A stretch of DNA of 63,952 nt, the filler included, from Folioceros fuciformis (Eukaryota): assembly GCA_049999805.1 (NCBI GenBank). It is 9 parts of 9 records of this genome, joined end to end, with 100 filler letters (N's around TTAATTAATTAA, not from the genome) between each part and the next. Parts side by side here need not be neighbours in the genome. Positions count along the whole stretch, not along the records: positions 17,999 to 24,964 come from JBNGIO010001102.1; 8 more parts are not named here. One strand, given 5' to 3'. The position numbers and the translations under genes are program-made. Below, one piece after another: positions 1-63,952 of the stretch (within the stretch, counting starts at the first letter, position 1; every line of letters starts with the position of its first letter). The notes beneath the pieces were generated by a model. It had not been told where the DNA came from. It ran no database searches and saw only the letters and a program-made list of their open reading frames with translations.

Positions 1-1099
1 TTACAGTTGTATGCCAGCTACGAATCTGGAATATAGAGGAATCCGATACCAAACCAAAGAATAAATTGGAGTCTTAATCGGAAATTACCATTCTTCACCT
101 CAATTACGTAAGTCTAAGTACACAGTATTCCCAGCATCTTATTGGAGCAAACAAAATACAAGATTCAATCCATGCGCTACAAATAAGTACATCATCTTGA
201 ACATAAAGTATATACATACATGATAAACTTGGCCAGGACAAAATATATTCATACATATCATCATTGGCCTATCAATGTCAAAGTACATGTGTAGGTTCAG
301 GAGGTACACGTCAAGAATTGTGGTACTGTAAACAGAAACAATAAATGTTATTGTTGGTCTCGAAATTAAGATATGGAGGGATGAAGGACTTCAATCGTAC
401 TGTTGCTCTCCTAATTATGAAAGAAGTGGATGAACGGCTTCAACTTTAATCTTACATGATATGCTGAACACAAGTAATAAATGTCATGTTAGCCTCCCGG
501 TTTTGATCATGTACAAAGAGGCTTCCCAATGAAATAGTAGCGGAGGGCACAAAGGATCACAATCAGTTATGATACACAAACACAAATGCCGTTGCAATTG
601 GTATGTCATTTAGGAGACCAAGGGATGGGCCTCTAACTGTCATCATCCAACATGATATGGGAATGGACAAATCATCGTTTGAACTAGTATCAAGCAAGGG
701 ACAAAGGATGGATCGTATGATATGATACTATTGATTCGAGTACAAACAAAGGGATGAAAGGCTTCAAAATCTTGTCCATAATATGATATGAACAAGTATA
801 AGCAAGGCACCTAGAATAAAGGCGAATGCGTTACAATGTTACCTCGTAAGATAAGAGGGATTTGTGAGTGAGATGAATGTGCACAACAAGCCTAAGTTTC
901 GCACTGTATAAGATTGTGAGCTCGTAGGCTTATCTGGTTCTAGAGGTTAGGAAGGGTGCACAATGGCATGTCCATCTTTAGTGAAGGATAGGATGGGGAT
1001 GCCAAGTTAGGGCGGGGCCATGATGGTATGATGGTGATCAGGATGTAGATGAGCATCTTCATGGGAATGTAGATGAAGTGGCAATTTTAGTTTGAGAGA

Positions 1100-1440
1100 A
1101 CGGTGGTCGCCAACAATGATAGGAATGAAGAGTGCATCATTAATAGTCTATAGTTTTGTAGTCGAGAGTCTCAAAGGCCGAGAGAGGGATAAAGGAGTGG
1201 GCCTCCAACACATAGGTTGGGATTGGGTGATATATGCTGCAATCCCCACTATATTAGAGATATGCATGTAGTTTAACATGTTTTCCAATGAAAAAAGCCA
1301 AAGCCCTAAAGTAAAAGCAAGAAGCAAGCTAGAAGTGATAAGGAGTAGCTGCATGGGCCACATGGATAAGAAGTTGCAAGTGTTATGGTTGACGACCTCC
1401 CAAAACAATAGACTTATAATTTTGTTATGTTGCATGACTA
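1100..1440 (-). mobile_element. Possible highly decayed non-LTR (LINE) reverse transcriptase remnant
   Basis: Minus-strand fragment 'SLGL*DSRLQNYRLL' resembles the post-RT GGLGxRDLxxxNxALL motif; many stops; weak. Confidence 0.25.
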
Positions 1441-3468
1441 AGCAAGCAGCCTTGGTTGGAGTCTCAAGTAGGCTTCACTCTTCATGCTAGCACAATTTAC
1501 CAAATCTATCCATACTTTTTCGCACTTTTCAATACCTTCATACCCCCCTTTCATCAGCTTGCTCCTTGGATGTGGCATCGCCTCCTCCCCCTCAAGAAAG
1601 CCAAAAACAAAAAGGGAAGGAGATGAAAAAACCACACACAACCACTTATATCTAACTTCGTGCATATGTGTGTTTGCATACGTGGTGATGTTGTTGACAA
1701 GACCATCCCCAAGCTTCCTACACTACTACAGCGATTGTATATTTGTTTAACACAACAAGCAAGGAACCTTGGTTTCTTAAAAAGTAGAGAGGTCGAGCAC
1801 ACGACATGTGGTGGTGTTGGTGCGTAGCCCCTTGAAATTAATCATGTGATGCTTTCACACACCTCATTGCTCTTGTCACGGCCCTAGTGCAATTGCCCAA
1901 GGAAAGTACAAGGGTAATAACATACCCTCACATTATGTGCATAGTGTCCTTGTATTGTAGTTCACACTAGCCCAATGTTAGCTTTTGACATAAGGATGGA
2001 AATGCAAAGTAAGTATTATGAGACAGGCTTCCTACTTAGATGGGTGTGTCAACATGTAGCATTTCCGCCAAGGAGGTGAATAAAGTTCAAGTACCAAGAT
2101 GCTTCGATTCCAAAGCTGATGAAGCGGAAGGAGACAATATAGTGTATTAAATAAAATCTAAGCTAGAACTATATGAGATATTTTGGTTTATGGTGATATA
2201 GATTGTAACTGGGTGAGCAAGAGCAGCACGGCACATTGGGATACTCTAGTCGCTTCTTTGACTAGCAAATAGGCCAAGGCAACACCTGTATAAATGTGGG
2301 GTGAGAGCACACTAGATTGCATGCTCATTGTGCACATGCACAACGAGGAACACCCTCTATAGCTTAGCTCAACTCGCCACTTACCAATGAAAGAGAAGGT
2401 GACTTAGTTTAAGAAGAGAGGTAGTCGAAGCCTGACGACGGTCGCACAATGGGGAAAGCGATCGCAAAAGGAGTAACAAGTAGTGGAAGCCGGTAGTGGT
2501 CGTGGAAATAGGGACGACTTTCAGAAGATGGAAACCCTAAGGGGAAGTGCAAGTGTCCAAGGGGCATTCTCGAAGTAGAGCGCAACCACAACTGAAGCGG
2601 TGTCGGGGGCGGAACTCATCTAGCTATCCCTGCATACTCAACCAGGTGAGCGTGAGCACGGCCTGATCTAGCATGTCCGCTTGTGCTCAGACCATAGCCG
2701 CTGTCAACCCTAGAAGATCCACCTACTGAGGAGCCATCCTTCTGTCCAATATTCCCTTCCCTAGCAAGGTGCGCACTCGAGTTGGCTCCTTCGTCTGCAA
2801 GTTCGCCACTAGGGGAGTGCCCTTAAAGACCTCTTCCCATCCAGGGAAGGGTTCCACTGCCGGGGCCAGCCCTAATTTCTCCAAAATTCTTGTAGCTACA
2901 TCAATGGACTTCTCTTCCGCCGGCGATGCCTCTTCAGCTGATTCTATGGATGGAGTGCCTTGTTACTTGGCTTCCGTCTTCCTGGCTATTCCCTGCAACG
3001 TGAGATTTGCCCTAGACCTAGTGACGCGTGCATCCGCCTTCTTCCTCTTCGCAGGAGTCTTCTTGCCTCCTCCCGCCTTTCGTCTCCTACTGATGGTGGC
3101 CTCCTCTTCTGAGCTGCCAGTCGCTTCAGATTCCCAGCTGCTCGACTCCGGCTCTACCTCTTCCTTGGGCTATCTGGCTTCCATTTGACCTCCCTAACAG
3201 GCCGCCACATGTGCAAGGAAGCTACAATGTCCAACTCTAGCAAGGAGTTAACACGTGAGTACAGATGGACAAGGAAGGGAGAAATTAAGGATGGTCGAGG
3301 AGTGGGGGAGGTCAGATTCTGGCTCTCCTATCCTGGCCTCCCTTGTTTGTTTTCCGCTAATGATGTGATGCGATGTGCTGTGACAAAACGCCTAGCCTTG
3401 GCTTTTATCTCTTGCCTCTGTTGCTCCCGTTGTTATTGCCATATGCTCTCGTACTCAAAAGCTAGCAT

Positions 3469-3670
3469 GTGTGTGTTGGAGCAAACTCTTTGCTTCCAGG
3501 AAGTGCGCGTTGGAACGAGCTCTTTGCTTCCACCAAGTGTGCGCATTGGAACAACCCTTTTGCTTCCACCAAGTGCACATTAGAGCGAGCCCTTTGCTTC
3601 CAACAAGTGCATGTTGGAGTGAGGACTTTGTTTCCAATAGGTGTGCATTGAAGCAAGCACTTTGCTTCCT
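3469..3670. repeat. Imperfect ~34-bp tandem repeat, ~6 copies (core tttgcttccaccaagtg...ttgga)
   Basis: tttgcttcc-like core recurs at ~3489, 3523, 3559, 3593, 3627, 3661. Confidence 0.85.
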
Positions 3671-4392
3671 ACCCTATTGCTTGCTGCCTCTAATATTCCA
3701 CAAAGTGCATCCAATGCATATGGGAGTTGTGCACACCAATGCCAATGTTGGTGTGCACAATGCTAGGATGCTATGGTGTGCGCCCTATCTAAGGGCCAGT
3801 GCTGGTGTGCACAATGTTGGGATGCCTTAGTGTACGCACTATCCAAACACACCCCACATGCCATTGCTACCTGCTCCATCCATATCCTTAACTACCCTAC
3901 ACATGCCCCTACATTATTGTCGCCCACAATGTCCATGTCCGCTTCCACCTTGATCTTACACTACCATGCATGTCTAGTTCCACCTTGCCCTTACACTATT
4001 GTCCATATCCACTTCCTCTCCTTCCCTAGATTTCTGTCCATTTTTGCTTCCATCCCCGATCTACACCACCTTCCCCCACCCCATCCATGTCCGCTTCCGC
4101 CCTGGGCTAGGGCCATAGAATGCATTAGGTAAACTGGGTTTAGGCGTCCAAGTTAGAATGAACAGGTGTTCTAGATACTTCACTGAAATATAAAATATCT
4201 AGAAAGAAAGGGAAAAAGACGAAATGGTTTTAAGCTTTTTGTCGTGGTGTGCGCCGGGACATATGCACAGTGCCTAGGTCCTGGCCGTCTTTTTATCCAA
4301 GCGCGCCGAATTCCCATCCGCTTCTGCCGGCGGCCTAACAAGCAGCCTGGCCGGTCGTGTCCGGGCCCCTCGTTTTGGATGCGATGCCATGG

Positions 4393-4433
4393 CAAGCCAA
4401 GCCAAGCCAAGCCAAGCCAAGCCAAGCCAAGCC
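4393..4433. repeat. (CCAAG)n microsatellite
   Basis: Direct reading caagccaagccaagcc... Confidence 0.95.
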
Positions 4434-4966
4434 ACGCCACGCCAGAAGAGCGCATTGCTCTCTCCTACATTTCTTAGAGTGCCAAGTGTCCTGGTCGTAG
4501 GTGTAGCCTACCTTGTGCTGCATCTTCATGTGTGTGCGTGTCACGAGTGGTGCGGGAGCGCACAGGCCCGAGATGGGTATCCAGTCCTTGTTGGAAATAT
4601 CGCTGCGGCGGATACTGTATCTCGTACGCCGCAAATGCCCAAGCAATGCCGGACGCTGCCCTACGGTTCGGGGACCAGGCCGGGCCCAGCCTGGTAGGGT
4701 TAGGTCGGACGCACGCCGACTGTACAGTTTCCAGTTGTGCCCTGTACACGCTCGTGCCAATGCATGGCCATGGCCCATGGGGAGCGCCAAGTGCCAAACC
4801 TCTTTCCTTCACACCTGTTGCAGCCTTCAACTTGCTTGCCTCACAACATGTCCTCACCTCACCAGCCATGATGCTTCAAGCGTGAGAGTTGCAGCCTGCC
4901 GCCTGCCGCCTGACGGGCATCGGGGCCCACAACCTGCTCCACGTTTCCATCATCGCACCGTCTGCC

Positions 4967-5066
4967 NNNNNNNNNNNNNNNNNNNNNNNNNNNNNNNNNN
5001 NNNNNNNNNNTTAATTAATTAANNNNNNNNNNNNNNNNNNNNNNNNNNNNNNNNNNNNNNNNNNNN
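4967..5066. other. Artificial contig spacer (N44-TTAATTAATTAA-N44); same spacer at 6886-6985, 17899-17998, 24965-25064, 26566-26665, 33411-33510, 39615-39714, 62532-62631
   Basis: Identical 100-nt N blocks with a central linker giving stops in all six frames; genes are cut at these points. Confidence 0.97.
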
Positions 5067-7939
5067 CCTCCCCCCGTCTCCGTCTCCGTCCAGCACGATC
5101 TCGTCCGGTCCGGTCCTGCCCTAGCCTAGCATAGCCTGTCCCGCACTGCCCTGTCCTGTCTCGAGCTCTAAGCCCGTGGGACGGCAATCCCTACAGCTGA
5201 CCAGACGAGGAGGGCACGAGGTGAGTGATGCGTCCTTGGGTCCACAAAGCCAAAAACAAGAACACACGATTCCACAAGATCTACCAGCTTGGGAGAGGCA
5301 GCCTCGGTGCATTGCTCGCTGCGGTGGCAGCCCCTGCAGGCAGCAGACAGGCCCTGATGCGCAAGCAAGCAAGCTCGCAAGCTAGCACCCAGTCAGTGGT
5401 GTGCTGACCTGTGCTGCTCGAGTCGCAGCCCTAAATTTGGTTCCCTAGCAGCGGAAGAGAAGACGCCGGAGGAGGGGCAAGGCGGAGGGAGGTGGGAATG
5501 GAGGCAGCCACTACGGATACGAGACACACAGCCCTACAGATCATGTCGTGAGGGAGGAGGGAGGGAAGGCAAGCAGGCAGAGGCCCAGCTCGCAATTTCG
5601 CACCCCGGTAGACGGTGCCGTGCCGTGCCGGTGCCGGTGCCGCTACCGGAGCCGGCCAAGCCCGGCATACGTGGACTTGGACTGCCTCGGTCCCCGCCGG
5701 CTGTGGTGTAGTGACTTATATCGCTCTGGCGGAGAAGGGAGCTGCCTCTGCAACGACCATGGCCGGCACGGAATCATGGACAAACAAGGGACGCGGTTTC
5801 TGGCAAGGGCCCAAACAACCCGTAGCCCCGAGGCCTAGAATGCGGCAAGGCCAGCAGCCCAGGTCCTGACCCACGAACGACTCAGGTCCCAAAACCCAAG
5901 ACTCAGTACCCCAGGAGGACCCAGTAGCCCAGGAGGACCCACTACCCATGGCCCAGCCGACTCTGCCTCCAGCTTCAGCTCCATCTCCAGCCTCCGGTCC
6001 ACAGTTCCGCCCACCCTCCTTACTTTATTTTTCTCTCATAAGACCTGGTCAAAAGCTCTGGAGTCTCCCACGTACAGGACCCTATCTACGAACTTGCGTG
6101 TTCTCGAGTGCTGCGAGCACAGGACAGTCGAGTCTGGCTACTCCATGTTCACGAGCCAGCCAGCCAGCCAACACACCCAAGCCCTGGTGCCTGCATGGCC
6201 TGCTGGGAAAGTGCTTCCTCAAACTCCCAACGCATCACATTGGATGGCCAGTTCAGGCTGATTCTCGTCTATGCATGGCGCCTTCAAAATACCTTTCTTT
6301 CATAGACACCTCATCTTGTGGATCACCTCGTAGGTGTAGTACACCTTCTTCAAATAATATTTTTTCAGACGAAAATATTTACTCCGTCTCAATTATACGT
6401 AGACTTTATTCCACAATCTTTCATTAAATACAATGGATAATATTGACATAAAATTTGGTACATCTTAATTTGTTAGTCATTTAAATTACATATGAACAAC
6501 CTAGACTACTTCTTCTAAAGTTATGCACAATATTTAGTCTAAAGTATAACCTTTTTTCTTCAAAACAAGCTTTTAGAAGGATGAAACACAACGAGAGTAG
6601 ATGAGTAACAATCGTAGTCTCTCTCTTCCTTTATGTCTATATAAGTGGACAAAAGTAGAACTGTCTTACCTCTTACTTTTCCATGGTGTGCAGTTTCTGT
6701 TACCCATAAGTTGCTTCAATGATAGCTGAGAAAAATGCAGCCAACATCTTGTTGGGATCGGAAGATAGTTAGCCATTATCTTTATAATTATATTATTTTT
6801 CTTAGTGCTTCTAGTATGCTAAGATTTTGGTATGCAAAGATTTTTGTTAAGAGGTCGGAACTAACTTCGTGTTAGTGTTCTATTGNNNNNNNNNNNNNNN
6901 NNNNNNNNNNNNNNNNNNNNNNNNNNNNNTTAATTAATTAANNNNNNNNNNNNNNNNNNNNNNNNNNNNNNNNNNNNNNNNNNNNCTGGAGAGATGCGGT
7001 AGGTGTGTGCCGTGCGGTTCCTTGCGGCTTGTGGTAGGGAGACGGTGAATTGGAGGAGTCCGGCTGGGTGAAACAGTGCGGGCTGAGCGGCGTTTGGGCC
7101 GCATACCAGAGTTCATATTTTAGGTGACTGGCAGCAGCGGATGCCATGGACGGGTAGGTTGTTGGGAGGATCCAATTCTTGTGTTTCCGTGCTTGCAAAG
7201 TCCAGACTTCGTAGCTGAAATCGGTCGGGAGCTGCGGGCTTAGGCTAGACTCAGTTTCCTCATTCCACCCTGCTCTAGTTTGTTGAAGGGGTGAAGAAAT
7301 TGGACTGTTGAACAAAATGGGAGTCCAATCTGGATTTGTTTTCTTGTTTTGCGATCGTGAAAGGCTTGGTGGAGTCTCACACATTAGCGATTTCAGCTAC
7401 GGACTGTGTTCCGGCTGATCACGTCGGGACTTGATCCGGTCTGTGTTTGCACTACGCGAGGCTTGAAATAGAAAGCATGACCTAGAGTCCCCCTGATGGG
7501 AAATTGCATGTGTCAATTCTCAAAGCTAGGTCAGTCGGCAAGGTTCCCTCACATTGTCGTGTATGTGATCTGTTTTGCAGGGAAGTGGTCGTTCGGGAAC
7601 TGTGGCAGAGAAACTTGGTATTGGATGTGGCGTAAGTTTGAGCTTGGGGGGTTTCGTCTCGGCAGGAGAGTGAAGACTGACTGTACACCGAGAGAATAAT
7701 ATTATTGCAGAAAATGGCAGGGTGCAGTCATGGGTTTAAACCAAATTGACTCTGGCTGAGCAAACCGAATGTACCTGAGAAAGCTGGCTGTGGGTGCGCA
7801 AACTGGTTATGGCTGAGGAAGTTAGGGGAGGCAAATTTTATCCTTGGATGAGATGAGAGACTTCCCAAGGGAGTAATTCATTAAAGTACCATATACAGAC
7901 GATTAGTAGCATATTGTACAAGGTACAGAGGTCGAAGAC

Positions 7940-9625
7940 ATGATACTCCTTGCTATGGGGACAGGAAGGTCTTTCAAGGAGTCATTGAAAGCGTTGGAGG
8001 CTGATATTCAGCATGCGAACACTCTGTAAGTGATTCTACCAGACGCGATCTGAACCCTTGCCTCATGCTAACTCTCAGTACCCTGTGCTAATCACTTTGG
8101 GACTGATGCTAACGAACACGCTGCTAGAAAAGTAGTTGGGGACACGCTTGAGTAACACTTTGTCCGTGGGCGATGTTAAGTAAAACTTTGAAGGGTTCAT
8201 GTGAAGTGACAGTTAGATCGTCCTTAAGTAGCACTTAGAGGGGTGATGCTAACCAACGCTCAGATAATTGGTACAAGCCAACTCGTAGGTGATGCTAGCT
8301 AGTGCTTGGTGAGTGATGTTGACCCTAGTTAGTGATGGTGATCCTTTGGGGGTGGTTTTAATCCTTGGTTAGTTATGCTAACACTTCGGTGAGGTGCTTG
8401 TTTTTTTGCTTCGATTACAACTGTTTTCTTCTGTGTCTGATGTTATCCACTTTGACGTGTTGTTTTCAGGGCATCAGAATTTCCCAGAGAATATGATGGT
8501 GCTTGCTTGCAGATGAGGCTGTCGTACAGTCCGGCAGCACCTTTTCTCCTTTTCCTTGTTCGTTGGACGGATTGCAGTCTTGCTGGTGCCTTGGGGTTAT
8601 TAAGGATACTTATTTACAAGGTGTGTTTAATGTTTTTTCTGGACAGTCCCAGTCCACCGTAATCTGCAATAGGCGGTTTGTGTGGAGCTGTAGGCACTCC
8701 AAGTAGCATTGTGGTTGATGTGAAACAAGGCGTGTTGCACGTTTCTACCACAATTACATACTCTTGGGCTTGCATGTCTATTGGCTTATGTGCATGTGAT
8801 TTTCCAATGTTCTCGGCTATCCGCTGCTGAGTGAAGTCTGGAGTTTTGTGTTGGGTTCTCTCCGATGGCGTGCAGGTATACATGGATGGGACAACAACTA
8901 TGTCAACTCATGAGAGGAAGGCTAGCCTGCGCGAGTTTTATGGTGAAGTTTTCTCTGTTATCAGGTGGCAGACAGTGCTTTGTTGACTAGTAACCCGAGA
9001 AGTAAAGATGGTAAACTTTTTCTTGTGATGCAGCGTATATCTATCCTTCTCTGCAGCAGCTGCCGGGTGGAGTCACCGAATTGGAAGATATAAAACAAAA
9101 GGCCCAATGCATGGAAAGATACAAGAAGAAAGCTGACGAAGAGAGGGGGCGCATGTCGGCGCTTGATCTTGAGAGGGAGCAGGAATGTGGCATCTGCATG
9201 GAGACGAACAGCAAAATTGTTCTTCCGGTCTGCAATCATGCCATGTGCATCAAGTGCTACCGTGAATGGTAAGCAGCAGGGGTGTGTACGTTTTCTCTAC
9301 CTCCAACCGAACGCGAACGCTTGAAGATGTGAGGGTGCTTTCGGGAAGGGTGAAGCCCTAGATGATTTTCCGAGTGGCAGCTTGGCATAATAATGCTCAC
9401 CTTTTTCTTTGCAGGCACGCACGGTCACAGTCCTGTCCCTTCTGTAGAGACAGCCTGAAGCGGGTGAACTCTACAGATCTTTGGATTTTCACCGACTCGG
9501 GCGATGTGCTGGACATGATGACGCTTGCGAGGGAGAATCTACAACGACTGTTCATGTACATCGACAAGTTGCCTCTCTTGGTGTCCGAGAGTGTCTATGC
9601 CGTCTACGATTCACACCTCAAGTAA
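7940..9625 (+). CDS. AIRP2: RING-HC E3 ubiquitin ligase, AIRP2-like; exons 7940-8025, 8470-8620, 8876-8942, 9034-9268, 9415-9625 (start may be ATG 7955)
   Basis: Spliced product GRSFKESLKALEADIQHANTLASEFPREYDGACLQMRLSYSPAA...ERKASLREFY...ECGICMETNSKIVLPVCNHAMCIKCYREWHARSQSCPFCR matches the AIRP2 family; all introns are GT-AG and keep frame. Confidence 0.93.
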
Positions 9626-9926
9626 GTTGGACCACTGCGCCTGGATTCACACCTGTCATTCCCCACTGGTTAGGTTGACGAATTGTAAATACATATGTAC
9701 TTCCGGGCCTCAACTCTAGTTTGCGCCGATGCGGTCCTTGCACGTCCCTGCAACAGAAGCGACAAGAGCTTGCAAGGGGCTTCGGGCATCAAGAGTTCCT
9801 CGGCAGTAGGATTGCCAAAAACTGTACAGCATTAAACAAAGGGGCTTGTGGTCGCGCCTGTCTCCACAATGACGTCATGTGCACGCAGGGGAATCTGTGT
9901 CCGCTGCCGGGCACGTAAGAATCAAC

Positions 9927-9990
9927 ATAAATTGATTCGTCCAAGCCATAAATTGATTCGTCCAAGCCATAAATTGATTCGTCCAGGCCA
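9927..9990. repeat. 21-bp tandem repeat x3 (ataaattgattcgtccaagcc)
   Basis: Direct reading. Confidence 0.9.
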
Positions 9991-11868
9991 TCGATTCTGT
10001 GTACGTATGTAAACATGGCAAATCCATGGGGCTCAGGCTCCTGCAATTTCAAATCCATGGCAAACCAACTCCGCTCACGAACGCAGACACACACAACTAC
10101 GTGTCTGCAGACACACGCACCTACCTGTCTCGGCCCATGGAAGACGAAGAAGCGGGACTTGGTTCCAGGCAGGCGCAAGTGAATATTTTATTGAAGATAT
10201 ACGTGTATTCGTATCAGTATAATAGTTTGCGCGGTAGACCAAGGACGGTAGTTCGCTCGTGATGTGCATTGCCAGCCCGTTTTTCGCGGCGATAACCCAC
10301 GGCTTGCCCGACACGGCCTTCCGTGATGTCCTTGGTGACTCGCGACATCCTCCATCTCGGTGCAACCAACTCGATTATCACCGTGCCAGCTCTCGCATCT
10401 CTAAATTTGGCGCTCGTTCACCTGTGCTTGAAGGACAAGACGATGCCTTGAGGAGCACTCAAGCTCAATTCAGCTCGGCGTTGGCAAACGTGCAGAGCCA
10501 GAAGGTGAGGTGGCAGCTTCGCTTTTGACTTTCAAAGATGGAAGGGAACAGGATTTAGGACTGGCTTTAGATTCGACATCGATTTGGAAATGCAAAGGCA
10601 TAAGGCCCGGAACAAGGCTTGAAGCGGGAGAAGAATTTCGAATTTGTTCGCAAACCCTAAACCAAAGGGGACGCGGGGAGTTCGCTCAGGAGGAGCTGCT
10701 GTAATGTCATGTCCTGAATGCCCAAAACAATCCCAAAACGTTCTGCAACGGAAAGGTGTGCAGCTGAGATTCTACAGGCTTGCCATGCAGCACTGCCGAA
10801 ATGAACCCAGTGTTACTCCCTGACAGGTTGATCCAATTCAGAGTCTTCCCGCATGCGTGTTGATCCGATCCAGAGTCTAGCCACAAGGCTGTTGATCCAA
10901 TCCAGAGTCTTCCCACGAGGATGTCCATCTGATCAACAGTCTTCCCCACTATCCAACCTGGAACCCTATCGCTGACTAACTTCTAGTTTATGGCCAAAGC
11001 ATTCGCGGAGAAAATGAAGACAGTGAAGCTGCTTTTGGTTCCTTCAACAGTATGCTACTAAATAACACACTTGTCTTGTCCACTGGTGGTGAGCGATCAG
11101 CCTTGGTGCACCAAGAAGATTGAACACCCTCACCTTTGCAGCTTGGAATTGCCACTATAACACTCGCAGGGCGCAGGAGCAGGAGTGGAACGCTGGGAAT
11201 CTCAAAAGCCTTACCGCTCTGTGGGGAATGGTGCAACTCAAACGCCTTTACCCTTCTGGCGAGTGAAACGCTGGACGACTCAATTGCCATACTTACCCGT
11301 CTGACGAGTGGAATACTGGGCAGCTCGATTTCCCTACGGCAGGCCTCTGCTCTGACGACTGGAACAATGGGAACTGGAGGGGCAATGTTCCGTGCAAACT
11401 GTGATCCGGGTAGGTACTCTTTACTACCCGTCCTCTTTTCCCTTTTGTCGTCCAGCAATCTGGGAGGCGGCTTTGTCGAAGCCTCAAGGGGAATGACGAT
11501 TTTAGCCACATACGTACCACTCCACCACCTTGAAGTTCTTGCGCATGTTTGGCAACTCGGATGTCGGCGGTAACATCTCTTCTTCAATCCTGGTGATTGT
11601 TGATAGAAGACGAACACTAGTGCGAGCGAAATTGTGAAAGCCCGACTGCGAATGCGCATCTTGAGCTTACTTCGAGAAAGCGACACCTCCTCCGTGAGCT
11701 TTCCAGCGTCAGACGCTCCGTTGTCGCTATGTTTCTCTGTAAACAGTCGTCACCAGCACAGAAGGAAGGAGGAGGTCTGGTTGGTGTTGTTTTCAACTAC
11801 GATGTTCCCAACGGTATGGCTCTGCTAGCGCCATGGATATTGGGTCAGCGTATGGATTTTGGCAGTGA

Positions 11869-14800
11869 ATGGCTGGCTGGCGAGTTGGGCTCCTGTCACA
11901 GAGGACGACGTTGCCGAGAGGGCCTCTGGCTGGGCTCCGCGGGCTCCAGTGTTTTGTGGGCGATACACCGTGGTGCGATACCAGGCAAGAGAAGGAGAGC
12001 TCCGGTGGCCCTGAAAAGATGTGCAAGCAGACGCAGATGGGTCATCGAGCTCCGACATCCAAGTGGAGAAGCACGGATGATGGTGACCCTCGCAGGTCCA
12101 GGAGTGCAGGATACGAATTGGTGGTGACTTATGAGACCGTGTGCCAGTTGTGTCAGGAGGGGCAGCTCGCTGCGGCTGTGGAGGCTCTGGGAGTGTTGGT
12201 GCTGACTGGATGTCGTGTTTCACAGCCTGCCTTTCGTGCTGTGCTGAAAAGTTGTGTGGTGCAAAGGGATTTGGTTCTGGGTCGCCGTGCCCACGCCCTC
12301 ACTGTTGAACAGGGTTATGAGGTGGACACGTTCTTGTGCAACCAGGTCATGCGGATGTATGCTTCTCATGCCAGGTTACAGGAGGCCATGGATGCATTTA
12401 CCTTGGTGGCCGAACCAGACGCCTTCATGTGGACTTCCATAATCTCTGCACATGTAAGCCATGGGGAAGCTAAGCAGGCCGTAGAATTGTATCACCGAAT
12501 GCGCAGGTCAAGCGTGAAGCCAGATGGGTATGTGTTTGTGGCTGCCCTTCAGGCTTGTGCCAGGGGAGCGGACTTGAAGGCTGGGCAGCAAGTGCATGCA
12601 GATGTTTTGGCCAGCGGCGTTGAGCCTCATTTGATTGTTTGTAATTCCTTGGTGGACATGTATGCCAAATGTGGCCGCTTGGAAGATGCTCGAAGAGTGT
12701 TCGATGGACTTGTTGAGAAAGATGTGGTGACGTGGAATGCCTTGCTAGCAGGGTATTCCCAGCAGGGGATGGGTCATGAAGCCTTACGTCTTTACAGTGC
12801 TATGCAAGAAGCAGGCATTGCTGTGCCTACTTCTGTGACCTTTATCTGCCTCCTACAGGCGTGTGGAAGTGTGGCAACCCCGCAGGCATTGGAGACTGGG
12901 AAGCAGCTTCATGGTCGAATCAAAGAACGAGGTGTTCTGACAGATGTGTTCGTAGCCAATAGCTTGATAGACATGTATGCAAAGTGCGGCAGCTTGGAAG
13001 ACGCTCGAAGAGTGTTTGATGGGATTGGCAGGAAAGACGTGGTGACGTGGAATGCCATGATTTCAGGATATTCCCAGCGGGGAATGGGCCAGGAAGCTCT
13101 TTGTACTTACGAGGCTATGCAAGAAGAGGGCAAGTCTGCACCTGATTCTGTAACGTTTGCCTGCGCCCTACAAGCTTGTGCAAGTTTGGGTACCCAAGCT
13201 TTGGACATGGGGATGGACCTTCATGCTGAAATTAGGGAACGCGGGCTTCAGGCTGATGTGTTTGTAGCCAGTAGTTTAGTAAACATGTATGCCAAGTGTG
13301 GCAGCTTGCAGGATGCTCAGAGCGTTTTTGACTTGTTTGGTCAAAAGAACACTGTGGCACAAAATGCCATTATAGCGGGGTATGTCCAGCAGGGGATGGG
13401 TCAGGAGGCTCTTCTGCTGCACGGTGCAATGCAAGAAGAAGGTATTGCGTTACCCGATGTTTCTACATTTGTGTCACTCCTGCAGGCATGTGCAACTGTG
13501 GGCACCCCAGCTCTGGAAAGGGGCATAAGCCTTCATACACAGATTGGAGAACGTGGACTCCAAATTGATGTTGTTTTAGGTTGCAGCCTGGTGAACATGT
13601 ACGCAAAGTGTGGCAGTTTGGAGGATGCTGAAAGAGTGTTTGATAGACTCGGTGAAAAGAACGTGGTCACGTGGAATGCTATAATTGCTGGATATGCAAA
13701 AAATGGCTTGTTGGAAGATGCTCAGAGAATGTTCGACAGGATTCCTAAGAGGGACGTGGTGACGTGGAATGCTATGATCGCAGGCTACTCGCAGCAAGGC
13801 CTGGGCCTTGAAGCTCTTCGTCTTTACAGAGCCATGCGAGAAGAAGGTGTTGTTGACCCCGATTCTGTGACATTTGTTAGCGCCCTCCAGGCATGTGCAG
13901 GTGTGGGCACCGCCGCTCGGGAGATGGGAAAGCAGCTTCACTCACAGATTGGGGACCGAGGGTTTGTGGCCGATGTTATTGTAGCCAACAGTTTGGTGAA
14001 CATGTACGCAAAATGTGGCAGCTTGGAAGAGGCTCGAGCCGTGTTTGACGGGCTTCTCCAAAAGGATGTTGTGACTTGGACAGCTCTAATAGCCAGATAC
14101 TCACAGCAGGGCATGAGTCAGGAAGCCATTCATCTCTACAGTGCTATGCAAAAAGAAGGCATTGTTGCACTCAATCCTGTGACATTTGCTTGCCTCTTGC
14201 AGGCATGCGCAAATGTGGCAGCTTTGTGTGTCGGAATGCAACTTCATGCTGAGATCAATGAACTAGGCCTTCAAGAGGATGTGCTTATAGGCGGCAGTTT
14301 GATAAATATGTATGGGAAGTGTGGGAGCATGACAAGTGCACGGCAGGTGTTCGAGGCATTACCTGAACGAGACGAAGTTGCTTGGAACGCACTGATATCA
14401 GGCTATGCCTGTCAAGGAGACAGTGACGTTGTCTTTGACTTGGTCCACAGAATGAGGGAGGATGGCGTACAGCCAGTCAGCATCACGTTCCTCAGTGTGC
14501 TCACAGCATGCAGTCATGCCGGTCTAGTGAACCAGGGGCGGGAGTATTTTGCAACCATGTGCACACAGTACGACATCACTCCCGAGGTGGAGCACTACAC
14601 ATGCTTGGTGGATCTCCTAGGCCGGGCCGGCCGTGTGGACGAGTCACTAGCGCTGGTAAGGACAATGCCAGTGCACCCCAGTGCTGCACTTTGGCACAGT
14701 CTATTGGGTGCCTGCCGAAAGTGGGGCAACGTGAAGGTGGGACTGTATGCTTTCCACGAAGCAGTGAAGCTAGACGAGAGAGACACAGCGGCGTATGTGT

Positions 14801-15072
14801 TGATGTCAAACATATACACCAGCGCCAAGATGTGGGAGCAGGCACAGGAGGTGCACGCAAGGAGGAAGGCAATTGGAGCATGGAAACAGCCAGGCCAGAG
14901 CTGGTGGACAGACAAGGACGGTGTGGTTCATAGATTTCTGGTTGGGGATAAGAAGCATCCCGAAGCTCACGTCATATCTGAAAGGCTAAAAGACCTCGTG
15001 CTCAAAATCAAGGAACAAGGGTATGTGCTTCACCTGGACTCTTCGCATCTGCAATCCGTCTGCCTTGAGTAA
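11869..15072 (+). CDS. PLS-class pentatricopeptide repeat protein (organellar RNA-editing factor) with E domains and a truncated WW-type DYW start; 1067 aa, intronless
   Basis: Repeated L/S/P motifs (NSLVDMYAKCG...DVVTWNA), E region, C-terminal WKQPGQSWWTD..HRFLVGDKKHPE; ends before any HxE/CxxC deaminase motif. Confidence 0.95.
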   Translation: MAGWRVGLLSQRTTLPRGPLAGLRGLQCFVGDTPWCDTRQEKESSGGPEKMCKQTQMGHRAPTSKWRSTDDGDPRRSRSAGYELVVTYETVCQLCQEGQLAAAVEALGVLVLTGCRVSQPAFRAVLKSCVVQRDLVLGRRAHALTVEQGYEVDTFLCNQVMRMYASHARLQEAMDAFTLVAEPDAFMWTSIISAHVSHGEAKQAVELYHRMRRSSVKPDGYVFVAALQACARGADLKAGQQVHADVLASGVEPHLIVCNSLVDMYAKCGRLEDARRVFDGLVEKDVVTWNALLAGYSQQGMGHEALRLYSAMQEAGIAVPTSVTFICLLQACGSVATPQALETGKQLHGRIKERGVLTDVFVANSLIDMYAKCGSLEDARRVFDGIGRKDVVTWNAMISGYSQRGMGQEALCTYEAMQEEGKSAPDSVTFACALQACASLGTQALDMGMDLHAEIRERGLQADVFVASSLVNMYAKCGSLQDAQSVFDLFGQKNTVAQNAIIAGYVQQGMGQEALLLHGAMQEEGIALPDVSTFVSLLQACATVGTPALERGISLHTQIGERGLQIDVVLGCSLVNMYAKCGSLEDAERVFDRLGEKNVVTWNAIIAGYAKNGLLEDAQRMFDRIPKRDVVTWNAMIAGYSQQGLGLEALRLYRAMREEGVVDPDSVTFVSALQACAGVGTAAREMGKQLHSQIGDRGFVADVIVANSLVNMYAKCGSLEEARAVFDGLLQKDVVTWTALIARYSQQGMSQEAIHLYSAMQKEGIVALNPVTFACLLQACANVAALCVGMQLHAEINELGLQEDVLIGGSLINMYGKCGSMTSARQVFEALPERDEVAWNALISGYACQGDSDVVFDLVHRMREDGVQPVSITFLSVLTACSHAGLVNQGREYFATMCTQYDITPEVEHYTCLVDLLGRAGRVDESLALVRTMPVHPSAALWHSLLGACRKWGNVKVGLYAFHEAVKLDERDTAAYVLMSNIYTSAKMWEQAQEVHARRKAIGAWKQPGQSWWTDKDGVVHRFLVGDKKHPEAHVISERLKDLVLKIKEQGYVLHLDSSHLQSVCLE

Positions 15073-15694
15073 GACGCCAAGTCGCCACACTTACCTTCGA
15101 GCCTAAAAGCAAATTCTACCGTCTGGTTGCGAAGACCGTCCAAATTTGCGATGCTCTGTTTTGTGCTATCCGGGGAAGATGAGATACAAATATTGTAAGT
15201 GTACTGCTAAGACTTGCCGCCACAACCCAATTCTCGAAAAGTGACAACAAGCCATTAAGGCCGACAGTATCCACAGCCTGGCCTACAAGTAGCTCGCGGG
15301 TGGAGGTGTTGTCAGGTCTGCTACAGATCCACCAGTACCTTCTCTTCCACATTGTGAACATGAAAGAGAAGTAATGTTAGAGCCCGGGCGTGCGGGAATC
15401 TCACTGCACGCGATCCGGATAAGCCTATGCAATGTAGCATCGTGGAGCATCCACACCGAGAATAGAAGTCTCGAAACAGCAAGTGCAAAATGGCGTTTAC
15501 ATCTCCAGCCTGTTGCAGGATGGGATGTTCGTCAATAATTCGGATGTGATTCAATTATGGAGAATGGAGTCAGCCGATGCATCACAACCCGTAAGACAGT
15601 GAAGGCCAAATCCTGTAGCCCAGCCAGCCTTCGAGAGCTGACCCCAGTGTTGGCTCGCCTCGAGCTCAAGGCCTTCAAATCTCAGCCCACCATC

Positions 15695-17268
15695 ATGTTC
15701 AAATGTCTCTGCTGTCTTCCCTTCTTCCAATCCCGCTCCTTCTCCCCTCCGAACTCCCCTCGGCACCCCCTCCTTCACCACACCCGACAAGTTCACATGG
15801 CTCAAGGCGATTGCGGCCCTGACGGCCACCATCCCCACCACAATCACAATCACCATCCCGACCACGTTCACGGAGGCGCTCCCGAGCACTGCGGTGAGCC
15901 CGAGCCCGCTGCGCCTGAATGCAGCCGGGAGGTGGACGCCAATGCCGCCCTCAAGGCCCTGGCCGGGGAATCGGAAGGATTCGGGAGAGACGCGCGGGGA
16001 GGCGCAGATGGTCGTGTGTACGTCGTTACGTCTCTGGAAGGTGCGTCTCGCTTGAACCAACAATTCGTGTAACGTTGGATTTTGAGATGTGGGAAGGTGG
16101 TGCGATCGTGGTGGTGAATGCGGGACAGCGAGTACTGAAAGAAAACACACCTCGAACACTGAATGATACTTGCAGATGACGAGAGCTGCGAAGGAACGTT
16201 GCGACACGGATGCGCCAAGGAGGAGCCGCTATGGATCGTGTTCGGAGTGTCGGGCACCATCTGCCTCTCGTGCCCGCTCCCGGTGTCGTCGCACAAGACG
16301 ATCGACGGGCGGGGGCAAAAGGTGACCATCTCCGGCCACGGCGGGCTCAAGGTCAAGGAAGTGGAGCACGTCATCATCTGCAATCTCAACTTCGAGTGCG
16401 GGAGCGGGAGCGACGCGGACGCTATCCAGATCAAGCCCTGTTCCAAGCACATCTGGGTGGATCGGTGCACCCTGACCGACTACGCCGACGGTTTGATCGA
16501 CATCACACGCGCTTCCACCGACATCACCGTTTCCAGGTGAGGGAGCTGCCTTCAAGATGGATCCGTCATCAGGTTTGCGGCATTGCGGGCGGGATAGTGG
16601 TTATGCCAGCTGTGTAATCGGCTGGCCGGGTGTTGTAGGTGCCGGTTTCTCAATCACGACAAGGCCTTCCTGATCGGAGCCGATCCCAACCACGTGGATG
16701 ACCGGTGCATCAGAGTGACGATCCACCACTGCTTTTTCGATTGCAATAAGCAGTATCAACCACGCGTGAGGTTCGGAAAGATTCATCTCTACAACAACTA
16801 CACTCGGAACTGGGGATCCTACGCCGTCTGTGCAGGTGTCGAGTCCCAGGTATGGAGATGAAGAGAGACTTCGTCATTCGTGGTGTGTAGGAAGGAGGGA
16901 AATTGCACCATGGCAACTGCAGAACCTGATGGCTTGTGAGTGACTTTGAAACTTGCTGTGCATTGGTCGTGCAGATTTTTTCACAGTCCTGCGTATACGA
17001 AGCTGGCGAGAAGAACAAGAAAAAGGCGTTCAAGTACGACTGTGAGAAGGCCGGTGACCGGGAGGTGGAGGAAGCTGGCAGCGTTCGTTCGGAAGGAGAT
17101 GTTTTCTTGAACGGTGCAGCAGGGGATGTGCAAGGTGCTGAGTGTGTGTTCGATCCTAAGGAATATTACCCGCACTGGACTCTAGAGTGTGCTGATGATG
17201 CCTTGGCCGAAAGAGTATGTGCAAACGCAGGATGGCAAGATGTCTGCCTACCACCTTATGCCAGCTAG
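15695..17268 (+). CDS. Pectate lyase-like (PL1) protein; exons 15695-16040, 16176-16536, 16639-16849, 16975-17268 (ORF open back to ATG 15557)
   Basis: EGFGRDARGG, PLWIVF, SSHKTIDGRG, DADAIQIK, IWVDRC, DGLIDIT, PRVRFGKIHLYNNY; GT-AG introns keep frame. Confidence 0.92.
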
Positions 17269-17998
17269 GGAGACACCAGGCAGACTGTGTTTCGACATCT
17301 CGTCGACTGAGTGTTTTTCAGTCCCTCATCTTGTCATCGAATGTCCTTCCCTTCCTCTTCCGATATAGCAAACTAAAGGAAACCAAAGGGAGATCTCACG
17401 CCAACGGCTCCGTGCGAGTGCTGCTGTTGAAGCCGCTGATGCCCTGGTGGTGCTTCATGAAGGGCTTGGTCGCGGGCTGTGGTACAAAATGTCGAAGCTG
17501 GTCAGACTCTCTATCGTCTTGTCTGGAGCAAAATATTTAATGCTTTTGTTGCAGCCGAAGGGTGATAAGGATCTTAGTCTCTGCTTCGTTGTTTAGACGT
17601 ACTCTCGGCTTTTCTTGTTTGGCTTGTCGAGGGCGTTCGGGTTTTGTTGAGCGGATTCGGGTGAGCTTGCGTGGCCTCACGACTATCCCAAGAAGGATAC
17701 GCTCGATATTTATTTTTGATGTAGCTAGAATAATGTAAAAATTACAGGACGAATGATAAATTTCAAACTTGAGCGATGGTTGAAGCTTGTGTGCAAAAGG
17801 CATAAAAACAACGTTGTACATTCGATTTCCACAATTAAAATTGTAAACCCTAATCACAAGACGAAGGAACATTGTTGGTATTGACATTTCTCTATTTANN
17901 NNNNNNNNNNNNNNNNNNNNNNNNNNNNNNNNNNNNNNNNNNTTAATTAATTAANNNNNNNNNNNNNNNNNNNNNNNNNNNNNNNNNNNNNNNNNNNN

Positions 17999-19082
17999 AG
18001 TCTCTGGATAGTCTAAGAGGTGGTAGATCCTTGTGGTGGCAGGGCCAGGAGCTCATTGGTGGCAAGTTGTGCTAGGAGTCTAAATAAGTGGCTGGTGACA
18101 GCCGGCTAGGCTATTAAAATAATATTTCTCAAGTTAGAGAGAGGTGAAGTCACAGAGAGAGAGAGAGGCTCCTATAAGATCGGGTGAGCCTGTAGGAGGA
18201 GGGAGTCATTCACTTTGGGAGTCAGTCTATCTCTTTGTGAGCTCTTGGAGGTCCTCTCTTCATGAGCTCTTGTGGTCTGTCCCTGCTTGGTTTAGGACTT
18301 GCAGTGTGTTGCCGGCTGTGCAACGTCTGGTAGGATCGCAAGCCGTGTGTTGCCGGCTGTACAGTGTCTGGTAGGATTGCAGGCAGCGTGTTGCCGGCTG
18401 TACAGTGTCTGGTAGGATCGCGGGCAGCGTGTTGCCGGTTGTATAGTGTCTGGTAGGATCACAAGGTTTAATGACCAGGGTGTAGGGGCTTGCCCCTAGC
18501 TCTTGATTGTAAAGGGTGTGTCTTTCTCTCGACCTGTCCACTCTTGTTCCTTGCTTGGTCAAGTGTTGTAGGCCGGCCATGTCTCATGGTGTCTGGTAAG
18601 GTTGTGGGGAGGAGATATCCAAGAGGGGAATGTGTTCCCTTCGTCCTTTTGTTTGGGGTTAGTCTAGTGACTCTTGCCGGGTAGGAGGAGTTAGTAGGGA
18701 AGTGTAGAAGGTAGTGGTGTCGTTGCTGGTTGCTGGTAGTTGCTGGTGTTGGTGCTGGAGTGAGAGAGTGAGTGAGGTGTGTGAGGGAAGTCGCAGAACT
18801 GAAAGGTTAGAGTCGTTGTAGTGGCTGGAGTGAGTTTGTGGGCACCGAGAGAGGTGCAGCTGACCGCCAGACAGCGAGGCCTGTCCTACGCCTGATCAGA
18901 GCTGGAGGGGAGCCCTCGAATCCGTCATCGAGTCGATCAAGTCCGACCCTCCATCCACAACAGCAAGGAACCCCATCGCTCCTTCGTGGGAACGAAACCC
19001 AATATCTCAACGACAGTGGGATAAGAATGGCCACTAAAGGTGGAACCCGTTGGCAATCGGTGCCCGGGGTTTTGCCTCCACA
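17999..19082. mobile_element. Probable LTR of another retroelement inserted into the Copia RT region; contains a 41-bp x4 tandem repeat (18301-18460)
   Basis: Copia RT homology ([14 protein letters not shown]...LQKQYAK) stops abruptly at 19083, where this sequence ends in ...CCACA (TGTGG on the minus strand). Confidence 0.55.
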
Positions 19083-22000
19083 CCTTAGCATATTGTTTTT
19101 GCAATAGCTAGATTCCTTGAGGTGTAGACACAACCTCAATTCCTAAGAAGTATCTGAGTTCACCAAGATCCTTCACCTTGAACTCTTTTTGCAAAATTCG
19201 CCTTGACATCTGCAATACCATCTGCATCATCTCCTGTGATGATCAGGTCGTCAACATAAACGACAAGACACACATGTCCTACCTTGGTCTGTTTTATAAA
19301 CAGACTGTGATTTGCGTCTCCAATCGCAAACCCTCGCTCCTTCAAATAGCTTGTGATACGAGCATTCCATGCTCTAGGTGCCTGTTTGAGTCCATACAAT
19401 GCCTTCTTCAATTTGCATACGTACGTTGGAAACGTAGGATAAACATAGCCTTCAGGTTGTTCCACGTACACTTCCTCCTGCAACTCACCATTCAAGAAAG
19501 CATTCTTGACATCCATTTGCCATAACTTCCATCCTTTAGCTGCTGCTAATGCTATGACTGTCCTTACAGTTGTCATCTTGGCTACTGGACTAAAGGTTTC
19601 CTCGTAATCAAGACCATACTATTGTGCATATCTATTTACAACCAACTTGGCCTTGTAACGCTCCAGCGTTCCATATGACTTGAACTTCAACTTGTACACC
19701 CGCTTAGAACCAATAGGAACCTTGCCATCAGGCAGTTGAACCAAATCCCACGTTTCGTTCTCAACTAATGCTGAGTATTCTTCATCCATGGCTTGACACC
19801 ACTTATCATCTGTCACTGCCTCAACAAACTTGGTTGGCTCCTTACAAGCTGTAACCCTTGTCATATACGCATAATGTTGCGCATTGTAGCTTGTATAGGT
19901 GTACCTGTCAATGGGTTTCCTAATCCTCTCATATCTCCTTGGTCTTGGTTCAATTTGAACCTGCCTTGCATATCGTTGCTCCTTAGCACCTAGCGTTTCC
20001 ATAGACGGAATGCCAACCTCAGTGTTAATGCTCTCAGTACTTGAGGATTCATATCCCTCATTTCTAGTTTTGCTGCTTTTTACTCTCCCCCTCACTAACA
20101 TGTCCGGGTCAGTGGTCTTGGGTTTACCATTCCGCAGTCTTCCAGACCATGGATTCACCGTTGGTGATCCACCATTGGTCACATCCTCACTCTTTGTTGG
20201 AGTACTCTTAATAGTACTCTCCCCTGTGGGTGCGTCATAGGGTAGTGCAACTAAGTTGCTATACCAGGAGGCTAACTCATCAAATACTACATCCTTGCTT
20301 ATTAGGATCTCATGTGTGGATGGCACATAACACTTATATGCCTTCTTATTTCGTGCATACCCCAGAAAAACACTCTTCATTGCTTTAGGATCCAGCTTCC
20401 TACGCTTCTCATCAGGTATATGCACATATGCAATTCACCCAAACACTTTCAAGTGCCTTATATCCGGCTTATAGCCATACAGTCTCTCAATTGGTGTAGC
20501 ATCATGAATTCCTGCCATAGGAGTTCGATTCACTACATACAATGCTGTCATCACTGCTTCTGCCCAATAATCATTGGGTAAGCACTTCTCATTCAACATT
20601 GCCCTTGCTGTTTCCATGACTAACCTGTTCTTCCTCTTTGCAACACCATTCCGCTGTAGTGTGTATCTGCAAATCAACTGTCTTCGTATACCATGATCTG
20701 CAAGATACCTGTCAAACTCCTTTGAGACATATTCTCCCCCTCCATCTAGTCTTAGACAAGAGAGGGAGCAGCTGAATTCATTTTCAGCATGCTTTTTAAA
20801 GTCCTTGAAAGACTCGAACACTTCATCCTTATGCTTCAGTATGTACAGCCACATGTACCTACTGAAATCATCAATGAAGGAGACATAGTAGTGGGCTCCT
20901 CCAAACGATGCATTCTGTGAAGGACCCCATACATCAGAGTGTATCAATTACAAAGGTCTCAAGCTTTTCTGCACGTGTCGCACAAATGGAAACCTTGACT
21001 GTTTTCCAAATTCACATGCAAAACACACATAACCAAGATCAGCATACTTGAACTTGGGCAATCCTTCCACCACGCTTTTCTGCTGCATAGATTTTAGCTT
21101 CTCTATGTTCACATGCCCAATCCTCTTCTGCCATATTTCAACATCACTTATGGCACCTGCATCATTTATAAACATTGCTGCATTTAGCTTTGGAATGGAT
21201 GCATTCATAGTGAACATCCGTCCATTGCTACTACCTTTAACAATCAGTTTGCACACTCTATCATATTCTTTAATAAAGCATCCATCTTTATTGAATCGAA
21301 CCTGTAGATTTTGTTCAATTGTCTGTCCAACAGACAACAAGTTCTTCGTAATGGTTGGAACATGCAACACATCTTGCAGACTCTTCTGCTGACCATTCGG
21401 CATCTTAAGAGGAATAATTCCTTTGTGCTTTATGTCATGTTGTGTGTCATCTCCTCTACACATGACCATGGGGACCTGCATCCATCTTATTAAACCACTC
21501 GCCATGCAGAGTCATATCGTTTGATGCTCCTGAATCAATGGACCATCTCTCATCATTTTGCCCATCCTGTTCAGAGAGATGTTGCATGGCAAACAACCTA
21601 TCCTGGTCATTTCCAGCAAAACTAGAGGAGGCATAGTTCCCATGCTGCCTTCCTTTTCCTCTCATATCTGCTTGCTGCTTATAGCAGTCCTTAGCAATAT
21701 GACCAACCTTTCCACAGTAGTAACACTCCTTGTCTCTATTGGAATGGTCATGAGATTGAAAAGAACCATCTCTTCCTCTTGCGGCTCTACCTGCGCCTCT
21801 AAACCTTCCAGATCCTCTCTGGCCTTGCGCATTTCCTCCACACCAATTGTCTTGTTGATTCTGCGTGTTCCGAGCATCACCCTGTCCTCAGAATGAACCA
21901 TGACCTCTATGGCCTCTCCCACGCTGGTTAGAAAACAAAACAGTGTCTCTCCCTTGAGACATACCTGAACCTGTGTTCAGACCGAGCTTAACTTCCTTAT

Positions 22001-23387
22001 GCAGCAACAAAGCAACCAATTCATCCCAACTTGGGGACTCAGCTCTCACAGAGATTGATGTGTCAAAGGACTTGTATTCCTTGCCAACTCCGTTCAGAGT
22101 AACTGCAACCATGTCATCTTCTGTCACACTTGCATCGATTGTAGCAAGCTGATCAGCTATGGTCTTCACCTCTGTTGTATACACGAGTATGGATCTGCTA
22201 CCTCGTGACAAGATATTGAACTGCTGCTTCAACTGGATTTTCCTAGCATGTGTGACATTCCCATAGTTCCTCATGAGTATGTCCCATGCATCCTTCGGAG
22301 ACTCACATCTCGTGATCTGTATGACCATAGCATCTGAAATACTTAAGGAGAGCTAGTGTAACACTTTACATGCTCTCTCAGTCCATGCTTGTGAGCAGTC
22401 TTTTGCTCCTATGACGGAGTACGATCCATCTCCGGTTCACTCTCATCACCTGTGCAGAGGTCCCAATAGCCTCTACCTACCAAGAAGTTCTTCATCCTGA
22501 ACTTCCATAAAGCAAAATTCTTGTTATCCAACTACTCTCCCACAACCTGAGAGATATTGTCTGATCCCTGCACGTTAGCCATGATTCAGGCTCCTTTACG
22601 CACCGACACTTATTCGCACCTCAAGTCAGTTAACTGCCTTCTCTTGCTTGCTGTGCCACCAAGTCCCTTGTGGACAAATTGTCAAAACACTTTCATGCGT
22701 CTTCCAACAGATGTTTTTGACAATCTTGAGTGCAGCTCCCTACACTGCTGTAGAGCTCCAGCACTCCACAAGCCTCAATCAGATCTCAAAAATTCCTGAA
22801 TGTGCAGCTGACTCTTCGCTAAGCAAAAACAGCCTTTGCTCAAGCTTTCAAAAAACAAAAAAAATAGAACACTATTTGCCAAGTTCAGGCCTTCCTCCTC
22901 GCAAATCCTAGGCCTACTGTGGCTTCCACGGCCTGGTTGCCTCCACTAGTTGTTGCTCCTCCTGAGTCTCTCTCCCTCTCACGCCTCTTGCGCGCTCTTG
23001 CGCTTGTGGCGCCTGTTGCGGCTTCCTACGCCGCCTACGCCGCTGCGCCTCCTACGCCTCTCAATGGCTTGCATTGCCAGCCACCTTCATGCTCGCAGCC
23101 ATAGCCTCAAACCCCCACCATAGCCACCATGGCCGCCGGCGCTCTCTCTGGCTCTGATACTGTGTTCAAATAGCACCACTAACGTAGATGGACTCCACAG
23201 TACATTCCTTAAGGTGCACAAGATGCTACATATATAGCCTTCAAGCGGGGCAACCCTCGATAAGGTAAGCCTTAGTCTTGAGGGTGCACTGTCCTGGTAT
23301 ATCCTGATAACACTTAGGTAGGAGATAACTACGAGTTCAATATGGGATAATCTACACTATCCTAAATGTTGTATGCTCTTAATAACA
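19083..23387 (-). mobile_element. Ty1/Copia LTR retrotransposon, decayed: 5' LTR 23163-23387, PBS ~23149-23162, gag start 22582, zinc knuckle, protease, integrase, partial RT
   Basis: IDSGAS protease; IHSDVWGP/RLDGGGEY integrase; [11 protein letters not shown] and [13 protein letters not shown] bounded TGTT...AACA; tRNA-Met-type PBS variant (cagtatcagagcca on minus); frameshifts and stops. Confidence 0.95.
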
Positions 23388-24917
23388 ATTCAGTTAGAGC
23401 TTGATTTCTAACAGATGGTTCAGCTCTCAAGAGCTCTCCTTGGAACATAAGGACAGCGTCAGGAGCCATCGAGCCAGTCGCCGGAGCAACTGTCAAGCCT
23501 GTGGATATCACACTCAAGCCAGGCACTCCAGATGCCATGACGTCGAGTCTTCCATGCTTAGTGACAACAACCACAAACTATGACGTGCTATTAGGGCAAG
23601 AATTTCTGTTTCCACCAGGTTTAAGTGTGGACAACTGGACAGAGCAAGCGTATTATCATCCAGATTGGAAGCAAGGAGAGAGAAGTGTGGCACACTTACC
23701 CCTTCGATTGCATGACATGTCAAAGGTTGACACAGCTACACTTGTAGAGCGACAAGCCTGTACAGCAGTCCTGGTCAGTGAGGGAACACCCCCTTGGCCA
23801 GCAACCATTTGCAGGATGAGGACTACCTAGAGTTAGAGCAAGAGGAGGAGCATTGTGAGAGCTACTCCAGCAACACCACAGCCACATGCAGATTGACATA
23901 TATGATCAAGGCCGCTGACCATCCCACATAGGTTCAGGGTGTGCTGCAGGATGCTTACGAGCATGTCCAGCAAGTGCAAGTTCTGTTGCAGCGAGGACTC
24001 AAGGATCCCATGCAAGAGCATGTTGTCAAGTCTCAGGTGATTGATTGGCCTATCCCAGCCGCCGGCCTCTTTCTTGTGGAGCTGTTTGGCGGCATTTGTA
24101 CTGGCCTAGAGGATTTGCTTAAGGCAGGCCTCCCCATTAGGCATAATGTGTACTGTGACAGCAGCGGGGAAGCACGGCAGATAGCTGCTCATTGCTTACG
24201 GGAGCTCCGCAGCAGGTTCCCCACATAGCTATCGGAGGCAGCCTTAGCTGCCACATTCTCAGCACTGCCTCAAGACGTTAGGTACATCCAACAAGGCCAC
24301 ATCCAGGCCCTGGGATACATAGACGTGCTAATAGCTGGCTGGGAATGCCAAGGGTTCTCCCAAGCAGGCGCAGGAGTGAGGTTGGAGGACCATCGTACTG
24401 GGTTGTTCCAAGACCTGCACCAGATCTTGGCATGGGTGCAATAGGAAAATCCACATTGTGGCTATCTCCTCGAGAACACCCCAGCGCAACTTGACAAGAG
24501 GGACTCCGTGCGATAGGACATGGCACTTGTGGAGCACCATCTTGGTGCTCCCTTTCTTTTGGATGCTGTCTAGGTGGGTAGTTATGCGCACCGTCTGCGC
24601 AACTACTGGACCAACCTCATCCCTAATTCAGTCTTGGCACTTGTGCTTCGCAACACGAAGCGGGATCCCACCTTGCACCTGCAGGATGTGTTGGATGCAG
24701 ATCATGAACCTAGGCCTGTGGTTGCTAGTGAGCGACCACCCTGGCATCCAACCAACACGCCTAGTCAGCCTCGCAAAACATTGCCTACCCTGGTGAGCTT
24801 TCTTGGCTCCTTTGCTATTGCGGCAACGGAGCTGGATTGTTATACAACACCACCACAAAGCAATGGGAAGAGCCCCGCATTTAGGAGCGTGAGCAGATGA
24901 TGGGCTTTCCAGCACAT
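23388..24917 (+). mobile_element. Decayed retrotransposon pol segment: C-terminal half of a retropepsin protease followed by a C5-cytosine DNA methyltransferase domain
   Basis: IRTASGAIEPVAG...CLVTTTTNYDVLLGQEFL (protease); DNMT motifs in order VELFGGI, PQDV, IDVLIAGWECQGFS, RTGLF, YLLEN, AHRLRNYWTNL, EREQMMGFP when read through TAG stops. Confidence 0.85.
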
Positions 24918-25064
24918 TGTTGAGTTATCGAGCTCTATATGAGCTAAACTCATGTGGTGTTAGTNNNNNNNNNNNNNNNNNNNNNNNNNNNNNNNNNNNN
25001 NNNNNNNNTTAATTAATTAANNNNNNNNNNNNNNNNNNNNNNNNNNNNNNNNNNNNNNNNNNNN

Positions 25065-25708
25065 CTATTGTTGGAACACCATCGTTGTTAAGAAAGTGAT
25101 CTACAACCCCAAAACCCATATTTCATATAAGTTTTTGATACACCGAGTTCGAAGCTTTTACTATCACAAAACATATATCGAAGATTACGAATCTTAATCG
25201 TGTTCAATAATCATACAAGTATCGTGGGCGGTGATAAAAATTACCTCGAATGTTATTGTACAAGTTTTCCTTCAAGAAATGTGTGGCTTCAATACCCCCA
25301 TGTCCATCATGCACTCCTACATATAAACCACTTGATGTGGCTTCCACCTTCATGCCAAATATATGTGACACTACATTTACAATATACAGAGATAGAGTAC
25401 GAGTTACACAATTATCAATAACAATCAATATTTTGAATCATGTTTATAGAGAGACTTACTTCAGCAGCGTCTTCCATGTAATAGCTAGCTTGATACATAG
25501 CTAATGAAAGTACCCCGAACTTTGTGTTTTTCCATGATTTGTGCCATAAGCTGGATCTATCCTTTTTTGACAGGAGAGATTCCCTAGTGCTACCGGGTAA
25601 ACTCTCCTGTGTGAATACTTTACCATTTTTTATTGTTAAGTTTATATGAGGATGGTCATCGTAATGCCAAACATCTGACAAGCCATGGAGGTTCTCGGGA
25701 TGAGTCAT
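25065..25708 (-). CDS. Protein phosphatase 2C, clade-D-like, 5' part (exons ~25708-25460, 25347-25245, 25100->contig end)
   Basis: Spliced: SSLWHKSWKNTKFGVLSLAMYQASYYMEDAAE|VEATSSGLYVGVHDGHGGIEATHFLKENLYNNIR; has the ED and DGHGG metal-binding motifs and GTAAGT/GTAATT donors. Confidence 0.75.
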
Positions 25709-26749
25709 ATCTGGACTATCCTGGACAATGAGAATGAAATCTCTTTAACATTTCAACATGCTCCAAAATTAACAATGTATTGAACTCTAAAGGATCATGC
25801 ATTTGCGAACTAAATCTTGACGGCCCTTTGTTTGCATTTGTCGACTAATATTGATCATAACCCAGATTCAATGAGCAAGTTTGATAGCATGATTTTATAA
25901 AGATGTCATTGAAAAGGAAAGAAGGACCAAGACGTGTACTACTTTAGTGGAGGTGTGTTAGGTCATAGCAACCCAACAAAACCTGTATATAAACACACTC
26001 CTTAAAAGAAAGGGTTTCATATTTCTTTTCCCAGAGAAAGAAGGCTCTTGAGTTTAGGTGTATGGAAATTAGAACCAAAGATTAGTCTAAAGGTGAAGTA
26101 CTTTATTGGTTATGTGGAACCTCAACTACACTAAAAGGTGTTTTTTTTTTTTTTTGAAATATAAAGAAAGAATTCAAATGCTACAATATCTAGTACTATG
26201 TACAATGGAAACATCTATGCCGCATACCCATCATCCATCACACGCTTCCAAGCGTCATGGATTATTATTTTTCAAGCAAATTTGAATTTTTTTAGATTTG
26301 CTGAAATCATGGGTTACTAATTCCTCATGCTCACTACTACTGTTGTGAGACATATCAAAATATAAAGTGCCCAAGTTGTGGATGAACACTTTGCATAGAA
26401 GAGGCCCCTTCTCTAGAGCCCTCTATACATGACTCATGTACATTTAAACCCATGGCATATAGCTAGCCACATAAACAAAATAACAGCTAGAATAATTGCC
26501 AACACAATAATCTTCATTTTGAAATTCTGCATCCACATTTTTTGACGTAGCTGTCTTCCTTGTCGNNNNNNNNNNNNNNNNNNNNNNNNNNNNNNNNNNN
26601 NNNNNNNNNTTAATTAATTAANNNNNNNNNNNNNNNNNNNNNNNNNNNNNNNNNNNNNNNNNNNNAATGGAGAGGCTAGGCTTTGAGGTGGAGAGAACGC
26701 AAATGGCTTGGAGCAATTTATGCGACAAAGCTAGGAGCCAAGCTGGAGA

Positions 26750-27120
26750 ATGAGCTCGAAACAAGCTAGAGGCCAGGTGCCCTCCAGCAAAAATCCTAAG
26801 CCGTAGGGTGGTTGGTAAACGTAGGTGTGCAAGCTTGAGCTCTAGAAGGGGGTTCCTTGCCCATGCCCATCCTTGCCTGGTAGTTTGGCTAGTGCTTTGT
26901 GTGTTAGAGGAGAACCCTAACCCTGAACCCAAGGAATGGTAGAGCTCAAACGCCTTCCAGCAAAAACCCTAACCCATAAGGTGGCTGGTAGACGAAGGTG
27001 TACGAGCTTGAGTCCCAAAAGGGGGTTCCCTGCCCGTGCCCATCGTTGCTTGGTAGTTTGGCTAGTGCTTTGTATGGTAGAGGAGACTTCTAACCCTGAA
27101 CCCAAGGAATGGTAGAGCTT
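26750..27120. repeat. Direct duplication of a ~173-bp unit
   Basis: ccagcaaaaa...gcttgag...ggggttcc...ggtagtttggctagtgctttgt...aaccctgaacccaaggaatggtagagct occurs twice. Confidence 0.85.
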
Positions 27121-30100
27121 AGCACGCTGAAATGTTTGCTTGCAATGGTGGCATCCTTTTCGTCCATGTTCACACACTTTCGTATACAATAAGCTTGCAA
27201 ACATCTTTTATACATTTATGTCTCCTTTGGCAGAGGGGACATGGGCAAGGTGTGTTTTTTGAAAAATGTAAAGGGAGAGTGGATATCCCTTTGGCATGCG
27301 ATATACAATGAGCCTATACACGAGAAGGACAAGTGCAGCATGTGTTTTTTGAAAATCTCTATTGTTTTTTGAAAATCATATAAAGTAAATGTCTCTTTAG
27401 CATGCCATATGCAATGAGCTCAAGCACCATAGAGACATGTATGGCATATTAAAAGGGATACTCTCTCACTATACATTTTTTAATGCTTTTCCATGGGGTA
27501 TCTACCCAAATATTTTCTTTTGATGCCTATATTTTTCCTGTGCGTTTTGATAAACCGACCAAATTGGACTTCGCACCAAAGGGGACACAGAAAAAAAAAC
27601 ATCACAACTCTTTGTTTTCATGTTCACACTCTGTAAATTTGTCACATAGGTTTCCTATTCCCTAGGGTTGGATCTTCACAGAATATTCTTTTAGGGTTGG
27701 ATCTTCCATAAGGTTAGATCTTCACAGAATATTCTTTGTGACCCGTTTGTTTTTCGCGAGGCTGTCAATGACGAAGGTGGAGGACATTAGTATGGCATGG
27801 GGCTGGATGGCAGGAAGGAAGGGGGGGTTGAGCTCATGAACTTGCATGAGGGTACAGTTGTAGATGCTTGGCGGATGGGGGAAGGCGTGTACGTCGGAAG
27901 GTTGAAGGCATATGAAACCCTAAACCCCAAGCATGAAAGGCAGAGAATGGGTGGCGATAGATTTGGCTAGGCTGGTGGCCTAGCCAAATCTTTCAAATGG
28001 ACTCCACACAAGTTTTTTCACATGCATCTGTCAATTGTCCGGTTTGGTTTTGGCCCTCAAACGCCCTCAAACTTGCGTACGCCCCAAAGGGGACGCATAA
28101 CTGTGTATTTGTAAGAAAACCTAGAGAGAGGAGGCGTGTCCCTTTGGTATGCCATAGACATGTATATCATGTATTTTTTGAAAAACATAGAGAGAGTAAA
28201 GGTCCCCTTTGGCATGTCATATGTCAAAAGAGTAGGAAATTTGTATCCATTGACACGCTCCAATCCATTCTGACCTGGAAACTCCTCAAATTCGTTTCGG
28301 TTGTTTCAATCTATCTCCGTCCTAAACCCTGAACCCTAGGTCGAATAGAAATTGGAGGTAGCCTTAAGTGCGAACGATGTCATACTTGGTTCCACACCCC
28401 TTGGTCTGCTATCGGGATTTTGCAACTCTCAGACAACCCTGAGCTCATGGAATCTACATTGGGAGCAATACGTGAAGTTCGTGAACTAATTGCCCTTCCA
28501 CGTGGGATAGGTTGGTTTGGATGACATGCGTGTTGACTCCTCGAAATATGGTTACCTTTCACTGTTTAGGTATGGCCTTCCGCACCTGTCGTATCTTAGA
28601 TTCCACCAAAGGCATAGGAATTCTTACCTCAATATCCAACTCCTTCCGTGGTGGCATCGTGGACGGCGGCCGCCCTGATTTCCTGGCACACGCGATACAA
28701 AGGTGATGATTCCGTAGGAAAAGGATTTAGATAGGTGCCAACAGCTCACAAGCCACAATTGTCCACAAGAGTGAGCTAGGATTTATAGAGGTGCCAAGTG
28801 CACGAAAGCTTTAATTGCATCCATGCGTTTCCTGGATGCTTACTGTGGATTGCATCCATGCGTATTCTGGATGCTTATACTTTATTGACGTTGGTGATGA
28901 GATTTGGTTCCCCCTCCTCTCAGCCGGCTGCATGTCATTTTGATGGTTTCGTGCTCTGGCGCTCTCATGATCCATCCATTCTGATCATGGACTTTTGAAA
29001 TTCTGCAGTGAAACAAAGTAACCCGGTAAATCCTCTAGCAAGGAATCTAGCTTACGATGGAGTTGAAGGGATTGTTTTGCTCTCTTGAGCTTCGTAGACC
29101 TCGCCAAGAACCACTCGAATACATGAATCTTCATTTATGCCAGGGAGTTGTTTCTTCAAAGACGTGTTGTTTTGTGTTATAACTAGTAACTAAGCGTAGG
29201 GGCAAGTTTGTCCTGTAGAATGCCTGCTTCCTTGCAACATAGGCTGGTCTCAATGCCGTTGGCATAATTGCGGCTGCCCTGAAGCAGGCAGGGTTTGATG
29301 GTTCAGCTCCAGGTAGTCAGCTTTTGTGCAGCCTGAGGACACCGGTGCTCTGAAGAGGGTACAACAGGTTCTTTCTTCCTACGCTCTAGTTTACACAATC
29401 AAAGCGGCCTCGCCTGATCCAATGCTTGCGGAGAACGTAATTGTGGCAGCTTTTCAGCAGATCCATAGCTTTGCAAGTGCAGCAACTTTGCCCAAGTGGC
29501 AATTGCCCAATTTATTTCTGTTATCTCTACTGTACGTACCCCTTGAACATGTGGTTCAAAACGGCCCCATGGAAACGTAGAAGCCGCAAATGGAGACCTA
29601 CAATCTCAAAATGGAGATCTGAAAGCCAGAAGGATTGAGACCAAATTAATTCAACTGATTTGGTCTCGATTAGCAGCTTCTAGGTCTCTAGTTGCAGCCT
29701 CTAGTCTCGATTTGGGCTTGTAAGTCTCCATTCGGGTAAGTCTCCATTCGGGTAAGTCTCCATGCTGGTAAGTCTTCATTCGGTTCCAACGACACCTCTC
29801 CATTCGGTGGAGCTTCTCCATCTCCAGCGGGGCCCCTCCTTCGACGATACACGCTTTTTGTGTTGTCTGGTGGTGTTATTTCTGTGATTGGTCTAGATCT
29901 TCTCTTCCTGCATCTCGGCAGGAAGAACAGATTGTTTTGGCTACAATTTTTGGACAAGAAGCAAATATACTTCATAGTTAGAGAAGAAGCAAGGATACTC
30001 CCTAGTACCACACTACATGTAACAGTGGTTTGGTAAAGGCATCGTACATGCCTTGATAAGTTTGATATCAAGTTGATTTTGGTTTGTCTTGCTGCACATC

Positions 30101-30892
30101 TTAACAGAGCCTTGTTTGCTCGAAAGACAATGAAACACAACCCCAAGCTTGCATGGTTGCAGGCCTACTGATATCGTGGTCTCATAAGGCTGATAAAGAA
30201 GGAGCAAGATACTTCCTCTTCACTGCCTCGAAAGAAAGCAGACAAACAAGGTGTCCTCCTCAGTTCCCTCCTACCTCTGTTTCTCCCACTTGCACACAAG
30301 CAAGCAAGACACCTGCCTTTTCGTCCAACTTCCCCCGGTCTTGCACGCGGTTCTTTTGCACAAGTGCAATCTTAGGTGACGCAATTCACAAGGGAACACA
30401 TATTATTAGTACCGTGTAAACGGATAACAACAGCCGGTGTAAACGGATACGAACTCCAGGGTTTCTCATGTCCCGTGTTGAGAACACTTGTGGCCACCCG
30501 TTCGATCATGCATGACTTACCATGCTATGGCCATGGGCAAGAGCATAAAGGTACATATAGCGGGCGTGGGGGCCCTACCCAGACACACGTCCCGGCCTTA
30601 ATGGCCATCGTGTATCCATTTGCAAGCCGCTTTGTGGGCAAACTTTGCGCTCCTTTGTTTCGGTTTTCTAACTCTCTTTCTAGATGCTCCATCCCGCTTG
30701 TGTTGATGTAGTCAAACAAAGATGCCCTACGAGACGGCAAGCAAACGACAGGGAGGAGGTCAAGTAGTTGCCTAAAGGGCGGGAAGGAAGGTGCGGTATT
30801 ACAGCCGCGAAGAAGCTGGACGCGACTGAAGTCAGCTTGGGTGACTATTCTCCTGTCACCCTCTGTCCCCCAGAGGGATACGGTGCCACGTA

Positions 30893-31771
30893 TGGCATAC
30901 CACAGAGGACAGAGGGGAGGTGTCAGAATTCTTTCTTAACACACCACTCATGGCAGCTGTGACGCATAAGATGGATAAATTGTTGTTGAAAGGAAATCCC
31001 ACAACGGACATCCTCCATCGTCCAAGAAAAAAAAGCTCTCAAACCATGACGCCCTCCCTTTCAACCGAGTGTTTCTTTCACATCATTCGCGACGTAGCGG
31101 GGGAGGGATGAGGATAGGGGGATTTGTTGAAGGGCCAACGCATGCTGTGAGGGAGAGTTGAGGACGGCAGTGGGCATCAGATGAAGAGCCAGAGCAAGCT
31201 ACATTCTACTCGAAGATTTCAACCTTGCGGCAAGTAGAGGCCCTTGAACGGGTGTCGAAAGGTATCTCTGTGCCACGTGGGTCTTAAAAACGATGCTTGA
31301 AATGAGGTAGGGGAGGGCGGTCCCGGATAAACGCTATGATTGAGGCAGGCCTCAATCACTGGCGGTGGCGAGAGACCTCGCGAGGCCCCCCCTTAGAAAC
31401 GTCTCGTTTATCTGTCCCGAGACACGGGCCTCAAGCCCTGCAATAATGATGTCAGACATATGGGCATTAGGTGCGTGCCGGTGTCACAGGCTCATGTCTA
31501 ATTCAGAGGAAATGAGAGCATGAGCTGCGAGGGGCTGAGACCATGGAGAAGAAACCGTGAAGTGTGCCAAACACTGGGACCCTTTTATCTTCTCTTCGAT
31601 GAAACGCGCACAATTCTGAAAGCATGGCCGCTGTGGGTGTACTGACCTCTTCAGGGAAGGCCCCGCAGCGGACAGCTCTCCACAGTGACGAACTTAGGTA
31701 TATCCTATGAGATTCCCAGGGAGATAGTGCTGAAATTCTGACACCTCCCCTCTATCCGCTGTGGTATGCCA
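30893..31771. mobile_element. Segment bounded by a 38-bp inverted repeat (MITE-like or local inversion)
   Basis: tggcataccacagaggacagaggggaggtgtcagaatt (30893-30930) vs reverse complement of 31734-31771, 2 mismatches; no clear TSD. Confidence 0.5.
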
Positions 31772-33311
31772 CAGCCACGATTTACGTGGTTGGCCAGTGT
31801 GCTCTTGAGATTAGACAAGAGTTGAGTGTGCTGCCCGCTGTGCAACATGATCCAGGTAAGTAGCCATCCCCTCACACATGTTGCTGGAGTACACTCGCAG
31901 AGATGTACAAAAAGTCCGTCCACATCCTAACAGGTTGCACTTTCAGAGTAGGTGAAGCAGACGTCGGTGACATTGGACTGCAGGAAGTGAGCTCACAATG
32001 TGGGATAGCTTTCAGCAATACTGGACTTAACTTACGATAGCTTTCGGGCCTTGACCAACGTTCGTTTCATAATTTGCACTTGATTGAGCATGCTCGCAAA
32101 GCCACACCCTCCGACCACATACTGATCACCAGCCCAATGCCACCACCCACCTTGCACCTCCTCGGATAGACGAGACGCGGTTGGCGGGTTAACGCAGTCG
32201 GTGTGACAACTTGTCCCACGAGAAATGTCAGTGGGAACAGTCCCTGACGAGTGGCAGCAGCCATTCGCAAAAAAGCGGTGGTTCCCAGAGGGGGCAAAAG
32301 GAGATGAGGGCCTTCAAAGGGAAGATTCCCCTGTGACGTTGGTCACATCGATGATGACAGACAAGAAGGTGATCTGCTTAACGTGGTACAGGCCGCTAAG
32401 AGTATCCAGAAATGGGAAGAAGGGGCCGCTACCATTTAAGTGCAGAATTGGTGAAGCCTGGACCGTCCTCGGCGGGTCGACAGGTAACAAAACGCTTTCA
32501 TGCCCCGATAATAAGCATGGTTGGAAACGGACAGTACGTTTATTAGGAAGCACAGGATGGGATTTAAAGGCCGGAGGAACGAAGTGCATATAGTAACAAT
32601 CGTAAGGCGCCGGCTTCTGCTTGTCTTGCAAGAGCTCTCCCAGGGAATACCAACGCGTTGAGTGTCTTGAAGACGATTGGGAGAACATCCCTTAGGCATT
32701 GTTTCGTGAAGAGTTCTGTTTCGAGAACCCACGCGACAGCCAAGTTGTTGGACAGCACAGGGAAAGCAAGTGAAAATCTTTCTAGGAATTGAACATCAAG
32801 AATCACACATCTCAAATGTTGGACATACAGATACGATGTGGACCGTCAGCCCACACCTCACCAAAACATTAGAAACTGTATCCATCTCTAGAGTACAGTC
32901 GCACGTCCTTCATTCAAGAGACCTCACAACCCCGCTGAGAAGATATGCAGCTTCTACCTCCTGCTCCTAATGTCCAACAGACTCTTTTGCACAACTCATC
33001 GATCTAGTAGGAAGCCACTCTTTTGCACAACTCATCCATCTAGTAGGAAGCCAGCTGCCAACACATTCCTATCTTTTGCATCTGTGATGCAACCCAATTG
33101 ACCCTACTGCTTACAAGTGGAGGTGAGTCGCGTTTACTTCTTTCCAGGATTCCATTAATCCAGCCTTCAGGGTTGAAGCAAGGCAGTACGCAAATGAGCT
33201 TGGCTTGATCGGCCGTTCTTCACTGGCTTTCAGTGCCAAGCTAAAAGTGCACGCATCGTTGGTGAAAGTGGTGCCCGTCCTGGAGCCCTTCTCGAGAGTC
33301 CAAACCCTGTA

Positions 33312-33410
33312 CTACATGATCTTGGCCACCTTGAGGCCAGACATCACTGCCAAAACTGCAAGAGCAGGAAAAGCCACAAAACCCATAGCAGTACCAGCTT
33401 CCACTTTGCT
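33312..33410 (-). CDS. Possible C-terminal exon of a CASP-like membrane protein (cut by contig end)
   Basis: SKVEAGTAMGFVAFPALAVLAVMSGLKVAKIM* resembles the last TM helix of CASPL proteins; short, so tentative. Confidence 0.3.
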   Translation of the reverse strand, partial: SKVEAGTAMGFVAFPALAVLAVMSGLKVAKIM

Positions 33411-33929
33411 NNNNNNNNNNNNNNNNNNNNNNNNNNNNNNNNNNNNNNNNNNNNTTAATTAATTAANNNNNNNNNNNNNNNNNNNNNNNNNNNNNNNNNN
33501 NNNNNNNNNNTCCTCCATTAGGTTTTTTTTTCAACCGTATGTTTTACACAAATATTTCATGGCATTTTTCACATACATGCAGATTTTAGGGCTCCACGTC
33601 ACATTACGAGCTGCCATATGACATCATCTATCATTGTCACTTTAGTGAACCAATAAAGAATGCAAAAGAATCTTCTTTGGGTTTGTACTTTCTTTCTTCT
33701 CCATTCATAATGTTTCTATATGCACATCCCTTTAGACCGCCATTCAGACCGCCACATTCTTTCGGTTTGTACTTTCTTTTTTCTTCATTTATAATGTTTC
33801 TACATGCACATGCTTCATCTTGTGTCTTTTCTGCCCCTTCAGACCACCATTCTTCCACACTTCATCAGATCGCCACTCCCCCACACTTCATTAGAGTGCC
33901 ATTCTTCCACACTTCACCCTACAGCTCAA

Positions 33930-35460
33930 TGTTTGAGCATTATTGTCTAAGACGCAACTTAGGCTAACAACTTAGGGTAGTGAGCAGACTGTTTCATTAA
34001 GTCCCCAATAGTATCTATCGTACAAGCGGTTACAAACATGATACCAACCGCTACACATCAGACTCCTTTTAATGTCACAACACTTGATTCACTCTAATGT
34101 ATAAAACTATCTTTCGTGTCCCTCTTGATGTTTACATGGTATCAGAGCCAAGCCAGTGCTCTGCTATTTCATCGCCATGTGGTCTCCACTATAGTGTACT
34201 TCCCCTAACAATCCCACAACACCACATTAAGCACCCAACTCTTCGACCTGCCCACCATGCCCCACAAATGCAAGCCCGTTAAGCAATTTGCTCCACTCCC
34301 TAAGCACACAATTTGCAATGATTGCATGAATGACTTTAGGCACTTTGAATGCTTACCTTTCACAAATTCCCATTAAAGACATAATAAGCATCCGATTCTT
34401 AGGCCATTCTTACCACCTAGCTCTAAGCACATTCACCCCTCGTCAACACATTCATCCGCCTCTTCTGCTATTATTGATCACACCATGCTTCAACTTCTCT
34501 ATATTGAGAACCAACTGAAGAATCTCACTAAGATGATGTTGAGCATCAAGTAAGATTATGCACCTGCACCACACATGGACCGCTTGTAGCAGATTGTAAA
34601 CCCAGTCTCAGTAAATATGCCTCCTTTGCCCCTTTCTTCCAAGTACCGAGGCACACAAAACAGTCAAGGTCAGTCCCCTCGCACGCCACTCATGGCATCC
34701 TCCTCTGCACCCAACACCATAGAAATTGACTTCCATGATTGGAACAGATTTCACGATATTGACTAAGAAATTTGGCAAATGCAGGTCGCCTCAATCTTGG
34801 AGAAATGCAAGCTGATGGGAGTCACCAATGGCTCTAAAGCCGACCCTTCACTGGCAGTGCACCAATATATGCATTCAAATATATTGGCAAATTTGATTAC
34901 TCTATTTGCATTCATCAAGAGCATTATGTGGATCAGCTCCTTAAGTGCTTCAACCTCTCCGAAGCCCACCCATCAACCACACCAGTAGCTGTTGGAGACA
35001 AAGTGTCTTTACAAGATAGTCCTTTATCGCATGAGGAGATTTCTGAAATGTAGTGTACACCCTATGTTGAAGCTGTTGGATGTCTACGTTTCCTTTCTAT
35101 ATGGACATGCCCTAACATTGCACATGTTGTGAACGTTGCCTCTAGGTACATATCTAACCCAAGAAGACAACATTGCACTTTTTTCAAGCGTATATTTAGG
35201 TATCTTAAGGGGATTAAGAACAAAGGCTTAGTACATCAAGCCAACAACGCCAATGAGGGGAAGCTACATCTCATATGCTACTCCGACATTGATTGGGCTG
35301 GAGAACCAGACTCCCGCAAGTCAAATGCAGCATATTGCATGAGACCAAATGGAATTGCTATATCTTGGGTATCTAAGAAGTTCTCCACGATTTGTTTATC
35401 ATCCACGGAAGCAGAGTATGCAGCCATTTTCCTAGCCGCCACAGAAATTATCTGAGTATG
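33930..35460 (+). mobile_element. Ty1/Copia remnant with internal deletion: LTR, PBS (TGGTATCAGAGCCA 34137-34150), gag scrap, RT end and RNase H
   Basis: Canonical tRNA-Met PBS after ...ACA; KRIFRYLKG, YSDIDWAG, SSTEAEYAA motifs. Confidence 0.88.
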
Positions 35461-37802
35461 ACAATTTTTATTTGGTTTGGGCAAAGCACAAGTAGGTTTG
35501 GGTTGTAGTTTTTGCTTTTTGCAAGTTAGCCAGTGTGTTTCTAGCAGCTGTTAGTGTGATATGTGGCTGGGATTTATGAGCACTGTTTTGAAATTCATTT
35601 TGTGTTCCTGTGGCCATTATTGTGTTTTGCATTTGCAGGAGGAGATTGGCTATTGTTCTTGTCCAAAAACACTTTGATGGACGATGAAGGAGGCTGTGAC
35701 ATTCATCGAACAAGGCCGTACGTTTCTAACCCTAAACCTTCACCTCCCTTCCCCATTGCATTGTACAAGTTTTAGAGTGCTCATGTTTCGTGGTCAAGGC
35801 CCTTTGACTCCACTAATGTGCAGTGTGGTCAAGGCCCTTTGACTCCACTAATGTGCAGTGTTTTCAATTGCCACAGAGTTTTTCTGGTGCCGTTTGTGGT
35901 GTTCAGTTCACTGGTATGAGCTTTGCTGTGCAGATATTCATGTCGGGATAGAAACTATCACGAGCCTTGCATTTTTGGTGACTAAGAAAATGGAAGACTA
36001 TGTGACCTAGGGGATACTCCAACCATTAGAAGGAAGGTCCTTGATTATAATGAACGGCTTGACGACTACGACATTCTGTAGTGATCCTATTGGTGAACGA
36101 TGTGTTTGGTGGTACTAGTAGTGGTATTTGTCTTCCTATTGAAGAGACATCTATACATTATTGAGAATAGATTATTTCATCTTGCAAGTCAAGCTTAGGG
36201 CCAAGTGGAAGTCTGGTCTTGATCAGGAGTCACATAATTCAGTTGTCGAAGAGTCGGGTTTTGGTAGAAGTTTTGAGCTTCTAATTTAGCAATAGATAAT
36301 ATATAATTCTGTAGAAACAAATTAAATAATTTCTACCCCCTTTTTGTCTTCATGAAGAAATGCTGCACTCTTAGGCTGAACATGCATAACATTCCCTTCC
36401 CTCGACCAGCAACATCCCATCAAGCGTACCATACAATTTCATATTTGAAATATAGGAAAAAATCTCAAATATGATGAAAAGGAAGTTGGCGAGAGATCCG
36501 CACTTGCACTCCAAAGTTGGATGCTAGCATGAAGTCTATGGAAAGGTTCTTCATATTAGGAAATAAATAGAAGATATTTTTAAATTTATAAATATTCACC
36601 CATAACTTAATACTCACCTTTGTATGGAGACTCCACTTTCCAATATTGGATTCATCTCCTAAATTAAATTCTTGATGTAATTTTGTATCAAAAAATAACT
36701 TGTCTCAAAAATATTTGTGCATCTTAGTGCTTGTGAAGGACAATCTTATGCTTGTAATAATTCAGAATTTGATACTGATATCTTAAACAACATCTTATAT
36801 TTTACCTATTCCTTTTATGCAATAAATAAGTACTAAGCAAGGGACCCTAAACTTAAACCGTTCAAGATTTGAATGACGTTTGATAAAATAACTTGTATTT
36901 TAGCCATTTTCTTACAATAAAAAAATTAAGGAGGAAGAGTATAGTTTGAACTGAAGGAACTCACAAACAAACCATGTCAATAATCCGTTGTTGAATCCAT
37001 GTGGTATTGCACTATCACCATTGAACCATGTTGCCTACTAGTGGGGATTCGACGGCGTAAATAAATATCATACCCGTCGTGGATGCTTCATGTCAGGCAG
37101 GTGGCGTCGGCGATTGGCTTTGGAGATGCTTGGAAATCGGTATTGGCGGCAGGGAAGCCGCGAATCACGACCTGCATGCGCCCAGATAGGGGCATGTGCA
37201 GGAGGCCGGACTTGCTCGGAACCCCGGGGACTGGTCCCTGACAATGTCCAGTCCAGTCAGGTGGCCGTGGGTGTCGCTCCCAGGAGTTAGGCCCAACAGC
37301 TTCAAAGCAGGCCTCCCACGTGTCCCACTCCACACTGGCTGCGACTGCAGCGGCCATTTGTGTTGCGCATTCCGGGGTCCCGGGGTTGCCGTGTCCGTCA
37401 AGCATACGAAGCTGCCTGGCGAGTCTAGGCTGGTCTCGATCCAGGTGCCGCTTCACAATTTATGTCCGCCTTGCTTGAACGCCTCTGACAGGCGAGGAAA
37501 GCCAAGAGCAGGGGAAGCGAAGGGGAATACATGGTGTAGAACGGCGGCGCTTTGTTGTGTTGAGAGAGTGCAGTAGGTGAGCAGTGCATGGCTACTCCCC
37601 AGCCCGTTCTCATTCTTGGCGCCCGCTGAGCAGTCCTTTGCACGTAGTACTAAATTCGGTTTCGGTTGGCGCTGTGCTGCAGCTGTTCAAGATCCCAGCG
37701 GAGGAGATATATATACTGAGTTGAGCTGAGTCAGTCGATTTGAGTTGAGTGGTGCGGAATTGGACTTGGTGTGAGAGCTTGAGGGACCTTTGGGTGCGAG
37801 AT

Positions 37803-39254
37803 ATGAGCTTCGTGCGGGCTGGCGCAGCGATGAAGGGTTATCGCCTCAAGCACGCTCTCCGCTCATGGCAGGCCGTGCAGCAGAATCTCGCTGCGCTGGG
37901 AGCCAGGGAGGAGCTTGCGGTGGCGGGTAGCGGATCGCGGCGGGTGTCTACTTTTGCCGCTCCGAACGGCATTGCCGCGGGTTTTCGCGGTTTGTCTGCC
38001 ACCAGATCTGCGTACGACTTGGTGGCGGAGAAGTACGTGCTCTGGGGAAGGGTCGCGGTCGGGCCTGCTGGATCCAGGCTCTTCTCGGCAGACGCTGCGC
38101 TGCACAAGGATGAGGAGGCGGAGAAGAAGCCGCAGGACCTAGGCTCCAAGCTTGAGGCGGGCAAGGTGGCAGGGGTGACGTCCTACTGGGGCATAACTCC
38201 GCGAACTTACCACCGGGAGGATGGCACGGTTTGGCCGTGGAAGGATTTTCAGGTGCGCCGTCGTGAGCTTGCCAGGGTTTCGAGGTCTGGATGTAATTTT
38301 TGAGAGAGTTGGGAGAGTTTCATGTGGTTGTTGTTTGTTTTTGCGTTTGTGTGTTGCGCAGCCTGGCGATGCGTACGTTCCTGATACTACGGTGGACCTC
38401 GGCAAGCATCACAAGCCTGAGAACTGGTCTGACAGGATTGCCTATTGGACTGTGAAGTCGTTGAGGGTGCCGACGGACATTTTCTTTAGGGTAAGCTTGT
38501 TCTCGTGCAAGTTGTCACCTCTGATAATGACGTTGGGGTGAGGTTTTGAGATGTGATCCCGACTCTAGCACCTTGCAATTGGTTGCCTGCCTTGGCTTGG
38601 GTTGCCCGCTTGACTTGCCCATCGTCGAATATGTGGTCTCCTTCTCCGGGGAGTAGAAGGCATTTGCAGCAAGATCGGAGCATGTCTCTTCACACCAGTA
38701 TGGGTGCAAAAATGTCTTCCAAGAGGATGCACCACGCTGATGTGTAGGGATAAGGTGAGTTGCACTCATTCTTCTGGTCTGGGCTGCTGCTACTGCCTAC
38801 TTCTCCTTGGGATGGAGTCGGGTTCCAGTTGGAGGAGCCCCACCAGCCGCTATAAGTTATTGGTTCTTTGCAAATGTCCGTTGATTGTTGGGATGCGACT
38901 CGCCTATCTTCTCTCCTTCCTGCGTACATATGGTTGAGGTTCCTCACAGTTTGAGTTACTTTATTGCTAACCGCCGGCCTTGTGGATCATCCACAGAAGC
39001 GGTATGGATGTCGAGCCATGATGTTGGAAACTGTTGCTGCTGTGCCCGGGATGGTTGCTGGAATGCTACTCCATTTCAAGTCTTTGAGACGCTTCGAGAG
39101 GAGTGGTGGCTGGATAAAGGCTCTTCTGGATGAAGCTGAAAACGAGCGCATGCATCTTATGACTTTCATGGAGGTTTCACAGCCCAAGTGGTACGAAAGA
39201 GCTCTGGTTCTGGCAGTTCAAGGAGTCTTCTTCAACGCCTACTTTCTCTTCTAC

Positions 39255-39296
<42 letters not shown>

Positions 39297-39614
39297 GAAG
39301 AGGAGGCCATATATTCCTACACGCAGTTTCTGAAAGAGATCGACAATGGGCACATTGAGAACGTCCCAGCTCCCGCAATTGCCATAGATTACTGGAAATT
39401 GCCGAAGGATGCATCTCTGCGGGATGTGGTGGTGGTCGTTCGTGCAGACGAAGCCCATCATCGGGATGTGAACCACTTTGCGTCAGTGAGTACTTCCACT
39501 TCATTTGCCTTGTAGTTGCGTGTATTGAAGCATAGTATTGTAACATTTTGAAGGTTTGTTCTCTTGGTCATTACAGGATGTTCAGAAGGAGGGCAAGGAT
39601 CTGAAAGACGTACC
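37803..39614 (+). CDS. AOX: Mitochondrial alternative oxidase; exons 37803-38252, 38362-38490, 38997-39485, 39577->contig end
   Basis: [44 protein letters not shown] di-iron motifs; exon 2 is 129 nt and exon 3 is 489 nt, the canonical plant AOX sizes. Confidence 0.96.
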
Positions 39615-39714
39615 NNNNNNNNNNNNNNNNNNNNNNNNNNNNNNNNNNNNNNNNNNNNTTAATTAATTAANNNNNNNNNNNNNNNNNNNNNNNNNNNNNN
39701 NNNNNNNNNNNNNN

Positions 39715-40118
39715 TCACGGACTCCACGCCGGTGTTCGGATCGGTCCTCGAGGGCGGGGACGCAGTGTCGCACTTCGGCAATGGCATCGTCTTTGACTAC
39801 CCTATCACCGGCGGGGTCACCGTGGACACCCCGCTCTTGGGCAACGCGCGGGGCTTTTACGTGGCCAACTCCAACACCCAGGGCAGCGAGACCTTTCTGG
39901 AGGACTTCACCGTCTCCTTCACGGCGCTCAGCCAGTACTCCAGCAGCTCTCTCCAAATCGCCGGCCTCTGGAACGAAGCGGATTCGGTGCACGAGTTGCC
40001 TGTCACCGGCGGCACTGGCTACTTCCGCTTTGCGCGCGGATACGCCTTGATCGAGCCGGTTCCCCAATCCGAAACGGATACTCACTTCGTTCGGATCACG
40101 CTGGATATTCCCTACTGA
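39715..40118 (+). CDS. Dirigent-family protein, 3' part
   Basis: FGNGIVFDYPIT, LLGNARGFY, ELPVTGGTGYFRFARGYA dirigent motifs. Confidence 0.9.
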
Positions 40119-40435
40119 TGTGCCTGCCTGCCTGCTCCTAGCTCAGGTGAAGATGAAGTTCTCTCTGCATTCTTGTTCTTTCAATTGTGGAATAAAGAGC
40201 AGCGGCAAGGCAAGGGTGCTGACTGCGAGCTGTGCTTTGGAAGGACAGCGGGGTGGTTGGAGCCTGGTGGTGTCTCATCGTGCTCGTTTCCCTTCCACCT
40301 GTGTTTGCCACTCCCCGCAAACTGGGGATGAGATTCCCCATGTTCCGTTTGCCGAACGGGCTAGTTCGGAGCCTAGTGCTGGTCGATCGGGCCTAGCGTT
40401 GGTCGATCGAGGCCTAGTGCTCGTGGGTGCTCGTC

Positions 40436-40535
40436 GGTGGCCACAAGTGTTCTCAGCACGGGACATGAGAAACCCTGGAGTTCGTATCCGTTTACGCCGG
40501 TAGGTGTTATCCGTTTAAATGGTACTAATAATATT
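40436..40535. repeat. Dispersed ~100-bp repeat; reverse-complement copy at ~30398-30500; probable transposon (sub)terminus
   Basis: ggtggccacaagtgttctca.cacgggacatgagaaaccctggagttcgtatccgtttac...ggtactaataatat is shared by two different contigs. Confidence 0.8.
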
Positions 40536-40539
40536 TGTT

Positions 40540-42080
40540 TAAGGTTACAAGTGCAATCTTAGGGACGGGTGTCCAGGTTTAAGGTTACAAGTGCGACCTT
40601 AGGGGCGTGTCCAGGTTTAATGTTCCAGGTTTAAGGTTACAAGTGCAACCTTAGGGGCATGTGTCCAGTACTCCCATCATTCCTATGTTGCCATGTTGTT
40701 AGGGCGGCATGTGCAACTTGTTTTGAAACATCCTTGTGTTGTTATGAGGGATAGGGACGTTGGTTCAAGTTTGAGATTAGGCTTATAGTTAGGATTAGAG
40801 ATTTATTAGGGATAGGGATGTTGGTTCAAGATTGAGATTAGGGTTATAGTTAGGATTAGATATTTATTAGGGATAGGGATGTTGGTTCAAGATTGAGATT
40901 AAGGTTGGGGTTAGGGATAGGATTAGGGTTTTATCGTTAGAGATAGGGGTTTAGGGTTGAAGGATAACAATATGAATTTAAATTCTTGTAGTAATTTAGA
41001 AGAGTTACTAACTAACTTACCTTTTGTGGTGCAACTTCCTAAATTAGGGTTATTTAACCATACTCACCTAAAATGGATTTCTTCTCAATATGACCATTCT
41101 AGGGCACTAGGGCAACAAAAACATGTGAGAGTGGCTCACATACCTTATCTAGAGTAGGAGACTTTATTGAGCGATTTTGTGGTATAAGCTCCCATCCTAC
41201 AAACTTTTACAAGAAGGATTCTAAGGGTGCAAGAAGAATTCTGAGGGTCCATGGAATTTCAAGAAGGATTCTAAGGGTGCAAGAGGATTCTAAGGGTCCA
41301 TGGAATTTCAAGAAGGATTCTAAGGGTGCAAAAAGAATTCTAAGGGTCCATGGAATTTCAAGAAGGATTCTAAGAATGCAAGAAGGATTCTAAGGGTCCA
41401 TGGAATTTCAAGAAGGATTCTAAGGGTCCATGGAATTTACCTCATCCTGCAATATCGACAATGCTTACAGCTCGTCCTGTAGTACTGATAGTGCTTACAC
41501 CTCATCCTGGAGTACCGACAATGCTTACACCTCATCCTGCAGTACGGATAGTGCTTACACCTCATCCTACAGTATCGATAGTGCTTACACCTCATCCTGC
41601 AGTACCGATAGTGCTTACACCTCATCCTAGAGTGCAGTATCAACAATGCTTACAGTACGAACAATGTCTACACCTCATTCTGCAGTACCGATAGTGCTTA
41701 CACCTCATCCTAGAGTGCAGTATCGACAATGCTTACAGTACGAACAATGTCTACACCTCATCCTGTAGTACCGACAGTGCTTACACCTCATCTTGGAGTG
41801 CAATACAGACAATGCTTACACCTCATCCTACAGTACGAACAGTACTCACACCTCATCCTGCAGTACCGATAGTGCTTACACCTCATCCTGTAGTACCGAC
41901 AGTGCTTACACCTCATCTTGGAGTGCAGTACAGACAATGCTTACACCTCATCCTGCAGTACGAATAGTACTCACACCTCATCCTGCAGTACCGATAGTGC
42001 TTACACCTCATCCTGTAGTACCGACAGTACTGATAGTGCTTACACTTCATCCTGCAGTGACAGTACTTGCAGTGCTTATA
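40540..42080. repeat. Stack of tandem arrays: ggttacaagtgc units, 60-bp x~3 (40745-40905), gaaggattctaagggt units (41210-41440), 30-bp minisatellite gtgcttacacctcatcctgcagtaccgata (41430-42080)
   Basis: Direct reading; lies just upstream of the MULE transposase. Confidence 0.92.
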
Positions 42081-42137
42081 GCTGCATCATATGTCAGGTA
42101 CGAATGCTTGAATTATGCAAATTGTTTTATTACTTAG

Positions 42138-44086
42138 GGAGGTGTTTATATTTTTACTTCGGGACTAGAAGGTATTGGTGTTCTTACGGCCCATTAGACT
42201 TTATACAAAAGGAGGTTGGAGTGGTTTGTGGTGCTAATACAGCTAAGTGTAAGGTCATGTGCGTAGAGAGTGTGAAGCATGGATGCCAAGAAAATTTTAG
42301 GGTGAAGAAACTTCTTTTATGGCCTATGATTGTTGAGATTGGTCTTCTTGAACACAGGCATACTGACCTTTCAAATGCTGTATGCCATGGGCCTGGTTAC
42401 GAAGGCTTACCCCGGATATTAGAGCAACATGGCTTTAATAGGAAAAGAAGGATTGGATAAGGCATTGTCTACATTGCAAAGTTCATATAGACAAAATAAT
42501 GCACCGACATCAAGATGCATTATATGCTTGAATCAACAATAAGATAAAGGTATATGAGCTAGTATGGGATGATTACATGCAAAAATATGACGTTCTCAAT
42601 ATACTTATACAAGTTGAAGTTGGTGAATGGAACCTAGCCCGAATGATGCCACATTAGTATCATTATGGTTGGAGCAAAATATGTCTATAATTTTCCACCA
42701 ATCAAGCGAGAATCAACATTTTGCTTTTGGTATCCAAAATCCTTTTATGTTAAATTGCATGTTGCTTTATGGGAATAATAATATGCTAACTATGGATGCA
42801 ATTTTTGGATTGAAAGGGTATTGCTACCACTTATTCATGGTGATGGCTCTTAACCATTATTTGAATGAAGTTCCAATAGCATTGGCTATTACAAAAGATG
42901 CTACCATAAAGTCTCTTGTTAGTTGGCTCTCATCTTTAAGGAAGAAGGTTGAAAAAATCAACAAGGATTGGACACCAAGTTCATTCCTTGTTGATGATTG
43001 TTAGGTAGAGATTTTTGCTATTTGCTCAATGTGGAATCATAACATCCTTATATTACTATGCTTGTGGCATGTGCGGAAAGCGTGGAGGCAGAATTTATTG
43101 AAGAAAGTGCACTCACAAAGTAATCGAATGTCAATATGGGTAGAGCTGGGGATATTATGTATGTCAATGGAGCAAGCACCACTTTAAATTGTGTTTCGAT
43201 AGGAAGAAGAATGTTGAAATTTTTTTATGACAAGTGGGAAACAAGAGAAGGATACTTTGTGAGGTACATGAAGATAATGGAGGGAGACTATAGATATGTG
43301 GTTGTGTAATGCTAAAATGCTGCCTTACGCAGGGCAACATACAACTTCAGTTGTGGAAGGATTCCACAGATTCATAAAAGAATATGTAGCTTTCATAAGT
43401 CAAGTTTGCTTGGTCGTAGACTAGACTATATACTCCACCAATTAATCAATGTGATTGCTGGACATTATTGGTACTAACACTTTACGAAAGAAGGGGGATA
43501 CAAGCATAACAAGAAGTTGGAGGCTTTGGAGGAAACAACTATGAAGGGTGCAGAAACTATTCCTATAAGCTCAGTTATTTTACCTCAAGCTGAAAATGTT
43601 GTTGCCCATTGTTTGTCTTCGTCCACCCCTAACTTGTAGTATATGATTGCACATGTTTACTCTCTTTGGGCTACATTCATACATCCTATGGGGAACAAAG
43701 GTTTCATTTGCAAGTACGTGATGAAAGTTCAACAACTTTTAGGCATACATAAGGATGGTGGATTAGCAACTAGGCAAAATGAGAGAAAAAATAGAGCGAA
43801 TGTTGTTGAAAGTAGTAATAGTAAGAACTTAGCTAGGGCTTTAGGGAAGCAAGATGAAGAAGCTCGAAACAATGTATTGCTTACTAATCCTTTGGTAGCA
43901 CCAATATCAAACACACGGTTTGATGTGACGAAAGAAAAACAGTTGGATTTTATTAAAACAGCTTGTGCTGAAGTATGTGATACCGCATATAAGTGTGCAA
44001 ATTTAACTTTTGAGATAGCTTTCATTATAGAGCAAACTCAACAGAAGCTAAAAAACTCAATGAAAACAAGTGGTGGAAACTTTTGA
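42138..44086 (+). mobile_element. Mutator-like (MULE) transposase pseudogene with degenerate SWIM-like region
   Basis: TMDAIFG..YHLFMVMA..VPIALAIT, PSSFLVDD, LLCLWHVRKAW, GFICKYV; several stops and frameshifts. Confidence 0.82.
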
Positions 44087-46619
44087 TGAATGAGAGAACC
44101 AATAGACTAAAATGATATATTGGTTTGGAGGAAGTTTGTGTAAGAAGAAGAAGATGGTGAGATGGAAACCTACCTTTCCGTCTACATATATGCTAAAATA
44201 TCCCGTCTATGCAAATGCTTAGGCAATCGCAAGCGCACCATTGCCCTTGTGAATTGCATCACCTGTGATGCCCGTCTCCACAGTTGCTTAGGCATCTGCC
44301 CGTGTGTGCACTCTTTCTTGCCCGTCTCCACAGTTGCTAAGGCATCTGCCTGTGTGTGTACGCTTTCTTGCCCGTCTCCACAGCTGCTAAGGCGTCTGCC
44401 CGCATGCGCACGCTTTCTTGCAAGAGCAAAGGTTTGAAAACGTAAGTTGAAATTGGAGTTTGAAAGCGAGGGTTTAGAAACCTTGTCTCCTAGGTATGGA
44501 CAGCTAGGTATGGAATTGCTGTAGCAACGGTAACACAAATGGCAACACAAAGTAGTGTTGCTATGTCACGTATGTGCATATGAAGTAGGGTACATCGAGT
44601 TGCGCATCCGCACGGGTTTGACCGTATTTGCCTTAATGGCCATCGGGTATCCATGGGAAAACCGCTAATATGGGCATTAAAAGGAGAGATTTGCACGGTT
44701 TCACTAGAACCACCTAATATTACATTACAATGAGGGTGTGGAATATTAAGGTTTGGATAATCCGTGTTAGAGATCCTTGAAACAAGGGTGTGCACTTTTG
44801 CAATGCACCTTCTACGCATGTTTTGATAACCATGTTCCCAACCAATCATGTCGGTCGGGCTCTTCCCATAAAAGTCTTAACTATAAGCAAAAGGCTGTTT
44901 GTCAAGAATGGAGTTATGAGACCATATCTTAGGTTTTACACGTATTGCATTACCTACATATTGTTTCGCACTCTAGAAAAGGCCCTCCAGAAAAGAGGTG
45001 CCCATACAACTACGATTTCTTCAAGATTCCTTGAACGAAGATGCTACATTGCTCAATAAGAGATGCTCTTCATTAGTGATTTTATTGAGCACCTCCATAT
45101 GTGATCCCTTCCTCCAACTTAGTCTGCTTTGTGTATGGGCCAGTGGAGGGTATGAGCATGAGAAGCTATGAAAGCACCGGCATGTGGGTGTCCGGCTATC
45201 CTACAACGATGGTAATCTAGGTTAGTCCATACCATAAGCTTGGACAAATAAGGTTCTGAATGAGACATTCAAATAGAAGGGCATAGGGCTTGTTTCAAAA
45301 TCTCAATTGTGTGCTAATGTCTCCATCACAACTTGGCCAATGCACAAGCAAGTATGGTTCTTGCTCAATCACATGGGTGCTCAAAACCTTTGCAAGCCAA
45401 AATTCCCTATTGTGTGTGTCTTCCTCATATGGTGTAACAATGAACATTCCTTTCTTAATCTCCAGGACATCGTCGTATGGCTTGCAATCTTTGCCTCCCA
45501 CCTGCTGGCATTTTTATAAGCAAAAAAGAGCTCTGACCTCTTTTTGCTAGCCTAGAGAACAAGTTTGTGTTGATGATGTGGGCACAACGAAGTGCCTCTC
45601 AAAGTGAATCTCTTTTTACTTGGCGAGTAAGAGTTCATATCACTAATGTGAGTGTCCCTTAGAGTGAACCTTGTCCTAAGATGGGAGTACAAGTTCATAT
45701 CACCACTGTGAGTGTCACAGATCCTATGAGGGATTCCATTTATAAACACATATATCATCATCAAACCTCTAAGCTAGGCAAATGAATGGAGCCTTGTGCA
45801 ATAGCTAAGATCTACTCTTTGGGCTAGGTGGTGGAAAGTTGTGCAATAGCTCATGGCCACAATTATTCTCCCTTATGGGATAAGCATGTACTCATATCCC
45901 TTAACCTTGAGATCCATGGTGTCATGGGAAAAGATTTTTCAAGGCTTATAAAAGGGTCCAAAGGTGTTTCATAGTCTTAGGGTGCTTGTCCTTTCCTAGG
46001 CAATAGCCATTCTTTTACCAACGAATTTCCATTCTTTTGCAAAGAACATGGATTAATGCAATCTATAGAATAGCTAAGGAAGGACTATCAACTTCATGCA
46101 TGAAGTTGAGTGCTAAACCCTGCTTCGCAAATGATGTTTGAGAGGGCTAGCCCTCCCATTAGATTGTGGCCCTCCTCGAGTTGTTCCTCTCATTCTTGGT
46201 TTGGCCCTCCTCGAGTTGTTCCTCTCATTCTTGGTTAAATGGGATCTTCCATCTCTTTTTCAATACATTATATATATATATTGGTAATTAATTAAGGATA
46301 TTATTATATATTATTTCTATTATACATACTAAATATTATACAAACTCTTAATGTACGAGGAGGACTCAAATCTAGTTGATTGAAATCCGAGAAGCCCTCC
46401 TGCGATAACCGGACGAAAATTCTATAGTGAGCAAACGGTTAACGATCAAAACCTCCACACCACGCAGTGAAACCTCTTTGAGGCAAATGGATACTCGGCG
46501 GGGGGTCATGAACAAAAATAATATGTAACGGATGGCTTCGTCCGTCTCTGCCTCAGGTCTTTGCGTCAGATAAGCTCCTAGTAGTATGGTATGCTATGGC
46601 ATGGTATCGTCGGAACCAG

Positions 46620-49300
46620 TCACCTCAGGCTCATTGACTCTGTAACAACTCCGGAACCGGGGCCGGAAGCTCCCCTGGTTGCTGACTCTGAACCTCCTGA
46701 CGAGATGTCACAAGCTTGCATCTCAATTATCCTCTGATCACTGTGGTTGAAATCATCCTTCAAGTTGTAAACCTTCTCAGCGTTAAGGTTGGATCCTTTG
46801 ATCCTTCGCAGCATTTCCACAACTTCACTGCATCGATGTTCTTGACACTCTTGACGACACCAGGCATGCCACCGCATCGTACGACCAAAAACGGTTAGTT
46901 TCCTTTCTGCTCTGAGCTTAACTGAAGGGCTCCTCACAGATGTAATGAAAATGTTACTCACCTCTGCAACTGCCTCAACTGCTTAGAACTCCAGGACCTC
47001 TCGTGAGAGACGATATGCACGGGTCAATGATTTCACGGACCCGCCCAATCCTGTTGAATGGGGTCATTTTAGCAAAGAACAAGGTTCTGCTCCCCAGCCG
47101 GATTTGAAAGGTAAATTGGTTCCTTGGACGTGATCAACTCCAGTAGCACAACTCCCAAGAGCTGAATCAAACATCTGTTTTGTTGGTGAGCTGCAAGTTG
47201 TGGAAATTCACAGGTTCCCTTCACAATTGCGGACACATATGTGGCTTCCAAATCCACCAGCTTAGAAAGCCCGACGTCCGCAACGTTGCATTGAAGTGGT
47301 GGTCTAGTAGGATATAATTTGGCACACTTCACGTCACCATGGACGATTTGTGGTGCTGTCTGAACGTGCAAGTACTCGAGTGCGATAGCTGACGTTTAAG
47401 AGCAATCCTGAACCTTGTGTTCCAGTCAAGCCTTCGCAGACAAGAAGAGGATCCACATTCACCTCACTGCAGCAACCAGAAGTTTGACAAGATTCCTGTT
47501 GTTCGCTTGCGAGAGGATGGCCACCTCGTTTACAAAGGACTCCACATCACTGGCATGCTTCGCCACTTTTTATTGGCCACGGTTGTACCATCATCCAGTG
47601 TTCCTTTGTACGCTGTGCTAAACCCTCCTCCCCGAACTTCGTTGTGTGCAGAGAAACTTGTTGTTGCTCGGTTCAGCTCATCGTAGATGAAGATGGTGAA
47701 TTGGGCAGTAAGTCTAGTGGCATGCCTCTACAAAATGCCACCGATGGCAGTCAAGGCATAACGAGACTTCCCGAAATCACCACTGATCACAACACTCGTT
47801 CTGGATACCTGCCGCTGGGATTAGATCCATATTGTCCCCAACAGTGCCGACACACTACGGCTACAAGTGTTGAGATGATGATCATGACGACGGTCGCTGT
47901 CATCGCTGCAACCACAGGAACAGATTGCAGCTGCATTTCAGTACTGGTCCAGAAGAACCCTGGACAGCAAGCAACATGGGTCTACCTGCCACTGGGAACG
48001 TCTTCCCCGTCGACGTCGTCCGACGCTGCTCCCCATGGCCGGGATTGGGACTGGAGCTGCCGTTAGTATCCCTGCTACAGCCAGGGTCCATCCCCACAGA
48101 GAGGTTGATTATATTACCAATTGCAAGCTTGCGATTAACTTTGGAGGAGAATAATGTGGCAAGGCATGGTGGAGTGAGAAGTTTCCAGAAAAGGCACCCA
48201 CATCATCTCGGGTTTAGGTCATCTCCGATTCTATCAATGTAATAGTGCACCGTGTCCCCATCATCTCCAAGAATCAGAACACTGTTGGGCATGCTGTAGT
48301 TACTCAGCGGCTTACGTTGTTTTTGTTCAGCGCAAAGTTGAAGGCTGCAATAGAAATGAGAGTAATGGCAACGAGTTCTTCATCAGGCAACCGCAAGCAA
48401 GGTAACTGTAACAACGCAAGGGCCAACATGCAACAACTTAAACTGGATGGGAGGGAGAAAATGGAGAATCTGCCAGGTGCATGTACCAATCGCAGAGTGG
48501 TTGAGCAACGGACTCGGGGGTAAGACCTGCTCGTAGAAAGTTGGGACCCTTCTGACGTTGCCGTTGAATAGTTGTAAGAAAGGGCGCAGGGAAAGTGTCC
48601 ACTGATGGCATCCGTTGTTGTGGATCAGGGTCCGGAGAGCTGGGATCCAGAGCAGGAGCAGGCGGAAGACTGGAGTCCAGGTACAGGACAGTGCCGTGTA
48701 CACGCATTCCCTGCACGCGGTCTTATCTACTGTTGGCAGTGGTGGTCCCTTCGCTGGTGAGATACCTCGTGCCAGCCAACGGGAGAAAAATGACTACAGC
48801 GGAGCAGTTGCCAATAGTGAATGCAGTGTCCGCGATGGAACAGTTGGCGAGGTCGCTGGCCGTCGAAACCTGCGTCACATCATGCCTGCTGCCGTCCATC
48901 TTGAACACTGAGGCAATGACAACATGGAGAAGCTTCTCATGATCAGAAACCAGCAAAGGCTTCCACAAGCATGACAACCCGGTGCAAACTTTGTGGAAAG
49001 CTGCAAGAGTGCCTTACACAAGGACTCGTTCACGTAGAACGTCGAACTGTCGGCCCAGCCTTGGTAGCAGGAACGTTGTGTCTTCCGGATAAGGAAACCG
49101 GTTGGGGTTCCCTGGAATGCTTCCGACCTCGTGCCGTACAAGGTCGCCTCCGCGCACAGGTACGGGAACGGCAGGCAACCAGTGAGCGAGAAACGAGTGC
49201 GATACAACTCCGGCGGGAGCCGATTCTGAAACGCGTTCACGATTTCGCCCTTCCTCTGCGTTCCGCCCGTACGTATCACAGATATGGTAGGGGACTGTGG
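46620..49300 (-). pseudogene. Malectin-like receptor-like kinase pseudogene
   Basis: Kinase scraps GGGFSTAYKGTLDDGTTVA, LDWNTRFRIAL, IVHGDVK, ADVGLSKL..ATYVSAIVKGT, GVVLLELITSKEPI; TM segment AMTATVVMIIISTLVAVV; many frameshifts. The malectin-like assignment is weaker than the kinase. Confidence 0.75.
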
Positions 49301-50234
49301 ACATAAATGAGGAAGTATGAAGTTGTTCTGATTCATGACAACATATATGTACAATTGTACATGTAGTTTGTTACGTTTCTGTCCATACAAGGATTACAAC
49401 CCACATCTCCCACATCTCAAGACGGCGTGGCAAGACTCGAGGAGATTGAGCATACTATAGTCTACACTTTTCAGGTGCTAAAGCAAAACTGGATGATTCA
49501 ACATTGCTCACTATGAAATGGTAGACCTCACATAGAATTCCTAGTGAACTTCAATAGAAACTTCCTGAAATACTGACTCCACTTTCTTTGCATGTTGTGC
49601 AAGGCCTTAGGCATTATCTCCTAGCTCAAACTTCATAGGCCCCGAAGGTCGTATGGATGGTGGACTCACTGCCCATGGCGCTCAAGGTTAGCGGTGACAT
49701 GGGGTTCAAATTTCAACAAGATGCAATCCAATACACAACTTGAAAGGAGAGGAAACAAAATCTCTTCGCAGCACACTCAATTGAGTGCAGTCCACCATCC
49801 AAGCTTGGGACGCTAGCCAACACATGAGATGCAAGCCAAGTTTGTTTTACGACCCTTCTCTACAACTTCCTAACCATGCTTGAAGACCCAACTATCAACC
49901 TACATGATTTGCAATTAATATTTAATTTGAAGGAGAAAAAACTTTAGAAAGGTTGTCACTAAGGCACTCCCAATTCATGGACGACCAGTCTTGCTGCAGA
50001 GTACAATTAGTTGAATAATATTATATATATAAATATTTAATAAAATTATATATAATATTTTTATTAAATATAGCCGTAGGATGGTGAACAAGGAGCGAGA
50101 AGAACGTAGGGTTAAGGGTGCTGTTATGTTAGGTAGTGTGTCGTCCATGCATCCTTGATCCGACCCTAGGTCTAGCTCCTGAATGCGTGATACGCATTGG
50201 AGTTTTGTTGGATCGGCACAGACGTTGTCCCCCC

Positions 50235-51542
50235 ATGGCTGCACAGACTGAGATGGATGCGAACCAGGCAGTGGTGTGGAATGGCAAGCTACCGGAGGAG
50301 ATAGAGGCCAATATCCAGGCTCGGCTGGAGCAGGTGTCGGACCTCATGCGCTCAAGCGCGGTGTGCAAAGCCTGGAGAGCGGCCCTGGCGTCGCCGGTGT
50401 CGTTGCGAGAGGCGTTGGAATGGCGAGTGGGGAGAGCAGGGAGGGAGGAATGTCTGCTGTTCATCGTAGGATTGTGCAACTCCCGCATTGCCTCCTGTTT
50501 CTATACTCCCGCGTCGGGCAAGTGGCACCGGCACCCACTCCCGCCATGGCTGCAAGCTCTGACGCTCGGCCCCGACAGCCCTCAGGGGATGCTGGAGCTC
50601 CCCATGTCTGGAGGGTCTCGATCCACGGGCGGAGGCGTGCTCCTGTCCACCATGTACATGCATGGGGACCAGAAGGTGGTGATCCCGCACCTGGGCAACC
50701 CGGCCGCGCACTCTTGGACCTGCCTGCCGGAGCTCCCGGCTAATCTGCGCCTGGGGCATGTTTTGGGCATTTACGTGGACGCCAGGGCTCGCTCCTTCAA
50801 GCTCGTGGCATTGTACGAGACTCGGTTCTTTTCGCTGACCGAACCCATCCCCACATTCGTCTTCGACTCGGAGCGCGGGACCTGGAGTGTGACAACGTGG
50901 GCCTTGCCCAACAATGAGTCCCTCAACTCCACGATGTCCGATCAGGGAGCGTTTGTGGGCAGTGTGCTCTACTGCGTTGCCGGATACTACAACAGAGGGT
51001 GCAATCTGCTAGCCTACGACCTGGAAGAGGCCAGCTGGAGTTGGATGGACGTGTCCATGCCTTCTGTAGGCCAGCGTATCCAAGTCATCCACTACTACAA
51101 CCTCATCAATCTTCGGGGCCGGCTGCTATGCGTGGTGCTAGGCAAAGACGTGGGGATAATTGCCGGCGATACGATGTTTCTCCAGGTTTGGGAGATGGAC
51201 TTCGAGATCAGGACTTGGAAGGTGGTGGACACCATGCCCGCACCCATGTTGATTGAATTCTTGGGTACACGGCACTGCCCTTGGGGTCCTGCCAGACATC
51301 TTTGCCGCTGCCTGCACCACGTCATCCCGCTCAAGGTGGTGGCTTTGCCCAACTGCCAAGTTTACATAATGAACGACGAAGAGGTGGACAGGATTGTGCA
51401 GCTGGATTTGGGACGAGCTCCTCCGACTTGGAGGTGGTTGCCCTCCTGGCCCTGGAACCACCTTGTGAGAAAGAGCCTTCACTGCGTGAACCCTTGTCTG
51501 GACTTGGGCAGCTGGATTAAGCATGTTGAGAAACATGCATGA
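50235..51542 (+). CDS. F-box protein with kelch-like/beta-propeller C-terminus, intronless
   Basis: WNGKLPEEIEANIQARL...RSSAVCKAW F-box; NPAAHSWTCLP, VFDSERGTW, LLAYDLEEASW repeats. Confidence 0.88.
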   Translation: MAAQTEMDANQAVVWNGKLPEEIEANIQARLEQVSDLMRSSAVCKAWRAALASPVSLREALEWRVGRAGREECLLFIVGLCNSRIASCFYTPASGKWHRHPLPPWLQALTLGPDSPQGMLELPMSGGSRSTGGGVLLSTMYMHGDQKVVIPHLGNPAAHSWTCLPELPANLRLGHVLGIYVDARARSFKLVALYETRFFSLTEPIPTFVFDSERGTWSVTTWALPNNESLNSTMSDQGAFVGSVLYCVAGYYNRGCNLLAYDLEEASWSWMDVSMPSVGQRIQVIHYYNLINLRGRLLCVVLGKDVGIIAGDTMFLQVWEMDFEIRTWKVVDTMPAPMLIEFLGTRHCPWGPARHLCRCLHHVIPLKVVALPNCQVYIMNDEEVDRIVQLDLGRAPPTWRWLPSWPWNHLVRKSLHCVNPCLDLGSWIKHVEKHA

Positions 51543-52129
51543 TTTCCAGCCTCCACACGGCATACAACCACTCCCTGCTTGATTGCATATACAAGTTGTG
51601 GACAGAATCGATTCTAATGAAAAGCAGCAGCATCCTGGTGGGCAGTTCCTTCCCTCTCTTCTGATATGGCACATTTCCACAGTGCTGAGTGTGAGAACGA
51701 GAATGGTGCTCAAGATGATTTGGCAGGACTGCGCCGTTGTTCTATGCAGCTATTAAGGAAATAAGATTGCTAGGGTGAGGACAACCAGACGGGGAGCTAC
51801 TTTACTCAGAAAAGTGCTCTGCAAGAATATCCACTAGTCTCTAATTATCAATGTTCTTGTTGCTCTTGCTAGTATTTTCCCTGTAGGTGGTTTCCCGCCT
51901 TGGAACTTGCGCGAGGGAGTGCAGCGCGTATACTTTGTGATTGCACAGACCTCTTGGCTCATCTTCTAGTACAATTTGTCAGTCAATTTTTGTGATCGCG
52001 ATTATACTGTGAGGTTAGAAATGTTATGGACCAGCAGCACAACACTAAGTGTCATTCTGATGCACACTCGCTTGGCATTCCGCTGATGCGCCAGTCCTGA
52101 TATTTCAACTCACTCCTTGCTTTTGAGAG

Positions 52130-54560
52130 ATGGAGGCCGGCGCCACAGTGGAAGACTGTCCACGGGCCTACATTACCCATGGACGTGGGTGCAAAAGCTC
52201 GGATCATGTGACTCCGGTGTGCATCTTCCAATCCAGCATCTTTTCCATCCTTTCTGATCTAATATATTTCTTCAAGAAACCGGGCTGGGTGCATCTGAGT
52301 TTGCCAATCACATTCTGGATACATGTTTGACGGGACGTACGTTGGGAGCGTTCCTTCTGAATGCCTGAGCGAGCGACGTAGTGATGGCGATTCCATTGAG
52401 GTCGTCCAATATGAAAGCCATGGCGGTGCTAGAGGCATGTGTGGTTGAGAGGGATCTCGTTTTGGGTTCCCGGATGCATGCTTTACTGTGAGAAACAGGT
52501 ACCACTCCGACACGTTCCTGCTGTGCTTCCTCATCTCGCGACTGTATGCTTCTCATGGCAGGTTGCAGAAGGCGAGCTCGAGGGTTCTGTTTGAGCCAGT
52601 GGTCTCCAATCCAGATGCATCGATTCACGAGGGCAGCCATCATCATCTGCGCATGTTAAGGCAGATCAGGTAGCAGAACTGTATCGCGGGATGCGTAGGT
52701 GCAGTGTGGAGCCAGATGGGCATGTATATATTTGTAGGCTGCCCTCTTGCTGGATCTCGCCTCTGACTTAAAAGCACGCGAAGGGAGCAGATCTCAACAG
52801 GTTGGAGCAATTCACCCAAGACGGTTCTGAAAGGCATGTCCAGTGATGGTGGCGACGTTCTTCATGGGGAAACTGGCTGGATTTTGTACTTCCGATTTCC
52901 CAACACCAGGAGAACGACGAACGGTATGAGAACGAAGAAAGAGTCCTCACATGCTGAGTTCTATCATGCATAGGTTAGATGCGGAAGAAAGGAATGGCTC
53001 AGTCTGCCTGGGATTCACCTTCTAGCCATTTCGTCTTTGTCCGAGTAAGAACAGTGTGTAACAAGAGTCATTCCTTTCCGATGTGTCAAATATGGATGGC
53101 ACAAAGCTTGGATTGCACTTCACTGCCGAGAGTAAGAGAACGGTGTGATGTTGGAGTCAATCCTTGAAGTGATGTTGAGAGAGAGAGATAGTGAGAGTGG
53201 GCAGGATAATTGGGAGAGGGCATCCGGCGAGTGGAGTACAGGCAGAGATGGGCTCATCATCAGGGAGGCCGGCCCAGCATCCAATGCTTTTTGAGAATTG
53301 ATCAGCACGGCTGGTTGTTAGTGCTGGATGGTGCTCCCGAACGAGACTTCAGGGGCAGCTGTTTGGGAAAGCTGGCTAGGCACCTGCCAAAACAGCTAAA
53401 TTTGTACAACTGTTTAAGAGAACCTTCTCATTCACTCTGGGCACCCAGGTGCGGCTCTATGTGGTGCAGAACTACAAGGTGCCCAACCTGAAGACCTTCT
53501 TAAACAAGGGGATTGTGATTGCTGAAATTGTGAATTAAAAGAGAATTACCGCAAGTCGCACGATGACTGAGGTGCAAGCTAGCCGGGGGGCTGGGACGCT
53601 CAGCTCCGGGGTGAGGCTGCCTAAGCATATACAAATGGTGCGGGGTGTGTTTTGCAGGGGAGTGTGATGGGGTCTGCGCTTGCTGGCATGTTGGATTACG
53701 GTTGGGGGAGCTAGATGTAAGACTTCGACGTTGTGGGCTGTTGGAATAGACTGACGTTGAGTGAAGATGGAGGAATGACCGTTTGGTGGACTTGGTCACA
53801 AAGATGTGGTCACGTGGTCTGCAATGAGAGCAACACAAGGGCCAGGAAGCACCTTGTCCGTATGCCCATAGTATGCAGGACGAAGGCATGGCTGTACCCA
53901 GTGCAGTGACATTTGTTTACCTTCAATTCAGGCATGTGTTAGTGTCGGGCGCTTGGCCTTGCAGAAGGGGAATCACCTGCGTACACAGATTACGAAACGA
54001 GGACACGAAGCTGATGTGTATTTAGGCAGCAGCTTGGTGAACATGTATCCAAAGTGCGACACCTTGGAGATGCTCAGGAACCATTTGACGCATTTGGCAA
54101 ATTTTCAGAAAAATCGGGACTTGCACGGGTAAGAAATCCCTTCTGTATGCCTACCGTCTCGTGTCCATGGTGTAGAAGCAGCTAGATAGCTTGTCCTGCC
54201 TTTCTAGTTTCTGCATGCATGTGTCATATGTATTCACTCCACTGGATTAATTGTATCCATCCCCTTATTGTAAGGATATCTTCACATTCTAGCAATTTAA
54301 AGATGCTGCAACGCATGTGTTTTTGTCCACGATACACAGACAGGAGTGGCCAAATGTACATGGGAACAGGCAGAGAAGATACAGGCGAGGAGAAAAAGAT
54401 CAGAGCATAGAAGCAGCCAGGTGGACACACACGGAGGGCCTGGTGCATGGATAGCTTTTCGGTTGGGGATGAGGGTCAAGCATGCCCAGAGTCCAACACG
54501 ACTGAAGCAGGAAGTTTCCAGGGCCAAGAGAGAATGTCATGGACCACAGCTGGACTGGTC
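52130..54560 (+). pseudogene. PLS-PPR pseudogene, paralog of 56538-59648 (pieces 52130-52760, 53770-54090, 54340-54560)
   Basis: MEAGATVEDCPRA vs MVVGSATVEPCRA; RLYASHGRL; KDVVTWSAM; GSSLVNMYPKC; QARRKKIRA*KQPG..WTHTEGLVH; indels, stops and unrelated inserts. Confidence 0.85.
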
Positions 54561-54584
54561 ACAGGCCCGTGAACAAACCTGATA

Positions 54585-55060
54585 ACCGGCCGGGTGGTTC
54601 ATGCGCAGGAGGCATGATATGCATGAGATTCCAGGTTCCAGGGTTCAGGAGGAGCAGGTAGACACTCCAGGTAGTGCTCCTGCTGATCGCTGCATCACGG
54701 GGGCCGTGCATGCGGTGGCCATGGGTTGTGGGGTACAGTCTGGGCTTTTGGCAACACAGCAAACAAATAGCCATGCTTACCTGCTGGTAATGTAATTCGT
54801 GTACACACGTGGTATAGCAACCTGCAGCCTAGCAAACAGTGCAGCCAGGGATATTTGTGGGTCCACCGAGTCCCTGGAATGTTTCAAGTGGTTGCCAAAC
54901 CATATTGCTTCAAGTGGTCGGCCATCATTTGTGGGCAAGTTAAACATCTATGGAAGGGTGCTTCCAGGGCACAGAGCTGTAACCTGGATGCAGGGGTGTG
55001 CTCGAAGTCTGTGTTTGTTGCATCCCTTCAGGTTTGTGCAAGGGGATCAGACCTAAAGTC
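54585..55060 (+). pseudogene. PPR 5' fragment
   Basis: FQVVAKPYCFKWSAIICGQVK, VFVASLQVCARGSDL. Confidence 0.7.
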
Positions 55061-55099
55061 TGGACAGTAGGTGTCACCCACACGTCACCTGCTCTGATT

Positions 55100-56125
55100 G
55101 AAGTAGGAAGGGTATCAAACTCACATGCTTTTAACCAGTTGGGAGTTATCTATGGGCGGGTGGGACCATTTTGCATAGCAACGTGCATTCAGCCTCACTT
55201 TATAATCACTGATCTACTTATCAACTCCCCTTACGATGTAGCAAAGTGCAACATCATTTGCACGTACATCTTCGGTGGAGGAACACACATGCCACATACG
55301 TTTAACCATACAACACCCTTTGATTGATCACCCTTACAATGTATCATTGCAGGAAATTTCATGAGCCGTAAGCCATTGCATCTAAGGAGGGCATGCAAGA
55401 TGGGACCCAAACTAAGAGCCACTCAGCTTGATAGCTTTCTCTCAGGCATAACAGATGGCGTGTGGACAAGATCCATAAATCGTGACGAAGGGATTGCTGT
55501 TTTCATGCTCTGCTCACAATATCCTGCAATCAAGGTAGCCTACGTCACTATATTCTCTTCACGGAGTCCGTCACAAGCATGGTGAGCATCCTCCACACTT
55601 GCACACTTCGTATACATGTCCGCCAAGCCACTAGAAACAAACAGGCCACGCTCAAACCATTGGACAAGGACACTAATAGAAAGTGCTGCCCAAGTCTGGT
55701 GGGATGTGCACGAACCTGAACTTGGGCGGCCACACACAACAGACCATCAGACCTCACACTGGACCTCGGCAGCTGATGACGACGATCTATCGCCCCCTTT
55801 ACGTGTCCACTTTCAACGTGCGCGGAGATGATGACAGACCACGTGAAGGCATCTGGTTCGGAAACCACTTGAAACACTCCATCACTCGAGCATCTGTGTT
55901 CAACCAACAATCCTCATGGACAAGCTCGCGTGGTTGTCATGCTGCAGGTTGCGGTGGACACACGGCATACCCACACTACTTTTTTGCTTTCTGCCAATAC
56001 TCGTTACCCCACACCCATGTCCAACGGATGCAAGTTCCGAGCTCATCACGAGCACTAACTGCATTTTCATGCCTTTTCCTCCTGAACCCTGAACCATGGA
56101 ATCTCACGCATTAACCACCCGACGC
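55100..56125 (-). pseudogene. PPR 5' fragment, inverted counterpart of 54585-55060
   Basis: FQVVSEPDAFTWSVIISAHV, GLFVSSGLADMYTKCASVEDA, LIAGYCEQS. Confidence 0.78.
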
Positions 56126-56537
56126 AGACACAAGTGTGATCTGCCTTGTGATCTCTCCCGTGGCATGCCGCCAGGTCTAATATTCAGCAGATCCTCAAAA
56201 GCTATGAAAATTCAACGTGAAGTGTAACATGCAGGGTAAAGTGCCTACCTCAGCAGTCATCACCAGCAGTCCCAATCGCATTCCCAGAGAGGATAGCTGG
56301 ATTCTCTGCTGCCGTGCCCCGCCCACTTACTTCTCCTTGGCAACATAGCAATCAACACAGCTCTGCAAATTCATTCCACATCAACGTGAGCCAATTGTTT
56401 AGAGAGGCATATTTGTGCGGCTACAATCAGAAGCTAGACATCGGCTCGTGGACCTTCTCTCTGTATGATCAGGTCTAGAACCGAGGAGTTCAGCTCTTGT
56501 CCATATCATCCCCTCTTGGTTCTGCAAAATACCTGCT

Positions 56538-59500
56538 TCAGAAGTGCTGGACCTTAAAGGAATCCTGCCTCTCATCCCCAACCAAAAAGCTATGCACCAG
56601 ACCCTCCGTGTCTGTCCACCAGGTCTGACCTGGCTGCTTCCATGCTCTGATCCCTTTTCTCCTCGCCTGCATCTCCTCAGCGTGATTCCACATCTGGACC
56701 GCTGTGTATATGTTGGACATCAACACATATGTTGCAGCTTCTTTCCCCCCTAGCTTCACTGATTCGTTGAAAGCAAGAAGCCCCACCTTGACATTGCCCC
56801 ATTTTCGACAAGCACCCAACAGAGTGTGCCAAACTGCAGCAGAGGGCGGTACAGGCATGGATCTCACCAAAGCTAGTGCCTCATCCAGCTGACCGGCACG
56901 GCCCAGGACATCCACCATGCATACGTAGTGGTCTGCCGTGGGAGCGAAGCCATAGTCTCTACTCATGGCCCCAAAAAACTCCCACGCCTTCATCACTAGA
57001 CCAGCATGACTGCACACCGTCAGTACACTAAGGAAAGTGACCCCATTTGGTTGTATGGAATCCTCTCTCATTCTGTAGACCAAGTCCAGAACCACTTCAC
57101 TCTCTCCTTGGGCACTGTAGCCTGTGATCAGTGCACTCCAGGTGATGACATTCCTTTCAGGCAATTCATCGAACACCTTCTGTGCATCGCCCATGCTGCA
57201 GCACTTCCCGTACATGCTAATCAAACTGCTCGCTATACACAAGTCACCTTCTAGCCCTAGTTCTACTATCTGTGCATGCAGCTGCCTTCCCAAATGCAAA
57301 GCTGCCACGTTTGCACATGCCTGGAGGAGGCAGCCAAATGTCACAGAATCGGGTAAAGGCATGCCATCTTGCTGCATAGCACGGTAGACATGAAGGGCTT
57401 CCTGGCCCATGCCCTTCTGGGAATACCCTGCTATCATGGCAGTCCAGGCCCCCACAGTTTTTTCGCCAAGTCTGTCAAACACTTTCTGAGCATCTTCCAA
57501 GCTCCCACACTTTGCATACATGTTCACCAAGCTGCTGGCTACATACACATCAGCTTCGTGCTCTTGTTTTCTAATGTGTGCATGCAGGAGTTTTCCCTGT
57601 TGCAACGCTGGGTTGCCCACACTTGCACATGCCTGCAGAAGGGACACAAATGTCACTGCGCTGGGCACAACCGTGCCTTCTTCCTGCATTGCACTGTACA
57701 GATAAAATGCGTCGTGCACCCTGCCCTGCTGACAATACGCTGCTATCATGGCAGACCAAGTGACCACATCTTTGTGAACAAGTGCGTCAAACACTCTCCG
57801 CGCATCTTCCACGCTGCCACATTTTGAATACATGTTCACCAAACTGTTGGCCACAACACCATCACCTTCAACCTCACGTTCTCTGATCTGTGCATGAAGA
57901 CTTCTCCCTTTCTCCAATGCCTGGGTCCCCATACTTGCACAAGCATGCAGGAGGCACACAAATGTCACAGAATTGGGTGCAGACATGCCTTGTCGTTGCA
58001 TAACACTGTAGAGCTGAAGGGCTTCCTGCCCCATACCATGCTGGGAGTACCCTGATATCAACGCATTCCATGTCACCACATTTTTTCGAACAAGTCTGTC
58101 AAAGACTCCCTGAGCGTCATCCAAACTTCCACACTTTGCATACATGTTCACAAGACTGCTGCCTACAAATACATCAGCTTCAAGAGCTCGTTCCCGAATA
58201 TCCTCATGCAGCTGCTTCCCCTTCTCCAGGCCTGCAGTGCCCAAACTTGCGCATGCCTGCAAGAGGCACACAAATATCATGGAATCAGGTACAGACCTGC
58301 CGTCTTCTTGCATGGCCCTGTAGAGATGAAGCGCCTCGTGACCCATGCCCTGCTGGGAATACCCTGCTATCATGGCATTCCATGTCACCACATCCTTCCG
58401 ACCAAGCCCATCGAAAACTGTCTTGGCATCCTCTAAGCTGCCACACTTTGCATACATACTCACCAAACTGTTGGCTACAATAACATGAGATTCATATCCC
58501 CGTTCCCTCAGCTGTGCGTGAAGGTGCTTCCCCTTTTCCAACGCCTGGGTGCTCACACTTGCACACGCCTGAAGGAGGCACAAGAACGTCACAGAATCGG
58601 GTGCTACGATGCCTTCAAATTGCATAGCACTGTAGATGGAAAGAGCCTCATCCCCCCTTCCCCATTGGGCAAACCCACCTATCATGGTATTCCAAGTCAC
58701 CACATCTTTGCGGGCAAGTCCGTCGAAAACTCTCTGAGCATCCTCTAGCCTACCACACTTCGCGTACATGTCCACCAGGCAATTACTGACGAACAAGTCA
58801 GGCTGCAGCCCAGTGGACAAAACGTGAGCATGCACCTGCTGGCCCGAGCCCAGGTCTCCGGCCCTGGCACAAGCCTGAAGGGCAGCCACGAATACGTGCC
58901 CGTCTGGCTTCACCCCGGACCTCTGCATCCGATGATACAGCTCTACGGCCTGCTTGTCCTGCCCCTGTTTGACATGGGCAGAGATGATGGCAGCCCACGT
59001 GAAGGCATCTGGCTTAGAAACCAGTTCAAACACATTCCTCGCGTCATGCAACCTGCCGTGCGAAGCATACATTCGCAGAACATGGAATCCCAGGACAGTG
59101 TCTGACTGGTACCCGTTTCTCACAGTGAAATCATGCACTCGGCTACCCAGAACAAGATCCCCCTTCACCACACATTTCTTCAGCACAGTGTAGAAGAGAG
59201 ATTTGGGAATCCGACAGTCCGTGTGCACCAGAGCTTCCAGAGCCTGGACGGCCTCACTGAGATCGCCATCATGGCATAGCCTACTTACACATTCAACAGA
59301 AATGCCCCCGTCGTCACGTGCAAGACCACTACCCATTCCCCGCATGCGCACATCAACAGCTGAAGCATTCGCCCGAGGTGGCTGGTGCAATTCGTTTAAC
59401 CAGGGGACATCCTGGGTCTGCGTATTCCAGCCAGGACATCCCGCTGGACGGGCTGCTGGCTCGCTTACCCAGGTGCTACGACCCCCGAGTCCCACTGCCA

Positions 59501-59648
59501 ACAGTGGATTCCCTGAAGTCAGCCGAGCTGCTGGGCTTCTGCCTGCAATGCCCGTCAATCCACAGCCTTGTTTGGTGCACAAAGGCTGTCCCAACAGCGT
59601 GTCTCTTTGCGCTCTGCATGGCTCGACTGTGGCACTCCCAACAACCAT
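56538..59648 (-). CDS. PLS-class PPR protein with E domains and truncated WW-type PG box; 1036 aa, intronless
   Basis: Regular PLS triplets; C-terminus WKQPGQTWWTDTEGLVHSFLVGDERQDSFKVQHF*; no deaminase motifs. Confidence 0.95.
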   Translation of the reverse strand: MVVGSATVEPCRAQRDTLLGQPLCTKQGCGLTGIAGRSPAARLTSGNPLLAVGLGGRSTWVSEPAARPAGCPGWNTQTQDVPWLNELHQPPRANASAVDVRMRGMGSGLARDDGGISVECVSRLCHDGDLSEAVQALEALVHTDCRIPKSLFYTVLKKCVVKGDLVLGSRVHDFTVRNGYQSDTVLGFHVLRMYASHGRLHDARNVFELVSKPDAFTWAAIISAHVKQGQDKQAVELYHRMQRSGVKPDGHVFVAALQACARAGDLGSGQQVHAHVLSTGLQPDLFVSNCLVDMYAKCGRLEDAQRVFDGLARKDVVTWNTMIGGFAQWGRGDEALSIYSAMQFEGIVAPDSVTFLCLLQACASVSTQALEKGKHLHAQLRERGYESHVIVANSLVSMYAKCGSLEDAKTVFDGLGRKDVVTWNAMIAGYSQQGMGHEALHLYRAMQEDGRSVPDSMIFVCLLQACASLGTAGLEKGKQLHEDIRERALEADVFVGSSLVNMYAKCGSLDDAQGVFDRLVRKNVVTWNALISGYSQHGMGQEALQLYSVMQRQGMSAPNSVTFVCLLHACASMGTQALEKGRSLHAQIREREVEGDGVVANSLVNMYSKCGSVEDARRVFDALVHKDVVTWSAMIAAYCQQGRVHDAFYLYSAMQEEGTVVPSAVTFVSLLQACASVGNPALQQGKLLHAHIRKQEHEADVYVASSLVNMYAKCGSLEDAQKVFDRLGEKTVGAWTAMIAGYSQKGMGQEALHVYRAMQQDGMPLPDSVTFGCLLQACANVAALHLGRQLHAQIVELGLEGDLCIASSLISMYGKCCSMGDAQKVFDELPERNVITWSALITGYSAQGESEVVLDLVYRMREDSIQPNGVTFLSVLTVCSHAGLVMKAWEFFGAMSRDYGFAPTADHYVCMVDVLGRAGQLDEALALVRSMPVPPSAAVWHTLLGACRKWGNVKVGLLAFNESVKLGGKEAATYVLMSNIYTAVQMWNHAEEMQARRKGIRAWKQPGQTWWTDTEGLVHSFLVGDERQDSFKVQHF

Positions 59649-61601
59649 GGTCCGCAGGAACAGGAGATGTGTCCGTCTGACCGGACTCGTGCATCCTTCC
59701 TTGACAGAAATTCGATTGCAGGGGCAATATTCATGGGTTTCCTTCGTCTAACACTTACGAGATGGAATATTCCAGACGAGCCCCACGTATGTCTTGAGTA
59801 GACACATCTGACATGTTCTCTTCTTCCCATGCATGACCTATCCAGCATTGGCGGTGGAAAGCACAAGTCTCCCTTCCCACTCTCCGTCACGTGCGGGTGT
59901 TCTGGAAACTCAGCCAAATAAGGTTATCATAGCCATGATCACGCTACCGGTAAGAGAAAGGCTAACTCCTACCCGTGGAGTTTAGAGTCTTCTGGTTAGG
60001 GTTCAGGACTTCGGACCACCACGATCAACGACTGGACGTCGTAGTGCCCCCATGCGTCAGGGCCATTCAACATGGCATGGTGCTTCAACACACTTCAGAG
60101 CACTCAAAGAACCGGTGTGAAACGGTGCTCGATCAGAGAACGATGCTGATTCCCGTCATTCCGATCAGGAAGGGAACTATCGTTGAGGTGCAAGGTCAAG
60201 AAGCTTGCAGGGTGGCAATCCTTTGTGAATTCGACCTAACGTGCATCAACTCCAAGGACTAGTTTATTCGAGCGGATCCACATCTACAAAGTATTTCCTT
60301 TTCTTGTTTTTTCCTACTTTGGTAGGGAAACTTGTGAGTCTTGGAGAAACGCCGTGGAGCGCATCTACCTCCAGCAAGGTTCCCTCGTCTCCGCCTCGTG
60401 TAATCCACAATCAGGGCAAGCATGTCCGTACTGCGAAGATATTTCCGGAGACACATGTTTTCTGATGTTGCTGCTGTGAAGAAAGCCGAGGGGAAGAATG
60501 AAATACTTTTTGTCACTCGTCTTCAGTCCAAGCTTCCCTTCCGTGCGCATTTTGTGGCCAGTTTAGCGCTGGCGTCGCGTCACTACACAAGTGGCCTGAG
60601 TATGGAATTCACCAAGTTGATGAAGTCCGGCTTGCTGTTGTCTAAAGTCCGGCAGGATCCACATTTGTAAGTACATACATACACTGTAGTGCTGCAGGGC
60701 TAGGCTCCTGGACACCTAATCCTGGCAGGAGCACAAAGTGGAGCCAGCAGCGGGCAGCCACCTCGAAGCCGCAGGTGCCTGATGAAAAGCAACTCTAGAG
60801 CCACGATTTTGTCTCGTTCCCCGTTGCATGACGTATGCATCATGCATAATACAACCAGTATGTACAACAGTACTTTGCGCCATATTAAAAGCCTTTTTAT
60901 TACAAAACGAAAACAGAGAACATGGGTAGTGTCCAAAGTCCAGATTTGATCTAGGTACCACAGGTACATCGAGATAGAGATGCCTACCTACCTATATCCT
61001 AAGTATGTAGATAGGGCGGACTGAGTCTCATCTCTTCTTCCGCAGCAAGAGCAAGCTTACGGGTGGCTTAAGTTTATATCACCAATATTTATATTAAAAA
61101 AAAAAGACTGGAGGGGCGAGACGATACCGTATCGTATCGTATCGTATCGGCAACCAGCGGGCGGGACGGGGGACGGGGGACGGAGACCCAGTCCACCCAG
61201 ACAAAGGAGCAGCAGTCTCTCTAGAGATAAGCAGATAAAAGGGAGTTGCAACTGCTGCATCCTATCAGGCAGGCTTCACGGGGAGTGGATCAAGTCAGAA
61301 AGAAAAACGAAAAAGAAAGACATTTAAAAGAAGGCAAGCGAACGTGAAGAGCTCCCAGAGAGAAGGGAGAGGAGAGGAGACGAGGATGAGCACCGGGACA
61401 TTTCGCGCCAAGTCGTTAAATACGTATGTGCAGAGTCCTAGCTATGAAAACAGAAAAAAAACAGGAGGCAGGAGACACGGACGTTCTCCGGTGTCCCGTC
61501 CCGTGCCGTGCCGTGGACGAGAGACCGGGAACCGGCGGGAGGAGGTGAAGGGTCGGAGCTAGTTGGGGAAATTTGGTGGTCGGTGAGGGAGGAAGTGGCA
61601 A

Positions 61602-62531
61602 ATGTGGCAGGAGACCAAGAGAGGACGCGACGACAGTTTCGGACGTGTGCTGGGAAATCCGGAGTGCGGACCATGGGATGATGCAACCGGATTTGCAAGG
61701 AGCAGTCGAGCACGTGGGATGCCCGCGTCTCGCTCACAGGCCAAGAGTCAGAGCGAGTTGCTCGGTGTTGCACACTCGCAGCAGCGCAGCGGCAGCCCTG
61801 AGGAGGATGGCCGCCCTGCCCCAGCCGCCCACCAACAAAACTACACGAAGCAGCAGCAGGAACAGCAGGAGCCGCAACAGCAGCAGCCGCCGCAACAGCA
61901 GCAAGAGGAAGGTGGAGAGCGAGCTATGTCCTCTGACATCCGCAGCTCTGCTTCCTCCCTCAGGAGTGACTCCAGCAAGCGCAAGCACCCGGACCGTTCG
62001 CCAGCTACAACGACAACGACGACCACAACAACAACATCAACTGACCCTGCCTCGGCTTCGGCTTCAGCCTCTGCCTCTGCCGCCTCCTCCAAGCGTTACC
62101 GCCAGGACCGATTCTGCTACACCAGCCTCTCCACGCTCTCCAGCTCCCTCACCCAGGAAGTGCGGTCCGACCCGGCGTCCAGCGCCAGCTGCGTGGAGGA
62201 TGCTGAGGAGCAGAACCAGCTGCAACAGCAGGAAGGCGGGATCATGCTCTTGCGCGGGCCGAGGTACCGCGTGAGCGCCAAATCTAAATCATCGCGACCG
62301 GGCTCAGCGTCTGCCAAACGCATGCACCATCAGCTGCTCAAGCTGCCGGCCACGCAGGAGGCCAGCTGCGATGCGCTCAGCCTCGTGGACACGGCGGGGG
62401 GCATTGTCACCAAGCTGTCAACAGTGGGGACGTGCTGCTCCACAGATGCCACCAGCAGAGAAAGCGAGGATGAAGATGTCACCAGCTTCGACCCGGACCA
62501 CCAGAGGAGGAAGGGTCAGGGCAGGGGAGGG
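61602..62531 (+). CDS. Unknown protein, low-complexity N-terminal region (poly-Q, poly-T, SA repeats), cut by contig end
   Basis: Open GC-rich frame of ~310 codons; no recognisable domain before the gap. Confidence 0.55.
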
Positions 62532-62632
62532 NNNNNNNNNNNNNNNNNNNNNNNNNNNNNNNNNNNNNNNNNNNNTTAATTAATTAANNNNNNNNNNNNN
62601 NNNNNNNNNNNNNNNNNNNNNNNNNNNNNNNA

Positions 62633-63295
62633 TATGGTGGCAGAGGAGGTGGGGGCAATAATTATGGAGGAGGTGGAGGAGGAGGAGGATATGGAGGAGG
62701 TGGTGGTGGCGGGTATGGTGGAGGTAGGTCATCCGGTAGAAGTTATGAAAATCCAGACCACGGGGGTGGTTTTCAAAATGGTCGTTCGGGCTACGGTGGG
62801 GACGAGTCGAAGCCTGATGGGAACGATGAGCCTCCCAAGGTGAAGCAGTGTGATGAGAACTGCGGGGACACTTGTGACAACACAAGAATCTATATTTCAG
62901 GCTTGCCTTTAGATGTTACGGTGGAGGAGCTGAGGACGCTGTTCGGGGGAATTGGTCAGGTTGCCAGAATAAAGCAAAAGCGCGGCTATAAAGATCAGTG
63001 GCCGTGGAATGTCAAGATTTACACAGATGATGCAGGGAAGCCAAAGGGGGATGCTGTTCTTTCTTACGAGGACCCCTCTGCAGCACACAAGGCTGGCGAG
63101 TTTTTTAATGACCATGAGCTGCGACCAGGACACAAGATCAAAGTGTCCATGGCTGAGAAGTCTGCGCCTAGAGCTCCACCTCCTTCTTACGGAAGGGGAG
63201 GCGGTGGCTTTCGTGGTGGAGGTGGTGGACGAGGGTACGGCGGCCCTGACAGGCGCGAAGGTGGGGGTTACAACAACAGATCACGTCCCTATTGA
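62633..63295 (+). CDS. TAF15b: FET-family RNA-binding protein TAF15b-like, 3' part (Gly/Tyr-rich region, RRM, RGG, PY-NLS)
   Basis: VKQCDENCGDTCDNTRIYISGLP...RIKQKRGYKDQWPWNVKIYTD..GKPKGDAVLSYEDPSAAH; terminal RSRPY. Confidence 0.9.
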   Translation, partial: YGGRGGGGNNYGGGGGGGGYGGGGGGGYGGGRSSGRSYENPDHGGGFQNGRSGYGGDESKPDGNDEPPKVKQCDENCGDTCDNTRIYISGLPLDVTVEELRTLFGGIGQVARIKQKRGYKDQWPWNVKIYTDDAGKPKGDAVLSYEDPSAAHKAGEFFNDHELRPGHKIKVSMAEKSAPRAPPPSYGRGGGGFRGGGGGRGYGGPDRREGGGYNNRSRPY

Positions 63296-63952
63296 AACAG
63301 GAGCTAGGGCTGGAAAGTAACGGTGATGCTGAATGCTACAATTTTGGTGGCTTGATGTAAGTGTTACGTCTGTTCATCTTTCCATGCTCCACATCGCAGC
63401 TCACTTTTGTACCATGGTTCTCGAAAGCCAACCAGGTGTGGTTATTACATTATGTGCCCACGACTCTACAGCTTCCCTGCCTGTGGGCGAGCTAAGCTGT
63501 TGCAAGCATAGCCTTGGAGAGTCGAGCAGTGTCTGGTGAAGTGGAGCTAACGGTGGGGACATCGACGAACATTGGGAAGATCCTTTGAGGATTAGTGGTG
63601 GCTTTAGTTCCTAGCTCTCGATGGTCAACGATACTGTTCTGCCTTCCAGGCTGACTGCAATGTGGGTAGATAGCTAAAAGGTTTGGAAGTAGCGAGAGTC
63701 CATTGTCGGATGTGGTGCACACTCTTTAGGGGTCAATTTACTATTACTTGCTGAACAGTAGAATGAGTGAAGCTGGCAGTGCCCTGTTGCACAAGATTTT
63801 TTTGTAATAGCTACCCGGTAGTCAACCTTTTGGACGAGTGTAGAGTCATGAGAGCATTTGTAATTGTAGCAAGGAGGGATTTTGGTTTTGACGTGAAGAA
63901 CCAAATCAATGTTGAGGAGTGGTGGGCGGCCAGGGTTTCAGGTGCGGAGGGA

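Follow-up and report, generated by a model that had tools for sequence, protein, structure and literature searches.

A probable fossil of a Ty3/Gypsy retrotransposon carrying a DNMT3-like cytosine methyltransferase, most likely in a land-plant genome

Retrotransposons that bear their own methyltransferase overturn the view of DNA methylation as host-side defence alone. The closest described system to the locus reported here is KnitGypsy-Dnmt3 of Klebsormidium nitens, in which a DNMT3-like domain sits in an element of Gypsy content (de Mendoza et al. 2018, PMC5890265) and the repeats, according to the legend of Fig. 4c in that paper, have the DIRS-like layout A-coding-B-A-B. Assays of KnitGypsy-Dnmt3 in yeast showed no activity, a result that the authors call inconclusive in the sections of the paper available to us. 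As given in the same sections, the published range comprises dinoflagellates and one charophyte alga, acquisition is ascribed to the Klebsormidium lineage, and the elements of Symbiodiniaceae are in the authors' view independent acquisitions. Those elements, SymbioDIRS-Dnmt3 and SymbioLINE-Dnmt, are likewise retrotransposon-borne C5-MTases, and SymbioDIRS has A...B-A-B repeats, but the accessible descriptions give them a tyrosine-recombinase (DIRS) or LINE backbone rather than the retropepsin (PR), RT and integrase (INT) of Gypsy (PMC5890265). Two more recent sources (PMC12344493, 2025, MBE; preprint 10.64898/2026.05.21.726589, 2026) place such elements in "streptophytes" in their available passages, citing the 2018 work. 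An initial annotation of the present locus had named Symbiodinium and Klebsormidium as the prior reports, and the accessible text of the literature that we found likewise lists only Klebsormidium ("streptophytes") and dinoflagellates; no embryophyte report of a transposon-borne DNMT3 was found in the literature searched, which covered few subscription journals.

The window analysed here, a stretch of 63,952 nucleotides, consists of nine contigs joined with N44-TTAATTAATTAA-N44 linkers. The contig at 17999-24964 bears what is very probably a fossil, an internal piece of about 1.5 kb from a Ty3/Gypsy LTR retrotransposon of about 10 kb that carried a DNMT3-like domain between PR and RT, an element of the KnitGypsy-Dnmt3 kind in a genome that is most likely a land plant's. 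The fragment is intronless and runs from 23414 to 24917 on the plus strand, with homology to related polyproteins beginning at 23420. Its left edge was placed at 23413 from word depth and contig pieces of run X1, where contigs end loosely, and its right edge at 24917, beyond which contig pieces of other copies match no further. The initial annotation had begun the feature at 23388, a start that has to be moved because the first 26 bases belong to a high-copy Ty1/Copia 5' LTR on the other strand (23166-23413, minus; delimited by depth and contig ends, with the 23166 end read by eye). On the right, 24918-24964 holds only the beginning of an unrelated very high-copy repeat, of no assigned strand and recognized by a jump in word depth; 47 bases past 24917 the contig stops, and the linker with its run of N starts at 24965. 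The RT and integrase that the initial annotation could not see are missing from the locus because of this repeat, which takes over at 24918, and of the contig's end at 24964. Whole polyproteins found the DNMT locus alone in tblastn, the DNMT element's RT, integrase, LTRs and split repeats all being absent from the window, and blastn of the fragment and both flanks against the whole window returned no second copy.

The 5' part of the fragment, 23414-23713 on the plus strand in frame 2, encodes the C-terminal half of a retropepsin. The translation of 23405-23830 is 47% identical (46/98) to residues 56-153 of the Calypogeia fissa protein P0005 (BLASTP, E 3e-30), in agreement with the retropepsin half that had been reported ahead of the methyltransferase, and tblastn with the same residues of P0005 and with residues 755-852 of P0027 aligns, with 47-48% identity, to 23420-23713. 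What the piece lacks is the half with the catalytic D-T/S-G, which lies beyond the Copia insertion. Two Pfam families had been proposed for a scan of the locus, and the outcome was divided: DNA_methylase scored above its cut-off, while the retropepsin piece at 23405-23830 gave no relevant Pfam match with its own sequence, gag-asp_protease included, the corresponding family (PF13975 gag-asp_proteas) being matched by P0005 at residues 22-118. Between protease and methyltransferase lies a poorly conserved linker (23714-24024, plus strand, delimited by ORF limits) with at least one frame change, from frame 2 to frame 1; the frame-2 ORF stops at 23830 and the frame-1 ORF opens at 23932. In P0005 and P0027 the two domains share one ORF, and the order in the window is collinear with both, the spacing being 89 residues in P0005 versus about 104 codons here. 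This collinearity bears out the earlier placement of the domain in a polyprotein rather than in a host gene.

The methyltransferase domain, motifs I-VIII, occupies 24025-24830 on the plus strand in frame 1, interrupted by four TAG codons and delimited by homology, profile and model. In the frame of 23932-24964, with X at stops, we recovered VELFGGI, PQDV, IDVLIAGWECQGFS, RTGLF, YLLEN and AHRLRNYWTNL, and motif IX (EREQMMGFP) is read in the +2 frame. The motif IX region spans 24831-24908 on the plus strand in frame 3, after a frameshift, as seen both in translation and in tblastn, where residues 1180-1205 of P0032 and 925-949 of P0029 align from 24831 or 24834 to 24908. Motif names are those of standard C5-MTase family knowledge. 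Motifs I-IX thus stand in canonical order as previously listed, and motif X is cut off at 24917. The catalytic Cys is residue 139, and its codon at 24346-24348 is the one already singled out in the initial annotation; Glu181 and Arg221/223 are also kept, and motif IV has Glu-Cys, not Pro-Cys. PF00145 (DNA_methylase) scores 28.3 bits over residues 114-190, above its cut-off of 22 bits (E 1.5e-6). That the domain is intronless, as had been claimed, follows from a single ungapped alignment of 293 residues to the liverwort protein P0005.

Among solved structures the best relative by sequence is DNMT3A (E 1.2e-4), and profile A1 ranks DNMT3A at 87.7 bits, DNMT3B/C at about 78 and tobacco DRM at 53, above DRM2 (41), M.HhaI (39) and DNMT2 (28 bits); the same profile found no DNMT1 or CMT chain at E<=0.01 among the solved structures. 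An AlphaFold model of the domain (mean pLDDT 80.4, pTM 0.78) had exclusively DNMT3A/B/C as its top Foldseek matches, with DNMT3B at E 1.4e-11. The domain is therefore classed as a predicted C5-MTase of DNMT3 type, a type assigned by profile and fold similarity rather than by host-gene phylogeny. If these host-type DNMT3A/B structures, together with the lack of RT or INT in the window, are taken at face value, the locus could be what decay has left of a host gene of DNMT3 type, or a processed pseudogene, lying by chance beside an unrelated protease remnant. We consider this very improbable since relatives keep PR and DNMT adjacent and similarly spaced, the domain falls inside a clade of polyprotein-borne domains in our tree, it shares the Glu-Cys motif IV common to that clade, and the sequence is multi-copy. 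The catalytic fold and motifs are indeed shared with animal DNMT3A/B and plant DRM, but unlike these host enzymes the window domain is embedded in a polyprotein and lacks introns and PWWP/ADD or plant DNMT3 accessory domains, and its motif order is not rearranged, in contrast to that of DRM, which is described as rearranged in the available part of PMC5890265.

A fragment of a retrotransposon is what the relatives indicate. The protein search, run against representatives clustered at 50% identity, returned 1299 matches at E<=1e-3, of which 145 protein clusters reach E<=1e-30, mostly long polyproteins, whose identity to the window domain is 35-50% (44-50% for the nearest). The relatives are housed in Ty3/Gypsy polyproteins of the order gag-PR-DNMT-RT-RNaseH-INT-PHD. 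The Closterium protein P0050 has the Pfam order PR-DNMT-RVT_1-RNaseH; PR-DNMT adjacency and spacing are kept in P0005, P0027, P0035, P0038, P0050 and 25 related metagenome loci. RT follows DNMT on the same strand in 24 of these loci, and 19 possess both RT and INT/PHD. The proposal of a Ty3/Gypsy-like protease-DNMT family is supported by these polyproteins, the window copy itself being linked to RT, INT and LTR through homology. DIRS-like A...B-A-B split repeats are present in 3 of 12 related loci (L006, L036, L061), partial in 2 and not found in 7. As far as the accessible text of the 2018 paper allows the comparison, KnitGypsy-Dnmt3 is alike in that its DNMT3-like domain, free of introns and not rearranged, belongs to the Pol polyprotein of a Gypsy-content element, in sharing the A-coding-B-A-B repeats with the closest full-length relatives of the window copy, and in being multi-copy with purifying selection on DNMT between copies (Ka/Ks < 0.2 in PMC5890265). 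Its host is a charophyte alga versus an apparent embryophyte here, where the copy is a dead fragment, and its probable homology to the window element is judged from shared architecture and repeat layout, not from sequence; no Klebsormidium protein is among the named matches.

In a FastTree phylogeny of 155 domains, midpoint-rooted and built without a host DNMT3 outgroup, the window sequence clusters with P0005 and four other proteins (SH-like support 99), and this group is nested in a group of 31 rows that includes Closterium (support 98). The nearest named relative is accordingly the liverwort Calypogeia fissa, then Closterium, with chlorophyte copies further out. P0005, sister in the tree, shares the PR-to-DNMT order and spacing, the motif IV sequence AGWECQGFS and 46% identity, although it ends after motif VIII. 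The Closterium sp. NIES-53/54 proteins (P0018, P0019, P0038, P0050) agree in order, spacing and AGWECQGFS at 35-38% identity. Both the Calypogeia and the Closterium entries are annotated as "unnamed protein product" rather than as transposons, and we found no paper on them. The chlorophyte polyproteins (P0029, Chlamydomonas eustigma P0041 and Haematococcus P0044) have a homologous DNMT (35-42%), a Ty3/Gypsy Pol and a C-terminal PHD. They fall outside the streptophyte group of 31 rows to which the window belongs, and differ from its PR-DNMT-RT order in having RT-RH-DNMT-INT, as established by Pfam for P0029 only; Pfam and the protein search together give RT-RH-DNMT-INT-PHD for that protein, with DNMT at residues 661-916.

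Whether the fragment belongs to the plant has to be judged indirectly, because its contig contains transposons only, without any host gene, and the window strings separate contigs together. Land-plant genes do lie on the other contigs, namely an E/E+-type PPR gene, for which every named relative among the best 120 comes from a land plant, and a dirigent gene; in the flanks of 80 metagenome loci there was no match to PPR, dirigent, AOX or F-box genes. With nine contigs on artificial linkers, a transposon-only sequence at 17999-24964 and named relatives that include the algae Closterium, Chlamydomonas eustigma and Haematococcus, the contig could stem from a different organism present in the sample, for instance an epiphytic alga (streptophyte or green) or another bryophyte; the sequence would then still be a Gypsy-DNMT3 fossil, only not the land plant's. 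We give this a small chance. The fragment abuts a Copia LTR whose summed word depth in run X1 is 4980-13531 over 23174-23431, among the highest on a 2.6-kb stretch, which fits the dominant genome, and the sequencing runs that contain this LTR carry a single species label. Furthermore, among named relatives the closest, a liverwort protein, is encoded on a 66.6-Mb contig, and GC content (43-49% per 2-kb window) is within the range of the neighbours. The other contigs, the sister position of a liverwort sequence and the adjoining Copia LTR with its very high copy number make a land plant the most likely host, and we infer that the contig is the plant's own rather than that of an associated alga.

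The window copy is dead, as the initial annotation had concluded, with no ORF able to yield an enzyme: it is truncated at both ends, the domain is broken by the four stops (at 24226, 24442, 24514 and 24571, all TAG as had been reported), and there are at least two frame changes, the reading passing from frame 2 (PR) to frame 1 (motifs I-VIII) and then to frame 3 (motif IX). The single frameshift previously counted, ahead of EREQMMGFP, was found, so that its position stands and its number does not. Over 23414-24917 the observed/expected ratio is 0.40 for CpG, 1.35 for TpG and 1.57 for CpA, a strong CpG depletion that fits long decay via deamination of methylated cytosines. A single-copy sequence that groups with host DNMTs and is never linked to RT, integrase or LTRs had been named as evidence that would count against a transposon; the DNMT-bearing sequence is multi-copy in the runs that hold it. 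In run X1, 571 contig pieces match 22400-24964 at >=80% identity (flanking repeats included; 133, 179, 178 and 81 by identity class), a single variant within the DNMT part, such as that at 24279, is carried by up to 11 distinct contigs, and many distinct contig variants occur in runs X1-X3. One contig of run X4, which we guess to be an RNA run, is about 80% identical to the domain over two short stretches. This might suggest a domesticated transposon-derived methyltransferase that is still expressed, for instance by read-through or as a non-coding regulatory RNA. We lend this almost no credence in view of the four stops, the two or more frameshifts and the loss of both ends; the X4 contig is a diverged relative and not the window locus, and the RNA status of X4 is a guess. 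In every part that could be tested, the initial observation and its interpretation were confirmed or supported.

If the fragment is the fossil of such an element, the protease of the intact copy would either have freed the DNMT domain or left it fused to RT, and the domain, with S-adenosylmethionine, could have methylated cytosines in new element cDNA or around the integration site, which may somehow have aided persistence of the element. A Copia element has landed in the protease at 23413/23414, another repeat cuts the sequence at 24917/24918, and what is left of the window copy does nothing. The window fragment looks like a widening of the taxonomic range of the known Gypsy-DNMT3 kind, its host being most likely a land plant. 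Hosts of the relatives are chlorophytes, one zygnematophyte and one liverwort, plus apparently the plant of the window, and the streptophyte sequences cluster in the tree. If this holds, the association of transposons with DNMT would be much older and wider than reported, and such elements would in the past have lived in land plants, whose methylation system is the best studied. This opens a route to the role of a transposon-borne DNMT3 amid the CG, CHG and CHH pathways, for which the window copy serves as a fossil marker only.

A broader proposal, which we regard as possible but rather doubtful, is that Gypsy-DNMT3 elements, rather than being peculiar to the Klebsormidium lineage, form an old green-plant lineage that entered or was inherited by land plants and remained active there past the origin of embryophytes, with a mostly Glu-Cys DNMT under selection as strong as that on RT. 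Between closest-clade copies, from unidentified hosts, median dN/dS by a simple Nei-Gojobori calculation on tblastn-guided codons is 0.36 for DNMT (664 pairs), 0.40 for RT, 0.44 for INT and 0.50 for gag-PR. Were this proposal true, selection on DNMT as strong as on RT would imply a working enzyme, possibly of altered behaviour, that could have methylated the DNA of the element or of its host in early land plants. That the family is catalytically active cannot be taken for granted, because Glu-Cys replaces the usual Pro-Cys of motif IV in 94 of the 155 domains. All 34 closest-clade loci examined are broken across DNMT, with a longest ORF there of 411 aa. Loci such as L039, L043 and L044 have intact natural ORFs with the domain.

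The repeats on either side were also compared. Summed word depth in run X1 rises from 275 to 15183 in the bin 24894-24964, at the right-hand repeat. Kinship between this repeat and the left Copia LTR was considered and is unsupported (local score 24, against 17.1 +/- 3.0 and a maximum of 30 in shuffles). The Copia element is nested into the DNMT element, and its internal region, at 19160-22352 on the minus strand, was delimited by Pfam matches (PF14223, PF00098, PF22936, PF13976, PF00665, PF07727) and the ORF list; it comprises gag, zinc knuckle, protease barrel, pre-integrase, integrase and RVT_2 domains, split into several ORFs. Just inside the Copia LTR, at about 23150-23162, the PBS-like sequence TATCAGAGC can be read by eye.

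We regard the fragment at 23414-24917 (+) as very probably the fossil of a Ty3/Gypsy-type element with a DNMT3-like domain, most likely in a land plant. The initial annotation had claimed C5-methyltransferase motifs in canonical order, and this is borne out by P0001, the 344-residue read-through of 23932-24964 with X at stops, which carries the motifs quoted there, with EREQMMGFP present in the +2 frame. The Pfam DNA_methylase scan proposed at that stage gave a match on the window translation (28.3 bits, cut-off 22). The nearest solved structures by sequence are DNMT3A chains. An AlphaFold2 model of P0001, built with a 22-row family alignment (mean pLDDT 80.4, pTM 0.78), has nothing but catalytic domains of DNMT3B/3A/3C among its top Foldseek matches, the best at E 1.4e-11. 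Run against solved structures, the family-alignment profile scores DNMT3A highest at 87.7 bits, followed by DNMT3B/C (~78), tobacco DRM (53), DRM2 (41), M.HhaI (39), and DNMT2 (28). Based on the Pfam score, the DNMT3A relatives, the fold matches, and this ranking, the domain is DNMT3-like with normal motif order.

Upstream of the DNMT, the C-terminal half of a retropepsin had been proposed. Pfam returned no relevant match on 23405-23830, so the suggested gag-asp_protease scan succeeded only by way of a relative: this stretch aligns to residues 56-153 of P0005, a protein of the liverwort Calypogeia fissa, at 47% identity (46/98, E 3e-30), and P0005 itself has a gag-asp_proteas family match at residues 22-118. 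By this alignment the retropepsin half is real. Homology is first seen from P0005 residue 56 and from residue 755 in P0027, another database relative, so gag and the catalytic protease half are missing. Placed by tblastn with relatives' proteins, the protease part lies at 23420-23713 (+, frame 2), motifs I-VIII from 24025 to ~24830 (+, frame 1), and motif IX at 24831-24908 (+, frame 3). The copy is without function and had already been called dead, with one frameshift; its damage amounts to at least 2 frame changes plus 4 in-domain stops, all TAG (24226, 24442, 24514, and 24571). Two of these stand opposite Gln in P0005 and a third opposite Gln in other relatives, which is consistent with CAG-to-TAG changes but short of proof. 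CpG depletion across 23414-24917 (observed/expected 0.40, with TpG at 1.35 and CpA at 1.57) likewise fits deamination of methylated cytosines.

The left edge of the fragment is a nested Copia insertion and the right edge another high-copy repeat, beginning 47 bases before the contig end. These limits follow from contig ends, match ends, and depth jumps when contigs of 4 public sequencing runs were aligned on 22400-24964: loose contig ends fall at 23413, pieces of other copies cease matching at 24917, and the summed depth of run X1 is 4980-13531 over 23174-23431 and, on entering the final bin (24894-24964), climbs to 15183 after 275 in the bin before. The Ty1/Copia element (17999-23413, −) has its gag-pol split into several ORFs, with Pfam matches to gag, zinc knuckle, protease barrel, pre-integrase, integrase, and RVT_2 within 19160-22352 (−). 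Read from the sequence by eye, its very high-copy 5′ LTR of ~250 bp spans ~23166-23413 (−) with a TGTTAG start at 23413, and a PBS-like TATCAGAGC lies just inside it. The element extends off the contig at 17999, and its 3′ LTR and target-site duplication would lie beyond the contig. Run X1 yields 571 contig pieces on 22400-24964 at ≥80% identity (133/179/178/81 by identity class), a span that includes the flanking repeats, and up to 11 distinct X1 contigs differ from the window letter at single DNMT sites. The DNMT sequence is thus a multi-copy family in the organism of run X1, a qualitative statement since run depth is not copy number. Run X3, from the sample of X1 and X2, looks like a converted library, bisulfite- or enzyme-treated: over the same span its differences from the window are almost all C>T (84) and G>A (97), with at most 24 for any other change, and most of its pieces are less than 95% alike. 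In run X4, guessed to be RNA, a 9251-base contig matches 24268-24365 and 24560-24614 on the minus strand at ~80% identity and could represent a full-length but diverged relative belonging to the same species.

A word-indexed protein search found 23 relatives of similar length and 28 longer proteins, and an exhaustive search of 50%-identity representatives gave 1299 matches at E≤1e-3, of which 521 reach E≤1e-10 and 145 reach E≤1e-30; they are mostly proteins of 1000-3400 residues with the DNMT match in the middle. P0005, encoded on a 66.6-Mb contig, is 46% identical; other named relatives come from Closterium sp. NIES-53/54, Chlamydomonas eustigma, and Haematococcus lacustris. Two architectures occur: gag(zinc knuckle)-PR-DNMT-RVT_1-RNaseH in P0050, P0038, P0027, P0035, and P0005 (Pfam), and RVT_1-RNaseH-DNMT-integrase-PHD in P0029 (Pfam, with the DNMT placed by homology search). 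RVT_1 with RT_RNaseH, and protease (PR) then reverse transcriptase (RT) with no integrase between, is the Ty3/Gypsy pattern by the established gene order of LTR retrotransposons, and these polyproteins appear to follow it. A FastTree phylogeny of 155 DNMT domains (midpoint root, no host outgroup) clusters the window DNMT with P0005 and the unnamed P0004, P0006, P0007, and P0027 (SH-like support 99), nested in a 31-row group with Closterium sequences (support 98), outside which the named chlorophyte sequences fall. The window copy is 44-50% identical to all 5 of these relatives, while P0005 shares 61-69% identity with the remaining 4, so the window copy is a distinct, partly decayed branch.

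Motif IV (24337-24363, +) reads Glu-Cys in the window, where Pro-Cys is usual. This is not decay, because it is shared with P0005; Glu-Cys occurs in 94 of the 155 domains, Pro-Cys in 36, and other residues in 3, with 22 unmatched by the pattern, and both variants are found in long polyproteins. Glu-Cys is an unexpected trait carried by most of this transposon DNMT family, and catalysis by such a loop is putative.

Of 599 pattern matches in a scan of metagenome contigs, 120 were relatives; 80 loci were retained. When 25 of the longer closest loci were mapped with 3 reference polyproteins, DNMT was followed by RT/RNase H on the same strand in 24, the exception being a sequence that stops ~500 bases past the DNMT, and RT by integrase plus PHD in 19. 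The coding part of full-length relatives is ~7.1 kb (in L006, for example, 7176-14271). Self-comparison of 12 loci revealed split direct repeats, A...coding...B-A-B, in 3 (L006, L036, and L061), partial ones in 2, and none in 7; in L006 the A repeat occupies 4894-5182 and again 14516-14804, the B repeat 14336-14516 and 14805-14985. Each of the 34 closest-clade loci examined has a disrupted reading frame over the DNMT (longest ORF there 411 aa), and intact ORFs of 1175-2106 aa cross it in only 4 more distant loci at 35-40% identity, L039, L043, L044, and L047 (2074, 2027, 2106, and 1175 codons), which are possibly active elements, with hosts perhaps algal. Median dN/dS between closest-clade copies (simple Nei-Gojobori) is 0.36 for DNMT (664 pairs), 0.40 for RT (433), 0.44 for integrase (169), and 0.50 for gag-PR (457). 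These values are inflated by post-insertion decay and speak for the family, from metagenome copies; during the spread of the family, constraint on the DNMT was thus no weaker than that on RT. L003 holds 2 DNMT elements in tandem (520-5967 and 7179-10913) and in L058 a Gypsy remnant unrelated to the DNMT element lies close to it in antisense orientation (674-2686, −), which suggests transposon-rich nests like that of the window.

Intact members are predicted to yield a single polyprotein, from which the DNMT3-like domain would be cut free or in which it would stay joined next to RT; with SAM it would methylate cytosines, probably those of freshly made cDNA or of DNA close to where the element integrates, as de Mendoza et al. 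hypothesized. In PMC5890265, a yeast assay of KnitGypsy-Dnmt3, the Klebsormidium nitens element, gave no methylation, a result its authors call inconclusive. Retrotransposon-borne DNMT3 is already a known kind, in print, within the literature searched, only for dinoflagellates and "streptophytes," meaning Klebsormidium (PMC5890265, PMC12344493, and preprint 10.64898/2026.05.21.726589). The searchable literature, outside which most subscription journals fall, yielded no land-plant report, in line with the earlier remark that no well-characterised embryophyte family was known. To this kind the present copy contributes a fossil from what is apparently an embryophyte, and the relatives around it make the family far wider than published.

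The DNMT fragment is part of contig 17999-24964. The nine contigs of the 63,952-base window are not a single molecule but are separated by eight N44-TTAATTAATTAA-N44 linkers (4967-5066, 6886-6985, 17899-17998, 24965-25064, 26566-26665, 33411-33510, 39615-39714, and 62532-62631), TTAATTAATTAA being a stop in all 6 frames, so neighbourhood across linker points is meaningless. No host gene was found on contig 17999-24964. We consider contamination from another organism quite improbable: the fragment abuts a Copia LTR of very high depth in runs under a single species label, its tree sister is a liverwort sequence, and the contig resembles the others in base composition. On these grounds the contig apparently belongs to the plant.

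Other contigs carry land-plant genes: PPR with E and E+ motifs, dirigent, and alternative oxidase (Pfam). The PPR ORF at 11869-15072 (+, 1067 codons, intronless) ends shortly past its E/E+ motifs without a full DYW domain, and every named relative among its best 120 matches is a land-plant protein, with identities of 31-43%, values low enough that the protein database seems to hold no close relative of the host. A second intronless PPR ORF on a different contig (56538-59747, −, 1069 codons) is similar by eye. The alternative oxidase exon (38955-39515, +; PF01786, 234.6 bits) has a reading frame that passes through eleven Lys codons (poly-A), probably an intron or an in-frame low-complexity insertion.
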